From: a virus
Strand: one strand, 5' to 3'
DNA length: 64,000 bases
Virus record (IMG/VR): IMGVR_UViG_3300013111_000325
Span: 52,898 to 116,897 of that record
In this document: in pieces, positions 1 to 64,000 of the stretch
Numbering within the stretch: position 1 is the first letter of the stretch
Layout of the letters: every line of letters begins with the position of its first letter
The notes under the pieces: generated by a model
Seen by the model: the letters and a program-made list of their open reading frames with translations, nothing else
Databases searched by the model: none
Told to the model about the DNA's origin: nothing
Translations under genes and position numbers: made by a program

Positions 1-1
1 T

Positions 2-280
2 CTTGTTTTTGGAAATGGAGTTGCACCTTCAACAGTTCCTGAAGGACAAGCATATCTATATGCCAGAAATGTATCCGGAGGTGCGGATGATGGACTAACT
101 CACTTATTCACAAAAGATGAAGGTGGCAATGAAACTCAATTAGGACCGCATAATAAAGATAACGAATGGGAGTTTTATTCACGCAATACTAAAACTGGTA
201 AAGTTACAAGAATAAATATGGAACGAATGATACGTAAATTAGAAGAATTTACAGGAGAAACTTTTATTGAAAATGAATAA
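2..280 (+). CDS. 3' end of a gene entering from the left, possibly a virion/tail fibre protein
   Basis: Frame 2 is open from the window edge to TAA at 278-280 (…GPHNKDNEWEFYSRNTKTGKVTRINMERMIRKLEEFTGETFIENE). The function is a guess from context. Confidence 0.5.
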   Translation, partial: LVFGNGVAPSTVPEGQAYLYARNVSGGADDGLTHLFTKDEGGNETQLGPHNKDNEWEFYSRNTKTGKVTRINMERMIRKLEEFTGETFIENE

Positions 281-291
281 TATGGAGCATT

Positions 292-489
292 ATGGATAAA
301 GAGCATGTTGAAAATGAAGTTGAAAGATTGACAAAAGATAAAATTCAAATTGAAACATCGATTGTCACATATGAGAAAGAATTGGCGAAGTTAAAGGCAC
401 AGAATGATATGTTAACAGGTGCCTTACAAACTTGTAATTATTTTTTATCTCAATATGAAGAAGTAAAAGAAGAAACTGATAGTGTTTGA
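292..489 (+). CDS. small coiled-coil hypothetical protein
   Basis: ORF with GGAG RBS and heptad-like sequence. Confidence 0.6.
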   Translation: MDKEHVENEVERLTKDKIQIETSIVTYEKELAKLKAQNDMLTGALQTCNYFLSQYEEVKEETDSV

Positions 490-871
490 AAATTTAAATG
501 AAGATAATTTTATATTATATGCGATGAAATATTATGAAAATACACAATGTTTAAGCGAGGTGGAATTTCATAATGATTTAAAAATTATAAAATATATTAA
601 AAGATTATTGAATAGATATTCGAAGACAGGTAAGATAAAGGAAAGATTAATGCTTAATCATTTAATTATGCTATCAAATGTTTTTCCTATTCCAGTGTTG
701 GTAAGAATATTATTTTTGAAGATACCTGAAGATTATTGGAAAGAATTGAAAACGTTTTTGATTTTTTTGAAATATATGCCAGAAGTGATTTCAAGTATTA
801 ATCAAAGAACTATTATTAGTTCAGATATAGGTGTTGATTTGTACATAGCAGAGAAACTAAGGAAAATTTAA
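482..871 (+). CDS. conserved T4-like phage hypothetical protein
   Basis: MFENLNEDNFILYAMKYY..PQC-type N-terminus and ERLMLNHLI motif, as recalled from marine T4-like phages. Confidence 0.7.
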   Translation: MFENLNEDNFILYAMKYYENTQCLSEVEFHNDLKIIKYIKRLLNRYSKTGKIKERLMLNHLIMLSNVFPIPVLVRILFLKIPEDYWKELKTFLIFLKYMPEVISSINQRTIISSDIGVDLYIAEKLRKI

Positions 872-1617
872 TGTCTCTATTAAAGTCAGCAGGAAACATA
901 TATTTTGCTTATCAATTTTTAACGAAATTGACAACTCCATTTGAAAAGACCGAGGCATATAAATTAGGTATAATAGATGAAAAAGGCAAAGTTTTAAAGA
1001 AACGAAGCAAACTCAAAAGTCAAGAAGAGAGAGATGCATACACGATAACAGATACTATGATCTTTAATCTTAAAAAACTATTAGGTAAAGTGCCTGGTGG
1101 TAAAACAAGGTTTGCAACATTTGCCGCCGCATTATTTTTACTTAAAGAAGATTTAACTTATAGACATTATCAAGATCAGAGTTTTTTACAAGAAGAATTT
1201 TTCAAGTTTATGAAAACAGATGAAAAAAATGTACAAATGGTGAGAGAACAGATTACATTAAGAGAAAAATATCTTGAAGAGTTAGATGCAGGCAGTGGTA
1301 ATATAGCAAGTATTGGTGTAGGACCAGATGGTGAACCTCCAGGTATTACGGCGGCACAAAAAAAGAAAAAAAGAGAAAAATTTGCAGGGGCAGAGGTTTT
1401 CACAGTTGACCCAAATGTATTCATGAAAGCAAGATTTGGTAAAAAGAAATATGCAAAATATGAGAATTATGTAGGTAATGATGAAGTAGGTGAAGAGATA
1501 AGACAATACGGTAGAGCAAATCCAAGTAAACCTATCATAATTAAAGATAGTTTAACTGGGGCCATGCTTTATCTTAAATACGGAAAAGATAATGCAAGGA
1601 TTCAAAACTTTTATTAA
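871..1617 (+). CDS. conserved T4-like phage hypothetical protein
   Basis: AYQFLTKLTTPFEKTEAYKLGIIDEKG motif typical of T4-like phages; overlaps the previous stop codon. Confidence 0.7.
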   Translation: MSLLKSAGNIYFAYQFLTKLTTPFEKTEAYKLGIIDEKGKVLKKRSKLKSQEERDAYTITDTMIFNLKKLLGKVPGGKTRFATFAAALFLLKEDLTYRHYQDQSFLQEEFFKFMKTDEKNVQMVREQITLREKYLEELDAGSGNIASIGVGPDGEPPGITAAQKKKKREKFAGAEVFTVDPNVFMKARFGKKKYAKYENYVGNDEVGEEIRQYGRANPSKPIIIKDSLTGAMLYLKYGKDNARIQNFY

Positions 1618-1826
1618 AAACAGTAAAAAAAGAACAGTTGGCAATTCAACTTTGGAATACTCTACTGGTGCTTTACCGCCAATAGACGGAAAATGTCCAG
1701 ACGGATTTACTATGCACAATGAATTAGGAGGTTGTGTGCCAGCAGGACCAGAATTGCATGATATGAGTATGCCTGAAGTAGGTGACTCATATCCTGCTGG
1801 GACCCCGAAAAATGTTTAGGAGTTAA

Positions 1827-2762
1827 ATGGCAGTTATAAGACAAAATTTAGAATTATTATCACCTGACGAAGGTGATGCTGATGGTTCTAGACAAAATAA
1901 AATTACGTTCTATGGTTTTAAAAGTGGTGATGCCGATTTCAATGATGTCACAAGTGGTATTGGGCCTACAACTCAAGCAACAGGAACTGGATTAAACGAT
2001 GCAACATTTGGAGGATCTTATACGGGCAGTTCGACAAAAACTTATCAAGTAAAAATTACAGCCGTTGGAACTCCAGATTCTTTTCAATATAGTGATGACG
2101 GAGGATCTACTTTTAATGGGGTAAACATAGAGATAAGAAGTGATGGTGTTCAAGCATTAGCCGAGGGTGTTACAATTATTTTTGGAGCAACAACAGGACA
2201 TACGTTAAATGATGTATGGGAATCAACAGTTATTGTTCCTCTCACAACTTTAACTGCTCCACACAAAATGGCTGAAATTGAAGTAAATCATCCAGGAACA
2301 AGTGCCGATGTAAAAGGTAGATTGATTTTACGGTCAAATGATGGCGGACAGATAGGAAGTGTGTCAATTCATGCCGCCGTTGGATCTCCAGCAACTGGAG
2401 ATATTACAACAAGTGGCGATTATACAGGAGGTCCATCACCTGTCACTTATTATATCAAAACAACAGATATAACATCCACACCTCACAAGTGGGCATGGAG
2501 CACAAATAATTTAAATTATAGTGATGATATTGACATGGCAACAAGTGCTACGGCTGTAGAAAAAGGTATATCTATTGCATGGACAGGAACAACTGCAGGT
2601 GATGCTGTTGGTGATATTTATAAGTTTTCAGTTGGGCAAGATAACGTGCAATTACATGCAAATGGAGACATGGTCGTTTCTGATAAAGTAGTTTCAGAAG
2701 GTGGTCATTATGTGCCTAAAATTTTCGATGTGAGTGGAACTCTACTTAATACATATTCGTAA
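1827..2762 (+). CDS. probable virion structural protein with two internal beta-rich repeats
   Basis: Gly/Thr/Ser-rich; repeated pattern G.YTG....TY.(V/I)K.T…(F/W).(Y/W)S…G(V/I).I.(F/W)…G….D.(W/Y). Confidence 0.55.
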   Translation: MAVIRQNLELLSPDEGDADGSRQNKITFYGFKSGDADFNDVTSGIGPTTQATGTGLNDATFGGSYTGSSTKTYQVKITAVGTPDSFQYSDDGGSTFNGVNIEIRSDGVQALAEGVTIIFGATTGHTLNDVWESTVIVPLTTLTAPHKMAEIEVNHPGTSADVKGRLILRSNDGGQIGSVSIHAAVGSPATGDITTSGDYTGGPSPVTYYIKTTDITSTPHKWAWSTNNLNYSDDIDMATSATAVEKGISIAWTGTTAGDAVGDIYKFSVGQDNVQLHANGDMVVSDKVVSEGGHYVPKIFDVSGTLLNTYS

Positions 2763-2792
2763 TGACTGATTTTAAACAGAATGGAGAAATAA

Positions 2793-3146
2793 ATGTCTGA
2801 AAGAGGTATTAAAGAAACAAAAGAAGTTTTGGCTTTTGTTTTCAGTCTTGGTAATGCGATAAAAGTTAGTTTGTCTGATGGAGATTTTGATTTTTGGGAT
2901 GCCAAAAATTTTGTAGAGCCTTTAAAAAAAATTGCTCCTGCAGTAGAAAATATTGATGAAGTTCTTCCAGAATTAGAAGATTTGTCCTTGGATGAGGTTA
3001 TGGAATTAACTAAATATTCTATGACAGAGTTGGGTTTAGGGGGAAATATCGATATAGATGCTGAGGTCGAAGCCGCCGCAGAAACAGTACAAAATGCTAT
3101 TACCATGGGTAAAAGTTTATTAAAAATAGTCAATGGCATCGGATAA
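2793..3146 (+). CDS. hypothetical protein
   Basis: ORF with GGAG RBS. Confidence 0.6.
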   Translation: MSERGIKETKEVLAFVFSLGNAIKVSLSDGDFDFWDAKNFVEPLKKIAPAVENIDEVLPELEDLSLDEVMELTKYSMTELGLGGNIDIDAEVEAAAETVQNAITMGKSLLKIVNGIG

Positions 3147-3493
3147 TTAATGGAACACGAGAATTTGGTACAAATGATTATAACGCCTATGATAGTGGCT
3201 ATCATTGCTATGATAGGTTGGAGTCTTGCTTCTGTTATAGAATTAAAAGAAGAAGTGGCTCAGGTTAAATCAGAAGTAAAATATATTTCAAAGCAAGTTG
3301 ATTTGTTGCGAGATCAGCTTGCTTTGGTATATGATGTGGAAATGTATGCAAAACAATGATCTTGTGAAATTAGCACTATCTCTTAAAAAAAAGACAAAGA
3401 CAAGAGATCTGGTTCCTCTTTATGAATTTGCTAAAAAAAATAATATAAAAGAAGAAGAACTTATAACTGTAATCAAACAGGTTGGGATATAAT

Positions 3494-3522
3494 TTGACAT
3501 TTTGAACTTTTTGTTATATAAT
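3494..3522 (+). promoter_or_regulatory. sigma70-type promoter upstream of primase
   Basis: TTGACA-17nt-TATAAT. Confidence 0.65.
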
Positions 3523-3553
3523 ATAGTTATTTTCAACCCTTTCATTTTATATT

Positions 3554-4567
3554 ATGAGTATCTACATTGATCAAAAATTCATCAATTTACTCTCAGGACA
3601 ATTAGAACGATTTACACGCAAAAGAGATGATCTGTATAATTTCAGATGTCCTATCTGTGGTGATTCACAAAAGAAAAAACATAAAGCGAGAGGCTATGTC
3701 TATCGTAAAGAAAATCTTTTGTTTTATCGATGTCATAATTGTTCTGCGAGTATGAGTCTTGCCAATCTTATCAAGCAAATAAATCCTACCTTACATAAAC
3801 AATATGTTCTTGAAAGTTATACAAATAATGCTTCTACGTTTTCTCCAGTAGAAAAACCTGAATTCAAGTTTGAGCCACCTAAATTTTCTGATAGTCTTTC
3901 ACCTTTACAAAAATTGAAGTCAATCAATTTACTTAATGACGAGCATTATTGTAAAGAGTATGTGAATAAGAGAGGCATACCGAAAGAGCATCATAGAAAT
4001 TTATTCTATACAGAAAATTTTAAGACTTTTGTTCAAGGTCTTGAAATCTCCGATGTTGATATATATAAGCATCTTTATGAAGAGCCGAGGTTAGTGATTC
4101 CTTTCTTTGATAAATCACGGAAGATGTTTGCCGTTCAAGGACGAGCCCTAGGTCAATCGGACCTGAGATATATTACTGTAAGAATTGATGAACAATACCC
4201 TAAAATATATGGTCTTGATAGAGTTGATATAAGTAAGCCAATTTATGTAGTCGAAGGTCCGATTGACTCCTTGTTCATAGATAATTGTATTGCGGTTGCA
4301 GGTGGTGATTTAGTTTCAGCAATAAAACATTTCATTAATCAAGAACTGATATTTGTTTACGATAATGAAAGAAGAAATCGTGAGACAATCAAAAAGATGG
4401 AAGCAACAATTGAGAGACACCATAAAATAGTAATTTGGCCTCGGTACATAGAGCATAAAGATATTAATGATATGATTTTGAGTGGAATAGATGTTATAAA
4501 TGAGTTAAAAAATAATGTCTATTCTGGTCTAATTGCGAAAACAAAAATGTTGGAATTTAAAATATGA
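3554..4567 (+). CDS. T4-like DNA primase (gp61)
   Basis: Zn finger FRCPICGDS…CHNC; Toprim motifs VVEGPIDSLF, YDNE and KDINDM. Confidence 0.93.
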   Translation: MSIYIDQKFINLLSGQLERFTRKRDDLYNFRCPICGDSQKKKHKARGYVYRKENLLFYRCHNCSASMSLANLIKQINPTLHKQYVLESYTNNASTFSPVEKPEFKFEPPKFSDSLSPLQKLKSINLLNDEHYCKEYVNKRGIPKEHHRNLFYTENFKTFVQGLEISDVDIYKHLYEEPRLVIPFFDKSRKMFAVQGRALGQSDLRYITVRIDEQYPKIYGLDRVDISKPIYVVEGPIDSLFIDNCIAVAGGDLVSAIKHFINQELIFVYDNERRNRETIKKMEATIERHHKIVIWPRYIEHKDINDMILSGIDVINELKNNVYSGLIAKTKMLEFKI

Positions 4568-5379
4568 AAATACATAAGCATGGTTTTGTGAAGTTATTAG
4601 AAGTGATGGGTAATGATGAGGAAGTTGAAAATGCCGCCCGAATTAGTTACGGTGAAGGTACACGGAAGGTTAACCAAACAAGAAACCTAATTCGTTATTT
4701 GATGAGACACAAACATACATCACCATTTGAGATGTGCGAAGTGAAGTTTCATATTAAACTACCAATATTCGTGATGAGACAACTTGTTAGACATAGGACT
4801 GCTAACATAAACGAATACTCTGGTCGGTACTCATTAATGAGTGATGAATTTTATTTGCCTGCTGAAGCCGATGTACAAGAACAATCAGAAACAAACAATC
4901 AAGGTCGTGGTCAAGATTTGGATCAAGAAAATAAAATTCTTGTTTTAAGTCGCATGGTTGCAACTACCGATCAGGCAAAAGAGTGTTATAGACAAATTGC
5001 TAACCCTACTCTTCTAGATGGATTTTATGAAGGGTTTAAGGGTATTGCAAGAGAAATTGCAAGAACAGTTTTACCAGTTTCAAATTACACCGAGTGTATT
5101 TGGAAAATAGATTTACATAACTTTTTTCATTTTGCAAAATTACGTATGGATGCTCACGCACAAAAAGAGATACAAGATTACGCAAGTGCAATGTATGAAT
5201 TGGTAAAACCACATTTTCCTATTTGTTGTGAAGCCTTTGAAGACTATATTTTAAACTCAAAGACATTTTCCGCCAAAGAGATGAGGATTATCAAAGAGAA
5301 TCTAAATGGAAGTTGGGTAATGGCAAAATATGGTCTATCAGAACGAGAATCAAAAGAATTTTTAGAAAAATTAAAATAA
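4564..5379 (+). CDS. thyX: FAD-dependent thymidylate synthase
   Basis: AARISY, HTSPFE and RHRTANINEYSGRY ThyX signature. Confidence 0.96.
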   Translation: MKIHKHGFVKLLEVMGNDEEVENAARISYGEGTRKVNQTRNLIRYLMRHKHTSPFEMCEVKFHIKLPIFVMRQLVRHRTANINEYSGRYSLMSDEFYLPAEADVQEQSETNNQGRGQDLDQENKILVLSRMVATTDQAKECYRQIANPTLLDGFYEGFKGIAREIARTVLPVSNYTECIWKIDLHNFFHFAKLRMDAHAQKEIQDYASAMYELVKPHFPICCEAFEDYILNSKTFSAKEMRIIKENLNGSWVMAKYGLSERESKEFLEKLK

Positions 5380-5388
5380 GGAGCAAAA

Positions 5389-7320
5389 ATGCCTCTACCT
5401 ACCGAGTACCAATCATTTATTCACTTATCAAGATATGCAAGATGGAATTATACATTAAAACGTAGAGAATCATGGGAAGAAACAGTTGACAGATTGGTTA
5501 CTTTTTTTAAAGAACATTTAGATACAAAACATAGTTTTAAATTAGATAATGGGTTAGAGGCAGATCTGAGAGAGGCTATCACTAATCTAGATGTTATGCC
5601 TAGCATGAGATGCTTGATGACCGCAGGTGAAGCCCTTAAGAAAGAAAACATTGCAGGATATAATTGTTCATATGTTAAGGTAGATGTTCCAAGATCCTTT
5701 GATGAAGTGTTGTATATTCTCATGAATGGTACTGGTGTGGGATTTTCAGTAGAAGAAGAGTATGTGGCTCAATTACCAATAGTTGCCGAAGAGTTTCATG
5801 AGACTGACACAACAATAGTTGTAGCAGATAGTAAATTAGGATGGGCTAAAGCATATAAAGAATTACTCTCACTTATTTGGCAAGGTCAAATACCAAAGTG
5901 GGATCTTTCAAATGTGAGACCTGCAGGAGCACCACTCAAAACATTTGGAGGTAGAGCATCAGGTCCTGAGCCATTAGATGAACTGTTTAAGTTTACAATA
6001 AATACATTTCAGAATAGTGCAGGGCGTAAACTTAAACCGGTAGAAGCACATGATATTATATGTAAAATTGCAGAAATTGTTGTTGTTGGTGGGGTCCGCC
6101 GTTCTGCTCTTATCAGCCTGTCAAACTTACAAGACGAAACAATGCGACATGCTAAGTCAGGACAGTGGTGGGAGAATAATAAACAACGAGCCCTCGCCAA
6201 TAATTCGGTTAACTATAAAGAAAAGCCAGACATTGGGACTTTCATGCGAGAGTGGCTATCCCTCTACGATTCTAAATCGGGAGAGCGTGGAATCTATAAC
6301 AGTATGTCGGCCAAAAAACAAGTAGAAAGTTTAAACAATGAAGAAGAAATCAGAAGAGAACCAAGAGAAGACTTTGGAACTAACCCCTGCAGTGAGATCA
6401 TACTTAGAAGCAGAGAGTTTTGCAACCTTTCAGAAGTCGTTGTCCGTGGACGGGACACTGCCGAATCTTTACGGAAGAAAGTTCGCATGGCGACTATCCT
6501 TGGCACATTTCAATCAACCCTCACAAATTTCAAATACCTCTCCAGAGAGTGGAAACGAAACTGCGATGAAGAACGACTTCTTGGAGTCTCTCTCACAGGA
6601 ATAATGGACAATGCTCTTACAAATGGTAAGAAAAAAGGGCTAGAAGATTTATTAGAGAATCTTAAACAAGAAGCGGTTGCAACAAACAAAGAATTTGCAG
6701 AGAAACTTGACATTCCTCAATCTGCCGCTATTACATGCGTTAAGCCAAGCGGAACGGTTAGTCAGTTAGTCGATTCTGCATCAGGTATCCATGCCAGACA
6801 TAATCCATATTACATTAGAACTGTACGTGCAGACAACAAAGATCCTTTGTGTGCGTTCATGAAAGATGCAGGGTTTCCAAACGAAGCAGATGTAATGAAA
6901 CCACAACATACAACTGTATTTTCATTTCCAATGCAGAGTCCAAAAAATGCAGTATTTAGACAAGATATGACCGCAAAAGAGCAACTTGAACTCTGGCAGA
7001 AATATCAAACTCATTGGTGTGAGCATAAACCATCAGTGACAATTTCAGTCAAAGAACATGAATGGATGGAAGTAGGTAACTGGGTTTGGGACAACTTTGA
7101 CAATATCAGTGGTATCTCATTTCTTCCTTTTAATGAACATACTTATCGTCAAGCACCATATCAAGATTGTACAAAAGAAGAATATGAAGAAGCATTGAAA
7201 ACAATGCCAAAAAATGTTGATTGGTTACAGTTGGCTAAATACGAAGAGCAAGACTTTACTGCTGGAGCACAAGAATTGGCTTGTGCCTCCGATGGTGGTT
7301 GTGAAGTGGTGGACATCTAA
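5389..7320 (+). CDS. nrdJ: class II (B12-dependent) ribonucleotide reductase
   Basis: MPSMR, YNCSY, VVGGVRRSALI, GTNPCSEI, TCVKPSGTVS and C-terminal C…GCE. Confidence 0.95.
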   Translation: MPLPTEYQSFIHLSRYARWNYTLKRRESWEETVDRLVTFFKEHLDTKHSFKLDNGLEADLREAITNLDVMPSMRCLMTAGEALKKENIAGYNCSYVKVDVPRSFDEVLYILMNGTGVGFSVEEEYVAQLPIVAEEFHETDTTIVVADSKLGWAKAYKELLSLIWQGQIPKWDLSNVRPAGAPLKTFGGRASGPEPLDELFKFTINTFQNSAGRKLKPVEAHDIICKIAEIVVVGGVRRSALISLSNLQDETMRHAKSGQWWENNKQRALANNSVNYKEKPDIGTFMREWLSLYDSKSGERGIYNSMSAKKQVESLNNEEEIRREPREDFGTNPCSEIILRSREFCNLSEVVVRGRDTAESLRKKVRMATILGTFQSTLTNFKYLSREWKRNCDEERLLGVSLTGIMDNALTNGKKKGLEDLLENLKQEAVATNKEFAEKLDIPQSAAITCVKPSGTVSQLVDSASGIHARHNPYYIRTVRADNKDPLCAFMKDAGFPNEADVMKPQHTTVFSFPMQSPKNAVFRQDMTAKEQLELWQKYQTHWCEHKPSVTISVKEHEWMEVGNWVWDNFDNISGISFLPFNEHTYRQAPYQDCTKEEYEEALKTMPKNVDWLQLAKYEEQDFTAGAQELACASDGGCEVVDI

Positions 7321-7717
7321 TGCAAGTATTATCAGATGCGTTGTCCGAGAAAGATGAATTATATCAGACTATACGACACTATGAGGACTTATTAAGCGAA
7401 CAATTGATCGTTCCATCACACCTATATAATGCAGTAAAGATAAAAGAATTGCGAGAAAAACTATATTATTATAAGGCTGAATACGATGGATATGTCAATG
7501 GTCCCAGAACACTATGCGGATAATCTCCTAGCGGAGATCATGGACGAGATTGAAAATGAAATGACTAGGGTTTCTAACTTACGAGAAAAAATAAGAAGAA
7601 ACCCTAAACCAGACCTTAATCATTTGGTCATGCCAGAACGACTTAAATGTTATTCTGACGGACTTAAACATTGTTATCATTTATTAAAAAAATATAAGGA
7701 TTCGGAGAGGCCTGCAA

Positions 7718-7864
7718 ATGAACGAGATTGAAAAGGATTTTGATTGCGTTGAGTGTAGCGAATCATATATAGTTACATGGACTAGTCATAGGGCACCATC
7801 CCACTGTCCTTTTTGCGGTGCCTATGTAGAAACACCAGAAGAAGATGAAGATAATTGGGATTGA
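7718..7864 (+). CDS. small zinc-ribbon protein (not in ORF track)
   Basis: Own translation: MNEIEKDFDCVECSESY…HCPFCGAYVE…. Confidence 0.65.
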   Translation: MNEIEKDFDCVECSESYIVTWTSHRAPSHCPFCGAYVETPEEDEDNWD

Positions 7865-8417
7865 TTATTCATTAACCAGTCCTGCAATAACACTGTACAA
7901 TGGAAACGATAAGTGGAATTATAATTCTGGCACTTGTACTCATTTTTGTTTGGCGAATAATGAACGACAACGATCAAAATGGGCCGAGATTCGGAGCATA
8001 AAAACAGACATATATCCTGCTTGGGAAACTGATTTGCAGAGGTATCATGGGCTTGCAAACTGGGTGATTAATTGTTGTATTACTGCAACAAGCCCAGAAA
8101 GACCGAAAGCATATATAGAAGACTACGCATATGCCGCCACTGGTAGAGTATTTCACATAGCAGAGAATATGGCAATACTCAAAGACACACTCACAAAATG
8201 GGGAATCAAATACGAGATGGTTGCTCCTACCGTTATTAAAAAATACGCTACAACTAAAGGTAATGCTAACAAAGAAAAAATGTATGATGCATTCACCGAT
8301 GAGACTAATAGAAACCTATTAGACGAGTTTAACATTAAACTAAATAATCCTATCACAGATATAGTTGATAGTTATTACATAGCAAAGTACGGACACGCCT
8401 ATGGCAACAATACCTGA
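7845..8417 (+). CDS. RuvC/RNase H-fold nuclease (Holliday junction resolvase-like)
   Basis: IIGIDYS, IEDY, P..IKKYAT.KGNA.K and DIVDSYYIA. Confidence 0.75.
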   Translation: MKIIGIDYSLTSPAITLYNGNDKWNYNSGTCTHFCLANNERQRSKWAEIRSIKTDIYPAWETDLQRYHGLANWVINCCITATSPERPKAYIEDYAYAATGRVFHIAENMAILKDTLTKWGIKYEMVAPTVIKKYATTKGNANKEKMYDAFTDETNRNLLDEFNIKLNNPITDIVDSYYIAKYGHAYGNNT

Positions 8418-8769
8418 AGAATACGCAGATTTTGATTTTGGTTTTTCTGCGGTAGATGATGAAGAATACAAAGCGAAAACGACTGAGGTCGAAAAGAAAA
8501 TTGTAGAAGTCGAAGCAAAATCAGAATCCCTCACAAATCTAGAAAAAAAGATAGATTCCGCTATCAACGAAATCAATTACAAAAAAGAGTATCTTGAAGA
8601 AAAGTATGTGGAAGACATGCTTAAAGTTGAGAAACTTATTTTACCTCTATTGTATAATTTGATGAAAAATCCAGATAAAGATTATATTTACTGGCCAAAA
8701 CGTGACGAAATCATTACAAAACAAATCGAAAAAATAAAAGATATAACGAGAGATATACAAGTCGATTAA
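8401..8769 (+). CDS. conserved T4-like phage hypothetical protein
   Basis: DFGFSAVD…PLLYNLMKNPDKDYIYWP motif. Confidence 0.65.
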   Translation: MATIPEEYADFDFGFSAVDDEEYKAKTTEVEKKIVEVEAKSESLTNLEKKIDSAINEINYKKEYLEEKYVEDMLKVEKLILPLLYNLMKNPDKDYIYWPKRDEIITKQIEKIKDITRDIQVD

Positions 8770-8777
8770 GGATTATC

Positions 8778-9248
8778 ATGAATAAATTATGGTATAGTTG
8801 GGAAGAAATGAGAAGAGATGTAAATGTGCTTGCAAGAGATATTGTTCTTGACAAATTCGACCCAAATGTGATTGTTGGATTATCCAGAGGTGGTCTCACT
8901 CCTGGTGTTATGTTATCTCATTGGTTCAAGAAACCGTTTAAGCCTGTTAAATCGTCATTGAGAGATTTTCCTGAATGGGAAGATTATTTGCCGAAACCCA
9001 CCGATGAAAGGGTTTTAATCGTTGATGATATATGTGATTCGGGAGAAACATTTGAAAAAATGGCTCAACATATCAAAGGTCCACGAAAAGGACCAGAACA
9101 GAATATAGTTGATGTTAAATATGCAACCTTATGGTGGAACAATGAATGTAACTTTGAACCAACATATTATGTCAACGAGATTGCGAAGGATTCCACTAAA
9201 ACATGGATACATTTTCCGTGGGAGCAATGGTGGAATGCTCCAGTCTAA
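8778..9248 (+). CDS. purine phosphoribosyltransferase (Gpt-like)
   Basis: GLSRGG, PRPP-binding VLIVDDICDSGET and WIHFPWE. Confidence 0.88.
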   Translation: MNKLWYSWEEMRRDVNVLARDIVLDKFDPNVIVGLSRGGLTPGVMLSHWFKKPFKPVKSSLRDFPEWEDYLPKPTDERVLIVDDICDSGETFEKMAQHIKGPRKGPEQNIVDVKYATLWWNNECNFEPTYYVNEIAKDSTKTWIHFPWEQWWNAPV

Positions 9249-9263
9249 TAAAAAAGGAGAAAA

Positions 9264-9491
9264 ATGATAGATAAAATTCTCGGATGGATTAGATCCATCA
9301 CAGAAATAGGTTTATCACTTATAGCACTTGGAGTAGTGCTTCAGATCCTCTTTGGAGCCGCCGTACCGTTTATCGGTTTAGATGTGATCGGTTCTGTAGT
9401 AGGATTAGTAAAGCAACTTGGAAGCGAAGGACTCGTCGGATTAGTTGCAATTTGGGTATTGTGGGGCATTTATTCTAAACCTAGTGCCTAA
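9264..9491 (+). CDS. small membrane protein
   Basis: Strong RBS (AAGGAG); hydrophobic helices. Confidence 0.7.
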   Translation: MIDKILGWIRSITEIGLSLIALGVVLQILFGAAVPFIGLDVIGSVVGLVKQLGSEGLVGLVAIWVLWGIYSKPSA

Positions 9492-9503
9492 TTATTAATT
9501 ATT

Positions 9504-9536
9504 AGCGGTAAGGTGGAAGACTTACCGCTTTGTTTC
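9504..9536 (+). terminator. probable intrinsic terminator
   Basis: AGCGGTAAG/CTTACCGCT stem followed by TTGTTT. Confidence 0.55.
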
Positions 9537-9550
9537 TCGGAAGGAGAAAG

Positions 9551-10789
9551 ATGGACGATATTCAGTATATTCTGAATACTTTTTTGTTATTATTTTCTGG
9601 TGTGCTTGTTTTTTGGATGGCCGCTGGATTTGCAATGTTAGAATCAGGATTGGTGAGGACGAAAAATACGACCGCAATCCTAACTAAGAATGTTTGTTTA
9701 TATGCTCTTAGTTGTCTAGCATTCCTCGCATGTGGTTATTATCTCATGTATGGAGCCATGTCGGATGGAGACCATGCAGGGACCTCTGACTTCTTTTTTC
9801 AAGTAGTCTTTGTCGCAACAACCGCATCTATTATTTCAGGAGCAATAGCAGAACGAATGAGGTTTTGGTCATTTATGGTTTTTGTTCTTGTACTTTCCGC
9901 AATCATATATCCTATGCAAGGAGCCTGGACATGGGGTGGGGGATTTCTATCTGAGATGGGGTTCTCTGACTTTGCAGGATCTACAATTGTTCATTCAGTT
10001 GGAGGTTGGGCCGCACTTGCTGGTGTTCTATTATTAGGTGCCAGATCAGGTAAGTATACTGATGACGGAAAAATTAACTTGATTCCCCCTTCAAATCTTC
10101 CATTAGCAACTTTAGGAACAATGATTCTTTGGTTGGGGTGGTTTGGTTTTAATGGTGGTAGTCAATTGGCAATGGCTACTAAAGCAGATGTAAATGCTAT
10201 TGCAAGTGTGTTTGTAAATACAAATATTGCCGCCTGTGCTGGCGCTATTACTGCTATGATTTTGACTCAACTGTTATATAAAAGAGTTGATTTGACGATG
10301 GTATTGAATGGTGCATTAGCAGGACTAGTTTCTATTACTGCAGGTCCTGATTATCCTACTATGTGGTTAGCAACTGTTATAGGAATAATTGGAGCAGGAT
10401 TATGTGTACTAGCAATCCCTATGTGGGATAAACTAAAAATTGATGATCCGGTAGGAGCATTGTCTGTTCATTTAGTTGCTGGTATATGGGGAACATTAGC
10501 AGTAGGAGTGTTTAATCATGAAGTAAGTTTGATGTCGCAAATACAGGGCATTTTAATTATTGGAGCATTTGTTTTTGGCTCTAGTTTTGCAGTTTGGTAT
10601 GTTATTAAACTAGCAATGGGACTCCGGATTTCTTTGGAAGAAGAAACTCAGGGTATTGACATTGCTGAATTTGGTCATTCTGCTTATACGATAGGTCATG
10701 GTGAATTTGTTACTCATGACGAAATTAAATTAGGTAGAGGAACATTTGTTCCTGAAAGTGAACAATCTCTTAATTTGGTATCAAATTGA
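9551..10789 (+). CDS. amtB: ammonium transporter (Amt family)
   Basis: GFAMLESG, SGAIAER, DFAGSTIVHSVGG, WFGFNGGS and DDPVGALSVH; ATG at 9551 after AAGGAG. Confidence 0.96.
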   Translation: MDDIQYILNTFLLLFSGVLVFWMAAGFAMLESGLVRTKNTTAILTKNVCLYALSCLAFLACGYYLMYGAMSDGDHAGTSDFFFQVVFVATTASIISGAIAERMRFWSFMVFVLVLSAIIYPMQGAWTWGGGFLSEMGFSDFAGSTIVHSVGGWAALAGVLLLGARSGKYTDDGKINLIPPSNLPLATLGTMILWLGWFGFNGGSQLAMATKADVNAIASVFVNTNIAACAGAITAMILTQLLYKRVDLTMVLNGALAGLVSITAGPDYPTMWLATVIGIIGAGLCVLAIPMWDKLKIDDPVGALSVHLVAGIWGTLAVGVFNHEVSLMSQIQGILIIGAFVFGSSFAVWYVIKLAMGLRISLEEETQGIDIAEFGHSAYTIGHGEFVTHDEIKLGRGTFVPESEQSLNLVSN

Positions 10790-10982
10790 GTAAAATAAAA
10801 CAGCCCAACCCAATTTCTGAGGGTTGGGGAGTTTACCGTGAATTAGTTGATGAGGTAGTAGCAAATACACATATGATGAAAGGTGTGCCATTTATAAAAT
10901 GTCTAACTCACGATGATTGTCATTTAGATGCATTTTATCCAGGTAAACATTGGAGGTCTCTTAAACAAGATGAGACTGGAAG

Positions 10983-11921
10983 GTGGATAAAAAAATGATT
11001 TTATTATCTGGTAATTCTAATAAACTGCTTGCAAGTCACATATCAAATCATGCAGGCATTGCATTAGGTGAAATGAAATTGACACGATTTGCTGATGGTG
11101 AAATCTTTTGTGAAATACATCAGAACATTCGTGGTGAAGATGTCTTTATTATACAAAGCACTTGCAACCCTGCAAACGACAATCTCATGGAATTATTGAT
11201 TGTCATTGATGCATGTAAACGTGCGAGTGCCGGTCGCATTACGGCTGTTATGCCTTATTATGGTTACGCTAGACAAGATAGAAAACCCTCCGCTAGAACA
11301 CCAATTTCCGCAAAATTAGTAGCAGATATGATACAAGCATCTGGTGCTGACAGAGTATTGACTATGGATTTACATGCTGGTCAAATACAAGGATTCTTTA
11401 ACATTCCTGTAGATGACTTGAGGTCTAAATCATTATTCGTCAAAGACCTAAAGAAAAAACCAATGGTGAGTAATGGAAATGCACTTATTGTATCACCTGA
11501 TGCAGGTGGTGTCAGACGAGCAAGGACTATCGCAAAAGAACTTAATCTGGACATTGCTATCGTAGATAAACGCAGAGACAAAGCGAATGAAAGCGAAGCA
11601 ATGAACGTAATCGGTAAAGTCAAAGGAAAGCAATGTATAATAGTAGACGATATAGTGGATACAGGAGGAACATTTGTCAAGGCGGCAGATGCTCTTTTGG
11701 CCAATGGAGCAGAAGAAGTGCAAGCGTATATAACGCATGGCGTATTAAGCAACGGAGGGATGAAGACTATCAACAAATCCAACATGAGTGGGCTGACCAT
11801 CACTGATTCAATTCCACAATATGATAATCAAAAGGTCAAAGTGCTATCTGTAAGCAAACTATTTGCAGAAGCAATACGCAGAGTGCATCATGACGAATCC
11901 ATATCGGTATTATTCTCATGA
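10983..11921 (+). CDS. prs: ribose-phosphate pyrophosphokinase
   Basis: FADGE, PYYGYARQDRK, DLHAGQIQGFF, VSPDAGG and DDIVDTGGT. Confidence 0.96.
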   Translation: MDKKMILLSGNSNKLLASHISNHAGIALGEMKLTRFADGEIFCEIHQNIRGEDVFIIQSTCNPANDNLMELLIVIDACKRASAGRITAVMPYYGYARQDRKPSARTPISAKLVADMIQASGADRVLTMDLHAGQIQGFFNIPVDDLRSKSLFVKDLKKKPMVSNGNALIVSPDAGGVRRARTIAKELNLDIAIVDKRRDKANESEAMNVIGKVKGKQCIIVDDIVDTGGTFVKAADALLANGAEEVQAYITHGVLSNGGMKTINKSNMSGLTITDSIPQYDNQKVKVLSVSKLFAEAIRRVHHDESISVLFS

Positions 11922-12003
11922 CACTCTCAATGTTTCTATTTCATTCATTGTGTATCTATGGTGTATATTATATAATTGCAACATGGGATAGTTATGGAAT
12001 GTT

Positions 12004-12363
12004 ATGATAATAATTCTTTTAACTTTTTTAGTATGGTTTACATTTATTTACATAATATACTCTGCAACAGGTTTTCAACGTGTACGAGAGGTGTACGCAA
12101 TGTGGATAGATAAACAATATTGGAAAAAGAGATACAATATCGTAGAGGCTATGGCCTGGAGTGGTAAATTACTAGTTATATTGCCTGCGATATTTTTTAG
12201 TTATGAAGTATGGTGGGCACATATAATTACATTATTTACATCTGGACTTTTAATTTGGGTTAGTGAACAAAAATTATTACCTACACTTTTAGCGTTCAAT
12301 ACTTTATGGATAGGTATAAGTTCGTTTATATTGGTTAGACATTTTTCAACCATTATAAGATAG
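12004..12363 (+). CDS. membrane protein
   Basis: Several hydrophobic segments. Confidence 0.6.
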   Translation: MIIILLTFLVWFTFIYIIYSATGFQRVREVYAMWIDKQYWKKRYNIVEAMAWSGKLLVILPAIFFSYEVWWAHIITLFTSGLLIWVSEQKLLPTLLAFNTLWIGISSFILVRHFSTIIR

Positions 12364-12716
12364 TTATGGAATGCTCTGAAATTAATTGTAAAAATATAGG
12401 AACTATTAACGTGGATAATATTTGGATGCTTTGTTCAAAATGTCATAATAAATGGATTAATCCTGATCAAGAAGGTATAGTTTTGCCTCATCCTACAAGT
12501 ACATTTGAGCATAAAGAAAATAATAGTGGCGAAGTATTCATGTTTGGACCAGATGCAATGTAATGGGATAGGGCACAATGAATTATACAAAATGGGATTT
12601 GACGGGGCTTCTATTGCTTTATTAAGAAGATTAACTCCTGAACAATTTCAAAAATTATTTGAAATTTTACAGAAATTTCAAGATGAGAGAGATAAATCAA
12701 GTGAACAAGGATTACC

Positions 12717-13157
12717 ATGAACGATTTTCATGTAAGAAAAAACTATTTGTTTGTAGAAGAAGATTTTGTAAGTCACTCAGGTGATGTGTTACACTGGAAA
12801 ATAGAATGTGATGCTATAACTTCACCTGAATGGAAATGTCTTGCGAGAATGATTATGGAATATGAGAAAAGACCTTTTTGTGCCGCTATAGGAATACCGA
12901 GAGGTGGTCTGGAACTCAGTAGATGGTTAAACGAATATTCAACTCAAAATTCTGATGATCCATATCTTATTTGTGACGATGTACTGACAACTGGTGGTTC
13001 TTTTGATGATTTTGTTGATGAAAATTTTAAAGGTGAAGAATATTTTGGATGGTGTATATTTGCAAGAAATAAACCAAAACAAGATTGGGTAAATGCGTTG
13101 TTTCAAATGCCAAAAACATGGGCAGACAATCCTAATAATCTAGAATATCATAAATAA
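12717..13157 (+). CDS. phosphoribosyltransferase (orotate PRTase-like)
   Basis: FVSHSG, GIPRGG and ICDDVLTTGGS. Confidence 0.8.
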   Translation: MNDFHVRKNYLFVEEDFVSHSGDVLHWKIECDAITSPEWKCLARMIMEYEKRPFCAAIGIPRGGLELSRWLNEYSTQNSDDPYLICDDVLTTGGSFDDFVDENFKGEEYFGWCIFARNKPKQDWVNALFQMPKTWADNPNNLEYHK

Positions 13158-13372
13158 TTTTTTTAATGAATTAATATTAAATAAGCAACATAAACATTAA
13201 GGATTAATAATGCTACTTCAAACATAGTTCTCTTCTCTTATAATTAATCTTGTGATTCCAATACCTCTGTATTTATAATAAGAGAAATTTCAAAATGGAT
13301 ATATACTATGTAAAATAAATATTACGAAACTCTCCATGGACGGAAATTCAACAACAATTACAAAGGTGATAT

Positions 13373-13717
13373 ATGGAAGAGATATTTAACTCTATGAATT
13401 TAATCATGATTGGAATAATACTTTTCTCATCTTTTTGGATCTTTTTATTTAACTACCGTCAAGACCATAAAGAAAAATATAAAGGGAATATACCTCTCAT
13501 CCTTTTCGATCTATTAATCAATCTGGGAATGTCAGTCTCAGGATTTCTATTAATTTTAGTAGTCTTTAATAATGTGCCTCAAGCACAAGCATATGATTCC
13601 TACAAATATCCTGTAGGATTCTTATTTGGTCTGACCTCAAATGTGAGTATTCCAATCGTACTTAAATGGTTTTCACAACAAATAACGGCTAAATTATCCG
13701 AGGTAGGCAAAAAGTAA
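13373..13717 (+). CDS. three-TM membrane protein
   Basis: Three hydrophobic helices; AGGTG RBS. Confidence 0.65.
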   Translation: MEEIFNSMNLIMIGIILFSSFWIFLFNYRQDHKEKYKGNIPLILFDLLINLGMSVSGFLLILVVFNNVPQAQAYDSYKYPVGFLFGLTSNVSIPIVLKWFSQQITAKLSEVGKK

Positions 13718-13744
13718 ATAATTAATTGAATAAGGGGTTTGTCA

Positions 13745-14206
13745 ATGGCTGAGCAAAAAACCAAAAAGCCAGAAGGTGTTGGTCAAGAAATAGAAACCGA
13801 AGGAGGAGAGGTTAGATTTGAACCTGTCAAAAAGATTGAAGAAGATACTTTTGATGCAGTAAAAAGTCTTAAAACCTTTATCTTCATAACAATAGGATTG
13901 CTAGTTTATTTGTTATTTCTAGTCATTCCTGGAATTGAAGAAAAGGTTGAATGGATTGAAAAGGATCTTACTTCGGTCTTGGTAACAAGCGAAAGATATA
14001 AGGCGGCAACGAGAGTATTTGCAAAAGGTAATGAATGCTCTACATGTCACCTTGAACCAGATTATCTCATATCTGGGCTCCAAGCGACTTATCCAAGTTT
14101 TGCTGATCTTAAAGCATTCATGACAATAGGTCATCAAAAATACTACACAATGGCAACACCCATGCCAGATGAAGAACTCATGAACATTTACAGGGTCCTC
14201 AAGTGA
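13745..14206 (+). CDS. membrane-anchored c-type cytochrome-like protein
   Basis: One TM helix, then CSTCH (CxxCH) and a distal MP. Confidence 0.7.
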   Translation: MAEQKTKKPEGVGQEIETEGGEVRFEPVKKIEEDTFDAVKSLKTFIFITIGLLVYLLFLVIPGIEEKVEWIEKDLTSVLVTSERYKAATRVFAKGNECSTCHLEPDYLISGLQATYPSFADLKAFMTIGHQKYYTMATPMPDEELMNIYRVLK

Positions 14207-15678
14207 AGATTAAAATCTTTTTCGCTATGCTCACAATGTTTTGGATTCTTGGTATATCGCAAGGATATGTGCTCCAAGGGTCTGAAATGATTGAGATTGA
14301 AGCACAATTTACCATAAGAAATCGTCTTGATATTGATGCCATGATGAAACTCGCAGGTTATACTGAACGAGGTGATTTTCTTATGGAAATGGAAAATGTA
14401 ACAGGTGATCGTGATTGGGATCGTAATGTAGATAAAGGTGATACATTTGTCTTACCTTCTATGCACAAACCAGAACGACAATTCAATGAGGGTATCAATT
14501 ATAAAGAGATGATGTCACTCAATACTCCACCAGATAATGATACAGAAGAAGTTGAAGTCAATTCAATCATAAAAAAAGACGAATTAGATGCACTCAAAAA
14601 AGAATTAGAACGACTTAAACAAGTAGAGCAACAACATAAACAAAAGCATATGAGTGATATGTATGTTGTAGGTTCGGAATATAAACCTGGGTTTGGTGAT
14701 ACAGTCAAACGAATAAAAGAAAGAGGATATGTTGTGTGCGGAACATATGCTGATACACCAGGATTTAGCGAAGAATTTCTTAAAAGAAGTGACGGGGAAC
14801 CGCCAGGTTGGGTTGGATTTGATGTAGATATTTGTAGAGCATTTGCAGTAGCATTATTTCTTGATAAAACAAAGATAGAGTTTATTCCAATCAATGGTAG
14901 AACACGCTTTGAGAGATTGTTTGATGGCTCAATTGACATTTTATCTGCTACAACAACATGGACTTTTTCAAGAGATGTAGACTGGAGAATAGAGTTTTTA
15001 CCTACTGTATTCTTTGATGGACAGGGTTTCATAGTAAGAAAAAATCTTGGTGTCAAGAGTGCAAAAGATATGATGAATGCAAGAGTTTGTTTCAATACCG
15101 GTTCTACCGCCGCACAAAACATTAAAGATTTCTTTAATAAGTGGCAGATTAATTTTATACCGGTACCAGTACCACCATCAGATAGTCCAAAAGTTTATTA
15201 TCTTGATAATGATTGTGACATGTACGGTACAGATATGTCAGCATTAGCAGGGCACAAAGCACGATTTCAGTATCCAGAACGTCATGTTATATTACCAGAA
15301 ATTATATCAAAGGAACCTCTTGGACCAGCAGTAAAATATGGAGATCAATTATGGTCTGATATAGTAAGATGGACAGTCAATGTAATATTTTTAGCGGAGG
15401 AGTTGGGAATTACGTCACAGAATATAGAAGATTATATGGAGAATATTGATCCTGTGATACAACGATTTATGGGTGAGCGTAATGGAGGAGATTCACAAAA
15501 TTTAGGTTCCAAGTTAGGATTAAATGCTAATTGGAGTATAGAAATTATAAGACAGATTGGTAATTATGAAGAAATATATGAAAAACATGTTGGACCTAAC
15601 ACCGATTTAGGTCTCACGAGAGGATTAAACAAACTCTACACTGATGGAGGTTTGTTGTATGCACCCCCTCTAAAATAG
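14203..15678 (+). CDS. AapJ/BztA-type amino-acid ABC transporter substrate-binding protein with N-terminal extension
   Basis: Signal peptide; GFDVDICRA, TTWTFSRD, FFDGQGF, ISKEPLGP, IGNYEEIY and GGLLYAPP. Confidence 0.88.
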   Translation: MKIKIFFAMLTMFWILGISQGYVLQGSEMIEIEAQFTIRNRLDIDAMMKLAGYTERGDFLMEMENVTGDRDWDRNVDKGDTFVLPSMHKPERQFNEGINYKEMMSLNTPPDNDTEEVEVNSIIKKDELDALKKELERLKQVEQQHKQKHMSDMYVVGSEYKPGFGDTVKRIKERGYVVCGTYADTPGFSEEFLKRSDGEPPGWVGFDVDICRAFAVALFLDKTKIEFIPINGRTRFERLFDGSIDILSATTTWTFSRDVDWRIEFLPTVFFDGQGFIVRKNLGVKSAKDMMNARVCFNTGSTAAQNIKDFFNKWQINFIPVPVPPSDSPKVYYLDNDCDMYGTDMSALAGHKARFQYPERHVILPEIISKEPLGPAVKYGDQLWSDIVRWTVNVIFLAEELGITSQNIEDYMENIDPVIQRFMGERNGGDSQNLGSKLGLNANWSIEIIRQIGNYEEIYEKHVGPNTDLGLTRGLNKLYTDGGLLYAPPLK

Positions 15679-15936
15679 ATCCCACCTAAATAATTTCATG
15701 AGAACAGAAGAGCAGATTAGAAGAGAAATTCAAATATTAAAAGATGTTCCATCCTTAATTGAGTTATCGAAGAAAATTTATGATGTTTTACCTGAAACTC
15801 ACAAAGGGCGAAATGAGATTGTAAAACAGGTCACACGTTTACGTAAAGATTTAATACGTTTAGATGTTCTTTGTCAAGATATTGAATGGGGTTTACTTCA
15901 GCGAGAGGTGCGTGAAAAATATAGAAATAAAGAACC

Positions 15937-16218
15937 ATGAGTATAAATTATATCATTAATCGGTATTGGAAGGATTGGGCGGGGATTTTGTATCTTTTTC
16001 TATGCTTCACCGATTTCTTTGTCGCACCATTAATGTGGAACATGAGGATGGAAACTTATTGTCACAAAATGGTTGACAAAGGTTTAGTGTGTGATGCTAC
16101 ACGATGGGAACCGTTGACATTACAGATGGGTGGTATGTTTCACATAGCATTTGCAGGCATACTCGGAGTCGCAACTTGGAAGAAGAAAGAAGAGAATGAA
16201 ACTTCTTGGAAAGATTAA
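15937..16218 (+). CDS. holin-like membrane protein (GTA 3TM holin-like)
   Basis: W…A..Y…C..DF…P…WEPLTLQ.GG.FH.AF..ILG pattern. Confidence 0.55.
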   Translation: MSINYIINRYWKDWAGILYLFLCFTDFFVAPLMWNMRMETYCHKMVDKGLVCDATRWEPLTLQMGGMFHIAFAGILGVATWKKKEENETSWKD

Positions 16219-16924
16219 CCTAGTATTCATATTATTCATTTTTACATCCTGTCTATCAACTAATCAATTTTTAAATATGGGCGGAGCAAACGGTACAAAA
16301 GAAAATCTACCAGTAGGCATAGATGTTCTTGTTGAGATGGCAGATTATTGTGAGAAAATCTACGATGACGGCAAGGAGATACAAGATAATGAATTCTCAT
16401 ATAATGTGGTTCAAGATCGTGGTGTCACTATTGTTATCATACGTGGTACTAATAACGGTAGAAATGTTCTCTCAGATCTTGACGCCAGACCCTTTCAAGA
16501 CAAAAAACTATCGGCAGGAATTCATAAAGGATTCCGAGATGCCGCTGAAAAAATCAAAGAAGATTTGATAGAGAATCATGCCATTGAAGAGATGGTCATA
16601 TTCACAGGTCACTCTCTTGGAGGTGCAGTAGCACAAATACTGGGGTTGTGGTTTGAGAATGATGCATACGAAGTACAGATATACACCTTTGGTTCACCTT
16701 CAGTAATCATGGAACAATTATGGATGGATGGGCATTTCAGAGTTTATCTAGAAAACGATCCTGTTCCTTTTCTCCCACCTTACCCATATGTTCATTGGGG
16801 TATCAGAATAAATGCAGAAACACTTGATTGGGATGAAGATCATCCAATTGGCGATGTTACAAAAATTGATGCGAGGGATCATTCAATAAAAGAGTATAAG
16901 AAAGTGTTAAAAAGACATTTATGA
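16196..16924 (+). CDS. class 3 lipase, probable lipoprotein
   Basis: IRGT, IHKGF, GHSLGG, YTFGSP and DPVP; lipobox-like FTSC. Confidence 0.88.
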   Translation: MKLLGKINLVFILFIFTSCLSTNQFLNMGGANGTKENLPVGIDVLVEMADYCEKIYDDGKEIQDNEFSYNVVQDRGVTIVIIRGTNNGRNVLSDLDARPFQDKKLSAGIHKGFRDAAEKIKEDLIENHAIEEMVIFTGHSLGGAVAQILGLWFENDAYEVQIYTFGSPSVIMEQLWMDGHFRVYLENDPVPFLPPYPYVHWGIRINAETLDWDEDHPIGDVTKIDARDHSIKEYKKVLKRHL

Positions 16925-17391
16925 TGCTAAAAGAAGCAACTCATGTACAGGAAGTGGGTAAGATTATTGAAACTGATCCTGTAAGAAGGAATATCGTACC
17001 TGCTTTAAGAATAAAAAATGGTGCGAGAGTATTTTATTATGGTGAACCAGAGAATTTGATAGCCGCCGTTTGTATGCATACGTCAAGAATAATACCAGAC
17101 AGTGAGGAACAATTGCTCACGGAATATCATTGGGGTGGTGCATGTAAGGGAGGAAACAAAGCAATATTTTATAGTCTTTGGTCACATGTAAATGGTATGG
17201 GCAGACAGTTACTAAATATTTCATTGGCCCAATTGGTATTAGAAAATAAACACGAGAGATATATAACACTCTCACCTAAAACAGAAATGGCTAAAAAGTT
17301 TCACGAAAGCAACGGAGCCAAACTTATTCATGAATCATTGTGGGCTTATAACTTTGAGTATTTCATAAGACACGGAAACGAAGATGAATAA
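16921..17391 (+). CDS. GNAT-like conserved phage protein
   Basis: FYSLWS..NGMGRQL and TLSPKTEMAKKFH..NGA. Confidence 0.5.
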   Translation: MMLKEATHVQEVGKIIETDPVRRNIVPALRIKNGARVFYYGEPENLIAAVCMHTSRIIPDSEEQLLTEYHWGGACKGGNKAIFYSLWSHVNGMGRQLLNISLAQLVLENKHERYITLSPKTEMAKKFHESNGAKLIHESLWAYNFEYFIRHGNEDE

Positions 17392-17974
17392 ATGGGACCT
17401 TTCAAATTTTGATAACAAAGAGGATGCACATGTAGGGTTTCAACAAGTACCAGAGAATAGAACGGCAGTTGATAATATATTGCGATTGAATTATAACAAT
17501 CAATTGCGTTTAACATTGATGGCTGACACCAAAGCAAATATCATGATTACAGTTAGTTCAATTGTGTTTTCTATTACAGTTGCAAATATTACAAACGAAA
17601 TGTTATTATATCCTCTCATGGCATTGGGTATTTGTTCAGTTGTGGCACTGGTTTGTGCTATCATAGTGATTATGCCAAAGATTGACTATCCAAAAACAAA
17701 GACAGGTAAAATAGATAAGTCTTCACCATTCTATAATCCATTATTCTTTGGGCATTTTGCTCACATATCAATACGAGAGTATAAAGAAGAATATGCTAAA
17801 CGATTGATGACAGATGCACAAATTATGGATGCATTGACAGGTGACATATATGGTATAGGTAGAGTAATTGCAACGAATAAATTTAAGTATTTGCGTTATA
17901 GTTACATGACATTTCTTGTGGGAATATCATTAGCAATAAGTATATTTACATTCCAAATTATATTCGTTTCATAA
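17384..17974 (+). CDS. Pycsar TM-effector family protein (DUF5706/PycTM-like)
   Basis: L..MADTKANIMI, TM pair, NPLFFGHF and G.V…KFKYLRYSY..F. Confidence 0.8.
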   Translation: MNKWDLSNFDNKEDAHVGFQQVPENRTAVDNILRLNYNNQLRLTLMADTKANIMITVSSIVFSITVANITNEMLLYPLMALGICSVVALVCAIIVIMPKIDYPKTKTGKIDKSSPFYNPLFFGHFAHISIREYKEEYAKRLMTDAQIMDALTGDIYGIGRVIATNKFKYLRYSYMTFLVGISLAISIFTFQIIFVS

Positions 17975-18257
17975 ATAGAGATATTAACCACAATGATTGA
18001 AAGGAAAAAATGTCAAGAAGTGAAATTAAGGATTGGATTGTAATGTCATTAAGTGTAGGAACAATTATTTTGTTGTTCGTAATTACAATCGGTGACTTTA
18101 TGAATGCAATGGAAACAAATAGAGAACCTAGTAAAGACGTAATTAACTTATTATCAATGGCAATAACTGGTATTGTTGGTATTATTGCTGGCTTTATTTC
18201 TGGTAAAAATGCAGCCGATCAGGCAAAGCAACAAGCGGAAGCACAAGGAGCCCAAAA

Positions 18258-19115
18258 GTGAATTTGAAATTATCATTAGTTACTATTTTATTTTGTGGGT
18301 GGATGCTTGGAGCACCACCTGCATTTTCTGCTGATTTTGTCACCAAGGGTGACATAAGAAAATCAAGTGTGAAGTCGTTTAAGTCGTTTTTCACGGAAGA
18401 AAAATGCGATCAAATATTGATTGATACATTCACTATTTGTTATGATCATGAGAGAAAGTCACCAACTGCGGTTTATGTTGAGGTGACTGGACCTACTGTA
18501 ATTGAGGACATAGACAAACGCCCTCCATTCTTTACAGATAAGCGTGTAAAGAAAAACTACAGAACAACATCAAAAGACTATACGAACACAGGTTATGATA
18601 GAGGTCATTTTGGTGCATCAGATGCTTCACACGATTGGAATAAGAAGCATCAGAAAGCAACATATTCAATGGCTAACATCGTACCACAGACACCATTTGC
18701 TAATCGTTATAAGTTCATAGCATTAGAAAAGCATGAACGAGAGATGGCAGTCAAGTATGGTCGTTTAGAAAACGTCACAATTGCATTTTGGAACAACAGA
18801 CCCAAGAGAATTGGTAAGTCACAGTTGCAGGTACCAAGTGCATTTGCTAAACTTTATACTGATGGTAAAGGGTATAAAGAATGCTTCTTTATTTGGAATA
18901 ATGACGTATATGATAAATCAGACGGTCAAGATCCAAACAAATATAAACAAAATTGTGATAAAGTAACTGCAATGTGGGGCACACAAGTAGGTGAAGCAGA
19001 TAAGTGGTCACTGAAAGATAAAGATGCTCTCATTGATTTGCTTGACAAATATATAGAAAGTGAGAAAAATCAATCTAAAGTGGGTCTTGCAGAAGCACTC
19101 AAGAAAGCACTTTAG
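18258..19115 (+). CDS. DNA/RNA non-specific endonuclease (NucA/EndoG family) with signal peptide
   Basis: DY..TGYDRGH and MANIVPQ…N. Confidence 0.9.
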   Translation: MNLKLSLVTILFCGWMLGAPPAFSADFVTKGDIRKSSVKSFKSFFTEEKCDQILIDTFTICYDHERKSPTAVYVEVTGPTVIEDIDKRPPFFTDKRVKKNYRTTSKDYTNTGYDRGHFGASDASHDWNKKHQKATYSMANIVPQTPFANRYKFIALEKHEREMAVKYGRLENVTIAFWNNRPKRIGKSQLQVPSAFAKLYTDGKGYKECFFIWNNDVYDKSDGQDPNKYKQNCDKVTAMWGTQVGEADKWSLKDKDALIDLLDKYIESEKNQSKVGLAEALKKAL

Positions 19116-19140
19116 GCTAACTTGACATTTTAAAAAAGTA

Positions 19141-19485
19141 GTGTATAATATAGATATATCACAAAAAGCAAGTGAAGCAGTAAATGATGCAATCCAAGAA
19201 CATGAGCATCTACGTTTGAGTGCAAGACCTGGTGGATGCTCAGGTTGGAAGTGGAATTTACAGACAGAAGATACACTTGCACGAAACTCATTGGACGAAG
19301 TTTTTAGTACGAATTATGGATTTGAGATAGTGGTATCAAAATACTATCTAAATAATATTATAGGCTCAGCAACCATAGATTTTCAAAATGATAATTTAGT
19401 TGAACAAGGCTTTATAATCAAACGCAAATCAAGTCTTCATTCATGTGGTTGCGGAGAAAGTTTTACACCAATAAAAGATATGTAA
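19141..19485 (+). CDS. Fe-S cluster A-type carrier (IscA/HesB family); start uncertain
   Basis: GGCSG and CGCGESF. Confidence 0.85.
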   Translation: MYNIDISQKASEAVNDAIQEHEHLRLSARPGGCSGWKWNLQTEDTLARNSLDEVFSTNYGFEIVVSKYYLNNIIGSATIDFQNDNLVEQGFIIKRKSSLHSCGCGESFTPIKDM

Positions 19486-19895
19486 TGGCATATTCAGACA
19501 AAGTAGTAGATCACTATGAAAATCCCAGGAATGTGGGTTCTTTTAATCCCGCTAATAATAACGTTGGTACTGGTCTTGTTGGAGCGCCAGAATGTGGTGA
19601 TGTGATGAAACTACAGATACAAGTAGAAAATAATAAAATAATTGATGCTAAATTTAAGACCTTTGGTTGCGGTTCTGCTATAGCCGCTTCATCACTCGCC
19701 ACTGAGTGGGTCAAAAATAAACCAATTGACGAAGCAATGAAACTTAACAACGTAGAAATTGTTGATGAGTTATCCTTACCTCCTGTAAAGATACATTGTA
19801 GTGTATTGGCGGAAGATGCTATTAAAGCGGCCATAGCCGATTATAAAAGCAAAAATGATGGAGTAGAACATGGGGAAAGTAATGCAATCTATTGA
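19485..19895 (+). CDS. iscU: Fe-S scaffold protein IscU
   Basis: MAYSDKVVDHYENPRNVG, GAPECGDVM, FGCGSAIA and LPPVKIHCSVLAED. Confidence 0.96.
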   Translation: MAYSDKVVDHYENPRNVGSFNPANNNVGTGLVGAPECGDVMKLQIQVENNKIIDAKFKTFGCGSAIAASSLATEWVKNKPIDEAMKLNNVEIVDELSLPPVKIHCSVLAEDAIKAAIADYKSKNDGVEHGESNAIY

Positions 19896-20160
19896 GGCTA
19901 GAAAGAAATTAAATTTTGGTGCGAGATTTGTTATCACTCTCATTATAGCACACACCTTTATTTTTCTTATTTGGCTTTTGTTTTATGTTGAATTGCCTCA
20001 AGCATCTCGTGATCTTATTAATATTATGGTTGGTGCTTATGTAGCAGTATTGGCAAAGTCAACCGATTATTGGTTCAAGGAGAAAGATGATCCTGAACAT
20101 AAAGAGACAGAGAAACATTTAGAAAGTGGTGTAGCCCAGGAGGAACAAAGTGGCTATTAG
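19870..20160 (+). CDS. two-TM membrane protein (holin-like)
   Basis: Two TM helices; DLINIMVG…DYWF. Confidence 0.5.
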   Translation: MGKVMQSIEARKKLNFGARFVITLIIAHTFIFLIWLLFYVELPQASRDLINIMVGAYVAVLAKSTDYWFKEKDDPEHKETEKHLESGVAQEEQSGY

Positions 20161-20538
20161 AAAGAACTATTTAAGTACATTTGGATGGGAAGTAAATGAT
20201 GCTTATTATAAAGTCGATGACGATTATCATAAATTACCATTAGACCAGACACCGAAAGATAAAAAAGGGAAACATAAAAACTATTGGGTCTTTACAGTCA
20301 ATGTGTTTAGAAATGAGGATGCAAGAACATTAGGAGCGGTTCCTTTAGCACAAAATGTGATGAAGGTTGAGGTGCCAAATGATGTTGCAACCGATGATGC
20401 AAATGCCATGAAAACTGAATGTTATAACCAATTAAAAGTGCTAACAAATAGTTTTAAGAATGATGGTACTGATGTGTAACTTGACAAACTAATTAGAGTT
20501 TGTTATATTATATTTTTTTAACTTAAACGTGAATTATT

Positions 20539-20763
20539 ATGATTAGTGTAAAAAGTAAAGGTAGAAATAATCTAAAACTCCTCTCTCAATTCAAATCTTT
20601 AGTTAATGCAGAAGGTACTCTTGAGACATATAAATCAAAAAGATATTATGTGAAACCCTCTCTCAAAAAGAAATTGAAGAGAGAAGCGGCAGAGAGACAA
20701 CGAGCAAAAGATCTCATTAATGAAATCAAAGAAATAAGAAAACATTGGGATGATATATTTTAA
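20539..20763 (+). CDS. rpsU: ribosomal protein bS21 homolog
   Basis: L..FK..V..EG.L…K.KRYYVKPS.KKK.KREAA.R; preceded by TTGACA-17-TATATT at 20481. Confidence 0.8.
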   Translation: MISVKSKGRNNLKLLSQFKSLVNAEGTLETYKSKRYYVKPSLKKKLKREAAERQRAKDLINEIKEIRKHWDDIF

Positions 20764-20775
20764 CGAAAGGATATT

Positions 20776-20955
20776 ATGTCAGAATTTCATACTCAAATTG
20801 TTGAGCAATACGAAACCTATCTTGCAGAGCATCAAAATTTTGAAGAGAAAGGTGTAAAAGCATCTGCCGCCAGAGCAAGAAAAGCACTTGGTGAAATCGG
20901 TAAACTTGCTAAATCTCGTAGAGCAGAAATTCAAGAGAAGAAAAACAATATGTAA
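20776..20955 (+). CDS. histone H1-like (Hc1-type) small basic protein (not in ORF track)
   Basis: Own translation: MSEFHTQIVEQYETYLAEHQNFEEKGVKASAARARKALGEIGKLAKSRRAEIQEKKNNM. Confidence 0.7.
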   Translation: MSEFHTQIVEQYETYLAEHQNFEEKGVKASAARARKALGEIGKLAKSRRAEIQEKKNNM

Positions 20956-20959
20956 CATT

Positions 20960-20967
20960 TATAAATA
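20960..20967 (+). promoter_or_regulatory. T4-type late promoter
   Basis: TATAAATA directly upstream of the ATG at 20973. Confidence 0.75.
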
Positions 20968-20972
20968 TAGTC

Positions 20973-21383
20973 ATGAAGACATTCAAGAGATTTTGCCGCC
21001 ATGACGTATTGTATATAAATGAAGACATAACAAAATCACAATTAGATCAAATAGAAGCCTATGCTGACCGTCTATTCAAGGCGGTCAACATAGATATAAA
21101 CTTCACTCGCCATTTTCTTGATAGGGTCAACGATGAACGTAACAAGAAACCTATCAACACCGCAGAATTAACCAGACTTTTCAAGCAAACATACAAGAAA
21201 CACGGTAAAAAGATTCCCAAGATGGGTGATGATGCTCAAGCAGTTATTCATGACATGCAGACAGACATCAATATGCCATTTGTTTTAGCGTATGATAATA
21301 GGAGACAAGAGATAGATTTGGTCGCTAAAACAATTATGCGTAAGAAAGACTTTAAGACATCAAATCAGAAGTTGACTGTATGA
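20973..21383 (+). CDS. probable capsid-internal protein
   Basis: MKTFKRF…INE N-terminus; FTRHFLDRVND.RN motif. Confidence 0.65.
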   Translation: MKTFKRFCRHDVLYINEDITKSQLDQIEAYADRLFKAVNIDINFTRHFLDRVNDERNKKPINTAELTRLFKQTYKKHGKKIPKMGDDAQAVIHDMQTDINMPFVLAYDNRRQEIDLVAKTIMRKKDFKTSNQKLTV

Positions 21384-21733
21384 AATCATTTAAAGTATTA
21401 AAACAGAACATAACTGAAGCCAGACAACGAATAGTTTATACGAGAGGAGAAACTCCCCAAGATGCTAAGAAAAAAGATAAAAGCCCTTATTATACTAAAA
21501 CAGTTAAAAATACAACAATAAGAGATTCCTGTCCAAAATGTGGAGGTTCAGGAGACCTTTTGCATTATCGGCATTATAAATCTGGTGAATGTTTTAAATG
21601 TAAAGGAAAAGGAACAGTTATAGTAAAAGCAAAGGAAATTGATTATAAATTTGATGAAAAGAAATGGAAAAAAGACAATCCAGATTATGATGAAAAAGGA
21701 CCTGATTGGTGGAAACAATTACTTATACATTAA
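21380..21733 (+). CDS. probable capsid-internal protein with DnaJ-type Zn finger
   Basis: MKSFKVLKQNITE; CPKCGGSG…CFKCKGKG. Confidence 0.65.
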   Translation: MKSFKVLKQNITEARQRIVYTRGETPQDAKKKDKSPYYTKTVKNTTIRDSCPKCGGSGDLLHYRHYKSGECFKCKGKGTVIVKAKEIDYKFDEKKWKKDNPDYDEKGPDWWKQLLIH

Positions 21734-21742
21734 GAGCATAAA

Positions 21743-22009
21743 ATGAAATCATTTAATAGAATAAAAACTTACAAAGATTTTCTTAAAGAATATGATGACA
21801 GGACTGATCGGTATGTGGCTGATGAAATCAAACGAAGGAAACTTGCAAGAATTACTGTCAATGCAACTGACGATAGAAAGATGATAAAAGGTAAGGCCGA
21901 CTTTACTATGGATCATCATACTGGAAGTTCAACTATTCACGTATATTTGAGAAAGATACCAGGGTCTACAAAAGGTGTGGTTGCTTACAATTACGAACTA
22001 AAATTGTGA
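21743..22009 (+). CDS. probable capsid-internal protein
   Basis: MKSFNRIKTYKDFLKE. Confidence 0.6.
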   Translation: MKSFNRIKTYKDFLKEYDDRTDRYVADEIKRRKLARITVNATDDRKMIKGKADFTMDHHTGSSTIHVYLRKIPGSTKGVVAYNYELKL

Positions 22010-22028
22010 TTAATGGTAAGAGATCAAA

Positions 22029-23492
22029 ATGAAATCATTTAAGTCTTATTTAGCAGAACGCAGAAGAGGTGGAGAAGAGAAGAATCCAAGGGTTTCTGCT
22101 ATTAAGGCACTAGAACCTTATAAGAATGATAAAGATGTTTTCATTACCTATACACAAATTGAAAAGGTAGGTGTCAATCCAGGATCCAGTTATAATACTC
22201 CAAACGGTATCTATACATATCCTCTCAAAGAAGCATGGGAAAAATATTATGTCCCAGGAAAAGGAACTCTTAATGTACCCTTTGCTGGTGATTCCAGTTG
22301 GGTAAATGCAATCAAGATAAAATCAGATGCAAAAGTTATTAGAGATATTGGAGTTTCTTATAGTTCAAAGGAATGGGATGAAGATGTTTTAAAACTAGCC
22401 AAGATTTTTATAGATCATCCTTTTTCCAAGAAAAATTGGGTCCCAATACTAACCATGTTGCAGGGTGTCAATCTGTATGACAAGGTAGAAAAAGATTTTG
22501 TCGGAGTGCGTAAAGATTGGTATTTTGAAAATAGAGAAAATGTAATTTGGAATCTATTTAAGGCTATTAAACAACATGCTATGTATTCCGCATATAGTCA
22601 GACAATCGGTGGACAGATGTGGAATTTGACAAGAGAACTTGCGACCATTATCAAATATACAGAAATGATTGAAATGGATGCTATTGATGGAAATTCAGGA
22701 ATGGACGAATTTGAAATTTCTATTCAAAGATTGGAAAAACCTTTAGATTTATCCGATCAAACAAGAATGTTTTGGTTTAGATTCCATTCTGGATTTAGAA
22801 AAACGGCACCAAATGTCTGGACAGATTTGTGGTTGAAGATGGGATATGGTGGAGTGATTGACCGTTCAGAGAATGGAATAATACACGAAGCAGAACCAAT
22901 ACAAGGTGTGTTCTTTACAACCAAGGCTTTTGATGTTTTGGGCAGGTTCATGAATAAAGGTTACGAGAGAGTGAATATGAAAGGTCTTTATATTTTGAGT
23001 GGTCTTCGTGTGGGTAAGGATGAACTTGTACACAAATTGAAGAATTTTTTACACAAAGATCAATACAAGTCCCTTTGTGCTATTATTATATTTCACAAAA
23101 TAAATCAAATATTGGCAAAGTTTTTAACAAGTATGGGTTCTTCAGGTGATGCTGATCAGATTAGTGCCCAGGCACCAAAATATGTTATTAAAAGGGCTAA
23201 TGATAAAAAGACATGGTTGAAAGTAGACCAATTTGATCCTTTTGTTCCAAATAGTACACGAACAGTAGTTGAATTTTTAGAAAACGAAATAAAAATCTAT
23301 CCTGATAATCATACTCCTTCAAATTCAGTAATGTTTAAATACGATAAAATAATTCCTCCTTTTGCACTAGAAAAAGATTTATCTTCAACTTTAAATAAAC
23401 AGTCTTATATAAAAATGGGAATGATGTTAGATAAATCGGTAACTACCTTATTGAGCAACATGATAGAAGATGTTTTAGGTATAAAAATATGA
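22029..23492 (+). CDS. probable capsid-internal protein, possible ADP-ribosyltransferase fold
   Basis: MKSFKSYLAE; TPNGIYTY and L..MGYGGVID….IIHEAEPIQGVFF. Confidence 0.5.
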   Translation: MKSFKSYLAERRRGGEEKNPRVSAIKALEPYKNDKDVFITYTQIEKVGVNPGSSYNTPNGIYTYPLKEAWEKYYVPGKGTLNVPFAGDSSWVNAIKIKSDAKVIRDIGVSYSSKEWDEDVLKLAKIFIDHPFSKKNWVPILTMLQGVNLYDKVEKDFVGVRKDWYFENRENVIWNLFKAIKQHAMYSAYSQTIGGQMWNLTRELATIIKYTEMIEMDAIDGNSGMDEFEISIQRLEKPLDLSDQTRMFWFRFHSGFRKTAPNVWTDLWLKMGYGGVIDRSENGIIHEAEPIQGVFFTTKAFDVLGRFMNKGYERVNMKGLYILSGLRVGKDELVHKLKNFLHKDQYKSLCAIIIFHKINQILAKFLTSMGSSGDADQISAQAPKYVIKRANDKKTWLKVDQFDPFVPNSTRTVVEFLENEIKIYPDNHTPSNSVMFKYDKIIPPFALEKDLSSTLNKQSYIKMGMMLDKSVTTLLSNMIEDVLGIKI

Positions 23493-25126
23493 TCAAATTT
23501 TCATCTTTTCTAACAGAGACCGCACAAAAAATTAACACAGTTCTATCTCCTGCATTAAGATCCGAAATAAAACAGAGAAATGGTAAAGTATATCAGATTG
23601 GTGGTGCAGTTCGTGATGAACTAATCGGTAAAATATCCAAAGATTTAGATTTACTTGTAACAGGCATAGAAACAGATGAATTGCAGGATATATTAAGCAA
23701 TCATGGCAAAGTGGATGCGGTTGGTAAATCATTCGGTATTCTAAAATTTCAACCAAAAGGGCAGACAGGCGAACCTCTTGATATATCAGTTCCCAGAGTT
23801 GATGTTCAAAGTACAGGAGGCGGCCATAAAGATTTTGAAGTAAAACTTGGTAAAGATATTTCTCTTGAACAAGATCAGTTACGCAGAGACTTCTGGATGA
23901 ATGCTATCGCCAAAGATATTGAAACTGGTGAGATGCATGATATTGAAGGTAAAGGGCAGTTTGATATAGAAAATAAGCAGATTAGCGTGATTAATCCTCA
24001 AGCATTTGATGATGATCCTTTGAGAATGTTGAGAGCAATTCAATTTGCTTCTCGTTTTGGTTTCAGCATAGAACCTGAAACTATGAAAGAGATCAAAAAG
24101 AATGCTGACAAAATTTCAACGATATCAGCAGAGAGATTTCAAGAAGAATTTCGTAAAATGTTTGAAAAATCTGATAATCCGAGTGTTGGTGTTCAATTGC
24201 TATTTGACACAGGTATTGCAAAACTTGTTATACCAAAACTCAAAGAAGTTGATAATTCTGTTGATAAGTTAGATAAAAAAGCATTCCCAGCGTTTCTTGC
24301 AATACTATTTAAAAATTATATGCATAATGCAGGTGAAATGGCCCAGAAAATATTTAAATTGTCTAATGCTGACAGAGTATCAGTTCAGTCTGTTATTGAT
24401 ATGGATAAAAATCTGAAAAATTTAAAAGATCCGATATTTATCGTTAGATTTATGCGAAATAAATCGGAGCAAGAAATAATGAATGTTGATGAATATCTGA
24501 AAACAAAAGGTACAAGAACTATATCAGATTTTGTTAATGAGATGAGAAGACGAAGAATACCCACAAATCTTAAAGAATTAGGTGTAAATGGTCGTGATAT
24601 GATGCGAGAAGGATTTAAAGGTGTTATGATCGGTGATGCTCTACAATGGATGCTTGAATTTGCAGTAAGAACAGGTAAGGCTGAAAAAGGTCTTTTAGTT
24701 CGTAAAGCAAAAGAACATTTTGGTATTAAAGAAACATTCTTTTATGAAGATGTGCAGGGATTTTATGCTTTGACCATAGATCCTAGATCAAAACTGGATA
24801 TTCAACAATATGCAAGTCATGAAATTGTTGTATCGGATCATGTTACTGTTGCATATAAACCAAGCGATCAAGTAGGTGAAATATTGAATTCTATGTTGGG
24901 CAGAACTTATAACATACAAGCACATACCTATATAAGTAATGATAGAATAGATGCGGCAATCGTAGATATACAGGGATTAAAAAGTGATAGAATTGCACAT
25001 ATTACAATATCTCACATAAAAGGCGCAATTCCTGCCGAATCTAATGATTTGATACAAAATTCGCAACATAAAGAAAAAATGAATATGAAATTAAGAGGAG
25101 TGCTAAATTTTTATGCACACACCTAA
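23489..25126 (+). CDS. cca: CCA-adding tRNA nucleotidyltransferase (class II) fused to a C-terminal 2H phosphoesterase
   Basis: GGAVRD, DLDL, RRDFWMNA, DDPLRMLRAIQFASR and ERFQEE; C-terminal HVTV and HITI. Confidence 0.85.
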   Translation: MIKFSSFLTETAQKINTVLSPALRSEIKQRNGKVYQIGGAVRDELIGKISKDLDLLVTGIETDELQDILSNHGKVDAVGKSFGILKFQPKGQTGEPLDISVPRVDVQSTGGGHKDFEVKLGKDISLEQDQLRRDFWMNAIAKDIETGEMHDIEGKGQFDIENKQISVINPQAFDDDPLRMLRAIQFASRFGFSIEPETMKEIKKNADKISTISAERFQEEFRKMFEKSDNPSVGVQLLFDTGIAKLVIPKLKEVDNSVDKLDKKAFPAFLAILFKNYMHNAGEMAQKIFKLSNADRVSVQSVIDMDKNLKNLKDPIFIVRFMRNKSEQEIMNVDEYLKTKGTRTISDFVNEMRRRRIPTNLKELGVNGRDMMREGFKGVMIGDALQWMLEFAVRTGKAEKGLLVRKAKEHFGIKETFFYEDVQGFYALTIDPRSKLDIQQYASHEIVVSDHVTVAYKPSDQVGEILNSMLGRTYNIQAHTYISNDRIDAAIVDIQGLKSDRIAHITISHIKGAIPAESNDLIQNSQHKEKMNMKLRGVLNFYAHT

Positions 25127-25408
25127 TGGAAACGTATTACGAGAAGTACAAGCCTGCTTCCGAATACTTGATAGAATATTATACTTGGGTTGATATACTA
25201 GGAATTGAGAGAAGAGAATTTGATGAACATGCAGAATCAATAGAGAAACATTGTAAAAAATTATATGAGAATTTTGAAAAAGCGGCCAAACGAGAAAAAC
25301 AAAGAGAAGAGAATTCTAAGTCAGCGAGAGTTGCTAAAAAACTTGAGGAATTGAAAATGACAAATGAATTAGTTGAAAAAATCAAATTAAGACAAGAATT
25401 GAAAAGCA

Positions 25409-25816
25409 ATGGATGATAAAGAAAGAAAAGAATTGCAACATACAATGGAAACACAGTTTCGTCATAGTCTGTATTGCGATATTAAGTTTCCCTATTTACA
25501 AAGTCTTGGAATACAAGACATTATTCAAGCATTTGGTAATAAAGAAATTGGTTTTATTGGGGTATTGCATTTAAGATGGGTAAATGAGGATAATAATATC
25601 GTATATGATAAACCAAAAGAATGGCCAGTGAAAGTAAAAGGTGTATGGAAATCTACATGGTACAATACACCTGAGATGGGGCATAAAATAGCAAAAGAAA
25701 TAGAAAGTAAAAAAATTATAGATACTGAGAAAGTGATGATCATGATTCATGAGAAATTTATGAAATATGAAAATATGAAAATGAAATTGGTTGAAAAACA
25801 ACCGCTACTTAATTAG
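25409..25816 (+). CDS. hypothetical protein
   Basis: ORF in the operon frame. Confidence 0.55.
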   Translation: MDDKERKELQHTMETQFRHSLYCDIKFPYLQSLGIQDIIQAFGNKEIGFIGVLHLRWVNEDNNIVYDKPKEWPVKVKGVWKSTWYNTPEMGHKIAKEIESKKIIDTEKVMIMIHEKFMKYENMKMKLVEKQPLLN

Positions 25817-26133
25817 GAGAGATTATGTTACCAATGCTACTGTTCAACGTAGTGTCTGGGTTAGTCATGGACAAGGCCCAAAATCTAGCAAAAGAACATG
25901 TCGGTAAAATGATAGATGACATTCTACCAGACGATGCAAAAGAAGAACTCAATACGATGATTAAAGAAGATCCTGATCATCAGTTTGAGAGTATAGAAGA
26001 TGCATTACATGGTGCAACTGAAGGTAAATTACCTATCAAGAAAGTGACAGGAGAACTCATGCCGATTGAGATGACAGTCACAGTCCGTTTTGATCCCAAT
26101 ACAAAACAATTAGAAATAGTACAGTGAGATAAC

Positions 26134-26601
26134 ATGCAATCGTTATTGAAATGGTGGCTCTTTGTATGTATCACCTTAATAGGTGCTTTTATGGCATTTT
26201 ATTTTGATATACACAAGCACTTATATACTTCTGACCAAACAAAAATTAGTTTGTTAATATTGTTTATATTTGTATGTTCAAGCATATGGATAGGCAATAA
26301 AACATATTCAGTAGCAATTAAACAAGAATCTACATCAAGTGAAGTTGGTTGGTTTATAGCAGAAACTTGCCTTGCATTAGGTATGGTTGGTACAATAATA
26401 GGATTTTTATTGTTGTTAGGTACAACATTTAGCAATATAAATGTGTCAGATGTTACAACATTACAACGTGCTTTGTCGGATATGGCATTGGGTATGAGTA
26501 CGGCTTTGTACACCACTTTGATAGGATTAATTTGTTCTATCCTTATCAAGGTGCAATTGGTGAACTTAGAAGTTGTAATAGATGAGAACCGAAACTCGTG
26601 A
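26134..26601 (+). CDS. MotA/TolQ/ExbB proton-channel family protein
   Basis: LGMVGTIIGF and GMSTALYTTLIGL. Confidence 0.85.
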   Translation: MQSLLKWWLFVCITLIGAFMAFYFDIHKHLYTSDQTKISLLILFIFVCSSIWIGNKTYSVAIKQESTSSEVGWFIAETCLALGMVGTIIGFLLLLGTTFSNINVSDVTTLQRALSDMALGMSTALYTTLIGLICSILIKVQLVNLEVVIDENRNS

Positions 26602-27232
26602 TAAATTTAAATCTACAATAGGATTTATTGATATATTATTTAATATATTGATAGGATTTGCTTTTCTATTCATTATAGCATTTATTCTTATCAAGCCTAA
26701 AGCGAAAAAAGAGGACTTTGAACGTAAAGCAGAATTTATCGTAGTTATGGAATGGGACGGCAATGCACCAGATGATTTTGATTTGTATGTTCAAGATCCT
26801 ACAGGACAAGTTGTACATTTTAGAACTCCTCGTGTAAATTATATGCATCTAGACAAAGATGATTTAGGAAAACGTAATGATACGGTATATAATGCTGATG
26901 GCACGGTTTCAACTGTAAAGATAAACCGAGAAGTAGTAACTATACGAGGAATTATTCCTGGTGAATATATTGTGAATGGGCACTACTATTCTGATTATGA
27001 CTTATTACCTAAAAATGGTTCTATCATAGCAAAGGTTGAAATACATAAAGTAAATCCTTATAAAATTATTTGGGTAGGTGAACATGAATATAATAAAAGA
27101 GGAATGGAACAAACATTTGTTAGATTTAGACTTGATAAGAAAGGAATAGTAGATCGTAATTTCTCATATTTAAAAAAGAGACATGTAACTCCTAATTATA
27201 ATTATAGTTCACCTGAACAGACAGGGCAATAA
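26582..27232 (+). CDS. ExbD/MotB-like TM anchor plus YfaP-like beta domain
   Basis: GFIDILF with Asp at the start of a TM helix; W….DFDLYVQDP.G, LDKDD and GEY.V..HYY. Confidence 0.65.
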   Translation: MRTETRDKFKSTIGFIDILFNILIGFAFLFIIAFILIKPKAKKEDFERKAEFIVVMEWDGNAPDDFDLYVQDPTGQVVHFRTPRVNYMHLDKDDLGKRNDTVYNADGTVSTVKINREVVTIRGIIPGEYIVNGHYYSDYDLLPKNGSIIAKVEIHKVNPYKIIWVGEHEYNKRGMEQTFVRFRLDKKGIVDRNFSYLKKRHVTPNYNYSSPEQTGQ

Positions 27233-27720
27233 TGATTGAACTTTTAATATTTGGTTTATTATTATTGACTATTATTTGTCTATGGTTAATAATAGAGAGA
27301 AGAAAAAATTATGCATTTCTTTTCTATTTTATTCCTTTTTTCTTAATAATAACACTATCAGTTTATTGGACATATACTTCTATTTTAGGATTGTCTAAAA
27401 TAGGATATCCTACGAAAGGACTGTATTTAAGTCATTATGTTGATGAGCCAGATTGGATATATCTGTGGATATTGCAAAAAGGTGTTCCCATATCTTACAA
27501 AATAATATATAATAGGCTTGACCATGAATCACTAGAAGGTGTAAAAGCAGAATCAGAAGAAGGAGAATATATGATGCTATCAAAAATGGATCCAGGTGAT
27601 GGTGATGGAAAAAAAGAAAAAGGGAAAAAAGGTTCAGGGTATACATTAGGTGGAGATATGAATTTTTATAAATGGAAACATCAACAATCCTTATATAGAA
27701 AAGAAAAATCTAATAAATGA
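27232..27720 (+). CDS. two-TM membrane protein coupled to the MotA-like pair
   Basis: TAATG overlap with the upstream gene; N-terminal TM helices. Confidence 0.6.
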   Translation: MIELLIFGLLLLTIICLWLIIERRKNYAFLFYFIPFFLIITLSVYWTYTSILGLSKIGYPTKGLYLSHYVDEPDWIYLWILQKGVPISYKIIYNRLDHESLEGVKAESEEGEYMMLSKMDPGDGDGKKEKGKKGSGYTLGGDMNFYKWKHQQSLYRKEKSNK

Positions 27721-28199
27721 AAGTCAGTAAAAAAGCAAAACTCATAAAGAAGGTGCAGAAGATGGAATTCAATAATCCTGTTATTGTTACGTTAATTGGT
27801 CTTGTAGTTTTTTATATCGGTCTTAAAATGTTTTCAGGTGGTATGAAAGAAATGGGAAATTTAGATCATCTGAACTTCTTTTTGGGTAATCCATACTATA
27901 TGTTTTTAGGCGGTATTATCATGACATTATTATGGCAATCCTCATCCCTATCAACTACTGCAATCATTGCATTGGTCGCATCAGGAGCATTACCGCTCCC
28001 ATCTGCAATAGCATGTGTTCTCGGAGCCAACATCGGTACAACTGGAACTATATGGTTAGCAGGTCTTCTCGTATCTGATGGTATACCCAAAGGAGATACA
28101 TTAAGAATAGCAATGGCTCATACAGGCGCCAATCTATTTATGGCAATAGCATTGCTACCATTTGTCGGTCATTTTGCAAGATATTTAACTCGTTTCTAA
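27717..28199 (+). CDS. Na/Pi cotransporter family, short single-repeat form
   Basis: QSSSLST and GANIGTT. Confidence 0.85.
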   Translation: MKVSKKAKLIKKVQKMEFNNPVIVTLIGLVVFYIGLKMFSGGMKEMGNLDHLNFFLGNPYYMFLGGIIMTLLWQSSSLSTTAIIALVASGALPLPSAIACVLGANIGTTGTIWLAGLLVSDGIPKGDTLRIAMAHTGANLFMAIALLPFVGHFARYLTRF

Positions 28200-28296
28200 A
28201 TTTCCAAATCAATATATAGGAATGAGAGGGAAACTTCTCATTTCTTAAACAAATATAGAAAGGAGGTGTTGGGTTTTTAGTTAAGTTTGATACCGT

Positions 28297-28325
28297 GGTG
28301 GGTGCTTGCGCCCACCTCCTTTTTA
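28297..28325 (+). terminator. intrinsic terminator
   Basis: GGTGGGTG-CTTG-CGCCCACC followed by a T-run. Confidence 0.65.
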
Positions 28326-28599
28326 TTCTATCAGGGAGAATATGCCAGTAGATTTCAAGGTATTAGAGAGATTAATTAATAGACACGAAGAAGTATTTGC
28401 AGAACAGTTACAACCATTAAAGCCCATTAGATGGGGAGATAATTACGAACCTCGACCAAAAAACCCACGCAAACGCAAAAATAAACTACCTAAGGTAGAG
28501 AAAGAGTATTTTAATGACAGAAGAATGGCTATGACCCCCAATACTTGACATTTGCGTTTTATTTGATATAATAAATATAAACATCAAAAGACTATTTTT

Positions 28600-28607
28600 T
28601 ATAAATA
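28600..28607 (+). promoter_or_regulatory. T4-type late promoter; a sigma70-type promoter also lies at 28545-28572
   Basis: TATAAATA; TTGACA-16-TATAAT upstream. Confidence 0.65.
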
Positions 28608-28638
28608 ATGACACCTACCAACTTATCAAAAGGATCAA

Positions 28639-28911
28639 ATGACAGAAAAAACGCAAGATTTTGTAGACAAAATTATGTCTGGAGAACATAACAATGCCCG
28701 TGATATTTTTACAGATATGATAAACGATAGACTGTTACAAGAACTTGAAGCAAAAAGAGTAGAAGTTGCCTCAAATATGTTACCTCAAGATGAAAGAACT
28801 CCTCAAGAATTGGCTTTCAGTAAAGCCCACAATATTCAGTATAGTGAAGTTGATCCTCATTCAGGAGGTCCTACTTTTGCTTCTCAGGCAGAAGAAGACT
28901 ATGATGTTTAA
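28639..28911 (+). CDS. T4-like prohead-core-like small protein
   Basis: FVDKIMSG….A..IF……L..K..EVA..M pattern; late promoter. Confidence 0.5.
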   Translation: MTEKTQDFVDKIMSGEHNNARDIFTDMINDRLLQELEAKRVEVASNMLPQDERTPQELAFSKAHNIQYSEVDPHSGGPTFASQAEEDYDV

Positions 28912-28924
28912 TTAATAGGGAGAT

Positions 28925-29950
28925 GTGAAAACTTTTGTAATTGCTGGTCATTGTGTTAATAATAAAAAAACTCAAATAACAAAAGAATTCATACAAAAGA
29001 TTAGAGACAGTTTTAAGAACTCTAAGATAATGTATGTCGATCATTTGCCATGTCCACGTGATTTGAGTGATATAGTCGATTTCTCTCTGCATGTCAAATA
29101 TAACCCAATTTTGAATTTTGATTTGACAACTGACATAACAGAGAGATTTCATGTTCCTTATTGGGGTGTTTATGATCATAAAAATATAATCAAAACAGTA
29201 CCAAATCATTCATTTGCCCATCATGATTCATTATATCAGGCATTTTTATTTTTATATAATAATGATTTAGGTGAAATAATTCATTTTTTAAATTACGATT
29301 GTAATGAGGATACTTTTGAATCTATTGAATTAAATCATCAAATACTTAGAGATGACAAGGCAAAAGCAGTATTCTTTCCATACAGATATGATTCTGAGCA
29401 AGGGGTGTGTACAGAATTCTTTTCAGTATCAAAATATGCATTAGAAAATATGTTTCTTCATCTAAAAGATTTCGGGTCTTATGAAAATAGAAATATTGTT
29501 CGTGCTACAGATTACAACGTAGAATATACTTATTTTTCTCATTTAAATTATAGAAATATAAAATATCACTTACATGATATGTGGCCAACGAGAGATGGCG
29601 AAGTTGGTAATTCAAACTTTCAAGATATAAATGAAACAGATGAGATCATAGTCAAATACAACAATCCAAACAATAAAATATTGTCAGTCATACCAGTAAT
29701 TGGTTATAAAGATGAATATAAATTGAGAGTTTTTGTAATGCGTTTTGGTAATCAAATAGCAGATAACTTTAATTTTGCATTTTTAGATGCAAACAAAAAT
29801 GCCGTTGGTCAGTGTAATTATTCATTAAAAACAAATGATTTTATGTATGTCGATCCTGTTGAAAATTCAAGATATGTTACAGTAAAATATAATGATTTTA
29901 GACTGACATTTGATTTGTTAGACACTAGAAATTATGGTAAGATAGTATGA
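28925..29950 (+). CDS. paralog 1 of a tandem triplet, possible glycosyltransferase-like enzyme
   Basis: IAGHC, DHLP, NPI, NHSFAHH, HFLNYD and TEFFS. Confidence 0.55.
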   Translation: MKTFVIAGHCVNNKKTQITKEFIQKIRDSFKNSKIMYVDHLPCPRDLSDIVDFSLHVKYNPILNFDLTTDITERFHVPYWGVYDHKNIIKTVPNHSFAHHDSLYQAFLFLYNNDLGEIIHFLNYDCNEDTFESIELNHQILRDDKAKAVFFPYRYDSEQGVCTEFFSVSKYALENMFLHLKDFGSYENRNIVRATDYNVEYTYFSHLNYRNIKYHLHDMWPTRDGEVGNSNFQDINETDEIIVKYNNPNNKILSVIPVIGYKDEYKLRVFVMRFGNQIADNFNFAFLDANKNAVGQCNYSLKTNDFMYVDPVENSRYVTVKYNDFRLTFDLLDTRNYGKIV

Positions 29951-31008
29951 GGCAAACAATAAAAATAGATTATAATAATGAGATACAATATTCGTCTAAT
30001 GCCATAATCATAGGAGCACATTGTCCATCAAAAGATCGTACACAAAGATGTATAGACCTTATCACTCAATTAAAAGATAAGTTTCCAAACTACACTTATT
30101 TTATATGTTCTCATTTAAATATAGACGATGAACTTTTGAATCTAACAGATTATTTCATCTATAATAGGAGTAATGCAGTAATAAATTATGATATTAAAGA
30201 TAAAAGAACAGATTGGAAAGTGTACGGTATATATCAGCCTGGTTTAGGGCAACAAGTAAATAGATCTGTTCATAATAACAGTTATGCCCATTATGTTCAA
30301 GTTTTTGATGGATTATCTATGGCAATAGGTCAAAGAATGTTAAAAATTCATTACATGAGTTATGATGTATCATTTGATGTAATTGATAGAATATCATTAC
30401 ATCGTGATTTTCTAGATCATTACGATGTGGTAAATTATACATTTAGGGATGAAAATTATATCAATTCTGAATTTTTTAGTATTACCAAAGACGGTGCAGA
30501 AAAATCCATCATGAAGAAATTGAGTTTCGATGAGTACATAAACACTGGATTAGGTGATTTTGGTCATGAGAATGTTTATGCTAATATTTTTAAAGATTGT
30601 AAAGTAAAAACAATGGGTCATTTTTATTCTGATGATAGAAAATTCCCTTGGGTAATAGGTGATTTTACTGCTTTACCATTAAATACAAAGAAAGATGGAT
30701 TGTCAGGGCTACCAATATCAATTGATGGTCTAGTAGTAATACCTTATAGAAAAGACAATAGCATCATAATTTGTATAGCAAATGGTTATTACTATGAAAA
30801 TGAAGGAGTAATAGGAAGCGTTGGATTTATTTTTTATGATGAAAAAATGGAGTATGTAGACTCGGCTGGTTCAACAAAATTAGGTTTGCATTATTGGGCA
30901 CAATATTATCCAGATAGCCATGTTAGATATGTGACAATACAAATAAACAATATCACAAGATTGACCTTTGACCTCTTAGATAATAAAAATCATGGTTGGA
31001 TACAGTAG
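29947..31008 (+). CDS. paralog 2 of the tandem triplet
   Basis: IGAHC, SHL, NNSYAHY, HYMSYD and SEFFS. Confidence 0.55.
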   Translation: MRQTIKIDYNNEIQYSSNAIIIGAHCPSKDRTQRCIDLITQLKDKFPNYTYFICSHLNIDDELLNLTDYFIYNRSNAVINYDIKDKRTDWKVYGIYQPGLGQQVNRSVHNNSYAHYVQVFDGLSMAIGQRMLKIHYMSYDVSFDVIDRISLHRDFLDHYDVVNYTFRDENYINSEFFSITKDGAEKSIMKKLSFDEYINTGLGDFGHENVYANIFKDCKVKTMGHFYSDDRKFPWVIGDFTALPLNTKKDGLSGLPISIDGLVVIPYRKDNSIIICIANGYYYENEGVIGSVGFIFYDEKMEYVDSAGSTKLGLHYWAQYYPDSHVRYVTIQINNITRLTFDLLDNKNHGWIQ

Positions 31009-32059
31009 AAAACAAACATTAGAGAGTTATAATGGCAATGTAAAAGAAATATCAGATAGAGCAATAATTGTCGGTTGTCATTGTGACACAGACTACAAAA
31101 TGAAATTAACAACCGAATTATTGATTAGGATAAGAGGTAAATTTAAAGATGGTATATTTCTTGTAGTGGCATCTCATTTACCAGTAACTGAAGAAATTCA
31201 AGAATTGTGTGATTATTTTGTATACAATAAAAATAATCCAGTTATAAATCTTGACATTACAACTCCTATTACAGTAAAGAGTGAAATGTTAAATGAGTTG
31301 TGGAGAGCAAATGGTGTTCTTGAACGAGTCAAGACGTTGAGAAAAAACCATTCATATGCCCATCATTTGCTTATAAGAGATGCTTTTCATATTTGCATGA
31401 GCAATAACGTATCCTTTGTACATTATATGAATTATGATTCACCTGAAAAATGTTTATCAGAAATTGATTGGCATCTTACAAAATTAGATGTATATGATGG
31501 TGTATTTTATGATTATCATCATAAACAATATTATAATACAGAATTCTTCTCTATGACTACAAGGGCGTATGATAAGTTTCTGTCACATATTATATCATAT
31601 GAGCAGTGGGAATCTTATGAAACTTTTGATACAGAGGTTAATTATAGTAAATTTTTGAAAACTGCTAATATATTTTGTGAAGACATTTTTGAGCCAGATG
31701 TGTCCGACATAATCGGCAGTGTGAGTTTCGGTAGTGAAGTCAATAGTAAAGGAACTCCTGACATACTTAAAAATATTGTGGGTAATTTCACTGTAATTCC
31801 TTATGAGAGGGATGGTAAAATAGTAATCAACAATTCCTATACAGGTTATAATGATCCAAAACACGAGAAACACATCAAATGGGAGTCTTTTGATAAAGAC
31901 ATGAAACAAATAAATTTTCTCGATGCAGTTGTATCCAAAAATAATTGGGTTGATTATATTTGCCCTGAGAATTGTAAATATGTCAAAATATACATAGATT
32001 TAGAATTAAAATCTTTTTTCGACATCACAAATAAAAAAAATATAGGTCAAATTGTCTAA
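30992..32059 (+). CDS. paralog 3 of the tandem triplet
   Basis: VGCHC, SHLP, NHSYAHH, HYMNYD and TEFFS. Confidence 0.55.
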   Translation: MVGYSRKQTLESYNGNVKEISDRAIIVGCHCDTDYKMKLTTELLIRIRGKFKDGIFLVVASHLPVTEEIQELCDYFVYNKNNPVINLDITTPITVKSEMLNELWRANGVLERVKTLRKNHSYAHHLLIRDAFHICMSNNVSFVHYMNYDSPEKCLSEIDWHLTKLDVYDGVFYDYHHKQYYNTEFFSMTTRAYDKFLSHIISYEQWESYETFDTEVNYSKFLKTANIFCEDIFEPDVSDIIGSVSFGSEVNSKGTPDILKNIVGNFTVIPYERDGKIVINNSYTGYNDPKHEKHIKWESFDKDMKQINFLDAVVSKNNWVDYICPENCKYVKIYIDLELKSFFDITNKKNIGQIV

Positions 32060-32293
32060 AATAATAGAACTTTCATTTGATATTGAAAATGATGAATTGA
32101 TAGCCACAGACGGTGAATTTGAGGGTAGATTTAACGTTTTTCAATTACGTGAGGTACGTGAATTGTTCCAACGTTATGATGAAGCGAATTTTAATCATGA
32201 TGAAGATGAAGAGTTGAATGCTTTTCACAATTTTGCCGATAGAATGGCACAAAACTCTCCTGAAGCATTAGAGGTAATATCACCATATCTTAA

Positions 32294-33043
32294 TTGATGA
32301 AACTCTTAATAACGGGTGTCAAAGGATTTATAGGATATCATTTCTATAATCTAATGGCACACGACTCCACCTACAATCCAAGAAAAATATATGGTATAGA
32401 CAATTGTTCAGGATTAGCATGTGATGAACGTGATGTCCCATACACCTATGGTGATCTTATGGGTTGTGAATTACCTGAAGATGTGACACATGTTATACAT
32501 TTAGCAGGCCGTACCAGTGTAAGAGCCAGTTGGGTGCCAGAGAATATAAGACAATTTTATAGAGACAATTTTCTCGTAAGTGAGAGATTATTTGATTTCT
32601 ATAAAGACAAACCTGTAAAAATATTATATGCTACAAGTTCGTCTGTACTTGAGATGAAAAGCCCATATGCTATGACAAAGAAACTGGTTGAGCATATTGC
32701 ACCACCCAATGCTATTGGTATGAGATTCTTTACAGTATTTGGTGAGAAGGGAAGACCTGATATGCTTTATCGTATGGCACTAGAAGGTAATGTTCGCCAT
32801 ATGACTACAAATAAGAGAGATTTCACTCCAGTAGAACATGTTGTAAGATGCATTAGAACTTTACTCAATAAAGGCAACATGGGAGAGTTTTATGAGATTG
32901 GCACAGGTGAATCAAGAACACCCAAAGAATTTTTACAGAGACAGTCAATTAAAGTTCCACAAGTAGCATATATCAGAAAATTTGATGAGAGTCTAAATAC
33001 TTGTGCTAACGTATCAAAGATGGAGGCTTTGTTAAAGCAATGA
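32294..33043 (+). CDS. NAD-dependent sugar epimerase/dehydratase
   Basis: ITGVKGFIG, HLAG, YAMTK and RFFTVFG..GRPDM. Confidence 0.88.
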   Translation: MMKLLITGVKGFIGYHFYNLMAHDSTYNPRKIYGIDNCSGLACDERDVPYTYGDLMGCELPEDVTHVIHLAGRTSVRASWVPENIRQFYRDNFLVSERLFDFYKDKPVKILYATSSSVLEMKSPYAMTKKLVEHIAPPNAIGMRFFTVFGEKGRPDMLYRMALEGNVRHMTTNKRDFTPVEHVVRCIRTLLNKGNMGEFYEIGTGESRTPKEFLQRQSIKVPQVAYIRKFDESLNTCANVSKMEALLKQ

Positions 33044-34227
33044 TAGATTGGATTCAAAAAAACTTACAGATATTGACAAATAAGAATAAAAATGTTATAA
33101 TTTATCCCGATACTCTTGAAAAACGTAATCGTAGATTAGAAGACACAACCACAGACCCTATTCTAGAGAAATTACATGCCGAAGCAGGACGAGATAGACT
33201 TTTATCTGGAAACGATCAAAAATCTTCAGAATGAATTGTTTAGATGTGAAACACTGAATGATCGTAAAATAGTTCGTGATGATATCTACAAATATAAACA
33301 AAAAGTAAACGAACTTGTAAAGCAATTAGATGAAAACAATATGTTTACAGATTTTTCTAATTAGTTTTATTATTACGGGATGTGTCAGCAAAGCAACTTG
33401 TTGGAAGATAATAAATGGCGGTCAATGCGTACCCATTCAATCATATGAAGAATGGAACAAATGTGTTATGCCATGCGAAAACATAATTATAAGAAGTAAG
33501 ACAAAACCATACAAACCCGTTGACTGGATTAGACCGAGACCCTATGCATATCCATGAATATTCAATAGAAACACTTTATCACATGAAATGTGGTAAATGT
33601 CACAATTGGTGGAGTTATGCTCACACTCCTGACCTCACTTATATAACTAACCACGACCCAAGATCATTTGCACAGAATAGAAAAATGCATTGCCCGCATT
33701 GTAGTGCAGAAGGTGAATTGAAAGAAATACAATACGGTGAGAAATGAATATCTGGGTAGAATTTTACAAATATTCTGACAACAGAAAAAACACCCATGCA
33801 CAAATGAAAGAGCAGGCTAAATGGTTGCCACCTGATCCCAGTATAATACGAAAAAGATTTTTTGATAAGATGAGTGATGCAAAAGTATTTGCTAAACGTA
33901 TGGAGGAAGATGATTATATGGTATCAATAAAAAGAGATGGGAGTTTACTATGAGATACATTGGTCCAAATAAGTTCATATCATATATAAATTCGAATAAT
34001 ACTGATGAAGACAAACATATGTGGATGTCTGCCGATCAATATAGTGAAGCGGTAAAAATCATGTTGAAGAATGAAAAGAGGCCACCAACATATGTTGGAG
34101 AATTAGAAAAATTAAATAAAAGGAGATATTTAAGTGTTATCGATGGAGGTAAGATCAAGAGAGATAATCAGAAAGATAATTGATAAAGAATTAGATTTAT
34201 CATGGAAGAATTTAGAAAAACAACAAT

Positions 34228-35460
34228 ATGAAAAACAATATGAAAAATTTAAATCTAGAAACATACCCTACAGGAAGAAGCCCGAAAGGTAAGTTCTATT
34301 TTGGTGAACGAGCATTATTGTTATGTAAAGAAAGACCAAAAGATTGTCAAATAGGATTTGAATCTGAATTTGATAGATTATATGATGACCTGTTTTCTTG
34401 TCATTATGAATACAAAAGTATGTTCAGAACATGTGGTATTGATTTCAATGTAGCAACGACAAGCGAATCCCACCACAGATTTGTCGGTAATATGTTCGGA
34501 CAAATCACAGTCAAATCACTATCAGCAATATCAGATGATTGGATTATATTTCACAACATGGAATATGAATCAGAACCAAAGGTCTATATACATCTCGATA
34601 GAAAGATAGTATTGATTGTTGGCACGAGTTTTCTTGGTGAGATCAAGAAGGGTGTGTTTTCAATTATAGGGTTTGAGATACCGCAGAAAAGCATGTTGCC
34701 AATGCATTGTTCAGCATTTGAATATCAAGATAATACTGCATTGATGTTTGGATTGAGTGGAACGGGTAAGACAACCTTGAGTGCAGACCCAGAATATGCG
34801 TTGATTGGTGACGATGAAATAGCATGGAGTGAGTTTGGATTAACTAATATTGAAACAGGATGCTATGCAAAGACTGATGGGCTAGATCGTGAGACACAAC
34901 CCACAATATTTGATGCTATGGAGAGTGCAAGTAAAGACGGTGTTCTCATTGAAGAGAATAAGGGTGTGCCAAACGCAAGAGCAAGTTATCCCATAAGATA
35001 TGTCAAAGGTGAGATTACATGCCATGCATTATTCAAGCATCCAAAGCATATATTCTTTCTATCACTTGATGCGACTGGTACACTGCCTGCAATATCAAAA
35101 GTAGAAGGTAAGACGATAAGAACTCTATTTGAGACAGGTTATACAAGTAAAATGCCTGGTACAGAGGATGGAGTGAATGAAATACAGAAGGTTTATTCAC
35201 CGTGCTTTGGTAGCCCTTTTATGCCATTGCCCGTGAATGTATATAGTGATATGTTAATGGACAGAGTAATTGAAGAGAATAGCAATGTATATTTGGTCAA
35301 TACCGGCATGAATAAAAGTGGAGAGAGATTTCCATTAAGTGAGACACGAGAAGCAATCAAAAAAGTATTGAATTATGATGTAGAAACTCGTGAGATTGAG
35401 TGGACTAATCCATCTCAACCTTGTAAATTGGGTACAATTAAATTAAATGAAATTATTTAA
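34228..35460 (+). CDS. pckA: phosphoenolpyruvate carboxykinase (ATP), compact form
   Basis: TGRSPK, GEIKKG, MHCSA, FGLSGTGKTTLS, IGDDE, GCYAK and SPCFGSPF. Confidence 0.9.
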   Translation: MKNNMKNLNLETYPTGRSPKGKFYFGERALLLCKERPKDCQIGFESEFDRLYDDLFSCHYEYKSMFRTCGIDFNVATTSESHHRFVGNMFGQITVKSLSAISDDWIIFHNMEYESEPKVYIHLDRKIVLIVGTSFLGEIKKGVFSIIGFEIPQKSMLPMHCSAFEYQDNTALMFGLSGTGKTTLSADPEYALIGDDEIAWSEFGLTNIETGCYAKTDGLDRETQPTIFDAMESASKDGVLIEENKGVPNARASYPIRYVKGEITCHALFKHPKHIFFLSLDATGTLPAISKVEGKTIRTLFETGYTSKMPGTEDGVNEIQKVYSPCFGSPFMPLPVNVYSDMLMDRVIEENSNVYLVNTGMNKSGERFPLSETREAIKKVLNYDVETREIEWTNPSQPCKLGTIKLNEII

Positions 35461-35482
35461 GTCATTTATATAGGAGAGAAGA

Positions 35483-36016
35483 ATGGCTATTTCAAATGCC
35501 GCCTTTTGGATCAATCCAGACGGGCAGATTCATAGAGTGGCAATAAATCATATTAAGGATGTAATTGGATACCCCAATAAATTTGGTTTGTCCTTACAAG
35601 ATATTCAAAAGGTATTTGATAAACATAATGAACCTTTGGGCCATGAGGGAAAAGCAAGAGATGAAATTTTATTGAATTTATTTAAACGAAACTTTATTCG
35701 TATCCGAAAATATAAAAATATGGGGTATTTTGTTAATGTTAGAAAGTTAACAGATAGTGCTAAAAGTTTCTTATACAAATGGGCGACTAAACTTTTAGGA
35801 GTAGGCATAGAGGGAGTGAAGGATTTTGCTACTACACCAGTTTTATTTGATGTAGAAAATACTAGACAAGACTCTATGACCCTAGGAGAAATTCAAAAAG
35901 ATAGTATGTTTAAAGAATCTAAACAATATGAACTTGTAGAGTGTCATGTTTCAGAATGGAAAGATCGTGAAGTAAAAAGGATAATAGAACTAAGAACATT
36001 TAAATCTTTTATTTAA
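35483..36016 (+). CDS. hypothetical protein (W..P.G…H motif)
   Basis: AGGAG RBS; FWINPDG…H. Confidence 0.6.
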   Translation: MAISNAAFWINPDGQIHRVAINHIKDVIGYPNKFGLSLQDIQKVFDKHNEPLGHEGKARDEILLNLFKRNFIRIRKYKNMGYFVNVRKLTDSAKSFLYKWATKLLGVGIEGVKDFATTPVLFDVENTRQDSMTLGEIQKDSMFKESKQYELVECHVSEWKDREVKRIIELRTFKSFI

Positions 36017-36029
36017 TTAAAACAGACGA

Positions 36030-36311
36030 ATGGAAACGAAATTCTCAAACCTTCAACCTGGTGACACTGGTAATGTAGTCGGATTCACCGAGGGTAGCAC
36101 ATCTTATCGAAGCAAATTGTTGGCGATGGGGATTGTTCCAGGCACCTCTTTCCATGTGATCCGCAAGGCCCCATTGGGAGATCCTGTTGAAATTCGGGTC
36201 AACGGCTTTAACCTTTGCCTTCGTCAAAAAGAGGCGGAAATGTTGAGGGTGGAAAAGGAACATTTTGATTGTGAAGGATTTAAATCCTTCATGGATGAGA
36301 GCCTTATATAA
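36030..36311 (+). CDS. feoA: ferrous iron transport protein A
   Basis: KLLAMGIVPG, APLGDPVEI and LRQKEA. Confidence 0.9.
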   Translation: METKFSNLQPGDTGNVVGFTEGSTSYRSKLLAMGIVPGTSFHVIRKAPLGDPVEIRVNGFNLCLRQKEAEMLRVEKEHFDCEGFKSFMDESLI

Positions 36312-36448
36312 AGATGAAAATTAGAATTCCAGATTGGGAAGAGATAATAGCATTTTTATTTGCATGGGGATATATTATAGGAGCATCTCCAATAATAATA
36401 GGATTTATTGGAGCCTGGTATTTTAATAGATAATTCATAGGAGATATT

Positions 36449-36949
36449 ATGAAAAAAGTCAGATTACAAATAACAAACGCACATAAAAAATCATTTGTTG
36501 AAGTCTGTACATGGTCGACAAAACTTGAAGACATTCTTGAAAATCTTGATAAGGATGATGAAAATCATCAATTGATTAAAGAGAATATAAGACTAAACGA
36601 AAAAGATCAATGGTTGGTTATGTACGAAGAAGTCGGCTGGAGATGGGGTTCGGGTTCTGTAGTAATGACTAAAGAAGAATATGATGAATACGATTTTGAT
36701 GCCGAAGATGGAGAGCATTCATTCTATGACTTTGAAGAGGCTGAATTCTATGAATCAAGTGACGGGTGTTGGACTGAAATAACATTCCCCAATTTACGTA
36801 ATGATGTAGAAGATATTGATGAAGACATTCTCTATGAATTGATGAGAGATTACGGTGACGTAGAAGAATGTGAAATCACAATCTACGGGCCACTTGAACA
36901 TGAAATTGAGGAAGAATGGGATGAAGAAGAATTTGAGAAAGAAGAATAG
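36449..36949 (+). CDS. acidic hypothetical protein
   Basis: AGGAG RBS; ORF. Confidence 0.6.
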   Translation: MKKVRLQITNAHKKSFVEVCTWSTKLEDILENLDKDDENHQLIKENIRLNEKDQWLVMYEEVGWRWGSGSVVMTKEEYDEYDFDAEDGEHSFYDFEEAEFYESSDGCWTEITFPNLRNDVEDIDEDILYELMRDYGDVEECEITIYGPLEHEIEEEWDEEEFEKEE

Positions 36950-37357
36950 TTCCGATAAATTAATTATTAGTAAATTGAGATCCAAAAATAAGATACAAAA
37001 TCGTAGAATTGAAGCATTAGAGAACCGAGTACAAAACCTTGTTGGCAGGATTAACGAACTAGAACATATGTTATTTCAATATGAGGTTGAAGAGGCTTGT
37101 TTTCGCATGACACCCAAGCATCTACAATTGGATAAGACATTCTAATGAATTACGAAAAAGCCAGGAGATTGATTGACAACAGAATATGGACACGAGATGA
37201 ACTCAAAAAACTCCGAGGAAAAACCGCAAGAGCCAGAAGCAGAAGCATTTCCGATACCCTCAAACAAGTACACACCCCCTGGCATAAAAGATTCACTCCG
37301 AACTCTGTACACCACTCTGGAACAATTCTATTTGACCTCACATAGGATAAAGAACCC

Positions 37358-38077
37358 ATGAACGTATACATTGCCGCACCGTTCGGAAATTACATTCATA
37401 GAAGCGGTATATCAAGCATTATGGGTACTTTTACACTCAAGCAACGACCAGGGTTGATATTACAACTGATAAAAACTCTCAGGTATTCTTTTATCGACAA
37501 AGCATGGTACAATGCTCTGGGCTTACGTAATCCTGGTATATTGGAAGGATTACATAGATATGATAAAAATAGCAGAGAACGCCTTATCAGTATCGCCGCT
37601 ATAGAACCGTCCGACTGGCAATCTCTTCACGATATCATTCCATTCCATATTCCGCTAGAAATTAATATATCATGTCCAAACATTTCAAAGTTTATTCATT
37701 ACGTCAAAGATATACACATATTCGCAAATCGCAATCCCATCATCAAACTGCCTCCCGAAATTCTAGATCGAGAATTAAAAGAGATATACGACATGGGTTT
37801 CCGTAGATTTCATTCATGTAATACACTCAAAACTTCCAAAGGTGCCAGAAGCGGATCCATTCTGAGAAATTTCGTTACGAATCAAATCAGAACATTAAAA
37901 GAGATGGACGAGACCAATACCTGCATTGCGGGCGGAGGGATCACAGAAATTTTTGACATTCACTATTATCAATCTATAGGAGCCGATGCTTATTCACTAG
38001 GCTCCGTATGTTTTCATCCAATTAAGTTTAAAAAATTGATGAATGAAATAGCCCAACTCAAAAGGAAAGGTAATTGA
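37358..38077 (+). CDS. dihydroorotate dehydrogenase-like FMN TIM-barrel protein
   Basis: NALGLRNPG, EINISCPN, NT, SG and IAGGGI. Confidence 0.75.
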   Translation: MNVYIAAPFGNYIHRSGISSIMGTFTLKQRPGLILQLIKTLRYSFIDKAWYNALGLRNPGILEGLHRYDKNSRERLISIAAIEPSDWQSLHDIIPFHIPLEINISCPNISKFIHYVKDIHIFANRNPIIKLPPEILDRELKEIYDMGFRRFHSCNTLKTSKGARSGSILRNFVTNQIRTLKEMDETNTCIAGGGITEIFDIHYYQSIGADAYSLGSVCFHPIKFKKLMNEIAQLKRKGN

Positions 38078-39006
38078 GAAAACGTATAATATGGAAGAAT
38101 CGTCCTGGTGTCAATGGATATGGTGATGTATTAAATTGCAAAAAAACACTTAATCAAAGGCTCATTATGAATAAAAAAGATACATTAATAACACAAGAAG
38201 AACTTCAATCAGAACTTTCCAAAATGCAAAAAAGACTTGAAAAGTTAGAAGCATTTCGTGAAAGGACATCCATCATTGGTCGTGAAATCGGTAAGGCACG
38301 AATAGAAATTGAAGCAGAAGAAATCATAGGTAATTCATCATATGGATTATCCAATGCATCTCGCACACGTAGAGTAACTAATTCAAGATTTATCAAAGTA
38401 AAAATTGAAGGTAAGACAGTTGTTCTTGCAACCGATTCAAAACAAAATGTAACTGTTTGTGTAGGTCCCAACGTGAATATACGTACAATAGATGTTAATA
38501 CTGACACCAAAATGGAAGACATAGAACAATATCTGTCTCATTTTGATTTGGTGTAGTGAAACTTCGTAACTTCATGATTTGCACCAATTGTTACGAAAGT
38601 TTCTCACAAGACGCCATAGAAGTAGGAGAATTGTTTCACTGTTCTCCGGAGACCTCTGTGGTTTGCTCTGAGAAATGTAAAGAAGAAATAAGAGAGAAAG
38701 TAGCAAATGGTACTTGGAAGGATTATTATGTACGGTTTCCTGTGCGTGTTTCTGAGAAATGAACAATGCTTAGGCGTCAGTAAGTCTAAAAGGGTCGCAA
38801 CCTTGAGCAACAGAGTGTTCTGAGTACGCCTAAGCATTTTGAAATGGTAGTGAAACATCGTATTAGAAAACTTTGAGCGTTTCTTTGACAATTCTTAGGC
38901 GGACTTTGAATAATCAAACCCGTGTATATTCAAATATTCAAATATTAAAAAAGAGGTTTTTTAATGTATCTCCTGTGTATTCTCTCTCACGAGTGATCGG
39001 TTCAAA

Positions 39007-39212
39007 TGCAATGCAAAGAGTGTGCAAAGTGTATGCTGAGAACGTAAATAAATGTTTATGCAAGTTACTGTATATACGAATATGCAAATACTTGTATATA
39101 CTCAGAGAAAATGTGAGAAACTTTCAGAAAATGCAAGTATCGTGCAAAGTATGCAATCCAAGAGTTACACTACTAGAAATGCATACTTAGAGTGCAATGC
39201 AAGAAGTGTGCT
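39007..39212. repeat. cluster of TGCA(A) motifs in intergenic DNA
   Basis: TGCA at 39007, 39012, 39023, 39059, 39083, 39132, 39143, 39152, 39180, 39193 and 39198. Confidence 0.65.
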
Positions 39213-39233
39213 AGAAAACACTCAGAGGAAAAC

Positions 39234-39262
39234 TTGACAAACGCTTGACAACGTGTTATACT
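39234..39262 (+). promoter_or_regulatory. sigma70-type promoter
   Basis: TTGACA-17-TATACT with TGn. Confidence 0.6.
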
Positions 39263-39431
39263 ACGTATGTAGCCGGTTGATGAATTTGTGTATCTTATAT
39301 CCTCTTATAAGTAACTCAAAGATATTTGTGTCTCTTTAATCGACTTCTAAGTAACTCAACTTGTGCTTCTCTGAGAAACATAAGAGGTAGTCAAATTATG
39401 TGACCACCTCAAAAAAACTTCAAAAAAACTC

Positions 39432-39490
39432 TTGACAATCCTTTAGAATTTGCTATACTAATAATGTGAGTTGATGATTAACCTTTTCCC
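39432..39490 (+). promoter_or_regulatory. repeated early promoter with conserved leader
   Basis: A-tract, TTGACA-16-TATACT, then GTGAGTTGATGATTAACCTT. Confidence 0.85.
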
Positions 39491-39707
39491 CAATGAGGAA
39501 AGATGAGTGAAATCAGAAAAGAGACAGTAGAAGAGTTCTTGGCCAGAGGGGGTCGAGTTGAGCGAACTGAGGCAGTTCTTGGTGCGAAGTCACTGAACAT
39601 GTTTTCAAAATACTCTGCGAACTACCGAGGAGGACACGGTAAGACTCGTATGGGAAAGAATGGTTCTGGTAAGGCACGTATGTCTGAATCATATTGGAGT
39701 GTATAAT

Positions 39708-40062
39708 GGCGTTTGCTGATAGTTCTACATACTTTAATGTAGGTGACAGTTCAATCATTGGTTCCTTTGAGAATAAAGAAACTGGTAAATTCTTTGAGTA
39801 TTCTGAAGGTAAAGAAGAGGATTGGGGAACCTATGCTGATTATGGGCTGAGGAATGAGTATGTTCATCGAGTTTGGGTAACTACTCCTTGGAAAATGGAT
39901 AGAGGTTTTCGTATGGCAAAGGTTCTGAAAACTGTTGCCTATATTCTTCTTGATGAAGATGACTACGGAGAGCCTGTGATAGAGAAATGGAAAATCAAAA
40001 AACATAAAGTCTACGATAGAGAGAAGAAACACTACTGGTCAGACTATGATTTAACTTCCTAA
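39708..40062 (+). CDS. early hypothetical protein
   Basis: ORF downstream of an early promoter; GGAG RBS; start approximate. Confidence 0.55.
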
Positions 40063-40080
40063 AAAACTTTAAAAAAATAC

Positions 40081-40120
40081 TTGACATTCCTTTAGAATTT
40101 GCTATACTAATAATGTGAGT
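40081..40120 (+). promoter_or_regulatory. repeated early promoter (near-identical to the 39432 copy)
   Basis: TTGACATTCCTTTAGAATTTGCTATACTAATAATGTGAGT. Confidence 0.85.
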
Positions 40121-40705
40121 GAGAGAGAGAAGAGAAATTCTCCTCTGTCAATGAAGACAGTGAACCTCTCATCGGTTAGCCTTCTGTAAACGAGCCCATG
40201 CTAAGGACTATTTCCTGTTTGGGTCTGAGGGGTTACTGAGAAAATCATAATGAGACAATACGAGATATGTGATTAAGAGATGGTCACGGCCCATATTGGG
40301 TAGCAGTGACACGCACATATCTCGTATTCCTCAAGAAAGGCTGATGTCTCTCTGAGGCCCTAAAGTGGTCTAGACGAAATATCAGAGAGACGGCCGAACA
40401 CCTCTATTAGGAATTGCTCAATGAGTATTGTTGACCAACTGACAATAGAGAGTTGTGGGACTGCTCTCCCCTAGTCACCTACAAAGGTTCGTAATGATGC
40501 GAGGTAGACGGCTGATGTGACGGGGAACGACAAATAAGAACACATGTGCATAAGACACATGGCAGGTTCAGTATGCACCTGTGTCCCAAGAAAATACGAA
40601 AGGTAGCCGAAGAAAAAAGCGGTAAGAGTTTTTCGCAAAGGTTCTCTGAAACAAAACCTATGCAGACTGAGCGGTGGCAGTCTTGGTGGGCCACCGTTGT
40701 TCTTT
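40115..40705 (+). ncRNA. candidate large structured non-coding RNA
   Basis: Strong promoter, no credible ORF and GC content higher than the flanks. Long stems: AATACGAGATATGTG/CACATATCTCGTATT, GTCTCTCTGA/TCAGAGAGAC, CATGTG/CACATG. It ends in the GCGGTGGC/GCCACCGT hairpin plus a U-run. Confidence 0.6.
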
Positions 40706-40745
40706 TTCTCTTGACTTTTGTTGTGTTATATGACACAATGAAACT

Positions 40746-40902
40746 GAAGATAAGAGAGGACATGATAACCCTCTTGACCTCTTCCTCGTGCTAACGATTG
40801 GCAGTTAGCGGTTGAAAGAGACTTATCACCTCTGACAACAACGAGTAAAGACACGCAACAGTGTCAAGACCCCAGGTCGGTTCGACTCCGGTCCTGGGGA
40901 TT
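40746..40902 (+). ncRNA. candidate structured RNA ending in a T-loop hairpin
   Basis: Nested stems and the terminal CCCCAGG-TCGG-TTCGACT-CCGG-T-CCTGGGG. Confidence 0.5.
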
Positions 40903-40921
40903 GCTATATGTACTGACATGC

Positions 40922-40959
40922 TTGACAATTGAAAAAACCATGCTATAATATATAAATAA
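40922..40959 (+). promoter_or_regulatory. early promoter with adjacent late promoter
   Basis: TTGACA-16-TATAAT followed by TATAAATA. Confidence 0.7.
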
Positions 40960-41619
40960 TATTTGAATAAGGATAAGTCCAGAAGCACAAGCACGGACGG
41001 GAAGGGGTGGGCATACAGTCTGAGGATGCACCTGTATATTCTCTGCACGATCTTGGTGCATCCTCTGCACACTCTCTGAATAGGGGGTGGGGGGCAATAT
41101 GTTTTCGGCAAGATACTTGGGGTGTGCATAGATATACAACGAGGTTGCTATAACGGTCGAATTGAAAATTTTTTTTGGAGTAAATTGTGAAGAAGAAAAA
41201 AACATTTACAAATATCGAATTCCAAGTTCAAACCAAATACGGTTGGAAAACACTAAAAACAGAAACAGACATGCCTGATCTAGAGGTGATGGAACAATTA
41301 GAGAAGTATGAAGAAACGTATTCTGATAAAAGAGTAAGAATACATGCAGAAGGAAATAAAAAAGTTTTTGAGGATTATAATTTTTACATAGTACGCAAAG
41401 ATCCTAATATGTCTTCTAAGAAAATTCCTACTGATTTCAAGCGTTTGTCAAGTTTTCCTCTGAGTGTGGAGTCAAAACTTTTAAAGACCACACAGGATGC
41501 AGGAAAAAATATTAAAGTTGTTGATGTAGATAATAATGTTTTAAGTGAAATAAATTTGGATAAAGATCGTGTAATTACGAATACAATATAAGTTACGCAA
41601 ATTTTTTTTTGGAGTATAA

Positions 41620-41952
41620 ATGGCTGAGAAAGTCGCAGAAGCAGAGGAAGCAAAAGAACCTGTTATCATGCCTTACAATAAGGACCAAGACAGACCTTAT
41701 AAAAATCCTAAGGTACAGTTCTTCAAGACATTTGATGGAGATGGAACAGAGATCAATGATTGGCAAACATTCCATAGGGCACACAGATATTGGTCTGAGA
41801 TTGATGTTAAGGATCAATTAAATATTATTCAGTATAGGTATAAACATCTACCAGAGAAGAGAAGATTTAGAGTGATTGATGAGGATGGTAATACAATACG
41901 TGAAGTAAATCTGAATGACGAAGCGAAAGCGACTGACGATACCGAAGAATAA
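41620..41952 (+). CDS. hypothetical protein; C-terminus resembles that of 41187..41591
   Basis: RVIDEDGNTIREVNL versus KVVDVDNNVLSEINL. Confidence 0.55.
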   Translation: MAEKVAEAEEAKEPVIMPYNKDQDRPYKNPKVQFFKTFDGDGTEINDWQTFHRAHRYWSEIDVKDQLNIIQYRYKHLPEKRRFRVIDEDGNTIREVNLNDEAKATDDTEE

Positions 41953-42508
41953 TAATGATCCTTTTGGATTAGAGTTTGAGATTGCTCTGATGAAAGCGAG
42001 GTATGTCTACCCTGCTCCTGAGAACAAAAAGATACATCCCGATGATATATTAGGTCATGCAAAACAAATATATGAAAGCGAGATGCTTGAGAGGTCTTTG
42101 TGTGCTTTCTATGATAGTATTGTACCTGTGACTTATCGTACTACCTCTGAGCATTTATCTAATACTTTCTTACAAAAACAATCTTCATATAAAATAGTAA
42201 AATATAAAAGTAAAACTAATACGCATATAAGAAACATCTTTGAAATATCTTATGAATTTCTAGATGTTCTACATGTCCCAACGGGAAAGGTGATAGAGTG
42301 CAAGGTGCATAAGTCTGATGCAGGCTTGGAGAGACATAGACGTAGAATACTTGAACGGCGTAATGGAAGGCGGGATAATGATTTATCTGATTATTATCTA
42401 ATATGTCTAGATAAGGAGGATGTATTTGAAGTAACAGAGTTTTTAAGTATAGGGAATGCTGGTCGCTTTGTTCGTGAAAATTTTGAGGAGTTTATAAATG
42501 AAAACTGA
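41915..42508 (+). CDS. possible PD-(D/E)xK nuclease
   Basis: LDV……IECK motif. Confidence 0.4.
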   Translation: MTKRKRLTIPKNNNDPFGLEFEIALMKARYVYPAPENKKIHPDDILGHAKQIYESEMLERSLCAFYDSIVPVTYRTTSEHLSNTFLQKQSSYKIVKYKSKTNTHIRNIFEISYEFLDVLHVPTGKVIECKVHKSDAGLERHRRRILERRNGRRDNDLSDYYLICLDKEDVFEVTEFLSIGNAGRFVRENFEEFINEN

Positions 42509-43238
42509 ATTAAATAATCCAGGGTGGTTTGTTTTGGAGAATTTCTATACTCCAGAGGAAACTGATTTGGTACTGGAAAGTATTCGTCAAGTGACGGAAA
42601 ATGATGAAGTGTATCTGTATCATGACAGAGCCGACAGGTTGAGGCGAATGGAATATTTTGCCTTCTATGACGAAGTATTGAAAGATTTGGATAGAAGATT
42701 TCGGAATATATTGTACGAGGCGACTGGTGAGCAATGGAGTTTGTTTAAGGATAAGGTGAACTTTAAGCCTTCTGGTGGAGAGGGATTCTATGCACATTAC
42801 GATGGCATCTTTGAGTTTAAAAATGCGAATGGAACAACAAGTAATGGTTGGTATGAATATGCTAGAGAGTTTCTATCAGCATTACTTCTATTAGATGACT
42901 TTACGGAAACCAATGGTGCATTAGAGTTGAGTAATATGCATGACGAGGACTGGAATACTCTATATGGTAGAACAAAACAAAATGGTACACCCGATATACG
43001 TGAAGACTTGGTGAATACTTATGATTGGACAAAGGTCATTGCAAGTAAAGGTAGTGTTTTGGTTTTTGATCATCGTGTACCTCATATGTCTCGTATGAAT
43101 GAATCTGAGTCCACCCGTCGGACAATATACTATACGTATAATCCTGCGAGGGTAGGGAATTTTTACGAGAAATATTTTTTAGATAAGTATAACAGTAGAA
43201 ACACAAATAGTAAATCATTATCTGGTGAATTGAAATGA
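42498..43238 (+). CDS. PhyH-family Fe(II)/2OG dioxygenase (PhnY-like)
   Basis: LFKDKVNFKPSGGEGFYAHYD, NGAL and H.S..N.S..RR..Y.TYN. Confidence 0.8.
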   Translation: MKTELNNPGWFVLENFYTPEETDLVLESIRQVTENDEVYLYHDRADRLRRMEYFAFYDEVLKDLDRRFRNILYEATGEQWSLFKDKVNFKPSGGEGFYAHYDGIFEFKNANGTTSNGWYEYAREFLSALLLLDDFTETNGALELSNMHDEDWNTLYGRTKQNGTPDIREDLVNTYDWTKVIASKGSVLVFDHRVPHMSRMNESESTRRTIYYTYNPARVGNFYEKYFLDKYNSRNTNSKSLSGELK

Positions 43239-43651
43239 AGTGTGATGTATATGTAAGCATGGTCGGTGATCTATTTCATATAGGGCATTTAAATATCCTA
43301 GAATATGCTAGTCATTTAGGTGTAATCACGGTTGGATTATTAACGGACGAAGCAGTAGAATCCTATAAAAGAACTCCTATTGTAAGTTATGAGAATAGAA
43401 AGACTATCGTAAGTGCTATACAATATGTCGATTCTGTAGTACCTCAAGAAACACATTCTTATAGACCTAACATATTAAAATATCGTCCTAGAGTGCTAGT
43501 GCATGGAGACGATTGGAAGGAGGGTGTGCAACAGGATGTCAGGAATGAAGTTGTGAAGACATTAGAAGAGGTGGGAGGAACTTTGATAGAGGTTCCTTAT
43601 ACAGAAGGAATTTCAACTACACAACTATTGAAAAAAATACAATGTATGTAG
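43235..43651 (+). CDS. cytidylyltransferase of the type associated with PEP mutase
   Basis: DLFHIGH, LLTDEAV.SYKR, HGDDW..G.Q and PYTEGIST. Confidence 0.85.
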   Translation: MKCDVYVSMVGDLFHIGHLNILEYASHLGVITVGLLTDEAVESYKRTPIVSYENRKTIVSAIQYVDSVVPQETHSYRPNILKYRPRVLVHGDDWKEGVQQDVRNEVVKTLEEVGGTLIEVPYTEGISTTQLLKKIQCM

Positions 43652-44430
43652 CATCACCATCGACTGTAAAGTTTGTAAAGAAATATGAACCGTGTATAAT
43701 CATTACTGATAAACTTACTACTGATATTTTAAGACTGGAAAATAAGTTCGATGAAGTGATTGCTATCGGTGGCGGTGCGGTGATGGATGCGGCCAAGATA
43801 CTATCTAAGCATCATTTAATATGTAATCCTACGACTGCAAGCGGTTCACCTACATCTGCACATAGCGTGGTGTGGGATGGTGTGAATAAGACAAGTGTAC
43901 AAGGCAACCCTGCTGATGTGGTACAAGTGGTCGATGAATACTGTGAAGGGTTGATGGGTAAAGCATTGTTAAACACTCGTGTAGATTTATGGGCACATGC
44001 TATCGATACATTGTATAGTGAAAAGGCAACTGCGAAATCTAGAACGTTGAGTGATAGTATATTGAATAGAATGAAATCACCTATGACCAACGTAGAGTTG
44101 GTCGAGTTAGGTAACCTCGGTGGTGATCTTATTCGCATGGTCCCTACTACTCTAATGCATGGTTGTAGTTATCCTCTGACTGGACATTATGGAATTGCAC
44201 ATGGTAGAGCATTGAGTTGTATGGTACAAGGTATCTGCGATGTCAAAGGTCTGAATGCTACTGATTGGTTTACGAAGGATGAACTGAATAGCATGAACAT
44301 TCATCGATTAGAAGTAAATATAAATAAATCTATGATCTTGACAGAGATATTAAAGTATGATAAAATACATGAGTTTGATTTGGGTGTCAAGATCACTGCT
44401 TCTGTTATTGCTGAACTATTTGGAATGTAA
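43642..44430 (+). CDS. iron-containing alcohol dehydrogenase (phosphonoacetaldehyde reductase-like)
   Basis: AIGGGAVMDAAK, PTTASGS and TTLMHGCSYPLT.HYGIAHG.A. Confidence 0.8.
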   Translation: MYVASPSTVKFVKKYEPCIIITDKLTTDILRLENKFDEVIAIGGGAVMDAAKILSKHHLICNPTTASGSPTSAHSVVWDGVNKTSVQGNPADVVQVVDEYCEGLMGKALLNTRVDLWAHAIDTLYSEKATAKSRTLSDSILNRMKSPMTNVELVELGNLGGDLIRMVPTTLMHGCSYPLTGHYGIAHGRALSCMVQGICDVKGLNATDWFTKDELNSMNIHRLEVNINKSMILTEILKYDKIHEFDLGVKITASVIAELFGM

Positions 44431-45026
44431 TGGACACACCTATTGACAGAAAATATAACGCACAAAATCTAAAAGAAGTTCTTCCTCTTCTAGAAGGGTT
44501 AGATTATTTTATTTTTTATGGGACTTTACTAGGGCTTGTACGTGAAGGTGATATACTAGAAAAGGACGATGATATTGATATAATGGTCGACCTTAAACAT
44601 TTTGCAGAACTTATAGATAGATTTGATAAGCATGACGGGTTGTTGACCTATGATAACAATCCTAATGTGAACTATTGCAATTACTTTAGACAAGCCACTG
44701 GCACAAGAGATGGTGTAAAGACGTTTGCTGATTTCTATTTCTATGATGCAGAAATAAAACCTGGATCAATTGTAGATCGATGGAACATGAATGGTGCATG
44801 GCAAGATCCTAATATGCACATAATCATTCCTAATGATATCATTTACCCAATTGAAACTAAAACGAATAAAAAATATGGTGAGATAAAATATCCATCTCAA
44901 CCTGTTCCTTGTCTTGAATATCTTTTTGGTAGTGGATGGATGCATCCTAGAAAAAAGAAAAAAGAATATCTAGCACTCGTTAAGAACAATCGCCCGCACA
45001 TAGTTTATCCTGGTCAAAACAGATGA
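44430..45026 (+). CDS. LicD-family nucleotidyl/phosphotransferase
   Basis: YGTLLGLVREG…DDDIDI and L..LFG..WM.P. Confidence 0.85.
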   Translation: MDTPIDRKYNAQNLKEVLPLLEGLDYFIFYGTLLGLVREGDILEKDDDIDIMVDLKHFAELIDRFDKHDGLLTYDNNPNVNYCNYFRQATGTRDGVKTFADFYFYDAEIKPGSIVDRWNMNGAWQDPNMHIIIPNDIIYPIETKTNKKYGEIKYPSQPVPCLEYLFGSGWMHPRKKKKEYLALVKNNRPHIVYPGQNR

Positions 45027-45733
45027 GAAAACATTTGATATTTCATTTTTGTGCCAATCAGGAAACTGGATGGGCAAAAGCACATATCGATAGATTAAAA
45101 AAACATATAGATTTGTTTGATGGTTACAGGTTCTTTTCTATATGTGAACCAAATAATAATCTACGTGACAATGATCTTGTTAATGATATTCTTTCTATGC
45201 AAAATGAAAGAACAACTATCAATTACATAATCAATGATACGACAAGCAGAGAAGTAAAACCATTCTTTGATATGCATCTACCAGCATTGCAATTGATGTC
45301 TAATCATTCTAGTGATTATTGTTTCTATGGACACACGAAAGGATCATCAAGACCATACTCTGATGCATTGAATGCATGGAATACTACACTGTGGAAATAT
45401 AACATAGAGAAGTATGATGAACTTATTAAACCTAACTTTGGTAAGTATAAGACTATTGGTTGTCTGAGAAAGACAAAAGAGAAAGCAGGTGAACATGTTG
45501 GTGATGGCATACTCGAATCATATCATTTCTCAGGAACTTTCTTTTGGTTTTCTTGTGATATATTCGATGGACCTTGGTTTGATCCAAATAGGACTTCACC
45601 TCATGTAATAGAACGATGGCCAGGTATTATTACTGGTCTAGACGATTCTAAATCGGTATTTGATGTTGAAGATAGTATGCTATATTATGAAGATATTTTT
45701 TGGCAAGCACACAATATAAAAGGAGATATGTGA
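45023..45733 (+). CDS. glycosyltransferase-like protein
   Basis: FYGHTKG, HFSGTFFW and ERW. Confidence 0.55.
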   Translation: MRKHLIFHFCANQETGWAKAHIDRLKKHIDLFDGYRFFSICEPNNNLRDNDLVNDILSMQNERTTINYIINDTTSREVKPFFDMHLPALQLMSNHSSDYCFYGHTKGSSRPYSDALNAWNTTLWKYNIEKYDELIKPNFGKYKTIGCLRKTKEKAGEHVGDGILESYHFSGTFFWFSCDIFDGPWFDPNRTSPHVIERWPGIITGLDDSKSVFDVEDSMLYYEDIFWQAHNIKGDM

Positions 45734-46776
45734 CTAGAATATGTATTACAGGTGGAGCAGGTTTCATAGCACACCATGCGGTTGAAACAATATTAGATGA
45801 AACTGATTGGGAAGTCGTAACGATTGATCGAATTGATTTTAGTGGTAACTATAATCGTTTGGTTGACATATTAGAAAATCATCCTGAACGTAAACGAGTG
45901 TCAACGGTATGGCATGATCTTAAAGCAGAGTTTAATCCACAGATCAGATCATTTCTGGGTAAGTGTGATTATGTTGTTCATATGGCCGCAGGTTCTCATG
46001 TTGATAGAAGTATTGAGTATCCAATGGAGTTTGTCATGGACAATGTTGTGGGTACAGTAAACGTAATGGATTGGGCTCGTAGTTTAGATGGGTTAGAGAG
46101 AATGATTTATTTTTCTACTGATGAAGTATTTGGTCCTGCACCTAAAGGTATTAAGTTTAAAGAATGGGATCGCTACAATAGTACGAACCCGTACAGTGCA
46201 AGTAAAGCAGGTGCGGAAGAGTTAGCGATAGCATATGAGAATACATACGGGTTACCAATCTATATTTCGCATACCATGAATGTATTTGGTGAGAGACAAC
46301 ATCCAGAAAAATATATTCCTATGTGTATTCGTAGAGTAAGAAATGGTGAAACGATTACAGTTCATTCTAATAGTGCAAAGACAGAAGCAGGATCAAGGCA
46401 TTACATACATGCAAAAGATGTTGCTGATGCTATGTTATTCTTGTTAACTGAAGATCCGCAAAGAAAATTGATGAGTATCGATAAAAATGTCTGGTCAGAT
46501 GAAGTTGGTGTCGGCAAAGATATCAAATTCAATATTGTAGGACCAGAAGAAATTGATAACCTTTCTCTTGCAAAAATGATTGCGAATTGTCAAGGTAAAG
46601 AAGCAATTACTGAGATGGTTGATTTTCATTCTGCAAGACCTGGGCATGATCTTAGATATGCACTTGACGGTGGGTTGATGAGATCTATTGGTTGGGAACC
46701 TAAACTAAAATTCTCTGAGAGAATACAACAAGTGAGTGATTGGTATCTAAATAGAAACGAGTGGCTTGAAGTCTAA
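45730..46776 (+). CDS. dTDP/GDP-sugar 4,6-dehydratase (RfbB-like)
   Basis: ITGGAGFI, HMAAGSHVDRSI, STDEVFG, PYSASKA and RPGHDLRY; GTG start after AGGAG. Confidence 0.9.
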   Translation: MTRICITGGAGFIAHHAVETILDETDWEVVTIDRIDFSGNYNRLVDILENHPERKRVSTVWHDLKAEFNPQIRSFLGKCDYVVHMAAGSHVDRSIEYPMEFVMDNVVGTVNVMDWARSLDGLERMIYFSTDEVFGPAPKGIKFKEWDRYNSTNPYSASKAGAEELAIAYENTYGLPIYISHTMNVFGERQHPEKYIPMCIRRVRNGETITVHSNSAKTEAGSRHYIHAKDVADAMLFLLTEDPQRKLMSIDKNVWSDEVGVGKDIKFNIVGPEEIDNLSLAKMIANCQGKEAITEMVDFHSARPGHDLRYALDGGLMRSIGWEPKLKFSERIQQVSDWYLNRNEWLEV

Positions 46777-46905
46777 ATAATTTTATGTTTTATTTTAATG
46801 CCAGAGATATTGAGGATCTAGATGTTGTTCAGTTTAAGAAGGATATATTTGTAGAACCTCAAGACAAAATGTATTTTGATTTTGAACCAGTGGGAGTAAA
46901 TTTAT

Positions 46906-47403
46906 ATGCAAGACGTAAATTTAATAAGAAACGATATAGACGTAAAACGAATAAAATCTGAACTTAATATCCTATTATCGAATATTCCTGAGTTTGAAGA
47001 TCAGATGTGTTTACAAGGGGTCTCAAAAGATATGGATCCTTTCTATGGCAGTCGTAGAATAGCAGATATGGGTGATTATAAAGAGACAGACTTTAAACAT
47101 TTTCTCTTTCCTGAACTAGATTATACAAATTCTGTAATAGAAGAGTTAAATCTTTTCAGAACACGTATAATGAAGTCACCAAAAAAGAGTTGCTTGACTT
47201 GGCATGTAGATCCATCTATGAGAGTGCATATTCCCCTTAAAACAAATGACCAGTGTTTTCTCTTAATTGATAGAACTGCACACCATTTAAAAGATGATGG
47301 GTCCGTTTATCTATGTGATACAACAAAACCTCATACTGCTATAAATGCATCGTTACATGCTAGAACGCATTTAGTCGGAGTTATTAATGAAATTGATGAG
47401 TGA
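46906..47403 (+). CDS. Asp/Asn beta-hydroxylase-like 2OG-Fe(II) oxygenase
   Basis: R.RIM, WHVD…RVHIP..TN and HTAIN…R.HLV. Confidence 0.75.
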   Translation: MQDVNLIRNDIDVKRIKSELNILLSNIPEFEDQMCLQGVSKDMDPFYGSRRIADMGDYKETDFKHFLFPELDYTNSVIEELNLFRTRIMKSPKKSCLTWHVDPSMRVHIPLKTNDQCFLLIDRTAHHLKDDGSVYLCDTTKPHTAINASLHARTHLVGVINEIDE

Positions 47404-47803
47404 AATTAAAAGCGAATTTGGATTTTCTCCTGAGGTAGATGATGAGATAATCGAAGATCTTAATACATTACCATGGGATAGAAAAAATATCATAATGCAA
47501 TATAAAACTTACGTATTGTATAAAGATAAGTATCCTGTTACAAAAAATCATATGCTATACGTACCAAGATCAAGAAATTTGATTTTTATTATGGATTGTT
47601 ATTCAGAAGCATACAAGCGAGGTATACTTGGTATAGAGACAAAAGAATGGGACTCATTTAATATTGGTATGAATTTTGGTGAAGAAGCAGGGCAAACAAT
47701 TGACTGGCCTCATATTCATTTGATACCGAGAAAAAAAGGCGATACGAAAAAACCTCGTGGTGGTGTAAGAAATGTTATTCCTGGTGCAGGCGATTATAAA
47801 TAA
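47387..47803 (+). CDS. HIT family hydrolase
   Basis: DKYPVT.NH and FNIGMN.GE.AGQT..WPHIHLIPR. Confidence 0.88.
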   Translation: MKLMSEIKSEFGFSPEVDDEIIEDLNTLPWDRKNIIMQYKTYVLYKDKYPVTKNHMLYVPRSRNLIFIMDCYSEAYKRGILGIETKEWDSFNIGMNFGEEAGQTIDWPHIHLIPRKKGDTKKPRGGVRNVIPGAGDYK

Positions 47804-48124
47804 TATGGATCATGATAATTAAATTACTGGAGTATATGGCACAACCTAGATACTTTCTAGGAACACTTTATCTAGCATGGGCAGGTTCTGTAGGTCATAA
47901 TATATTATGGGAGGCTGTAACGGTCGGTATAATGTGTGGTATATTTGACTATTATAAGGAGCGGCCCATGAAGTAAGGAGAAGCATGTGGAAACTTTCCT
48001 ATACATACAAGGACTATGTAGGTGTAAAAACAAAACACGTAGTCTTCTTCAAGTCTGAACGTAAGTATCAAGATTTTATCAAATCACACCCAACCATACA
48101 AATATTATCAACTGAAAAACCAAA

Positions 48125-48487
48125 TTGACTTTTACGAAATCGGCCGCCAAAGAAATCACTAAGATTATGGAGCGTGATGGACTCTCACCTGAAACACATG
48201 CAGTAAGGATAGGAGTCAAAGGTGGTGGATGTTCAGGTCTGACTTATACATTAGACTTTGATGATTGTCAACGCAAGTTTGACATCACCTATACCAGCAA
48301 TGGTTTGACTATTTTAGTTGATAAAAAATCCCACCTATACATTGGTGAGACTGAGATTGATTGGTCATACAATCTTATGGATCGAGGTCTCAAATTCAAT
48401 AATCCACACGCAAAAGTTTCTTGTGGTTGCAAGTCCTCATTCATGGTAGATATGCCCGAGGTAACAGAAAAACCATCTTGGATGTAA
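48125..48487 (+). CDS. second Fe-S A-type carrier (IscA/ErpA family)
   Basis: RIGVKGGGCSGL.Y and F.NP…SCGC. Confidence 0.9.
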   Translation: MTFTKSAAKEITKIMERDGLSPETHAVRIGVKGGGCSGLTYTLDFDDCQRKFDITYTSNGLTILVDKKSHLYIGETEIDWSYNLMDRGLKFNNPHAKVSCGCKSSFMVDMPEVTEKPSWM

Positions 48488-48495
48488 AAAAACCC

Positions 48496-48556
48496 TTGAC
48501 ATCTTGCCCCAGTTTGCTATTATATAAATGTACTGATTAGATAACCCTTTCGGAGA
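48496..48556 (+). promoter_or_regulatory. repeated early promoter with leader
   Basis: TTGACA-16-TATTAT…GTACTGATTAGATAACCCTTTCGGAGA. Confidence 0.85.
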
Positions 48557-49335
48557 TGCCAAAATGAAAAGTCTAAAAAGAATGAAATTTGAAGAACTTT
48601 TTAAAGAGTGTGTGGAACTGAGAGCAGAACGTGTTCATCTATCCCATGAGTTGAGTAAGGCAAAAGCCGAACTTGAGAAAATGAAACGAGAAATGGAGTT
48701 TGCTGAAGAAATGGGAGTGAATTTTTATGAACTTGAAGAAATGAAACGAGAAATGGAGACTGCATAATGTTCATATCAGAAGTCAGATCAAGAGGAATTA
48801 AATATCGTGGTAGGTTTAGTCACAGAAAATACTTTGAGACTTTGGAAGAAGGTCTTGAATGGGCAAGAGGCCTTGCTGGTCGCATTGTTGCTTCTGGTAG
48901 GTACTCTGATGAAGAAATCGTAATGGAACACAGTGAGGTCAAATGAGAGATCCAGAATACGCAAGAGGTTTTAAAGAGTCAATGAGAGAACTGGCATGTT
49001 CCGATCTTGAAAGTGCCGCAATGAGAATTGAAATTCTTGAAGAAGAATTAGAAGCCGAACGCAAAAAGAAATGGGAACTGGTACACAAAATCAAATTGAT
49101 TGATTCTGGTACTGATCTTGATACCATTCTTGATAGTGGTGAGCCATTGACCCTTCATGAGAAAATTGAAATGATTAAAGAAGGATTTGCAAATGTTTAA
49201 ATCATCAAAAGCATATTGTAATGGTGAACTGATTTGGGACGCAAAAGACCCAAAGTTCAATCATTGTCTCAAAAAAGATATTGAACATTACAAAAAATAT
49301 CTTAAAGAAAAAGAAAATTTCATTGCAAAAAAGTC

Positions 49336-49397
49336 TTGACAAGTTAGCCTAATTTGCTATTATATAAATGTACTGATTGAGATAACCCTTTCGGAGA
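49336..49397 (+). promoter_or_regulatory. repeated early promoter with leader
   Basis: TTGACA-16-TATTAT…GTACTGATTGAGATAACCCTTTCGGAGA. Confidence 0.85.
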
Positions 49398-50218
49398 TTG
49401 AATATGAGTTCAAGCCTAGATAGACTTTTTGAAGAAGCCAGAGAAGACGGATCACTTCGTCTTTGGGAAATCGGTGATACAGTTGTTGTTCATGCCCTGA
49501 ATGACCTTGTTGGTGAGGTTACCAAGCGGTCACTAAATGGCGATGGTGTTTATGACTACATGGTTCACTATGAACGTGACGGGTCTTGTGAGTGGTGTGA
49601 GGCTTCTGATCTGAGAGAAGCAAATGATCTTGATAACTGGTCGTTGACTGAACGTGAATGTTGGTCTTTGTATTGAAACCTTATTTTAGGAGTAGTTATG
49701 GGAATGGTTAAAAAAGCATTGATTGAACATGAAATTAGAATGGAAGACTTTGAGGCGGGTCTGGAATGGATGACTCGTTATGGAGTCAAAACTTTTAAAG
49801 ACCATACTGGTGAGTGGGTAGAAGTTCGTTGCTCAAAAGAATACGACTTTTGGTCCCCAGACCCGAAACCTATTGCACACCTTACATCGGAAACTGCATA
49901 ATGGAAACTGTTAGAGAACTTAAAAAATTTGATGCATTGCTGAGAATGACTCGGTTCTCTACCAAACGTAAGGGCAATGATAAAAAGAGGCAATCCAAGA
50001 AACTTTGTCGCAAAAAAATCCGATGGGACGAATAAAAAAATGGTTTCGCCATATGGCATTTGAGTGGGAATTAATGAAGTGTAACCTTGAAGCAAGATTG
50101 GGGATGATATGAATGAAGCAATTTTTGAAGCAATTTACGAAGAGTTACTTGAAGCAGGATATGAAGATTGTCAAGAAACTGTTGAATTAGCAATCATGAT
50201 TTTTTACGACAGGGCATT

Positions 50219-50665
50219 ATGATAGATGCAGAAGGTAAAGCGGATCCTTTCCTTGCACCAAAAGGTACTCGTGATGAGTTTTTTCTTAAACTAGAAAAGC
50301 GTGTCAAGAAACCAGAGTACACTATACATTTCATGGTTGACCGTGAAGGTCGCAAGGCGATGTTCTATAATATCAAAATTGCGACTGGTGAAGCAATAGT
50401 AGAAGGTGATTGCATATTAATAAAGGCGACCGTTGCACGACATGATGCAAGAAATGGTAAAGCACAAACATATCTAAATAGATGTGTTTTTATTAAGAAT
50501 TATGGTAGTAAAGATAAGAAACCTGAGAAAAATATACCTTCTCATCAAGAACAATTATTAAATGGTCTCAATCTTGATAGCCAGGTATTCACGGCTGAGA
50601 AGGAATCTGAGAATAAAAAACCTACTTGGCAAGAACAATTAGTACAGGAGCCACCATGGGCGTAA
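50219..50665 (+). CDS. possible OB-fold protein
   Basis: D..G…F…EGD…IKATV..H….G..QT.LNR pattern. Confidence 0.45.
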   Translation: MIDAEGKADPFLAPKGTRDEFFLKLEKRVKKPEYTIHFMVDREGRKAMFYNIKIATGEAIVEGDCILIKATVARHDARNGKAQTYLNRCVFIKNYGSKDKKPEKNIPSHQEQLLNGLNLDSQVFTAEKESENKKPTWQEQLVQEPPWA

Positions 50666-51000
50666 TGAAAAATAAATATATTGAAGAACAGATGGAGCAA
50701 GAACTAGAACTTGAAATGATTGATAATAAGAATGGTGAGGTCACCTTTAAGGTTGTTGAGGTTGATAATGAAAGTGAAGACATTTCTTATATTCATGTCA
50801 GAGAAGAAGCCAAGGTAGAAGAGGCGCTGGAACGAATGTATAATAAGAGTCAGGAAGATTTATTTAATAGTGAAGATTATAATTGGTCAGGTTTTAGGTA
50901 GAAGAAATTTGCAGTCCTGAAAAAAACATGCCAACAAATTCATAATGTGGAATTACGTAACTAAATTTGAAAATGTAATTTATGATGATGTGAGTTACGT

Positions 51001-51753
51001 ATGATGGAAATATTTCTTCATGGTCCTGGTGGAGTAATGACAACACATTCTTTATCTGATCAGGCATATGAATTTTGGAAAGATAAATCTAATAGATTTT
51101 TATTTGATTATTCGTGGAATTTAGATGTGATATGGAAAGACCATGAAAATAAAAATCATGATAATAGAACGAAATTAAAAATTCCGTCATATGCAGATTT
51201 TTTGCTTGATGAATCTACAGGAGATTTTCAATATTGGTGTCAACATGGTGAACAAAATAGAACCGTTCATTTGTGCGATTTTAATGCCTGTGTATTGTTT
51301 GTTGAATATAATAACAAAATATCTTTGCATTATCCTGAAGAATTTACCACTATTGAGCATGACCGAGAATATGATTTTGAATTGAATAAATTTTATTCAG
51401 GAGTTTCTTGTGAGATAGGTAATTGGCAACATAAAAAATATAAAAAATTTATACCATTAGAGCATTTAATATTATATACTAAAAAAATTAATGGTAGAAA
51501 ATATATTATTGATTTTGGTTTTGATTCAAGTGACATGATATTTCAAACAGAAAATTATAACATGTATGAGGAGATGGTTGTAGATTGGTACTATAGATTA
51601 CATGTGAGAAATGAAAACGTAGTTAAAGACCTATCTACTTTTTCAAATGTTGATTTATCATATAATTTAAATTCACATACTCTGCATGATGAACAAGAAG
51701 ATTCTGATATCATGGATACTTCAAATTTTAAAATACATAATAAGATAAAATGA
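51001..51753 (+). CDS. AT-rich hypothetical protein
   Basis: 250-aa ORF. Confidence 0.6.
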   Translation: MMEIFLHGPGGVMTTHSLSDQAYEFWKDKSNRFLFDYSWNLDVIWKDHENKNHDNRTKLKIPSYADFLLDESTGDFQYWCQHGEQNRTVHLCDFNACVLFVEYNNKISLHYPEEFTTIEHDREYDFELNKFYSGVSCEIGNWQHKKYKKFIPLEHLILYTKKINGRKYIIDFGFDSSDMIFQTENYNMYEEMVVDWYYRLHVRNENVVKDLSTFSNVDLSYNLNSHTLHDEQEDSDIMDTSNFKIHNKIK

Positions 51754-51944
51754 TTAAATGGGGAACAACATTTGGTTCTCATGATGGTGCGTTAGCAGTT
51801 TTTGTAGATGATGTACTTGTATTTGCTTCTGATGCGGAACGATGGTCTAGAAAGAAAAATGATCCTGTAATGCTAAAATACGTACAACAGATAATGTGTG
51901 ATTTCCTACAAAAAAGGAGAAATCGTGAAAACCGCTTTACTTGA
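51750..51944 (+). pseudogene. N-terminal fragment of a NodU/CmcH carbamoyltransferase
   Basis: WG….SHDGALAV….LVFASDAERWSRKKND, after which similarity stops at about 40 aa. Confidence 0.65.
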
Positions 51945-52484
51945 AATATTAGAACCTGGTGAAAAGGTATTAGGTTCAAAAACTGCTGGTTCTTATTTTG
52001 TTAGAGAGTTTGTTGATGGTGAACACATGGGTGGTTCATTTTTCAAAACAGAAAAAGAAGCAAAAGATTATATTAAAGAATTTGTTGATCCCGAAATATG
52101 GAAGTACAATGAAGATAAATACGTTTCATAAAAAATACAAGAATATAACCCCTGCAAATGGGTTCATGACGAAAAACTCGGTTTTTCGTAAGCAATTTGA
52201 TCGTGTAATGGCACCATACGTTGTGTGTGCAGATGGTTTTACGATGTCAGTACAAGCATCTGGTACTCATTATTGTGAGCCTAGGGCAAATGTAGAGAGA
52301 TACAGGTCCTTTGAGATTGGGTTTCCTAGTCAGAAAGAACCTTTGATTATGGCATACTGTGAAGATGATTCCAAACCGACTGATACGGTTTATGGTTGTG
52401 TGCCATGTGCAGTTATTAATGAGGTACTTGAAAAGCATGGTGGTATTGATATTGATGCTACGCTAAAAAGAGCAGAAGAGGTGA

Positions 52485-53330
52485 ATGGCTGAAGAATACG
52501 ATAGAGTAGATTTTGAGACAACTTATGGTATGACACCATATTCTATATGGGAAAGTGAAGATCCAAAATACTCAAATCCTATTCTTAAATATCTCAAAGA
52601 GAGACACGGCCAATCTACAAGAGAAAATACATTAAAAAGTTTTGGTGGTGCAGGAGAGAATACCGCTTATACTGCTACCACAAGTTACTTTAATCCAAAA
52701 CTTTGTAGAATTGTATATTCATCATACTGCCCTAAAAATGGTACGATATTTGATCCTTTCAGTTCTGTGGTTCGTCCTTATGTTGCTAAGTTGATGGATT
52801 ATAATTATACCGGTTGTGAAATTAGAAAAGATGAATGTGAAAAGATTAATGATATACTGAATGCAGGATCTTTATTTGAGACAAGTGAAGTATCTGTACA
52901 TAATGTTGATTGTAGAAAATTTGAGACTGATCAAAAATTTGATTTGATATTCACTTGCCCACCATATTGGAATCTAGAAACTTATTCTGATATGGATTCT
53001 GATTTGAGTAACATATCAGATTACAAACAATTCATATCAGAAATGAGTACAGTATATAATAAGTGTGCCAATCTGATGCATGAGAATTCTTATTGTTGTT
53101 TTGTTGTTGCAGATTTTAGAGATTATTCTGAAGGACGTAAATTGATAAATCGTTTAGTACCTTTTGTTTCAGATATGATAAGATGTGGTGAGAATTCTGG
53201 TCTGACTTTATACGATAAGGTGATTATCAAGAAACCTTTAGGTACGGCTCCTTCAAGATTGAAATTGTGGAATAACAGAAAAACCGTAAGAATCCACGAA
53301 GAATTGATTATTTTTAGAAAAAATGCTTGA
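52485..53330 (+). CDS. DNA amino-methyltransferase (N4-C/N6-A type)
   Basis: IFDPFS, GCEI, FTCPPYW and HE.LIIF. Confidence 0.8.
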   Translation: MAEEYDRVDFETTYGMTPYSIWESEDPKYSNPILKYLKERHGQSTRENTLKSFGGAGENTAYTATTSYFNPKLCRIVYSSYCPKNGTIFDPFSSVVRPYVAKLMDYNYTGCEIRKDECEKINDILNAGSLFETSEVSVHNVDCRKFETDQKFDLIFTCPPYWNLETYSDMDSDLSNISDYKQFISEMSTVYNKCANLMHENSYCCFVVADFRDYSEGRKLINRLVPFVSDMIRCGENSGLTLYDKVIIKKPLGTAPSRLKLWNNRKTVRIHEELIIFRKNA

Positions 53331-53385
53331 CAAGTGAGCCCAGTTTGCTACAATAGATCATGTGAGTTGATGATTAACCTTTGAC
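53327..53385 (+). promoter_or_regulatory. repeated early promoter with leader
   Basis: TTGACA-16-TACAAT…GTGAGTTGATGATTAACCTT. Confidence 0.85.
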
Positions 53386-53564
53386 GAGAATTCTAATGGA
53401 AATTCGTGAGTTTGAAATGTCCGATGATGCTTTTATTGAAATGGTCGGTTCTATCACTCCTGATATGACTGATGAAGAGATTATGGTTCTCATTGATGAA
53501 ATTGAGTCCAAAGAAGAGGCCCGCATTGAACTTGCCGATATGGCACGAGATGGATGGAGATAAT

Positions 53565-53921
53565 ATGGCTGAAATGACTGAAAGACTTGATGCGTTACTT
53601 GACCACATGAGGGCAGATTATAAAGCATGGGCCGACCTTGGTCCTGATCCTCACGGTACTCGTGCTTCTATGTATGAAGAATATTCAGATAGTCTTGACT
53701 ATACTATCGGTAAGAAGTATATTAAAGTATTGAAGCGAGAAGGTGATAATCATTCCAGCGTGTGTGCTTTTGTTGTCAATGTTGATAATGATAAAAAATT
53801 CAACTATGGTGATATTTTAATGCCTGCTGGTTGGGCGGCACCTGCACGTAACTTTGCTCGTGGCAACATTTTTGATACCGAGCGAGGCTTTGAACGTGTA
53901 CGATGGACTGGTGCTTTATGA
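53565..53921 (+). CDS. conserved phage early protein
   Basis: GKKYIKV…SV.AFV…GDIL.PAGW.APARN.ARGNI; ATG after GGAG. Confidence 0.6.
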   Translation: MAEMTERLDALLDHMRADYKAWADLGPDPHGTRASMYEEYSDSLDYTIGKKYIKVLKREGDNHSSVCAFVVNVDNDKKFNYGDILMPAGWAAPARNFARGNIFDTERGFERVRWTGAL

Positions 53922-54226
53922 ATAACAAAGGTGGGTATCAGATGATATCTACCACAGACTTAAATGGAAAAAATGAATATTAGACCAATAGATAATAATT
54001 TTTTTAGATTTACATCTAAATATGATAAGCGTAAATTGGTAATTGAAATAGATGGTGATAGCACCAAAGATGAATTGTGTGAAGCATTCACTGCATTTCT
54101 TAATGCATCAGGTTATTCTTATACTGATCGTGTTGAATGTGTCTCTGGAGATGATCCAAGAGATGCTTTTGCTGAGACTTATAGCAATTCAGACGAATAC
54201 GAGGAAGATATACCATTTTAATTAAT

Positions 54227-54309
54227 GGGGAGGCTGGGCATAGGTGAGCCCAACAGGCTGTAAACCTGCCGTATATACTGTGGCGGTTCGACTCCGTCTC
54301 TCCCCACCA
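54227..54309 (+). tRNA. tRNA-Tyr (GTA)
   Basis: GGGGAGG/TCTCCCC acceptor, CAGG-CTGTAAA-CCTG, GGTTCGACTCC and encoded CCA. Confidence 0.88.
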
Positions 54310-54311
54310 TG

Positions 54312-54389
54312 GGTCCCATCGTTCAGTCAGGTCTAGGACACGGCACTGTCACTGCCGAGACACGAGTTCAAATCTCGTTGGGACCGCCA
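54312..54389 (+). tRNA. tRNA-Asp (GTC)
   Basis: GGTCCCA/TGGGACC, CGGCA-CTGTCAC-TGCCG, GTTCAAATC and CCA. Confidence 0.92.
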
Positions 54390-55028
54390 ACAAAGTGATT
54401 ATGGATACTGAAGATTTGAAAGAAGAAAGACAAATGAGCAAGGCAGGAAGTCTTGCAATGGAATTGTCAAAAGAAAAAAAGCGGCTTCAAGAAGAACTTG
54501 AAGAAATGCAACAACAGTTTGAGGAGGTTTCTCCAAGTACACCAACGGGAGGACCAGATTCCTATTTCAAATGGATTGGAGTTGTATCAGCCGTCATAGG
54601 AATATTTTTACAGAATTCAAACTTACCTTTATTTGGACAATTTTTTTATGTGATTGGAGCATATTCTTGGACGGCAGTAGGATTTTATTGGAACGATAAA
54701 GCAGTTATGTTAGGAAGTGTTATTCCTGCTACAGTAGTGGCAATGAATTTAACTAAAGAACTGGTAAAGATTTTATAAGTATAACAGAACATTTATAAAG
54801 AAACTACTATGAAAAAAATGACAAAACACACATTAAAAGAACTAAAAAGATCATCTGTTAAGGTGGGGTTATTAATTTTAGTTCTACCATTTGGAATTAG
54901 TGCTTCTTTTAATTTCCTCCCACTTTGGTTGTCATTACCGATTGGGTTTATATTGGGTTTATCAGAGTTAATATTAATAGCAACCTTTGTGTTTATAGAG
55001 GTGGAGTTGCTGTATACAAAGGAAAAAA

Positions 55029-55199
55029 ATGAGTAGGGTCAGTTGTGGTGGAGAATGTCTTACTAATTTAGACCATAACTGTGTAGGTTGTGACAGAACA
55101 CCAACAGAAGAAGCGATGTGGGAACTTTATACATCAGAAGAGAGAGAGGAAATTGTAAAGGAGATACAGTCTTTTCTGGAAGAACAAAATGAAAATTAA
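55029..55199 (+). CDS. DUF1289-like small Cys protein (not in ORF track)
   Basis: C…C…CVGCDRT..E..MW. Confidence 0.6.
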   Translation: MSRVSCGGECLTNLDHNCVGCDRTPTEEAMWELYTSEEREEIVKEIQSFLEEQNEN

Positions 55200-55652
55200 T
55201 CACTTATAAAATTAAAAGGGATCAATAAAAAATGTCACCTACGTATAATTACCGATGCAATTATTGTAAGAAAGAGTGGGAAGAAGAAGTTCCTAATGAA
55301 GAACAAAAACTGCATCCAACACAAGTTTTGCAACCAGTTGAGTGTGACATTTTTGTTGCACCACATGCTGGTGTTGCAAAATGTGATGTGGAACTTGTTC
55401 TTAAAAAAACAAAATAAATACATGATTAAAGGATATTATGAAAAACATATTTAAATTTATGGGAGTATCAATACTCGGTACGTTTGGTTTATATTTAATT
55501 CAACCCTATGCACCTTTGGTTGTGGGTGTGGCCTGTTTGTTTTTTGCTTGGCAATTGTTTGTGTCCGCTCTTCCTGAGATTGAAGATTGGCGATATACAA
55601 TTCTTAAAGCAGAAGTAGAAAGCCTTAAAAGGTGGGTATACAAATTCTAAAC

Positions 55653-55727
55653 AGGTCATTGGTGTTAATGGTAGCATGTCGGACTCCAAATCCGAAGGTA
55701 CGGGTTCAAATCCTGTATGACCTGCCA
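55653..55727 (+). tRNA. tRNA-Trp (CCA)
   Basis: AGGTCAT/ATGACCT, TCGGA-CTCCAAA-TCCGA, GGTTCAAATCC and CCA. Confidence 0.93.
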
Positions 55728-55729
55728 AT

Positions 55730-55804
55730 GTGACCGTGACTGAATGGTGAGGTAACAGATTGCAAATCTGATTAATGCAGGTTCAAATCCTGTCGGTCAC
55801 TCCA
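55730..55804 (+). tRNA. tRNA-Cys (GCA)
   Basis: GTGACCG/CGGTCAC, CAGA-TTGCAAA-TCTG, GGTTCAAATCC, U discriminator and CCA. Confidence 0.92.
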
Positions 55805-56234
55805 TAAATATTTGAATGAACTATGATATTTTACTTCTAACTTTAACAATCGTATGTGCTTTAACAGTTGGTGCGTATGTATACAAAAAAGAAATTGATA
55901 CACCACCTCCGCCTAAACCAGATATACGATACTATCATATAAATTTTTAATTCATCTCCGGCCTATATAATAATGTAATGAATAATACAAGGAGATTTTA
56001 TGTTGAATACTATTAAGGTACACTGTAATGAAATAACAAAAGGACAGTGTATGGCACAATTGGATGGAGAAATTCAAGTTTGTGGTAAACATAATATATG
56101 TGCAGTGAATGAAATTAGATGGAATCTTCATGGAACTTCTAATGGAGAAGTTTTTGAAGAGGCCTTTAAACAAATTTGGGACATGGCCTATACAGAAGGT
56201 TTAGAGGATAGATCGTTTACATAAAAAAAATAAT

Positions 56235-56459
56235 ATGCCATTATACGAATATAAATGTGAAGTTTGCTCTAATATAGAAGAGAGTATTGAAAAAATAAAT
56301 ACAGAAAAAATAGAATGCCCTATTTGTAATAACACGGCAAAAAGAATTATTAGTTTATCTAGTTTTGAATTGAAAGGTAGTGGTTGGTATAAAGATGGTT
56401 ATTCATCAATTATTCCAAACAATACGGAAAAAAACAATACAGAAGACCAAACATCGTAA
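56235..56459 (+). CDS. FmdB-family zinc-ribbon protein
   Basis: MPLYEYKCEVC…CPIC…FELKGSGWYKDGY. Confidence 0.85.
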   Translation: MPLYEYKCEVCSNIEESIEKINTEKIECPICNNTAKRIISLSSFELKGSGWYKDGYSSIIPNNTEKNNTEDQTS

Positions 56460-56645
56460 TTATGTCAACTTCCGATCAAAAAGCATTTGAAGAATTTCTA
56501 AAAATCATGTTAGATGATGATCAAAGGTTTCCATGTACATATAAACCTAATAAAAGCAGTAAAGAATTTACTGAAGGTCTAGAAAAAATTCTTCAGGAAA
56601 AACAAATCGAAATAAATCGAAATAAAACGAAATAAGGAGAATATT

Positions 56646-57215
56646 ATGAAAGTTTCACTACGCAAAGCAAATGCACTTCAAGAACAACTTAACGAGGCGA
56701 TTAAAAGTCGTCCTAGTGCAGACCACGAGGTCAATGTTGTTGACCATGAAATGTGGAAGACTGAGGTAGAGAGTGCCCAGGCCAAATACTATGATGAAGT
56801 GAAGCGAAAACTTGAAATGGTTGAAACCAGGTTTTCTATTCGCAAGAGTATTGCCAACCATAATACCTTGTGTGGTGTTACCGATTTGCTTACGGATCTC
56901 AATCATGTTGAGAGTAAGATTACCACAATCCAGAGATGGATTATTCAAAGAGAAGTTCGTTCAAAAGACGAGGTTCTTGAAAAACAAAGAAACCGTAAAG
57001 TGGCTCGTGCCGAGAATGCAGATTACGATGGCTACATCTCCATGGATGTATCCGTCATCGGTAAGAACGACCATGAACACTGGACTGAAAAAGTTAAAGT
57101 GTTGAAGCGAAACAAAGCCAAAATCAACGATGAGTTATTGTCGTTGAACATCAAAACTGAAATAGAGTTATCACCGCAGGTGGTGAGGATTCTCAAACAA
57201 GAGAATTTGATCTGA
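56646..57215 (+). CDS. coiled-coil protein (DIP1984/DUF6847-like)
   Basis: MKVSLRKANALQ…I…N…DELLSLNIKTEIEL; strong AAGGAG RBS. Confidence 0.6.
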   Translation: MKVSLRKANALQEQLNEAIKSRPSADHEVNVVDHEMWKTEVESAQAKYYDEVKRKLEMVETRFSIRKSIANHNTLCGVTDLLTDLNHVESKITTIQRWIIQREVRSKDEVLEKQRNRKVARAENADYDGYISMDVSVIGKNDHEHWTEKVKVLKRNKAKINDELLSLNIKTEIELSPQVVRILKQENLI

Positions 57216-57225
57216 CTTGTGGTGC

Positions 57226-57469
57226 GGGAAGAGTGGGAGGTCCGATTACAACCACATGTAATCACTTGCCTTCTGGCATTTATCAAAAGCAATTACGGAG
57301 GAACTAGATGTTTGCTTCTGTTAAAAGAGGACCTTTTTGCTTGTTGTGAGGTGAAACCCACCATACCTTGTAGACAGAGAACGACATTAGGCATCAAACT
57401 TGCACTTTGTTCGTTGTAAGTTGCTTGAATGAACCGACTGGAACATTCGTTGTTTTTCTCATTCTTCCC
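57226..57469 (+). ncRNA. candidate structured RNA downstream of the coiled-coil gene
   Basis: 15-bp closing stem with G-U pairs, internal hairpins and TTG repeats every 7 nt. Confidence 0.55.
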
Positions 57470-58052
57470 ATTTACAAACCTCCCAAGTATGCTCACAATA
57501 TTCAGTATTTACATTAGGGTTAGTACACTTCCAAATTTCTATATCTGAAAAAATGTTAGTTTTTAGATTTCTTATACCTTCCAAATAAACATCTTGATTG
57601 ATTCCACACTTGAGTTTATATTCAAGACATATCATTTTTGATGTATCTTCTATTTGATTAAAATAATTAAAAATTTTCACAATCACTTTTTTTTCTATCT
57701 CTTCATCCCAGTCGCTATCTAAATCACTATATAATGTGATTTTGAGTTTTTGCTGGTTATTATTTAAAATTTTTGTAATAACCTTTTGTGCCATTCCAGT
57801 TATAAACGAACCTGCTTTAATATCTAAGGCAAAATAATTATCCCAAGTTATTGAATCAAATGATAAATATGGACCTGTTGAGGTTTGATGACAAGTATAC
57901 GTAAGTTCACCTGCAGGACCTACGGTAAGTTCATTTATTACATCAGATGTTAATTTAATATCTGGAAGTGCGTTCCATGGCGGAAAATAATTTCTGATGG
58001 CATCTTTAGGATTAAAATTGAATGTTTCAGAATAATAAACTTTTGTATCCAT
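57459..58052 (-). CDS. hypothetical protein, the only convincing minus-strand gene
   Basis: 197-aa ORF filling a gap that has no + strand ORF. Confidence 0.65.
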   Translation of the reverse strand: MDTKVYYSETFNFNPKDAIRNYFPPWNALPDIKLTSDVINELTVGPAGELTYTCHQTSTGPYLSFDSITWDNYFALDIKAGSFITGMAQKVITKILNNNQQKLKITLYSDLDSDWDEEIEKKVIVKIFNYFNQIEDTSKMICLEYKLKCGINQDVYLEGIRNLKTNIFSDIEIWKCTNPNVNTEYCEHTWEVCKWEE

Positions 58053-58071
58053 AAAAATATTTAGAAAAAAC

Positions 58072-58132
58072 TTGACATGTTCTCTTATTTTGCTATACTA
58101 ATAATGTAGTTAATGATTAACCCCTGCCGAGA
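58072..58132 (+). promoter_or_regulatory. repeated early promoter with leader
   Basis: TTGACA-16-TATACT…TGATTAACCCC. Confidence 0.85.
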
Positions 58133-58914
58133 ATGATTATGGCTATTAATGATAACTCAATATTCGTTGGTGATGCGGTGAGATTGTCGGGTAAAACTCG
58201 TCACGGTAAAAATCGTATTCGTGAGAATGGTGATATGTGGGAAGTCATCACTATTGATGGCGGTGAGAGTTCAATTCTCTCTACTAAAATTTGTGTCGTT
58301 CCTATGATGGAAGGTCGCAGAGAGAACTGGCGTTGGCTTGATCTTCCAGAAGATGAGCATATGGAAATTGAAATTATAGATAATGAGGTAGTATTATGAG
58401 TATGATAATGTGTAAGTATGGTTGTTTAAGTGATACTGATGAATTCCCAGAGTTTGAGTGGGATGAAGAAGAAGGTTATACGTGTGAATTTTGTGCAGAA
58501 GAAGAAAGAGATTCCTTGCGGATGTTCCGATACTTCCGCACCAGAGTAGATTCTTTTTTATATTCATAAAGGAAAAAATATGAGTGAGGAAAGACTAGAA
58601 CATTCAATTGCGTTGGTTCTTGCACGTTGGATGGGTGGTGAGAATTTGAAAGAAGCAACCGAAGAGGTTGCACGTATGGCTAGACTTTACTACGAAACTG
58701 GTTCAATAGAGGAGGACGAATTATGAGTGGAGTATTTGATTTGAAACTTATGGAAGGAGTTAGAGCAAAGGTTGCTGAGAAGAAGAGGAAACAAGCAGAA
58801 GAGTTTGCAGAACTTGTGAGTGGTCTAGACCCAGAGAGTATATTTTTTGCTGAACGGCTTTTTGGAGTAAACGGAAGCCGACTTGAAATAAATGGTAAAA
58901 AGTGAAAAACGTTC

Positions 58915-58970
58915 TTGACAAATGGTCAGAGTTTGCTATTATATAATTGTAGAGTGAGTTAAAACCTTTC
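58915..58970 (+). promoter_or_regulatory. repeated early promoter with leader
   Basis: TTGACA-16-TATTAT…GTGAGTTAAAACCTTT. Confidence 0.8.
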
Positions 58971-59145
58971 AAAATAAATAATTTATGTTTTTTCTTGTCA
59001 AATATTCAATGGTTGCAGTTGCGTTTTATCTTATCATGTCAGGTCTCATTTCTGTTGACTTGTCTGGTGAGAGTGTTGGTGTAAGTGTTAATTACGTAAC
59101 GGCAAGCGAAAAAATAATTGAAGACATCTCAAGCCTCGTAAAATT

Positions 59146-59673
59146 ATGAAAGTAAGAATTCACGGTAAAAATTTACCATCAAAATTCCGTCATGGTGTGT
59201 TCGGTATGACACATCTGTCCATGCGTAATTTGCTTGATAATCGTAGAGTTGTCAACAATCTTGAAATTGACATTCACTTTCGTCACCATGCTGATAATGG
59301 TGAAGCAATGATACACGAGAATGAATTTCGATCAAGACCTAGAAAATTTCGTGTGATTATTGATCCATATAAAGTACGTGTGGATGATTATGGTCGTGAA
59401 TTAGAAGATGAAGAACATGCCAATGAAATGTTCAAGGTTCTCGGTCATGAGTTGGTTCATGTTAAACAGTATGTTGTTGGTGACTTGGCAATGAAAGCCA
59501 AGGGTATGTATTGGAAGGGTGAGTTGACAGATGTTAAGAGCATGAAAGATTATTTCAAGAGTCCTTGGGAAGTTGAAGCATATGGTCTTGAGAGATATCT
59601 TTGGTTGAATTTTATTGACTTCTGGACTTCCGAAATTGAAAACAACGATTTATTCAAAGATTGTTTAGATTGA
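59146..59673 (+). CDS. HExxH zinc metallopeptidase-like protein
   Basis: LGHELVHVKQ and PWEVEAY. Confidence 0.75.
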   Translation: MKVRIHGKNLPSKFRHGVFGMTHLSMRNLLDNRRVVNNLEIDIHFRHHADNGEAMIHENEFRSRPRKFRVIIDPYKVRVDDYGRELEDEEHANEMFKVLGHELVHVKQYVVGDLAMKAKGMYWKGELTDVKSMKDYFKSPWEVEAYGLERYLWLNFIDFWTSEIENNDLFKDCLD

Positions 59674-60263
59674 GAAATAATATGTTAATTGAAAATCGAG
59701 CAGATAACCTAAACAGTTCCTATGGACTTGTGTGTGGTTCACCGGAAGTTGGAAACATTATCAGTAAATACCAGTCAGCAATGATTGCTTTGGGCTATGA
59801 ACTTGAGCGTTACGTCAGTGACAATTGTCCGATTGATGAAATAGTATTCAAAAAAAGATTTGACATTGAAGGTCAAAAACGAAGAATTGAACCAGACTTT
59901 TTTTATGATGATGGATCAACCATTCATGTTGGTGAAATGAAATTGGGTTCTAAATTTGATACAAAAAAATCGGATGGAGAGATTAAAAACCTATACAAGT
60001 TGAAACAAAAGTTTGAAAATGTAGGTCGTGAAGTAGAACTATATTTCTGTTCATATATGGCAACAAACGAAATGGAAGTTATTGATGGTCTCAAAGGTCG
60101 TGCAACGAGTGATATAAATTTATTATATGGTAGATTATTTTTTGACTGGTTCAATATTGATTATGATGCTTTTATAGATTATCTAAAAACACAACAGAAA
60201 GCAAATCGATTGTATTTTAAAAAAGCGATTGATTTAGAGTACGAGCGTATGGGTATCTTGTGA
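59661..60263 (+). CDS. putative type II restriction endonuclease (PD-(D/E)xK)
   Basis: EPDFF…GEMKLG..FDTKKS; overlaps the downstream MTase. Confidence 0.6.
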   Translation: MFRLRNNMLIENRADNLNSSYGLVCGSPEVGNIISKYQSAMIALGYELERYVSDNCPIDEIVFKKRFDIEGQKRRIEPDFFYDDGSTIHVGEMKLGSKFDTKKSDGEIKNLYKLKQKFENVGREVELYFCSYMATNEMEVIDGLKGRATSDINLLYGRLFFDWFNIDYDAFIDYLKTQQKANRLYFKKAIDLEYERMGIL

Positions 60264-61105
60264 AGCCTATTTTTAAATATTCAGGCGGAAAGACGAGAGA
60301 GTTAAAAAGAATAGATAAGATAATTGATGGCTTGTCTTTCGAAAGAATAATAGAACCTTTTGCTGGAGGTTGTGCTTTTGCATTTTCACAAGAGAAACCG
60401 TCCATAATTTCTGATATACGTCATAACAATATTGATGTATATAAAGCAGTGAAAGACAAATCTCAATTTGATATTCTTCTACAAAAGGTCGAGGAAACAA
60501 GACTAATAACTGATAGAAAGGAACTTGAAATATTATTTTATTATTGGAGAGATGACAAATATCAAAATTGCGATACTTTATGGGAAAAAGCCTTTCGGTG
60601 GTTGATTATACGCCAACTTTGTTTTTCTGGTATGGACAGAGTAAACAAGCAAGGTAAATTTAATGTTCCGTATGGATGGTATCCTAAATTTTCTTGCTCT
60701 TTGAATGAGGATCACCATAGATTATTGCAAGATTGGGACATTGATGTTTGCTCATTTGAGACAAGCATTGCAAAGGCAACTCAAAATGATTTCATATTTT
60801 TAGATCCACCATATCTTGATAGAAATTCTGACTATGGTGACACTTCGCACAACATATCTTTACATGAAAAATTGTTCGAAATGTTATCAAAGACAGAGGC
60901 TAAATGGCTATTGATACATTCAGAACATGATTTTTACAAGAATACGTATCAAGATTATCATATCATTTCAGATGATTTCAAGTATGGTTCTCAATGGAAA
61001 GGACGAGAACAAAAAGATAGAAAGGTGAATCATCTGTACATCTCAAATTTTATACCAGAAGATAAAAAAAATCTTGACATCTTTGACAAATTTGCTATTA
61101 TATAA
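60260..61105 (+). CDS. Dam-family DNA adenine methyltransferase
   Basis: KYSGGK, EPFAGG, N..G.FNVPYG and FLDPPY. Confidence 0.92.
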   Translation: MKPIFKYSGGKTRELKRIDKIIDGLSFERIIEPFAGGCAFAFSQEKPSIISDIRHNNIDVYKAVKDKSQFDILLQKVEETRLITDRKELEILFYYWRDDKYQNCDTLWEKAFRWLIIRQLCFSGMDRVNKQGKFNVPYGWYPKFSCSLNEDHHRLLQDWDIDVCSFETSIAKATQNDFIFLDPPYLDRNSDYGDTSHNISLHEKLFEMLSKTEAKWLLIHSEHDFYKNTYQDYHIISDDFKYGSQWKGREQKDRKVNHLYISNFIPEDKKNLDIFDKFAII

Positions 61106-61135
61106 GCATGTGAGTGAGACATTAACCCTTTCCGA
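61074..61135 (+). promoter_or_regulatory. repeated early promoter with leader
   Basis: TTGACA-16-TATTAT…GTGAGTGAGACATTAACCCTTT. Confidence 0.8.
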
Positions 61136-61280
61136 AAACAATCATTATGGGACAGTCATGAATATAGAATGTAGAAGAGGTGTTACCCTTTCTGTTATTG
61201 AGGGTATTGTTGGTTGGACTTTTGCCGTTGGCATTGTCTATCTTAATTTTGTAATTGCTTTTTCTCTCTAAGGAGTTCAT

Positions 61281-61850
61281 ATGAGTACAAATGCATTAGT
61301 TGCTTTTTCAAGAAGTGATGGTTCAATTGTTTCAAGTTATGTTCATTATGATGGTTATGTGACTGGTCTGGGCGAGACTTTGCTTGAGCATTACAATGAT
61401 GAGAAATCAGCATTGGGTGTTTCAGTTGGCGGTTATTACTCAAGTCTTTCTGAAGATATTAATGCTTCACTTGAGAATTCGGTTCATACTGAAGAACCTG
61501 AGATGTTTGACTCTTTCAACGAGTTCCGAGATTATGTTGAAGAAAATGGCCATCTTGAATTTTGTTACTTGTGGGTAGATGGTCGTTGGATTTATTCCAG
61601 TTGGACAACTACTACAACTGGTGTTGGTCGTTATACTGAGTGGCATACATCTTTCAATGGTTTTGCTGAGTTGATTCCTGCGTATGTCAGAGAAGGGCGT
61701 AAGTTGGTTAATAGATACCGAGACATTGCTCTTGAAGATAATCGTGATACTGCTGAATATAATGAGTATGCAGATGCTACTGAGGTGATTGTTGACAAGT
61801 GGAATTGGATTGGTGTTAGCAACATCGCCAGAGAATTCATGGCGGCATAA
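61281..61850 (+). CDS. conserved phage early protein
   Basis: MST…YVHYDGY..G.G..L..HY motif. Confidence 0.65.
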   Translation: MSTNALVAFSRSDGSIVSSYVHYDGYVTGLGETLLEHYNDEKSALGVSVGGYYSSLSEDINASLENSVHTEEPEMFDSFNEFRDYVEENGHLEFCYLWVDGRWIYSSWTTTTTGVGRYTEWHTSFNGFAELIPAYVREGRKLVNRYRDIALEDNRDTAEYNEYADATEVIVDKWNWIGVSNIAREFMAA

Positions 61851-62147
61851 ATAATTTCATGTCGTATTCAAGATGGATTAATTCTACATTATATACTTAT
61901 TGGTGTAGTTCCCAAGCGTGTGGTAAGCAAGATGAACTTTTTGCTTGCCACACTTCTTTGGATGTAATGGGTGAACATATGTTTACCTATACAGAGTGTA
62001 AAGAATTTATACAAGATCCCGAAAAAATTTTATCTAGAGTAAAAGATGTTGAATTGACATCTGATGAAATAAAAGAACTGATAGGTTATATGTCAGAGTT
62101 TGTTTCGGATGTTGATTTGAGTTATGAAAGAAAATTAACTGAGTTAC

Positions 62148-62699
62148 GTGGTGGACAATAAGAATGTATCGGTCTACGATAATTATCTAGATCCTAGAGA
62201 TTTTAGAAAAATACAATCTACGATAATGGACGATCCAAGTTTTACTTGGACCTGGTGTGAACATACAGTTAGAGATCAATTTCAGGATGATGGTACATTA
62301 TTACCTAATAATTATCAATACGTTCATATCTTTACGAACAACATTTTTCTATTCGAAAACAAATTATCAAAACATATTCACATCTTAAAACCTCTTATAG
62401 ATATGATAGGTGCAATTGCTTGGATACGAATTAAAGCAAATGCAAATCCAAGAACTGAAAAAATTATTGTTTCGGGATTTCATCAAGACGTTTCTGAAAG
62501 AAGACTTTTGGAGAGTGAACCAAAAACCGCAGTATTTTACATTAATTCAAATGATGGTTATACGGTGTTTGAAGACGGTACAAAGATTAATAGTGTTGCA
62601 AATCGTATTTGTATTTTTCCACATTGGATGAAACATTCAGGTACAACATGCACAAATGCTAATAGAAGAATTGCTTTAAACTTAAACTTCATAAGATGA
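62148..62699 (+). CDS. 2OG-Fe(II) oxygenase (cyanophage-type)
   Basis: RIKAN, FHQD, TAVFYIN.NDGYT.F and H.GTTCT..RRI.LN.N. Confidence 0.8.
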   Translation: MVDNKNVSVYDNYLDPRDFRKIQSTIMDDPSFTWTWCEHTVRDQFQDDGTLLPNNYQYVHIFTNNIFLFENKLSKHIHILKPLIDMIGAIAWIRIKANANPRTEKIIVSGFHQDVSERRLLESEPKTAVFYINSNDGYTVFEDGTKINSVANRICIFPHWMKHSGTTCTNANRRIALNLNFIR

Positions 62700-62992
62700 G
62701 AAATAAAGCCTGGCGTAGGAAACAAGAAGTTAGAAAAAAGAAAAAGGTAATTAGAGAATATTATAATTGGTGGGGTGATTGGGATCCAAAATCAGTTGGG
62801 AGGAAATCTCACACTCCATGTGGATGTAGTTGTTGGATGTGTGGTAATCCACGCAAATATTTTAATGATAAAACTATGCAAGAAAAGAAAAATGAAAGAA
62901 TGCATGAATTGTTGGAGCCCTTATAAAAAACGAAATAAGGTCTTTTGTAGTCGTAAGTGCTACAATATTTGGAGAATGACTAGAAAGACATA

Positions 62993-63379
62993 ATGAAAAT
63001 TAAAATCGGACCATATAGGAAGAATCGTGCTTACAATATTCACATTGATGATTATGATGTTTGGAGTTTGGATCATACACTTGCTTGTATCATCCATCCT
63101 GCTCTTATTCGTCTAAAAGAAACAAAACACGGTTACCCAGAACTTTGGGAGGATGGTATGGTAAAACACCATAACTGGACTCGTCAATTGCATTTTGATT
63201 TTATTGATGAAGAGGTAGAGTCTAAATATCTAATGGACAAATGGAATACAATCATGGACAAGATGATTTATTCCTTTGGTAAATTGGTGGAAGATGATTT
63301 AAGTGTACTTGATTTTGATGATAATATTCAAGAAGGTCTTGATTTGTTTGCAAAACATTACACCTCACTATGGGATTAA
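62993..63379 (+). CDS. conserved phage hypothetical protein
   Basis: [13 protein letters not shown]…K…HGYP and EGL.LF..HY..LWD. Confidence 0.65.
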
Positions 63380-63380
63380 A

Positions 63381-64000
63381 ATGAGAATACAAGAAGATGT
63401 TAAACTTGACTTTAATGATGTACTAATCAAACCAAAACGATCTACATTAGAATCTAGAAAAGATGCGGTGTTAGTTAGAACATTTGCATTCAAGCATTCT
63501 AAGAAAAAATGGGCAGGAGTACCAATCATTGCCGCCAATATGGACCATACAGGTACATATGAAATGAATAAGGTATTATATGACTATGCGATGCTCACTG
63601 CTATATGTAAATTTACTACATATGCACCTGTATATAATGCGATTAAAACGATTGGTCTTGACCAAAATTTAGATGAGTTAGACTATGATTTAGAATGGGC
63701 TTGTCTTGATGTGGCAAATGGTTATACAGAAAGGTTTATGGATTTCGTTGATAAAATGCGAAAACATGAAGCAACAAAAAATTCCATAATTATAGCAGGA
63801 AATGTATGTACTCCGGAGGCCACAGAACAGATTATCCTTGCAGGTGCAGACATTGTGAAGATTGGTATTGGACCTGGATCGGTATGTACTACTCGGAAGA
63901 TGACAGGTGTTGGTTATCCACAACTGAGTGCCACGATGGAGTGTGCAGATGCGGCTCACGGTCTAGGCGGACATATTATCACAGACGGAGGATGTGCCGT
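63381..64000 (+). CDS. guaC: GMP reductase, 5' part running off the window (not in ORF track)
   Basis: Own translation: [21 protein letters not shown]…ANMD…LDVANGY…AGNVCT…[23 protein letters not shown]. Confidence 0.93.

What the first reader, a model, noticed from the sequence alone, without database searches (positions are those of the whole stretch)
23489..25126. CCA-adding enzyme fused to a 2H phosphoesterase, with a capsid-targeting leader: candidate virion-delivered tRNA 3'-end repair
Seen: a complete class II CCA/poly(A) nucleotidyltransferase core with no recognisable HD domain, followed by a ~120-aa domain carrying two HxT motifs (DHVTV, AHITI). All four tRNAs in the window already encode CCA. 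Established: 2H enzymes open 2',3'-cyclic phosphates, and several toxin or defence systems damage tRNA ends. Inference: the fusion heals and re-tails damaged tRNA 3' ends as a counter-defence rather than maturing phage tRNAs.
Basis: partly seen in the sequence, partly recalled or inferred. Interest (0 to 1): 0.8.

Follow-up and report, generated by a model that had tools for sequence, protein, structure and literature searches.

The report
Capsid-tagged phage CCA enzyme fused to 2H
A marine T4-like phage joins a tRNA CCA-tail-adding enzyme to a miniature two-histidine phosphoesterase and starts it with a tag like the one phage T4 uses to load proteins into its head, so it may be an injected tRNA-tail repair enzyme, though neither activity nor packaging has been measured.

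Summary
ORF 23489-25126 (+, 545 aa) is a Bacillus-type class II CCA/poly(A) nucleotidyltransferase with no HD domain, followed by a ~125-aa domain (residues 412-545).

That domain is a real 2H phosphoesterase. Both HxT motifs are invariant in 60 relatives. 45 of 60 relatives hit the fungal tRNA-ligase CPD family. The AlphaFold model (pLDDT 93.5) matches CNPase and Trl1-CPD first.

The CCA-2H link recurs in three arrangements. This 2H type is fused, or is a separate gene just upstream. A second, unrelated 2H type is fused or lies just downstream. Together, 12 of 16 loci have one of these.

The leader MIKFSSFLTE resembles T4 IPII/IPIII MKTYQEFIAE and ends in the FLTE found at the capsid protein's T4-aligned maturation site. 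It heads at least five unrelated genes in this record. 115 of the 120 best homologues carry a lineage-typical tag. The record encodes a gp21-type protease.

Virion delivery, tRNA substrate, CCA specificity and counter-defence role are all inferred. No enzyme is identified to remove the phosphate that a 2H enzyme would leave.

This scan has flagged the same theme on other DNA. I found no paper describing it.

Verdict: a new variant of the known CCA addition/repair enzyme.

The parts
23489..25126 (+). Whole gene: 545-aa tagged CCA-type nucleotidyltransferase fused to a 2H phosphoesterase
23489..23518 (+). 10-residue N-terminal leader MIKFSSFLTE (T4 CTS-like, Glu-ended). Proposed cleavage after Glu10.
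   Evidence: T4 ipII/ipIII leaders. FLTE aligned with the T4 gp23 FLTE|A site. M1, F4 and E10 invariant in 9 orthologues. Motif statistics.
23585..24688 (+). Class II nucleotidyltransferase head, neck and body/tail (residues about 33-400). GGAVRD, DLD, RRD and DDPLR motifs read in the sequence.
   Evidence: (NF009814 aligned 25-390 to 14-372 of 396)
24722..25123 (+). Miniature 2H phosphoesterase domain (residues 412-545), CNPase/Trl1-CPD-like
24839..24847 (+). First HxT motif (His451-Val-Thr453)
   Evidence: invariant H40, T42
24998..25006 (+). Second HxT motif (His504-Ile-Thr506)
   Evidence: invariant H93, T95. Aligned to the HITI of Trl1 CPD.
20973..23492 (+). Four upstream genes (20973-21383, 21380-21733, 21743-22009, 22029-23492) with the same kind of leader: MKTFKRF...INE, MKSFKVL...ITE, MKSFNRI...LKE, MKSFKSYLAE
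18369..19115 (+). Tagged (MKSFKSFFTE, GTG start) DNA/RNA non-specific endonuclease
   Evidence: PF01223, 5.6e-30
20960..20967 (+). TATAAATA (T4 late-promoter-like) 5 nt before the first tagged gene. Weak evidence only.
   Evidence: (7 found, 8.9 expected)
54227..55804 (+). Four tRNA genes (Tyr, Asp, Trp, Cys), each with encoded CCA

Best explanation
The gene encodes a two-enzyme tRNA 3'-end repair protein.

The C-terminal mini-2H domain opens a 2',3'-cyclic phosphate left on a clipped tRNA acceptor end. The N-terminal Bacillus-type class II nucleotidyltransferase then rebuilds the CCA tail. This is the same logic as the E. coli Cca protein, with the HD domain replaced by a 2H domain.

The precursor starts with a 10-residue tag, MIKFSSFLTE, of the kind T4 uses to load internal proteins into the prohead core. 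The phage's gp21-type protease probably clips it after Glu10. The mature enzyme would then travel in the head and enter the next cell with the DNA, alongside other tagged cargo (non-specific nuclease, SAM lyase and others).

Shown: domain identities, conserved catalytic motifs, the 2H fold, the recurrent CCA-2H linkage, the tag's likeness to the T4 CTS and its spread over unrelated genes, and the presence of protease and scaffold.

Inferred: tRNA as substrate, CCA specificity, cleavage, packaging, injection and a counter-defence role.
For: Nucleotidyltransferase:
- Pfam head and neck domains are well above cut-off.
- phrog_2244 tRNA nucleotidyltransferase at 1.5e-59.
- CCA models outrank PcnB (137 and 128 bits against 92), and the Firmicute CCA model aligns end to end.
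- The best solved relatives are CCA-adding enzymes.
- Orthologue P0006 passes the PF13735 cut-off (27.7 against 27).

2H domain:
- 99 relatives at E <= 1e-3.
- H/T of both motifs invariant in 60 of 60.
- 45 of 60 hit PF08302, best 3.6e-12.
- The family profile hits Trl1 kinase-CPD structures at E 0.003, then CNPases.
- Model pLDDT 93.5. All 30 Foldseek matches at E <= 1e-3 that are listed are 2H enzymes: CNPase with TM 0.59-0.67, Trl1 6u05, RICH.

Linkage, over the window plus 15 related loci:
- This 2H type is fused in 2 loci and is a separate gene just upstream of the CCA gene in 5.
- A second 2H type is fused in 4 and lies just downstream in 1.
- That is 12 of 16. Two of the other 4 are cut at the relevant end.
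- The second type also folds as 2H: the top 30 Foldseek rows are all 2H enzymes, best E 4.4e-3.
- One locus has the order 2H, HAD phosphatase, CCA.
- Other partners of this 2H type include HAD_SAK_1, the 'Swiss Army Knife RNA repair' HAD.

Tag:
- T4 ipII/ipIII begin MKTYQEFIAE and ipI begins MKTFKEF...ITE.
- One regular expression picks exactly ipII and ipIII among 799 candidate starts in 45 kb of T4. In this record it picks 5 gene starts on the coding strand (2,006 candidates) and 0 on the other strand (744 candidates). About 0.36 hits are expected by chance.
- Serine and other codons in the tag vary, so the peptide is what is conserved.
- 115 of the 120 best homologues carry a lineage-typical tag: 101 T4-like and 14 MxWxxILK.
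- The capsid protein's NFLTE|AGFG aligns with T4 gp23 SFLTE|AEIGG.
- The protease is phrog_207 at 2.5e-78 and keeps the GELxHP and GVSSRGxGS blocks.
- Tagged neighbours are unrelated enzymes: Endonuclease_NS, S-AdoMet lyase, DUF6267.

All 5 tRNAs of the record encode CCA.
Against: - There is no virion, cleavage, expression-timing or enzyme data.
- NCBIfam equivalog cut-offs for CCA enzymes are not reached. CCA and poly(A) enzymes cannot be told apart by sequence here.
- PF08302 scores 21.8 bits for this protein, below the cut-off of 23.
- CNPase/Trl1-type 2H enzymes leave a 2'-phosphate (recalled). No Tpt1, PNK-type phosphatase or RNA ligase was found in the record, which is only 52% complete.
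- TATAAATA is not enriched in the window (7 found, 8.9 expected).
- Perfect sigma-70-type promoters lie upstream (19122-19149) and no terminator follows until 28297, so early transcription is possible.
- Very many genes carry tags in relatives: 11 of 12 consecutive genes in L017, and 10 of 15 in L015 with a different tag. The tag could therefore have another role.
- Iyer et al. 2017 proposed that phage 2H domains not linked to ligases act as RNases or degrade signalling nucleotides.
Confidence: 0.5

Rival explanations
1. Same chemistry, ordinary setting. The enzyme works only in the cytoplasm of the producing cell and keeps host and phage tRNA tails intact against end turnover by exonucleases and spontaneous cleavage while host functions decay. 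The shared N-terminus serves something other than packaging, such as translation start efficiency, regulation, or a recombination cassette boundary.
For: CCA enzymes are common in large phages with no packaging claim (465 phage records; review passage). Sigma-70-like promoters upstream would allow early expression. The late-promoter motif is not enriched. Tags sit on a very large share of genes in some relatives.
Against: The tag is conserved as a peptide, not as DNA. It ends in an invariant Glu preceded by L/I/V/F two residues earlier, including in the longer variants. It shares FLTE with the aligned capsid maturation site. The same expression picks only the known CTS proteins in T4. Cellular CCA enzymes lack this N-terminal extension (alignment start).
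Confidence: 0.27
2. The 2H domain is not an RNA-end healer. It is either a signal-destroying enzyme (Acb1-like, cyclic oligonucleotides or 2'-5' oligoadenylate) or a Usb1-like 3' trimming RNase. The fusion simply combines two independent counter-defence activities.
For: Phage phosphodiesterase 9q2y and Acb1 appear among the fold matches. The second 2H type matches Usb1 best. Iyer et al. 2017 proposed exactly these roles for phage 2H domains not linked to ligases. One relative is fused to ART-PolyVal.
Against: Sequence affinity is to the tRNA-ligase CPD family, not Acb1. Two unrelated 2H types each pair with the same CCA family, fused or adjacent. HAD phosphatase partners of RNA-repair type also occur.
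Confidence: 0.12
3. The transferase is a poly(A) polymerase or other RNA-tailing enzyme that marks host RNAs for decay, and not a CCA adder.
For: The class II head is shared with PcnB. TIGR01942 pcnB scores 92 bits, and several poly(A) polymerase structures match at 1e-13 to 1e-15.
Against: CCA models score higher and align over the full length, including the tail region. PF13735, the tRNA nucleotidyltransferase domain 2, passes its cut-off in orthologue P0006. PHROG assignment is tRNA nucleotidyltransferase.
Confidence: 0.07

Closest known systems
E. coli multifunctional CCA addition/repair protein (Cca: class II nucleotidyltransferase plus HD domain)
   Same: One polypeptide joins CCA addition to removal of a 2',3'-cyclic phosphate from tRNA ends. 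The role of the HD domain is stated in a passage of PMC6961547 citing Yakunin et al. 2004. The NCBIfam model name appears.
   Different: There is no HD domain. The phosphoesterase is an unrelated metal-independent 2H fold. The body is Bacillus-type (NF009814). It carries an N-terminal phage tag.
CPD domain of fungal/plant tRNA ligase Trl1 and vertebrate CNPase (2H superfamily)
   Same: Two HxT motifs, the same fold, and the best sequence and structure matches.
   Different: About 125 residues against about 210-250. HxT spacing is 53 residues. It is not joined to a kinase or ligase. The family is annotated only as viral hypothetical proteins and has no tblastn match in 50,697 phage records.
T4 internal proteins IPI, IPII, IPIII (and Alt) with the capsid targeting sequence, processed by gp21
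   Same: A 10-residue Glu-ended leader of the same pattern. T4-type protease, scaffold and capsid protein are present. Diverse cargo share only the tag, as Rao and Black describe for T4 (passage).
   Different: The cargo here is a 60-kDa RNA enzyme. Packaging and cleavage have not been observed. There are many more tagged genes than in T4.
Phage polyvalent proteins and solo phage 2H domains (Iyer et al. 2017, PMC5512222)
   Same: 2H domains predicted to be delivered in the virion (section 20 read).
   Different: There is no MuF or portal fusion. 'CCA' does not occur in that paper's main text (0 occurrences). Here the 2H is tied to a tRNA enzyme.
T4 Pnkp/Rnl1 tRNA repair
   Same: A phage-encoded heal-then-restore answer to tRNA damage (recalled; also the passage).
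   Different: That pathway seals anticodon-loop nicks with a ligase. No ligase or kinase was found here. The target here would be the 3' tail.

Membership tests
Class II CCA-adding tRNA nucleotidyltransferase | Pol-beta head with GGxVRD and DxD (motif A), RRD (motif B) and (E/D)DxxR (motif D) | tested here: met
   PF01743 at 63.6 bits (cut-off 23). GGAVRD, DLD, RRD and DDPLR read in the sequence and aligned to 1miv.
Class II CCA-adding tRNA nucleotidyltransferase | Neck and body/tail that hold the tRNA | tested here: inconclusive
   PF12627 at 61.7 bits is met. PF13735 at 16.1 bits is below its cut-off of 27 in this protein, but reaches 27.7 in orthologue P0006.
Class II CCA-adding tRNA nucleotidyltransferase | Curated equivalog score | tested here: not met
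   TIGR02692 scores 137.4 against 438.8, NF009814 scores 128.5 against 290, and NF008137 scores 117.2 against 451. This is a divergent phage clade.
Class II CCA-adding tRNA nucleotidyltransferase | Adds C, C, A to tRNA and not poly(A) | not testable with these tools
   Needs an enzyme assay.
2H phosphoesterase superfamily | Two H-x-T/S motifs | tested here: met
   H451/T453 and H504/T506. Invariant in 60 of 60 relatives. By my reading, all but 7 of 98 relatives show both motifs; the 7 are fragments or repeat proteins.
2H phosphoesterase superfamily | 2H fold with each motif on a strand of the cleft | tested here: met
Pfam PF08302 tRNA_lig_CPD | Gathering score of 23 bits | tested here: not met
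   21.8 bits, E 1.5e-4, covering only the second half of the profile. 45 of 60 relatives match at E <= 0.01. This is a related mini-family and not a member.
E. coli-type multifunctional Cca | C-terminal HD phosphohydrolase domain | tested here: not met
   No HD family at E <= 1. NF008137 aligns only to residues 33-252.
T4-type capsid-targeted internal proteins | N-terminal leader of the CTS pattern ending in (L/I)-x-Glu | tested here: met
T4-type capsid-targeted internal proteins | gp21-type prohead protease and scaffolding core in the same genome | tested here: met
   phrog_207 at 2.5e-78 and phrog_237 at 1.8e-76. Alignment to gp21. Conserved FLTE|A site in the capsid protein.
T4-type capsid-targeted internal proteins | Protein present in virions, leader removed | not testable with these tools
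   No proteome of this or a close phage was found.

The most novel reading that the evidence does not exclude
Marine T4-like phages, and in parallel a second virus lineage with its own MxWxDILK tag, load ready-made tRNA-tail repair enzymes into the capsid. These are a 2H cyclic phosphodiesterase, a CCA-adding enzyme and sometimes a HAD phosphatase. They would be injected with the genome to undo immunity that clips or blocks the universal tRNA 3' end before any phage gene is expressed. This would be the 'yet unknown means of resistance' that the Cas12a3 tRNA-tail paper calls for. It would be one item in a large, swappable set of tagged enzyme cargo.
Probability: 0.35. Interest if true: 0.85.

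Novelty: new variant of a known kind. Interest (0 to 1): 0.7.

Why it matters
tRNA inactivation is a growing theme in antiphage immunity. The 2026 Cas12a3 paper states that cleavage of the universal CCA tail cannot be escaped with phage tRNAs, and that viruses would need other, unknown means (Discussion passage).

A phage enzyme that heals and rebuilds tRNA 3' ends is a concrete, testable candidate, especially if it arrives pre-made with the DNA.

The finding also extends the T4 capsid targeting sequence from a few small T-even internal proteins to a large family of enzyme cargo in abundant marine phages. It defines an unannotated mini-2H family. It shows convergent replacement of the HD domain of Cca by two different 2H domains.

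My searches found no paper on a CCA-2H fusion or a packaged CCA enzyme. Burroughs and Aravind 2016 was not held and may bear on this. Supplements were not consulted.

Tried and rejected
- Complex prediction of the phage protease with the first 40 residues of the CCA protein gave no verdict. It is not used as evidence either way.
As its message advised going on with other tools, I obtained gene contexts with the search for related loci.
- Megablast of 20 kb of the window against phages found no match.
- tblastn of the 2H domain against 50,697 phage records found no match.
- hhalign of the two 2H types gave probability 1.4%. I treat them as separate families joined only at fold level.
- TATAAATA as a late-promoter signal is not enriched and is kept only as a weak note.
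- The own-record searches for Tpt1, Rnl2-type ligase, PNK3P and phrog_415 were negative. AAA_33 gave only 16 bits. The record is 52% complete, so absence is not shown.
- PF27444, listed for P0006-P0010, is in neither Pfam copy. Its meaning is unknown.
- The pelagimyophage paper PMC7029224 has no occurrence of nucleotidyltransferase, CCA, internal protein or N-terminal in its main text.
It has only an Atlas lead.
Full report
**What is there.** The window is the last 64 kb of a single 116,897-bp virus record, rated 52% complete. Nearly all genes are on the + strand. ORF 23489-25126 (+) encodes 545 residues, and its ATG overlaps the stop of the upstream gene.

Residues about 33-400 are a class II nucleotidyltransferase:
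- PF01743 scores 63.6 bits and PF12627 scores 61.7 bits, both far above cut-off.
- phrog_2244 'tRNA nucleotidyltransferase' scores 1.5e-59.
- The best solved relatives are CCA-adding enzymes 9ns4 and 1miv.
- NCBIfam CCA models outrank PcnB (137 and 128 bits against 92). The Firmicute model aligns over 25-390. No equivalog cut-off is reached.
- No HD domain is detected.

CCA specificity remains an inference.

**The C-terminal domain.** Residues 412-545 carry HVT at 451-453 and HIT at 504-506.
- An exhaustive search with this piece found 99 relatives at E <= 1e-3. Most are stand-alone proteins of 120-150 residues.
- In an alignment of 60, the only invariant columns are the His and Thr of both motifs.
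- 45 of the 60 match Pfam PF08302, the fungal tRNA-ligase cyclic phosphodiesterase domain (best 3.6e-12). This protein itself scores 21.8 bits, just under the cut-off of 23.
- The family profile finds Trl1 kinase-CPD structures (E 0.003) and then CNPases.
- The AlphaFold model is confident (pLDDT 93.5). Its Foldseek matches are CNPase (TM by query 0.59-0.67), Trl1, RICH and a phage phosphodiesterase.

It is about half the size of canonical 2H domains. The nearest Atlas clusters are viral 'hypothetical proteins'. It has no tblastn match in 50,697 deposited phage records.

**The link between CCA enzyme and 2H is not an accident of one contig.**

Among the 120 best homologues of the whole protein:

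| Architecture | Count |
|---|---|
| This 2H type fused | 8 |
| A different C-terminal domain with HVTL...HVSI fused | 19 |
| No extra domain | 93 |

The second domain has no profile similarity to the first (hhalign 1.4%). It also models as 2H: pLDDT is 87, and the first 30 Foldseek rows are all 2H enzymes (Usb1, LigT, Acb1, ns2, plant CPDase). None of those rows is below E 1e-3.

In the window plus 15 viral contigs:

| Arrangement | Loci |
|---|---|
| Type 1 fused | 2 |
| Type 1 as a separate gene just upstream of the CCA gene | 5 |
| Type 2 fused | 4 |
| Type 2 as the next gene downstream | 1 |
| No 2H found | 4 |

Two of the last four loci are cut at the relevant end. In L015 the gene between the 2H and CCA genes is a PNK-like HAD phosphatase. 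Other fusion partners of type 1 include the HAD of 'Swiss Army Knife RNA repair proteins' and ART-PolyVal. Three independent arrangements argue for a shared pathway at RNA 3' ends.

**The leader.** The record has a T4-type head module: protease phrog_207, scaffold phrog_237 and capsid protein phrog_138. The capsid protein is closest to Pelagibacter phage HTVC008M, at 61%.

From the T4 record, IPII and IPIII begin MKTYQEFIAE and IPI begins MKTFKEFTSTTTPVSTITE. The CCA protein begins MIKFSSFLTE.

- A single regular expression for this pattern picks exactly ipII and ipIII among 799 candidate starts in 45 kb of T4.
- In this record it picks five true gene starts among 2,006 candidate starts on the coding strand, and none among 744 on the other strand. 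About 0.36 hits are expected by chance.
- Longer Glu-ended variants head four more genes.
- Codons in the tag vary (Ser as TCG, TCA, AGT, TCT, AGC), so the peptide is what is conserved.
- M1, F4 and E10 are invariant in nine orthologues.
- 101 of the 120 homologues carry a T4-like tag and 14 carry another lineage's tag.
- The capsid protein's NFLTE|AGFG aligns with T4 gp23 SFLTE|AEIGG. That this is the gp21 cut site in T4 is recalled, not from a call; the record says only that gp23 is cleaved by gp21.
- The protease keeps the conserved His and Ser blocks.

Tagged genes are unrelated to one another: a non-specific endonuclease, an S-AdoMet lyase, DUF6267, a zinc-ribbon protein and unknowns. This fits the T4 picture of diverse cargo sharing only a targeting sequence (passage).

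**Mechanism and its gaps.** The most likely reading is a heal-and-retail enzyme for tRNA 3' ends. It would be analogous to E. coli Cca, whose HD domain removes 2',3'-cyclic phosphates (passage), with a 2H domain in the HD's place, and probably delivered in the capsid.

All five tRNAs of the record encode CCA, so de novo maturation is not the evident need.

Weak points:
- Nothing shows packaging or cleavage.
- Expression timing is open. TATAAATA is not enriched, and perfect sigma-70-type promoters lie upstream.
- CNPase-type enzymes leave a 2'-phosphate (recalled), and no phosphatase for it was found in this half-complete record.
- RuvC-type tail cleavage such as Cas12a3's would not need a 2H step. 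That is my inference from the enzyme class. The paper's main text does not mention cyclic phosphate.
- Tags are so frequent in some relatives that another role for them cannot be excluded.
- Iyer et al. proposed RNase or signal-degrading roles for phage 2H domains.

**Comparison and novelty.** It works like Cca but fails membership of the HD-type family. It is a divergent member of the class II CCA/poly(A) superfamily. Its 2H domain is a mini relative of Trl1-CPD and CNPase, not a member of PF08302 by score.

My searches found no paper on a CCA-2H fusion or a packaged CCA enzyme. One search returned 2 papers, neither describing it, and the passages were read. One search returned 0 and one search returned 3. 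Burroughs and Aravind 2016 was not held.

The scan itself has noted the same theme before on other DNA: 28 notes in at least 24 genomes. These include the type-2 fusion (e1-5704876) and a 2H-HAD-CCA kit in a virus its agent called magrovirus-type (e1-6106600). I treat these as leads. I re-derived the type-2 fold and the L015 arrangement independently here.

**Verdict.** This is a new variant of a known kind, of good interest because it offers a testable viral answer to tRNA-tail-directed immunity.

Noticed in passing
window 20973-23492 and 18369-19115; G000 31934-32500 (L002:11934-12500); G000 40035-41273 (L003:35-1273); G000 896-1297: At least nine genes of this record start with the T4 CTS-like tag. 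They include a DNA/RNA non-specific endonuclease (GTG start), an S-AdoMet lyase family protein (a known anti-restriction activity), DUF6267, a zinc-ribbon protein, and a gp68-position core protein next to the protease.
   Followed up: partly
window 22029-23492: A 487-aa tagged protein just upstream. It has no Pfam or PHROG hit. The Atlas gives leads to viral clusters with ART-PolyVal on 23-29% of members and to RES/ART-like folds at low TM. The ADP-ribosyltransferase idea stays a lead only.
   Followed up: partly
L011-L015 (IMG/VR contigs): A second virus lineage puts a different 8-residue tag, M-[ST]-W-x-D-I-L-K, on many genes (10 of 15 in L015), including its CCA enzyme, 2H protein and a HAD phosphatase. 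These sit next to terminase and portal genes. I did not test that.
   Followed up: partly
L017:1535-3235: Here the CCA ORF runs on in frame into a second full tag (MLSFIQYITE) followed by a 151-aa domain with no Pfam hit. This looks like two tagged cargo genes fused, with a retained internal cut site.
   Followed up: partly
L006, L008, L009, L016, L018, L023-L038: A second, unrelated 2H domain (HVTL...HVSI, LigT/Usb1-like by fold) is fused to, or follows, the same CCA family. When it is a separate gene it has its own tag (MRTFEEYNEE in L016).
   Followed up: yes
window 19122-19149, 28545-28572, 28297-28316: Two perfect sigma-70 consensus promoters (TTGACA, 16 nt, TATAAT) and a strong intrinsic terminator bracket the region that holds the tagged run and the membrane-protein genes.
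   Followed up: no
P0006-P0010: The precomputed Pfam family PF27444 is listed on five close homologues but is absent from both local Pfam copies. What it is remains unknown.
   Followed up: partly
L002:1357-1432 (G000 about 21357-21432): A fifth tRNA (Gly-GCC) lies outside the window and also has an encoded CCA.
   Followed up: yes

Follow-up and report, generated by a model that had tools for sequence, protein, structure and literature searches.

The question raised by this locus is whether an ORF-free stretch of about 590 nt, lying behind its own strong early promoter in an uncultured marine T4-like phage, encodes a structured non-coding RNA, and whether that RNA belongs to any known class. 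The window analysed is a 64,000-nt stretch of IMG/VR record IMGVR_UViG_3300013111_000325 (positions 52,898 to 116,897), and all coordinates refer to it. A sequence-only reading had proposed that the stretch is a stand-alone, highly structured RNA of a size similar to ROOL and GOLLD that fits no known class. The observation itself was borne out by the analysis described here, and the interpretation was supported, with two corrections given below. The function of the RNA is still unknown. The elements of the locus, as finally defined, are as follows.

40081-40108, + strand: early sigma-70-type promoter, -35 TTGACA at 40081-86, TG, -10 TATACT at 40103-08; predicted transcription start near 40115.
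40115-40705, + strand: predicted primary transcript U1, about 590 nt, non-coding; ends inferred from the promoter and terminator.
40119-40172, + strand: 5' three-way junction (leader), P1 40119-25 / 40166-72, P1a 40127-31 / 40138-42, P1b 40145-49 / 40156-60 with loop AATGAA.
40173-40256, + strand: variable linker between the leader and the inserted modules.
40257-40328, + strand: module M1, a 15-bp outer stem (40257-71 / 40314-28) enclosing the conserved GTGATTAAGAGATGG, a GGTCAC/GTGAC stem and a small variable hairpin.
40346-40391, + strand: module M2, a 10-bp stem carrying a conserved 26-nt loop that contains the palindrome GTCTAGAC.
40404-40663, + strand: conserved 3' domain (core), with Ha 40404-08 / 40444-48, Hb 40418-24 / 40428-34, conserved GACCAACTGACAATAG, P3 40449-52 / 40464-67, P4 40468-78 / 40517-25, P5 40479-82 / 40504-07, P5a 40490-93 / 40498-501, P6 40543-48 / 40556-61, P7 40562-67 / 40577-82, P8 40606-09 / 40620-23 and P9 40635-42 / 40656-63.
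40457-40587, + strand: long-range pairing PK1, GGGAC 40457-61 in the P3 loop with GTCCC 40583-87.
40664-40709, + strand: module M4 and terminator, GACTG 40664-68 / CAGTC 40678-82 (S1) interleaved with CGGTGGC 40672-78 / GCCACCG 40690-96 (S2), followed by a U-run.
40711-40905, + strand: neighbouring unit U2, a weak promoter, then a 160-nt RNA ending in a tRNA-like acceptor/T-arm minihelix (40870-40899, then A40900, no CCA encoded).
40922-41186, + strand: neighbouring unit U3, a perfect TTGACA-16-TATAAT promoter and a 230-nt G-rich leader before ORF 41187-41591.

The promoter of U1, TTGACA-16 nt-TATACT with an upstream TG, matched the consensus at 11 of 12 positions, and its first 40 nt are 98% identical to the promoter at 39432. 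About a dozen promoters of the same class occur in the genome, and that of U1 is one of the strongest of the phage. The start site is inferred and was not mapped. No + strand ORF of 30 aa or more lies wholly inside 40115-40705; the only + strand ORF touching it (40546-40794, GTG start) runs across the terminator and the next promoter. The GC content is 42-48.5% across 40100-40700, compared with about 30-40% in the flanks.

The stems reported in the sequence-only reading were then examined. The 15-bp perfect pair is real (100% complementary), but lies at 40257-40271 / 40314-40328, one base to the left of the first arm originally given. The pair GTCTCTCTGA/TCAGAGAGAC is at 40346-40355 / 40382-40391. 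CTCTATT/AATAGAG is the outer part of a 20-nt, 75% complementary pair at 40402-40421 / 40431-40450. CTGTC/GACAG (40145-49 / 40156-60) and GCAGGT/ACCTGT (40562-67 / 40577-82) were confirmed and covary in relatives. The terminal hairpin, CGGTGGC/GCCACCG at 40672-40678 / 40690-40696, is followed by TTGTTCTTTTTCT, and therefore has the GC-rich stem and directly adjoining U-run of an intrinsic terminator.

A folding energy no better than that of dinucleotide shuffles had been put forward as grounds for rejecting the RNA. However, the MFE was -188.7 kcal/mol compared with -163.4 +/- 7.0 for 100 dinucleotide shuffles (z -3.62), and none of the shuffles was as good. The reverse strand also scored (z -4.39), so folding energy alone does not give the strand. 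The strand is given instead by the helices, in which G.U outnumbers A.C 122 to 8 cells, indicating that the + strand RNA is the folded molecule. Of the neighbouring units, U2 folds better than shuffles (z -4.23), while the fold of the U3 leader is no better than shuffles (z -1.03). Single-sequence MFE structures disagreed among relatives and were not used; the helices reported are those supported by comparison. A local hairpin in the linker 40173-40256 is seen only in the single-sequence fold, and an MFE pairing of GGTTAGCC in the 5' region with GGTAGCC before P8 was dropped because it conflicts with the covarying P8.

To determine whether the RNA is confined to this genome, a degenerate pattern from its core was used to search viral and metagenome sequences. 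The pattern found 5 viral and 28 marine metagenome loci which, with the window, make 34 sequences (denoted here by L and a number). All 34 are true homologues, 17 of type I (window-like) and 17 of type II. The same pattern found no match in one genome for each of 185,579 prokaryote species, so there is no prophage or host clue. BLASTN in a distant mode with 40050-40950 and with a type II member gave no match in 50,697 GenBank phage records. A 15-mer and a 16-mer from M2 and M1 gave mostly chance hits, with 2 of 20 and 3 of 15 stretches being true. A model of the core found nothing credible in HTVC008M, Melnitz or Mosig (best E 0.14-0.54, against 1.6e-23 for the window's own genome), and only one copy exists in the 117 kb of this genome that were searched. 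A search for loci related to the downstream ORF 41187-41591 found none, whereas the upstream ORF 39694-40062 found 7 loci, only 1 of which carries the RNA. The RNA is therefore an accessory cassette in a mosaic early region.

The absence of covariation among homologues was a further outcome that, by prior statement, would have counted against the RNA. Covariation was instead found to support about 80 base pairs in the window's type. In an alignment of the 3' domain from 13 distinct sequences, 62 pairs were 94.8% paired compared with 87.7% in shuffles, and 18 pairs changed on both sides compared with 10.9; in both cases 0 of 500 shuffles did as well. In type II, 49 pairs were 94.6% paired against 84.1%, and 19 pairs changed on both sides against 11.3. 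In an alignment of 10 distinct leaders, 17 pairs were 97.0% paired against 86.0% (0 of 500), and all 5 pairs of P1b change on both sides. The core shared by the two types is 99.5% paired in 26 sequences. Slid controls gave 32-46% for the 3' domain and 32-65% throughout. The helix PK1 is 100% paired, 3 of its 5 pairs change on both sides, and it was predicted independently by RNAalifold. It forms a pseudoknot with P3, or possibly a contact between molecules; pairing within one molecule and between two was not distinguished by sequence.

Comparison of the relatives led to the two corrections. The most eye-catching stems, the 15-bp pair and GTCTCTCTGA/TCAGAGAGAC, are optional inserted modules and not the conserved core. 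M1 was found in 7 of 15 type I loci and also in type II loci, at other positions and once in tandem (L042), and its inner and outer stems covary. M2 is present in 9 of 15 type I loci, while in a type II phage, the record that holds L011 and L017, it sits upstream of the promoter. The M2 loop is unique in the window and its stem covaries, for example CTCTGA/TCAGAG against CATCGG/CCGATG. The distance from leader to core varies from 152 to 381 nt among relatives. The second correction concerns the terminal hairpin, which is a conserved module. In 10 distinct copies S2 shows 4 pair types, S1 never varies and the loop is conserved; the pseudoknot between S1 and S2 is inferred from complementarity. 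A U-run follows in only 4 of the 10 copies, so termination is not the module's only constraint. All 15 type I loci that reach upstream have a promoter at the same place, and all 15 have the leader.

Lack of a transcript had likewise been named in advance as evidence against the RNA. Contigs from two metatranscriptome libraries (runs X11 and X12) cover 40226-40550 and 40218-40615 with 2-3 differing letters, and, at U2, an RNA contig covers 40767-40937. However, these contigs come from one study, which also holds DNA runs with the sequence; DNA can be present in RNA libraries, and contig depth is a poor measure of expression. One RNA-library contig of a relative includes the -35 region of the promoter, so it is read-through or DNA. 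Two other RNA runs (X17 and X18) held only short or diverged pieces. No RNA contig covers 40115-40217 or 41173-43000 in X11 or X12, although such gaps prove nothing.

A strong Rfam hit, it had been noted, would remove the novelty of the RNA. A cmscan of the whole window against Rfam 15 at gathering scores found only 4 tRNAs, and a scan of 39900-41500 at E up to 10 gave 5 matches of 12-20 bits, all far below threshold. The RNA therefore did not reach the gathering score of ROOL, GOLLD, OLE, raiA, HEARO or any other family. The relatives L042, L011 and L057 gave only a tRNA and sub-threshold Ocean-VII and mir-135 matches. A resemblance to the cobalamin riboswitch, seen by eye in type II relatives, was considered and rejected. 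There was no match at E up to 10 on a 501-nt stretch of a type II member or on the window, the GGGAAGG-like stretch is base-paired, with a 7-bp covarying stem, and no downstream gene is regulated in the window.

Coding potential and the neighbourhood were also examined. There are 1- and 2-nt indels inside the conserved domain, and a short ATG frame in the P1b hairpin (12 codons in the window) shifts frame between relatives. The U2 unit has 7 homologues, and minihelix pairs change on both sides in 2-3 of 7. The U3 promoter matches at 12 of 12 positions, and the unit is conserved in L047, where the downstream ORF differs. A tRNA-like T-loop motif lies within 900 nt in 16 of 34 loci, tRNA genes abut the RNA in L058, L068 and L042, and a CCA-adding enzyme is encoded at 23489-25126. 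A search for a partner among neighbouring genes turned up no RNA-binding candidate; the only recurrent neighbour is a DHO_dh-like protein in 8 loci, which may simply reflect shared gene order.

The reading best supported, held with a probability of roughly 0.6, is that U1 is a genuine, transcribed, non-coding RNA of a previously uncatalogued family of large (about 400-630 nt), modular, highly structured RNAs encoded by uncultured marine T4-like myophages. The comparative data directly establish the strong sigma-70-type early promoter of every member that reaches upstream, the 5' three-way junction, the conserved multi-helix core with its covarying long-range pairing, and the insertion or shuffling of the optional self-contained modules M1, M2 and M4 between members. 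The mechanism, in contrast, is an inference and considerably more tentative, at about 0.35. In this view the RNA is made in quantity early in infection and acts in trans as a stable folded RNA, either a scaffold or decoy for a host or phage factor or a self-associating RNA of the ROOL/GOLLD kind, functionally tied to the adjacent tRNA and tRNA-like elements and to the phage's own CCA-adding enzyme. No function was tested.

The possibility was considered that the RNA is instead a cis-acting element, a long structured leader (riboswitch-like sensor, attenuator or stabiliser) controlling read-through into the downstream units and genes. In two type II loci, L048 and L073, the core sits in what looks like a 5' UTR, followed with no terminator by another conserved element and then an ORF. 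In L047, L063 and L075 U1 abuts the next unit with no M4, M4 lacks a U-run in 6 of 10 distinct copies, and the core has long invariant single-stranded stretches, like an aptamer. However, in the window a hairpin plus U-run ends U1 and two more promoters precede the next ORF, 480 nt away; downstream content differs among relatives (U2, other modules or different genes) such that no gene is consistently controlled; and no riboswitch family matches. The cis reading is thus considered unlikely. Somewhat less likely still is that the 590 nt is a polycistronic array or precursor of independent small RNAs (leader, M1, M2, core, M4), cut apart by RNase III, P or Z, each with its own role, for example as a decoy against host defences. 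The modules do occur in different orders and copy numbers in different phages, and the leader occurs alone in L042. The 15-bp perfect duplex of M1 is long enough for RNase III, and the tRNA-like minihelices next door could direct RNase P or Z cuts. However, the core is held together by long-range covarying pairs, P4 spanning about 50 nt and PK1 about 125 nt, so at least 260 nt act as one fold. Moreover, leader and core stay together in members that lack M1 and M2, and an RNA-library contig spans M1, M2 and core continuously (40218-40615).

A highly divergent tmRNA or other translation-linked tRNA-like RNA, with U1 as the pseudoknot-rich body and the neighbouring minihelix as the tRNA-like part, was suggested by the pseudoknot-type pairings of U1, the canonical T-loop of the U2 minihelix, the CCA-adding enzyme and the two-piece tmRNA that cultured relatives (Melnitz-like and pelagimyophages) carry directly behind an early promoter (PMC9004378). 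This reading is very improbable and already largely refuted. ARAGORN found no tmRNA in the window or in 40 loci scanned, and no tmRNA family of Rfam matched even at E up to 10. The third pair of the minihelix is C-G and not G.U, and its 5' strand lies next to the T arm rather than at a 5' end. There is no conserved tag frame, since the frames after the conserved TAGTC/TAGTG differ in length, give unrelated short peptides and lie in covarying helices. Finally, a DNA-level element (origin, packaging or recombination site) or a decayed coding region with chance stems might account for the folding of the reverse strand and for an overlapping antisense ORF of 94 aa. This is refuted by the strand asymmetry and the many compensatory changes; furthermore, antisense ORF lengths vary from 62 to 150 aa and the promoter is conserved.

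A bolder reading, speculative and rather doubtful though not excluded, is that this is the founding example of a new class of large phage RNAs built from exchangeable, independently folding modules around a conserved pseudoknotted core. Abundant marine T4-like phages would make it at the very start of infection, and it would work as an RNA-only machine, either a self-assembling ROOL/GOLLD-like particle or a new ribozyme or ligand-binding core. Its role would be to take over or protect the host's tRNA and translation apparatus, with the modules shuffled under an arms race with host defences. If true, this would be of great interest. Large, intricately folded non-coding RNAs are rare, and each new class (RNase P, group I and II introns, OLE, GOLLD, ROOL) has revealed new RNA biology. 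The present family occurs in 28 marine metagenome contigs and 6 viral records, counting the window's own, and belongs to a T4-like lineage related to phages of SAR11 and OM43, the most abundant marine bacteria. Its module shuffling is unusual for RNA and gives natural domain-swap experiments. The family offers a concrete target for cryo-EM and chemical probing, a marker RNA for early infection in ocean metatranscriptomes, and a way into the long-standing question of why phages place large structured RNAs next to their tRNA genes.

Among known systems, the two-piece tmRNA of Melnitz-like and SAR11 myophages resembles U1 in being a structured RNA gene directly behind an early promoter in the nearest cultured relatives (PMC9004378), with pseudoknots and, here, a tRNA-like element nearby, but the defining features of tmRNA are absent and the core model matched nothing in those phage genomes. 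The stable RNAs C and D of the phage T4 tRNA region are small RNAs of unknown function encoded beside tRNA genes in a T4-like phage, with tRNA-like ends, a likeness that applies mainly to U2. They are about 120-140 nt and co-transcribed with tRNAs; no sequence comparison with them was made. The catalogue of candidate structured RNAs of IMG/VR (DNAVirus_N, PMC10690425) rests on the same data source, intergenic regions, and the same kind of evidence, covariation. Its 8,495 motifs are 29-151 nt long, so the full RNA is not there as one unit; single hairpin modules may be among them, an overlap that was not examined against the motif lists. The Ocean-VII motif (RF03092), a 41-nt marine metagenome motif whose name was found in no searchable paper text, its description probably being in supplements, is the only echo in Rfam. 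The 3' end of type II relatives (TGAGT...GGAGAT, then a hairpin with a GAACAAG-like loop) aligns to the whole model, and the P9 loop of the window's RNA (CTGAAACAAAA) carries a similar loop motif. However, the scores of 20.9 bits (L042) and 15.3 bits (L057) fall far below the gathering score of 53.5, and the window's own RNA gives no Ocean-VII match.

The closest in kind are the large ornate RNAs ROOL (RF03087) and GOLLD (RF01998), which are phage or prophage RNAs, often near tRNA islands, with many pseudoknots and unknown function (PMC12286853). The RNA described here fits the descriptive kind, being phage-encoded, non-coding and over 400 nt, with many covarying helices including long-range pairs, and it shares with ROOL and GOLLD a size range of several hundred nucleotides, a conserved region plus less conserved or variable regions and a location near tRNA or tRNA-like genes. 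One ROOL pairing first read from covariation as a tertiary contact proved to join separate molecules (PMC12286853). In the present RNA, PK1 and the palindromic loop of M2 are only candidate contacts between molecules, multimer or cage formation not having been assayed. It differs from ROOL and GOLLD in that it has no sequence or structure-model similarity to either family, even at E up to 10, in its hosts and lineage, a marine T4-like phage, and in having its own strong early promoter.

All long ORFs in the window run on the + strand. Between ORF 39694-40062 and ORF 41187-41591 lie 1.1 kb with no credible + strand ORF, where the GC content is 42-48.5%, compared with 30-40% around it. This stretch is divided by three promoter-like sites:
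40081-40108, promoter P1, TTGACA-16-TATACT with TG
40711, promoter P2, a weak site
40922, promoter P3, a perfect TTGACA-16-TATAAT

Promoter P1 is 98% identical over 40 nt to the promoter at 39432. It belongs to a class of about a dozen near-identical early promoters found across the genome, for example at window 39432, 48496, 49336, 53327, 58072 and 61074, that share an A-rich upstream stretch, TTGACA, N10, TTTGC before the -10, TATNNT and an initial transcribed GTGAGTGAG, the downstream part of the pattern being ATAAATGT(G)AGTGAG. The other promoters of this class are followed by short leaders, often with a small hairpin around the ribosome-binding site, and lead into a ribosome-binding site and a gene within 30-40 nt. 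P1 alone leads into about 590 nt without one. Further stretches with no ORF of 90 aa or more on either strand occur at window 20479-20973, 21733-22029, 33043-34228, 48487-49398 and 56000-56646; some lie behind early promoters and may contain more non-coding RNAs.

The stems listed in the sequence-only reading of this DNA were present, although its 15-bp pair lies at 40257-40271 / 40314-40328, one base off the first arm as it was originally placed. The stretch ends in CGGTGGC/GCCACCG followed by a T-run. A folding energy no better than that of dinucleotide shuffles had been set out in advance as grounds for rejecting a structured RNA. However, the + strand folds to -188.7 kcal/mol, with z -3.62 against such shuffles. 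The observation of about 590 nt of highly structured, ORF-free sequence behind its own strong early promoter is real.

The window is the second half of a 116,897-bp IMG/VR record that CheckV rates 52% complete. The genome encodes a T4-type DNA polymerase, major head protein, helicases and an SbcC-like nuclease, as well as a class II ribonucleotide reductase. A 545-aa tRNA nucleotidyltransferase of the CCA-adding or poly(A) polymerase family, encoded at 23489-25126, could mature the tRNA-like RNAs that lack an encoded CCA. Auxiliary metabolic genes that are unusual for a phage, at window 9530-10789, 14203-15678 and 34228-35460, encode an ammonium transporter (Amt), a family-3 solute-binding protein and an ATP-dependent PEP carboxykinase (PEPCK). 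The head protein is 61% identical to those of Pelagibacter phage HTVC008M and Methylophilales phage Melnitz, both Kyanoviridae. The genome, for which no host was identified, is therefore that of an uncultured marine T4-like myophage.

Homologues of the RNA were sought through the flanking gene and through the RNA itself; the loci are designated by L numbers. The flanking gene 39694-40062 has 7 relatives in IMG/VR, but only one of them (L004, which is the same record as L014) carries the RNA, at 93-94% identity. In this locus, the promoter spacer and the end of the upstream gene have diverged more than the RNA has. A second phage record, which contains loci L005, L011 and L017, shares only islands with the RNA of the window, and in a different order. 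From the islands common to three phages, a degenerate pattern was written, GACCA-N3-GA-N-AATAG-N15-40-CTAGT-N-ACCT. The pattern matched 5 viral loci and 28 metagenome contigs, and nothing in one genome each of 185,579 prokaryote species. Neither type of the RNA was found among GenBank phages, and a core covariance model found nothing in HTVC008M, Melnitz or Mosig. On inspection, all 34 sequences, counting the window, are clearly homologous; 17 are type I (window-like) and 17 are type II.

The type I loci share a common architecture. The promoter is present in all 15 loci that reach far enough upstream, L047 and L081 being cut off upstream. It is followed by a 5' three-way junction of about 55 nt, present in 15 of 15, and by a variable stretch, such that the leader-to-core distance is 152-381 nt. 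The 3' domain is of constant length, 171-178 nt from the core motif to the loop of helix P9, and is optionally followed by module M4. The most conspicuous stems of the sequence-only reading proved to be inserts: module M1, which carries the 15-bp stem, occurs in 7 of 15 loci and module M2, which carries the 10-bp stem, in 9 of 15. Members such as L084 and L062 lack both and are about 400 nt long.

The same modules turn up elsewhere. M1 sits 3' of type II cores and occurs twice in tandem in L042, while M2 lies upstream of a promoter in the record containing L011 and L017. Furthermore, the leader occurs alone before another promoter in L042. The stems of the modules covary while their loops stay fixed. 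M4 follows the core in 6 of 15 type I loci, and its stem S2 shows 4 pair types in 10 distinct copies. In contrast, GACTG and CAGTC, which could form a second, interleaved stem, never vary. A U-run follows M4 in 4 of 10.

A lack of covariation among homologues was another outcome that had been specified beforehand as counting against the RNA. Four alignments were examined. Alignment A2 comprised 13 distinct type I 3' domains of 17, L014 and L076 having been dropped as truncated and L067 and L077 as duplicates over that span. A3 comprised 16 of 17 type II cores, L059 having been dropped as truncated. A4 comprised 10 distinct leaders of 15, and A5 comprised 26 distinct shared cores of 34.

Table. 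Base pairing and pairs changed on both sides in the four alignments, compared with shuffles.
A2: 62 pairs; 94.8% paired, shuffled 87.7%, 0 of 500 shuffles as high; 18 pairs changed on both sides, shuffled 10.9, 0 of 500 as high
A3: 49 pairs; 94.6% paired, shuffled 84.1%, 0 of 500 shuffles as high; 19 pairs changed on both sides, shuffled 11.3, 0 of 500 as high
A4: 17 pairs; 97.0% paired, shuffled 86.0%, 0 of 500 shuffles as high; 6 pairs changed on both sides, shuffled 3.7, 5 of 500 as high
A5: 17 pairs; 99.5% paired, shuffled 87.0%, 0 of 500 shuffles as high; 8 pairs changed on both sides, shuffled 6.1, 24 of 500 as high

When the 3' partners were slid by 1-3 columns, only 32-46% were paired in A2 and 36-65% in A5. 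In A5, the central pair of helix P4 swaps C-G for G-C between the two types. The number of further pair types was not significant in A2 (32 of 500), A4 (39 of 500) or A5 (436 of 500). The shuffle control ignores phylogeny, so these figures are not probabilities. The long-range pairing PK1 joins the P3 loop to a segment 125 nt downstream; it is 100% paired, and 3 of its 5 pairs change on both sides. RNAalifold also predicted PK1, blind. Moreover, the helices hold 122 G.U cells against 8 A.C cells, which fixes the folded molecule as + strand RNA and rules out a DNA structure or an antisense gene.

The coding potential of the region was also evaluated. No + strand ORF lies inside the RNA, and the conserved domain has 1- and 2-nt indels. 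An antisense ORF cluster has lengths of 62-150 aa and exists only because the sequence is conserved. A 12-codon ATG frame in hairpin P1b of the leader changes frame in relatives.

The absence of a transcript had likewise been named as a possible refutation, and public sequencing runs were examined for the RNA. Twenty runs contain part of 40081-41190, and 6 of them are RNA libraries. When contigs were aligned to 38000-43000, two small metatranscriptome runs (X11 and X12) carried contigs over 40226-40550 and 40218-40615, with 2-3 differing letters. Contig word depths were 25.2 and 21.4 on the RNA, and 5.9 and 5.8 on the upstream gene, although contig depth is a poor measure. Both runs come from one study, which also has DNA runs containing the sequence; DNA may be present in RNA libraries, and one relative's contig reaches into the -35 region. 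The contigs are therefore taken as consistent with transcription, not as proof of it. The same runs carry shorter contigs over the upstream gene and over the neighboring unit U2.

Two further units lie downstream of the RNA:
40711-40905, U2, a second non-coding unit behind a weak promoter
40922-41186, U3, a perfect consensus promoter and then a 230-nt G-rich leader before ORF 41187-41591

U2 folds well (z -4.23) and ends in a 12-bp acceptor/T-arm-like minihelix (40870-40899) with a canonical T-loop, followed by a discriminator A and no encoded CCA. It is conserved in 7 loci, and in the 7 homologues the minihelix pairs covary. The fold of U3 is no better than shuffles (z -1.03), but the leader is conserved in L047 although the ORF behind it differs. 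The T-loop motif of U2 lies within 900 nt of the core in 16 of 34 loci, downstream in type I and upstream in type II, and ordinary tRNA genes abut the RNA in L058, L068 and L042.

Upstream of the type II cores of L042, L069, L071, L074 and L079 there is a hairpin with a conserved 20-nt loop (GGGGTGGTGTAGGGAGCAC), often followed by a tRNA-like minihelix directly before the core. Another conserved element (GGAGC-CCTCCGTCAGTGGGG-G-rich-CAGCACGAC-GCCCAGAGA) sits in the 5' UTR of small ORFs in two type II phages, on the minus strand of L011 at 2380-2480 and on the minus strand of L048 at about 1700-1760 in reverse-complement coordinates, and is a candidate cis-regulatory RNA. Additionally, a 239-aa DHO_dh-like (FMN TIM-barrel) protein, encoded at window 37358-38077, recurs within 0.7-4.7 kb of the RNA in 8 loci of both RNA types, which could reflect shared gene order or a functional link.

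The conserved promoter, the conserved fold on the + strand, the lack of coding potential, the exchange of modules and the proximity to tRNA-like elements were all demonstrated by these analyses. That the RNA is a discrete, abundant, early and trans-acting molecule is, in contrast, an inference. The best guess, with a probability of about 0.35, is that it is a stable scaffold or decoy, or a self-associating particle, connected with tRNA and translation takeover. The possibility that it is instead a cis-acting leader is considered unlikely, and an array or precursor of small RNAs somewhat less likely still. A divergent tmRNA is very improbable, and a DNA element or chance even more so. The earlier interpretation, a large structured RNA that could be assigned to no known class and may be new, is supported. 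The RNA represents a new, well-supported family of large structured phage RNAs to which no function has been assigned; it is novel as a class, although its general kind has been seen before.

A strong match in Rfam, which it had been conceded in advance would remove the novelty, was not found. Rfam 15 at gathering scores identified only the four tRNAs at 54-56 kb in the window, and with lax filters on 39900-41500, at E up to 10, there were five meaningless matches of 12-20 bits. The nearest cultured relatives carry a two-piece tmRNA directly behind an early promoter (PMC9004378), and this identity was therefore tested. However, ARAGORN found no tmRNA, and the RNA fails on every defining feature. 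The only echo in Rfam is Ocean-VII, a 41-nt marine motif that aligns, well below threshold, to the 3' hairpin of type II members. Ocean-VII may be a fragment of a third relative, but this is speculation. Single modules may already be listed in a catalogue of 8,495 IMG/VR motifs of 29-151 nt (PMC10690425).

In kind, although it is not a member of either family, the RNA resembles ROOL and GOLLD, which are phage-borne, several hundred nucleotides long, rich in pseudoknots, often beside tRNA islands, and of unknown function. Both form RNA-only cages. In ROOL, a pairing first read from covariation as a tertiary contact proved to join separate molecules (PMC12286853).

What the first reader, a model, noticed from the sequence alone, without database searches (positions are those of the whole stretch)
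56646..57469. Coiled-coil gene followed by a closed ~245-nt RNA with TTG repeated at exact 7-nt spacing: candidate protein-RNA system
Seen: 11 nt after the stop codon, GGGAAGAGTGGGAGG (57226-57240) can pair over 15 bp with TTTCTCATTCTTCCC (57455-57469). The G-U pairs work only on the + strand. Inside are GATTACA/TGTAATC, an alternative GAGGTCC/GGACCTT helix, and TTG at 57400, 57407, 57414 and 57421. Inference: periodic single-stranded triplets suggest binding by an oligomeric protein (compare TRAP with its NAG repeats). The adjacent all-helical protein is a plausible partner, forming an RNP or an autoregulatory or toxin-antitoxin-like unit.
Basis: partly seen in the sequence, partly recalled or inferred. 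Interest (0 to 1): 0.7.

Follow-up and report, generated by a model that had tools for sequence, protein, structure and literature searches.

The report
Phage RNA with phased UUG repeats
A roughly 250-base folded RNA carrying UUG triplets every seven bases sits next to one particular small helical protein gene in large phages, so the two probably form a previously undescribed RNA-protein particle of unknown function.

Summary
The closing stem, the GATTAC/GTAATC hairpin and four TTG at exact 7-nt spacing are at the stated coordinates. The phased pattern occurs once in 64 kb (0.02 expected). The + strand folds better than shuffles (z -3.6).

The RNA is conserved after every orthologous gene, with compensatory changes. 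It is a divergent marine branch of a large RNA family absent from Rfam 15. That family lies on the same strand next to homologs of the 189-aa protein in 82 of 83 sequences. It is mostly inside phage tRNA arrays. Its invariant columns are almost only UG/UUG in three 7-nt-phased tracts.

Complete jumbo-phage genomes hold one gene and one RNA, side by side. Seawater RNA-library contigs cover just the RNA. The protein is helical, has no known family, and is predicted to form a homodimer.

Best reading: a new phage ribonucleoprotein whose protein docks on the phased UG triplets. Binding and function are inferred, not shown. The toxin-antitoxin and autoregulation readings are not supported. The module is also in Caulobacter phage CcrColossus, so it can be tested.

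The parts
56646..57215 (+). Gene for the 189-aa all-helical protein. Its family includes phrog_25230, of unknown function.
   Evidence: ORF. 85 homologs of 182-232 aa. 2005 cluster representatives at E<=1e-3. AF2 pLDDT 91, helices plus two short strands. No Pfam, NCBIfam or PADLOC family. Homodimer supported by the model, 0.66 against control 0.17.
57210..57473 (+). Approximate extent of the non-coding RNA (heptad-UG RNA, marine subgroup A).
   Evidence: Covariance model R1 match at 57222-57477. RNA-library contigs at 57176-57435, 57184-57469 and 57211-57451. One contig starts at 57210 with an adapter-like loose end. Contigs cannot fix the ends exactly.
57226..57239 (+). P1 closing stem, 5' strand. 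It pairs with 57456-57469.
   Evidence: 14 consensus pairs, 3 with changes on both sides, 99% of cells paired.
57456..57469 (+). P1 closing stem, 3' strand. Most relatives have A plus a run of T after it.
   Evidence: 10 of the 16 group-A copies that reach the 3' end read ATTTTTT after the stem. Another 3 of the 16 are T-rich there.
57244..57263 (+). P2 hairpin (GATTAC / GTAATC).
   Evidence: 6 pairs, 100% paired, A-U to C-G exchange in 3 of 7.
57267..57278 (+). P3 hairpin (TGCC / GGCA).
   Evidence: 4 pairs. One pair has three pair types: C-G, G-C and A-U.
57307..57395 (+). P4 long hairpin. Its helices are 57307-57314/57388-57395, 57316-57322/57373-57379 and 57327-57330/57366-57369. Its apical part carries two TTG 7 nt apart (57337 and 57344).
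   Evidence: It is the counterpart of the covarying hairpin of the wider family, whose apical loop holds UUG cluster 1.
57400..57427 (+). Phased tract. TTG at 57400, 57407, 57414 and 57421 (7-nt period) and at 57425.
   Evidence: TG is invariant at the four phased sites in 17 of 17 group-A copies while the spacers vary. Family model R2 aligns it to the family's cluster 2. No conserved pairing partner was found.
57427..57448 (+). P5 hairpin (GAATGAACC / GGAACATTC).
   Evidence: 7 consensus pairs, 2 with changes on both sides.
57459..58052 (-). 197-aa ORF of very low G+C. It is inserted between the RNA and the next gene, is not part of the module, and overlaps the last 11 nt of P1.
   Evidence: Absent at this place in L001 and L002. 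A contig joins 57473 directly to 58089. No family in Pfam, PHROGs, PADLOC or NCBIfam.
54227..55804 (+). Four tRNA genes upstream on the same strand (Tyr and Asp at 54227-54389, Trp and Cys at 55653-55804). This is the tRNA-array context.
   Evidence: ARAGORN and Rfam.

Best explanation
SHOWN. 57210-57473 (+) encodes a real, conserved, structured non-coding RNA. It has a long closing stem, five or so internal helices, and UG/UUG triplets held at a 7-nt period in tracts with no conserved pairing partner. It is a divergent marine branch of a large, previously uncatalogued phage RNA family. That family is genetically locked to one protein family, the 184-193-aa helical protein encoded here at 56646-57215. 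Gene and RNA are on the same strand, almost always within a few hundred bases, and single-copy per genome. They usually lie inside tRNA gene arrays of large (roughly 100-360 kb) phages. In the window's relatives the RNA is present in seawater RNA libraries as a separate short contig.

INFERRED. The RNA is made from the same transcript as the gene or tRNA array and cut out near 57210. It ends at the 3' strand of the closing stem, which in relatives is followed by a U run. It then assembles with several copies of the adjacent protein. The protein is predicted to be a symmetric homodimer. Its most conserved N- and C-terminal segments lie outside the predicted dimer interface. I propose that these segments read successive phased UG triplets, which number 2 + 4 + 2 in the main family. 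This would resemble the way TRAP and HutP read phased triplets, but with an unrelated fold and with the RNA as a stable scaffold rather than an mRNA leader.

Further inference. The neighbouring genes are tRNAs, tmRNA, GOLLD RNA, peptidyl-tRNA hydrolase and sometimes an RNA-polymerase omega homolog. The particle therefore most likely acts on RNA, tRNA or translation-linked processes during host takeover. What it does there is unknown.
For: RNA is real:
- z -3.63 on the + strand.
- Group A covariation: 50 pairs, 97.7% paired against 45-54% for slid partners.
- Main family of 43 sequences: 30 pairs, 94.9% paired against 33-51% slid, 26 pairs with changes on both sides, 0 of 500 shuffles reach any measure.

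Phased UG:
- In group A, TG is invariant at the four phased sites in 17 of 17 copies.
- In the 43-sequence alignment the invariant columns are almost only TG/TTG, in three tracts 7 nt apart.
- The strict 4x pattern is on the + strand in 30 of 82 loci and never on the - strand.
- CcrColossus has six TTG at 7-nt spacing, and Brevundimonas phage Kikimora has five (C/G)TGTG at 7 nt.
- No conserved partner helix for the tracts.

Linkage:
- The RNA is found in 82 of 83 sequences fetched by protein homology. The one miss, L051, is cut 247 nt after the gene.
- Of 66 distinct RNAs, 33 lie <=120 nt downstream, 16 lie <=120 nt upstream, 10 lie 147-467 nt downstream, and 7 lie 229-290 nt upstream. All are on the gene's strand.
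- 10 of 10 metagenome loci with a downstream flank have it.
- From the RNA side, 17 of 19 stretches hold the gene, and the other 2 are cut at the locus end.
- In the three whole genomes of 280-357 kb where R2 scores, its only hit abuts the only protein gene.

Group A belongs to the family:
- R1 hits L085, L050 and L073 full-length at E 3.5e-4 to 1.5e-3.
- R2 hits L002 full-length at E 0.03.
- R2's best hit in 4 kb of the window is the heptad tract, in register, at E 0.028.

Expression:
- Contigs of three RNA libraries from three studies cover 57176-57469.
- In two of them nothing else of the 1.9 kb that was laid is covered.

Protein:
- Homodimer score 0.66 against best control 0.17. The runs agree in at least 87% of contacts and the partner pLDDT is at least 86. 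The mark was reached by 20 of 30 proteins solved as pairs of one chain and by 1 of 23 solved as single chains.
- The interface is residues 19-142.
- The invariant residues M1, L5, R6, K7, A8, N9, Q12, D162, L165, N168 and L183 lie outside the named interface residues.
Against: - No binding data of any kind. Gene neighbourhood alone does not prove a complex.
- The protein has no recognisable RNA-binding fold. The best structural match is 3kdq, of unknown function, at Z 10.5 and rmsd 7.5 A, which is within the noise for helical proteins.
- The tracts are called single-stranded only because no conserved partner was found. Single-sequence thermodynamics gives them only middling unpaired probabilities of about 0.2-0.6.
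- The period is not universal. Yersinia phage fHe-Yen9-04 has five TTG at 8-nt spacing, and R2 does not score that copy or the Kikimora copy.
- Group A joins the main family only through weak model scores plus synteny. Its inner closing-stem segment differs from the main family's AUAGAC/GUCUAU helix.
- Contigs cannot give true RNA ends or abundance.
- The dimer prediction used my own alignment, so its calibration holds only roughly.
Confidence: 0.55

Rival explanations
1. Sponge or decoy RNA. The phased UG/UUG triplets titrate a host factor rather than the neighbouring protein. The host factor could be an RNA-binding protein, a ribonuclease, or a tRNA-targeting defence enzyme. The neighbouring protein would then help in another way, for example processing, stabilising or delivery. 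CsrB/RsmZ sponges with repeated GGA are the model.
For: There are many repeats of a short invariant motif in unpaired tracts. The RNA appears as a separate species in RNA libraries. It sits in tRNA arrays. I recall that such arrays are thought to offset host attacks on tRNA. That point comes from memory and not from a call.
Against: The strict one-to-one, single-copy coupling with one protein family across very distant phages is more than a host-directed sponge would need. No host factor with UUG-heptad specificity is known to me. Nothing here identifies a host target.
Confidence: 0.17
2. RNA-only assembly. Like GOLLD and ROOL, which lie in the same kind of phage tRNA arrays, the RNA multimerises by itself. 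The phased UG tracts would be intermolecular contact sites, and the protein would be an accessory.
For: GOLLD (RF02032) lies within 2.5 kb in 6 locus types: L085, L027, L026, L050, L031 and L076. GOLLD, ROOL and OLE form homo-oligomeric RNA complexes (abstract of PMC12286853, seen in the listing). The tracts have no intramolecular partner.
Against: At about 250 nt it is far smaller than those RNAs. Rfam models give no similarity. No self-complementary motif stands out. This reading leaves the coupling to the protein unexplained.
Confidence: 0.1
3. Cis-acting regulatory element of the protein's own mRNA. It would be an autoregulatory leader or 3' UTR.
For: It is always on the same strand and usually immediately adjacent. 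In 16 of 66 cases it ends 34-85 nt before the start codon, like a leader.
Against: In 33 of 66 cases it follows the stop codon. In 17 of 66 it lies 147-467 nt away, with another ORF or a tRNA gene in between in many of these loci. In L007 and L008 tRNA genes follow it directly. RNA-library contigs cover it without the coding region. About 250 nt with 30-50 covarying pairs is large for an autoregulatory site.
Confidence: 0.08
4. A diverged copy of a known RNA type: Y RNA with Ro60, 6S RNA, tmRNA, RNase P RNA, or the T4 species 1/2 RNAs.
For: The closing stem has a conserved internal loop, which loosely recalls Y RNA. That resemblance is recalled and not tested by a model. An RNA-polymerase omega homolog (PF01192) lies next to the pair in 10 locus types. 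The RNA sits in a tRNA array, like T4 rnaC and rnaD.
Against: No Rfam family reaches E<=10 on the window RNA or E<=0.05 on eight relatives. ARAGORN finds no tmRNA here, and true tmRNAs lie elsewhere in some of the same loci. TROVE/Ro60 is absent from 3 of 5 whole genomes that carry the pair. Where it is present it lies more than 75 kb away. Omega is absent from 5 of 5 whole genomes and from this record. R2 does not match T4 rnaC or rnaD.
Confidence: 0.04
5. Type III toxin-antitoxin-like pair, with the protein as toxin and the RNA as antitoxin.
For: A protein gene lies beside a repeat-bearing RNA.
Against: The repeats are 3-nt motifs inside a single closed fold. They are not tandem units of about 36 nt. 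The protein matches no toxin or defence family. The only hits are weak coiled-coil matches of relatives to ZorA, at 18.9 bits against a cut-off of 750. The pair is confined to viral contigs. Only 2 small MAG contigs hold it among the genomes of 185,579 species.
Confidence: 0.02

Closest known systems
Phage T4 species 1 and species 2 RNAs (rnaC, rnaD)
   Same: They are small stable RNAs of unknown function, encoded on the tRNA strand at the edge of a phage tRNA gene cluster (annotation). They are presumably released by processing of the array transcript. That last point is recalled, not from a call.
   Different: They are 139 and 119 nt, have no phased UUG, and get no match to model R2. No homolog of the 189-aa protein was found in T4-like records. 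tblastn of two family members against 50,697 phage records found only Yersinia, Brevundimonas and Caulobacter jumbo phages.
GOLLD and ROOL large ornate RNAs
   Same: They are structured, covarying non-coding RNAs of phages and prophages that sit in tRNA arrays. GOLLD occurs in the very same arrays as this RNA. Their function is also unknown.
   Different: They are several times larger. They form RNA-only multimers (abstract of PMC12286853 in the listing). No dedicated protein gene is known for them, as far as I recall. No similarity is seen by Rfam models.
TRAP-trp leader RNA and HutP-hut mRNA (phased triplet recognition)
   Same: Short triplets repeat at a fixed short period in unpaired RNA. 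From memory, HutP reads UAG with 4-nt spacers, which is also a 7-nt period, and TRAP reads G/UAG with 2-3-nt spacers. Each triplet is read by one subunit of a symmetric oligomer.
   Different: Those RNAs are mRNA leaders that control attenuation, not stable closed RNAs. Their proteins are beta-rich rings or alpha/beta hexamers. This protein is all-helical, predicted to be dimeric, and in no Pfam family. The triplet here is UUG/UG.
CsrB/RsmZ-type sponge RNAs
   Same: A stable non-coding RNA displays many copies of a short motif in loops and linkers.
   Different: Their motif is GGA and their partner is the host regulator CsrA/RsmA. There is no strict phasing and no adjacent dedicated protein gene. 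These points are recalled, not from a call.
Ro60-Y RNA particles, including phage-encoded ones
   Same: The RNA is closed by pairing of its 5' and 3' ends, with a conserved internal loop in that stem. The partner protein is encoded next to the RNA. Phage versions exist (passages of PMC12135203 read, which names CcrColossus among phages reported to encode Ro60 homologs and Y-like RNAs).
   Different: There is no TROVE gene beside it. TROVE is absent from 3 of 5 whole genomes that carry the pair. In CcrColossus it lies at 107.6-108.4 kb while this RNA is at 201.3 kb. No Rfam Y RNA match was found.

Membership tests
Any Rfam 15 family (4227 models) | Covariance-model match at the family's gathering score, or at least a suggestive E-value. 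| tested here: not met
   The window at gathering score gives only 4 tRNAs. 56400-58200 at E<=10 gives nothing on 57210-57473. 20 related loci at gathering score and 8 at E<=0.05 give nothing on the RNA.
tmRNA | tRNA-like domain plus a tag reading frame, detected by ARAGORN or Rfam. | tested here: not met
   No tmRNA in the window. Genuine tmRNAs were detected elsewhere in L056, L068, L069 and L085, so detection works in these phages.
Y RNA / Ro60 RNP | A Ro60 (TROVE, PF05731) gene in the genome, normally adjacent to the RNA. | tested here: not met
   TROVE was found in 2 of 5 whole genomes that carry the pair, and there it lies more than 75 kb away. It is absent from G001, G002 and Yersinia phage fHe-Yen9-04. 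It was not found in this record, which is 52% complete.
6S RNA | Rfam 6S models. Binding of RNA polymerase holoenzyme. | tested here: not met
   No 6S model match. Polymerase binding cannot be tested here. The omega-homolog neighbour seen in 10 locus types is absent from 5 of 5 whole genomes.
GOLLD RNA (RF02032) | Match to RF02032. | tested here: not met
   RF02032 matches other places in L085, L027, L026, L050, L031 and L076 at 192-222 bits. It never matches this RNA.
T4 rnaC / rnaD | Sequence and structure similarity to the T4 RNAs. | tested here: not met
   R2 with filters off over T4 68000-75000 gives no match on 70908-71171. There are no phased TTG in that sequence.
Heptad-UG RNA family defined here (models R1, R2) | A closing stem of the 5' and 3' ends. 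A long covarying hairpin with two phased UUG in its apical part. A tract of four or more UG at a 7-nt period. Position beside the protein gene on the same strand. | tested here: met
   All four features are present in the window. R1 reaches main-family members at E 3.5e-4 to 1.5e-3. R2 reaches L002 at E 0.03 and the window's tract at E 0.028. The model scores are weak, so membership rests largely on shared architecture and synteny.
phrog_25230 (protein) | Full-length profile match. | tested here: met
   E 5.4e-5, residues 1-185 on profile positions 1-188 of 192. The function of this PHROG is unknown.
TRAP / HutP type RNA-binding attenuation proteins | Protein fold and family. Phased triplets in the RNA. 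| tested here: not met
   RNA side met: UUG at a 7-nt period. Protein side not met: all-helical model and no Pfam family in 45 of 45 members at meaningful E. It may work like these systems, but it is not a member.
Type III toxin-antitoxin (ToxIN-like) | A tandem-repeat antitoxin RNA upstream of an endoribonuclease toxin gene. | tested here: not met
   The RNA is one closed fold without tandem units. No PADLOC, Pfam or NCBIfam toxin match.

The most novel reading that the evidence does not exclude
This is a new class of phage ribonucleoprotein. A closed RNA of about 250 nt serves as a scaffold. It presents eight or so UG triplets at a fixed 7-nt period to several copies of a dedicated, structurally novel dimeric protein. 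The pair has been kept together, in single copy, in thousands of lineages of large phages. They sit inside the tRNA arrays, and the particle would manipulate host or phage RNA, tRNA or translation during infection.
Probability: 0.4. Interest if true: 0.9.

Novelty: new variant of a known kind. Interest (0 to 1): 0.82.

Why it matters
Large phages carry tRNA arrays that also hold enigmatic structured RNAs. T4 species 1 and 2 RNAs and GOLLD are examples, and as far as I recall their functions remain unknown after decades.

This RNA is a further inhabitant of those arrays that no catalogue holds (Rfam 15). Unlike the others, it comes with a built-in lead: one protein family that is always encoded beside it. 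It also carries an unusually explicit sequence signature, invariant UG at a 7-nt period, which suggests how the two might fit together.

The protein family is large, with 2005 cluster representatives at 50% identity, and has no annotation. Assigning it an RNA partner would give a first functional handle on it.

The pair is present in cultured phages of a tractable, harmless host, Caulobacter phage CcrColossus (gp272 plus the unannotated 284-nt gap after it). The hypothesis can therefore be tested directly with binding assays, CLIP, deletion and cryo-EM.

Tried and rejected
- blastn of 56200-58200 against 50,697 phage records found nothing.
- Fold searches of the AF2 model gave no informative result. 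Foldseek on PDB had no hit at E<=0.001. VIA-align's top hit was 3kdq (unknown function, Z 10.5, rmsd 7.5 A). The rest were generic helical hairpins.
- A profile search of PDB sequences gave only DNA polymerase beta's N-terminal domain at E 0.1-0.7, which is not significant.
- The ESM Atlas returned only viral hypothetical clusters.
- PADLOC and NCBIfam gave weak coiled-coil hits of one relative to the ZorA tail, far below cut-off. I dismissed them.
- A resemblance to the P4 helix of RNase P RNA occurred to me. I dropped it because the AUAGAC/GUCUAU pairing is a nested continuation of the closing stem and no RNase P model matches.
- I looked for a possible pseudoknot between the fourth UUG and an upstream GCAA. 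No conserved partner for the tracts was found in the diverse alignment.
- R2 does not detect the copies in Yersinia phage fHe-Yen9-04 or in Kikimora. I recognised these by eye from the gap, the closing stem and the phased repeats.
- Promoter and terminator scans gave nothing at the RNA itself.
- Parts of the laid 1.9 kb without contig cover in the RNA libraries are not evidence of absence.
- Literature searches found no description of this RNA or protein. The term sets were: GOLLD/tRNA/phage/noncoding RNA; tRNA arrays/bacteriophage/structured RNA/ROOL; freshwater-2/RNA motif; jumbo phage/noncoding RNA/tRNA/covariation; and CcrColossus/noncoding RNA. Papers outside the held library, and supplementary files, were not seen.
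Full report
1. WHAT IS AT THE COORDINATES

The window is part of a 116.9-kb viral record estimated to be 52% complete. It has low G+C and encodes a DNA primase, a ribonucleotide reductase and a tRNA nucleotidyltransferase. It has four tRNA genes on the + strand at 54227-54389 and 55653-55804.

The 189-aa ORF runs from 56646 to 57215.

The phased pattern TTGN4TTGN4TTGN4TTG occurs once in the 64 kb on either strand. 0.02 are expected, and 2 of 100 shuffles have one or more.

The 265 nt after the stop codon fold to -80.0 kcal/mol on the + strand (z -3.63, 0 of 200 shuffles as good). On the - strand they fold to -67.7 (z -2.01). G+C is 0.40-0.43 over the gene and RNA against about 0.25-0.33 around them.

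2. THE RNA IS CONSERVED WITH COVARIATION IN THE CLOSE RELATIVES

Two IMG/VR contigs with orthologs at 81% and 68% identity carry the same element straight after the stop codon. A promoter-like sequence and the ortholog of the window's 88-aa gene (58133) follow it. Four more contigs with orthologs at 56-61% identity also carry it. In L007 and L008 tRNA genes follow it directly.

An alignment of seven copies gives a consensus of 50 pairs, 12 of them with changes on both sides. 97.7% of cells are paired, against 45-54% when the 3' partners are slid by 1-3 columns. 0 of 500 shuffles reach the covariation score.

In window coordinates:
- P1: 57226-57239 with 57456-57469
- P2: 57244-57249 with 57258-57263
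- P3: 57267-57270 with 57275-57278
- P4: three segments between 57307 and 57395
- P5: 57427-57435 with 57440-57448

A metagenome scan added 15 loci. All 10 that include a downstream flank have the RNA. In the resulting 17-row alignment, TG is invariant at each of the four phased sites while the 4-nt spacers differ. Of the 16 rows that reach the 3' end, 10 read ATTTTTT after the closing stem and another 3 are T-rich there.

In the window that run is cut short by a 197-aa ORF on the minus strand (57459-58052). The ORF has very low G+C and no family match. L001 and L002 lack it, and so does a contig that joins 57473 to 58089.

3. THE PROTEIN FAMILY AND ITS SETTING

The protein has 85 homologs of 182-232 aa in the word-indexed search. 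372 IMG/VR stretches encode a relative. There are 2005 representatives of 50%-identity clusters at E<=1e-3, of which 1298 are at <=1e-10. Among the best 150 listed, all but four are 184-194 aa.

The protein matches phrog_25230, of unknown function, at E 5.4e-5. It matches nothing in Pfam, NCBIfam or PADLOC. The N terminus (M-K-x-S/T-L-R-K-A-N-A-x-Q) and a C-terminal block are the most conserved parts.

The AF2 model has pLDDT 91 and is helical, with two short strands that bring the N and C termini together. Fold searches give nothing informative.

Copies of the chain are predicted to form a symmetric dimer. The score is 0.66 against a best control of 0.17. The runs agree in at least 87% of contacts, and the partner pLDDT is at least 86. 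The mark was reached by 20 of 30 proteins solved as pairs of one chain and by 1 of 23 solved as single chains. The calibration holds only roughly because my own alignment was used. The interface covers residues 19-142, so the conserved termini are free.

In 71 of 82 related loci at least one tRNA gene lies within 2.5 kb, always on the gene's strand, and often there are ten to twenty of them. GOLLD RNA, tmRNA, a PTH2 peptidyl-tRNA hydrolase and an RNase H-like gene are among the neighbours.

The family is essentially viral. A scan of one genome for each of 185,579 prokaryote species gave two small MAG contigs only.

Cultured carriers are Yersinia phage fHe-Yen9-04, Brevundimonas jumbo phages and Caulobacter phage CcrColossus. 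In all of them the gene is annotated as hypothetical and is followed by an unannotated gap of 284-300 nt.

4. THE RNA IS ONE BRANCH OF A LARGE FAMILY THAT TRAVELS WITH THE PROTEIN

Distant loci with 26-34% protein identity often showed an ORF-free 250-350 nt next to the gene. The covariance model of the marine group (R1) hit three of them full-length at E 3.5e-4 to 1.5e-3. The alignments showed the same phased UUG tract.

The strict 4x pattern is on the + strand in 30 of 82 loci (41 overlapping matches) and never on the - strand, in 425 kb.

Iterated nhmmer from four seeds finds the RNA in 82 of 83 sequences. The exception, L051, ends 247 nt after the gene, and its twin L050 has the RNA at +451.

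Among 66 distinct RNAs, all on the gene's strand:
- 33 start <=120 nt after the stop codon
- 16 end <=120 nt before the start codon
- 10 lie 147-467 nt downstream
- 7 lie 229-290 nt upstream

In seven distinct locus types (L010, L011, L023, L056, L057, L080, L082) the intervening ORF is a homolog of RNA-polymerase omega (PF01192). Pfam confirmed four of them, and a profile of the six first seen found the rest.

Searching from the RNA side with a 3'-end motif returned 19 stretches. 17 hold the gene on the same strand. In the other two the expected place lies beyond the locus end.

Each of five whole genomes of 280-357 kb has exactly one protein gene. In three of them (G001, G002, CcrColossus) the only R2 hit lies right next to it.

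5. ARCHITECTURE OF THE FAMILY

A 43-sequence alignment of the main groups has 46% mean column identity. Its consensus has 30 pairs, 26 of them with changes on both sides. 94.9% of cells are paired, against 33-51% for slid partners. 0 of 500 shuffles reach any of the five measures.

The elements, in order, are:
- an optional 5' hairpin
- a purine-rich/pyrimidine-rich closing stem
- a conserved asymmetric internal loop
- an inner stem (AUAGAC/GUCUAU in many)
- variable hairpins
- a long hairpin
- a variable hairpin
- the return strands

The invariant columns are almost exclusively TG or TTG, and they fall into three tracts. Two are 7 nt apart in the apical part of the long hairpin. Four are 7 nt apart after it. 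Two are 7 nt apart just before the 3' strand of the inner stem.

No conserved helix involving these tracts was found. Single-sequence thermodynamics leaves them only partly open.

The window's RNA has:
- the closing stem
- the long hairpin with two TTG 7 nt apart (57337, 57344)
- the four-fold tract
- a hairpin
- one further TTG (57450)

Its inner closing segment differs from the main family's.

Model R2, built from the main groups, detects another group (group C) at E 3e-6 to 0.06 and L038 at 6.6e-9. It detects L002 of the marine group full-length at E 0.03. Its best hit in 4 kb of the window with filters off is the tract 57400-57459, in register, at E 0.028. So the marine group's membership rests on weak reciprocal scores plus shared architecture and synteny.

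The period is kept in CcrColossus (six TTG at 7 nt in a 55% G+C context) and in Kikimora (five (C/G)TGTG at 7 nt). In the Yersinia phage it is 8 nt.

6. EXPRESSION

Twenty public runs hold part of the 835-nt query. Most hold shares of 0.06-0.32 of the sampled words, which is about what the RNA alone would give.

Contigs of four runs from four studies were laid on 56300-58200:
- RNA library X2 has one contig, 57176-57435, identical to the window, depth 27.
- RNA library X4 has one contig, 57184-57469.
- RNA library X17 has 57211-57451 (depth 5.4) and a coding piece 56808-56963 (depth 2.6).
- X1 is probably DNA. It has 57210-57473 joined to 58089-58152, with a loose end before 57210 that I recognise from memory as adapter sequence.

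Contigs cannot give true ends, strand or level. Still, three RNA libraries assembling just this piece is what a stable, abundant RNA would give.

No promoter-like or simple terminator-like site flanks the RNA. Co-transcription with the gene or array followed by processing is therefore the simplest reading. This is an inference.

7. WHAT IT IS NOT

No Rfam 15 family matches the RNA. It is not a tmRNA. It is not GOLLD, which lies elsewhere in the same loci.

It is not a Y RNA in the defining sense. TROVE is absent from three whole genomes that carry the pair and lies more than 75 kb away in the two that have it. A paper on a phage Ro60 names CcrColossus among phages reported to carry Ro60 homologs and Y-like RNAs (passages read).

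It is not tied to omega, which is absent from 5 of 5 whole genomes and from this record. It is not like T4 rnaC or rnaD.

The literature searches listed under Tried and rejected found no description of it.

8. MECHANISM

The tight, single-copy, strand-consistent but position-flexible coupling argues for a trans-acting pair and against a cis element. Invariant triplets at a fixed period, with free spacers and no RNA partner, are what a repeated protein contact would leave. The protein is predicted to be a symmetric dimer with its conserved residues at the free ends.

I therefore favour an RNP in which protein units dock on the phased UG triplets (confidence 0.55). The rivals, in order, are a host-directed sponge, an RNA-only assembly, a cis-regulatory element, a diverged known RNA, and a toxin-antitoxin pair.

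The biological role is open. The setting points to tRNA, translation or RNA turnover.

9. VERDICT

The feature is a new RNA family with a new protein partner, widespread in large phages and testable in a cultured system.

Noticed in passing
window 57459-58052 (-): A 197-aa ORF with G+C about 0.25-0.30 and no family match sits between the RNA and the next gene's promoter. It overlaps the last 11 nt of the closing stem. L001 and L002 lack it, and so does a contig that joins 57473 to 58089. L115 and L119 seem to share the window's junction. It looks like a recently inserted mobile or moron gene.
   Followed up: partly
L022:3075-3410, L044:2423-2755, L079:1023-1364, L018:1984-2317, and parts in L026, L027, L057 and L015: A second conserved ORF-free element of about 210-330 nt lies directly after the protein gene in these loci, usually before a tRNA-Met gene. 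The heptad-UG RNA lies elsewhere in the same loci. There is no Rfam match at E<=1. It may be another uncatalogued RNA of these tRNA arrays.
   Followed up: partly
L010:2301-2501, L011:2251-2538, L023, L056:2256-2471, L057, L080, L082:2248-2514; also L019, L022 and L077 further off: Phage-encoded homologs of RNA-polymerase omega (PF01192, E 1e-9 to 3e-15) lie between the RNA and the protein gene in seven locus types and nearby in three more. They are absent from five whole genomes that carry the pair.
   Followed up: partly
L085:482-943, L027:617-1081, L026:390-851, L050:4591-5054, L031:4152-4620, L076:688-1149; L085:4920-5274; L032:3400-3470, L072:3538-3608: GOLLD RNAs (192-222 bits), a tmRNA and the freshwater-2 motif lie in the same tRNA arrays, within 2.5 kb of the protein gene. 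freshwater-2 follows the heptad-UG RNA by roughly 70-80 nt in two loci.
   Followed up: no
L086:3770-3810 (Yersinia phage fHe-Yen9-04, after g381): The repeat period here is 8 nt, not 7, with five TTG. Model R2 does not score this copy. If the protein reads the repeats, its spacing should differ in this lineage.
   Followed up: no
window 23489-25126 (+): A tRNA nucleotidyltransferase (CCA-adding enzyme) homolog, phrog_2244 at E 1.5e-59. In several RNA subgroups the closing stem is followed by ACC, as seen in the sequences printed. This made me wonder about 3'-end tailing. I did not test it, and the window's own copy does not end that way.
   Followed up: no
L122 and L123 (MAG contigs labelled Alteromonadales and Glaciecola): These are the only two hits for the protein in the prokaryote genome collection. 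They are 11-kb and 4-kb contigs that also carry the RNA. They are probably phage DNA binned into MAGs, so they give at most a weak hint of host range.
   Followed up: no
L002:3083-3652: There is a second ORF of exactly 189 aa 1.4 kb downstream of the ortholog. It is unrelated in sequence (BLASTP E 0.5), so the equal length is a coincidence.
   Followed up: yes
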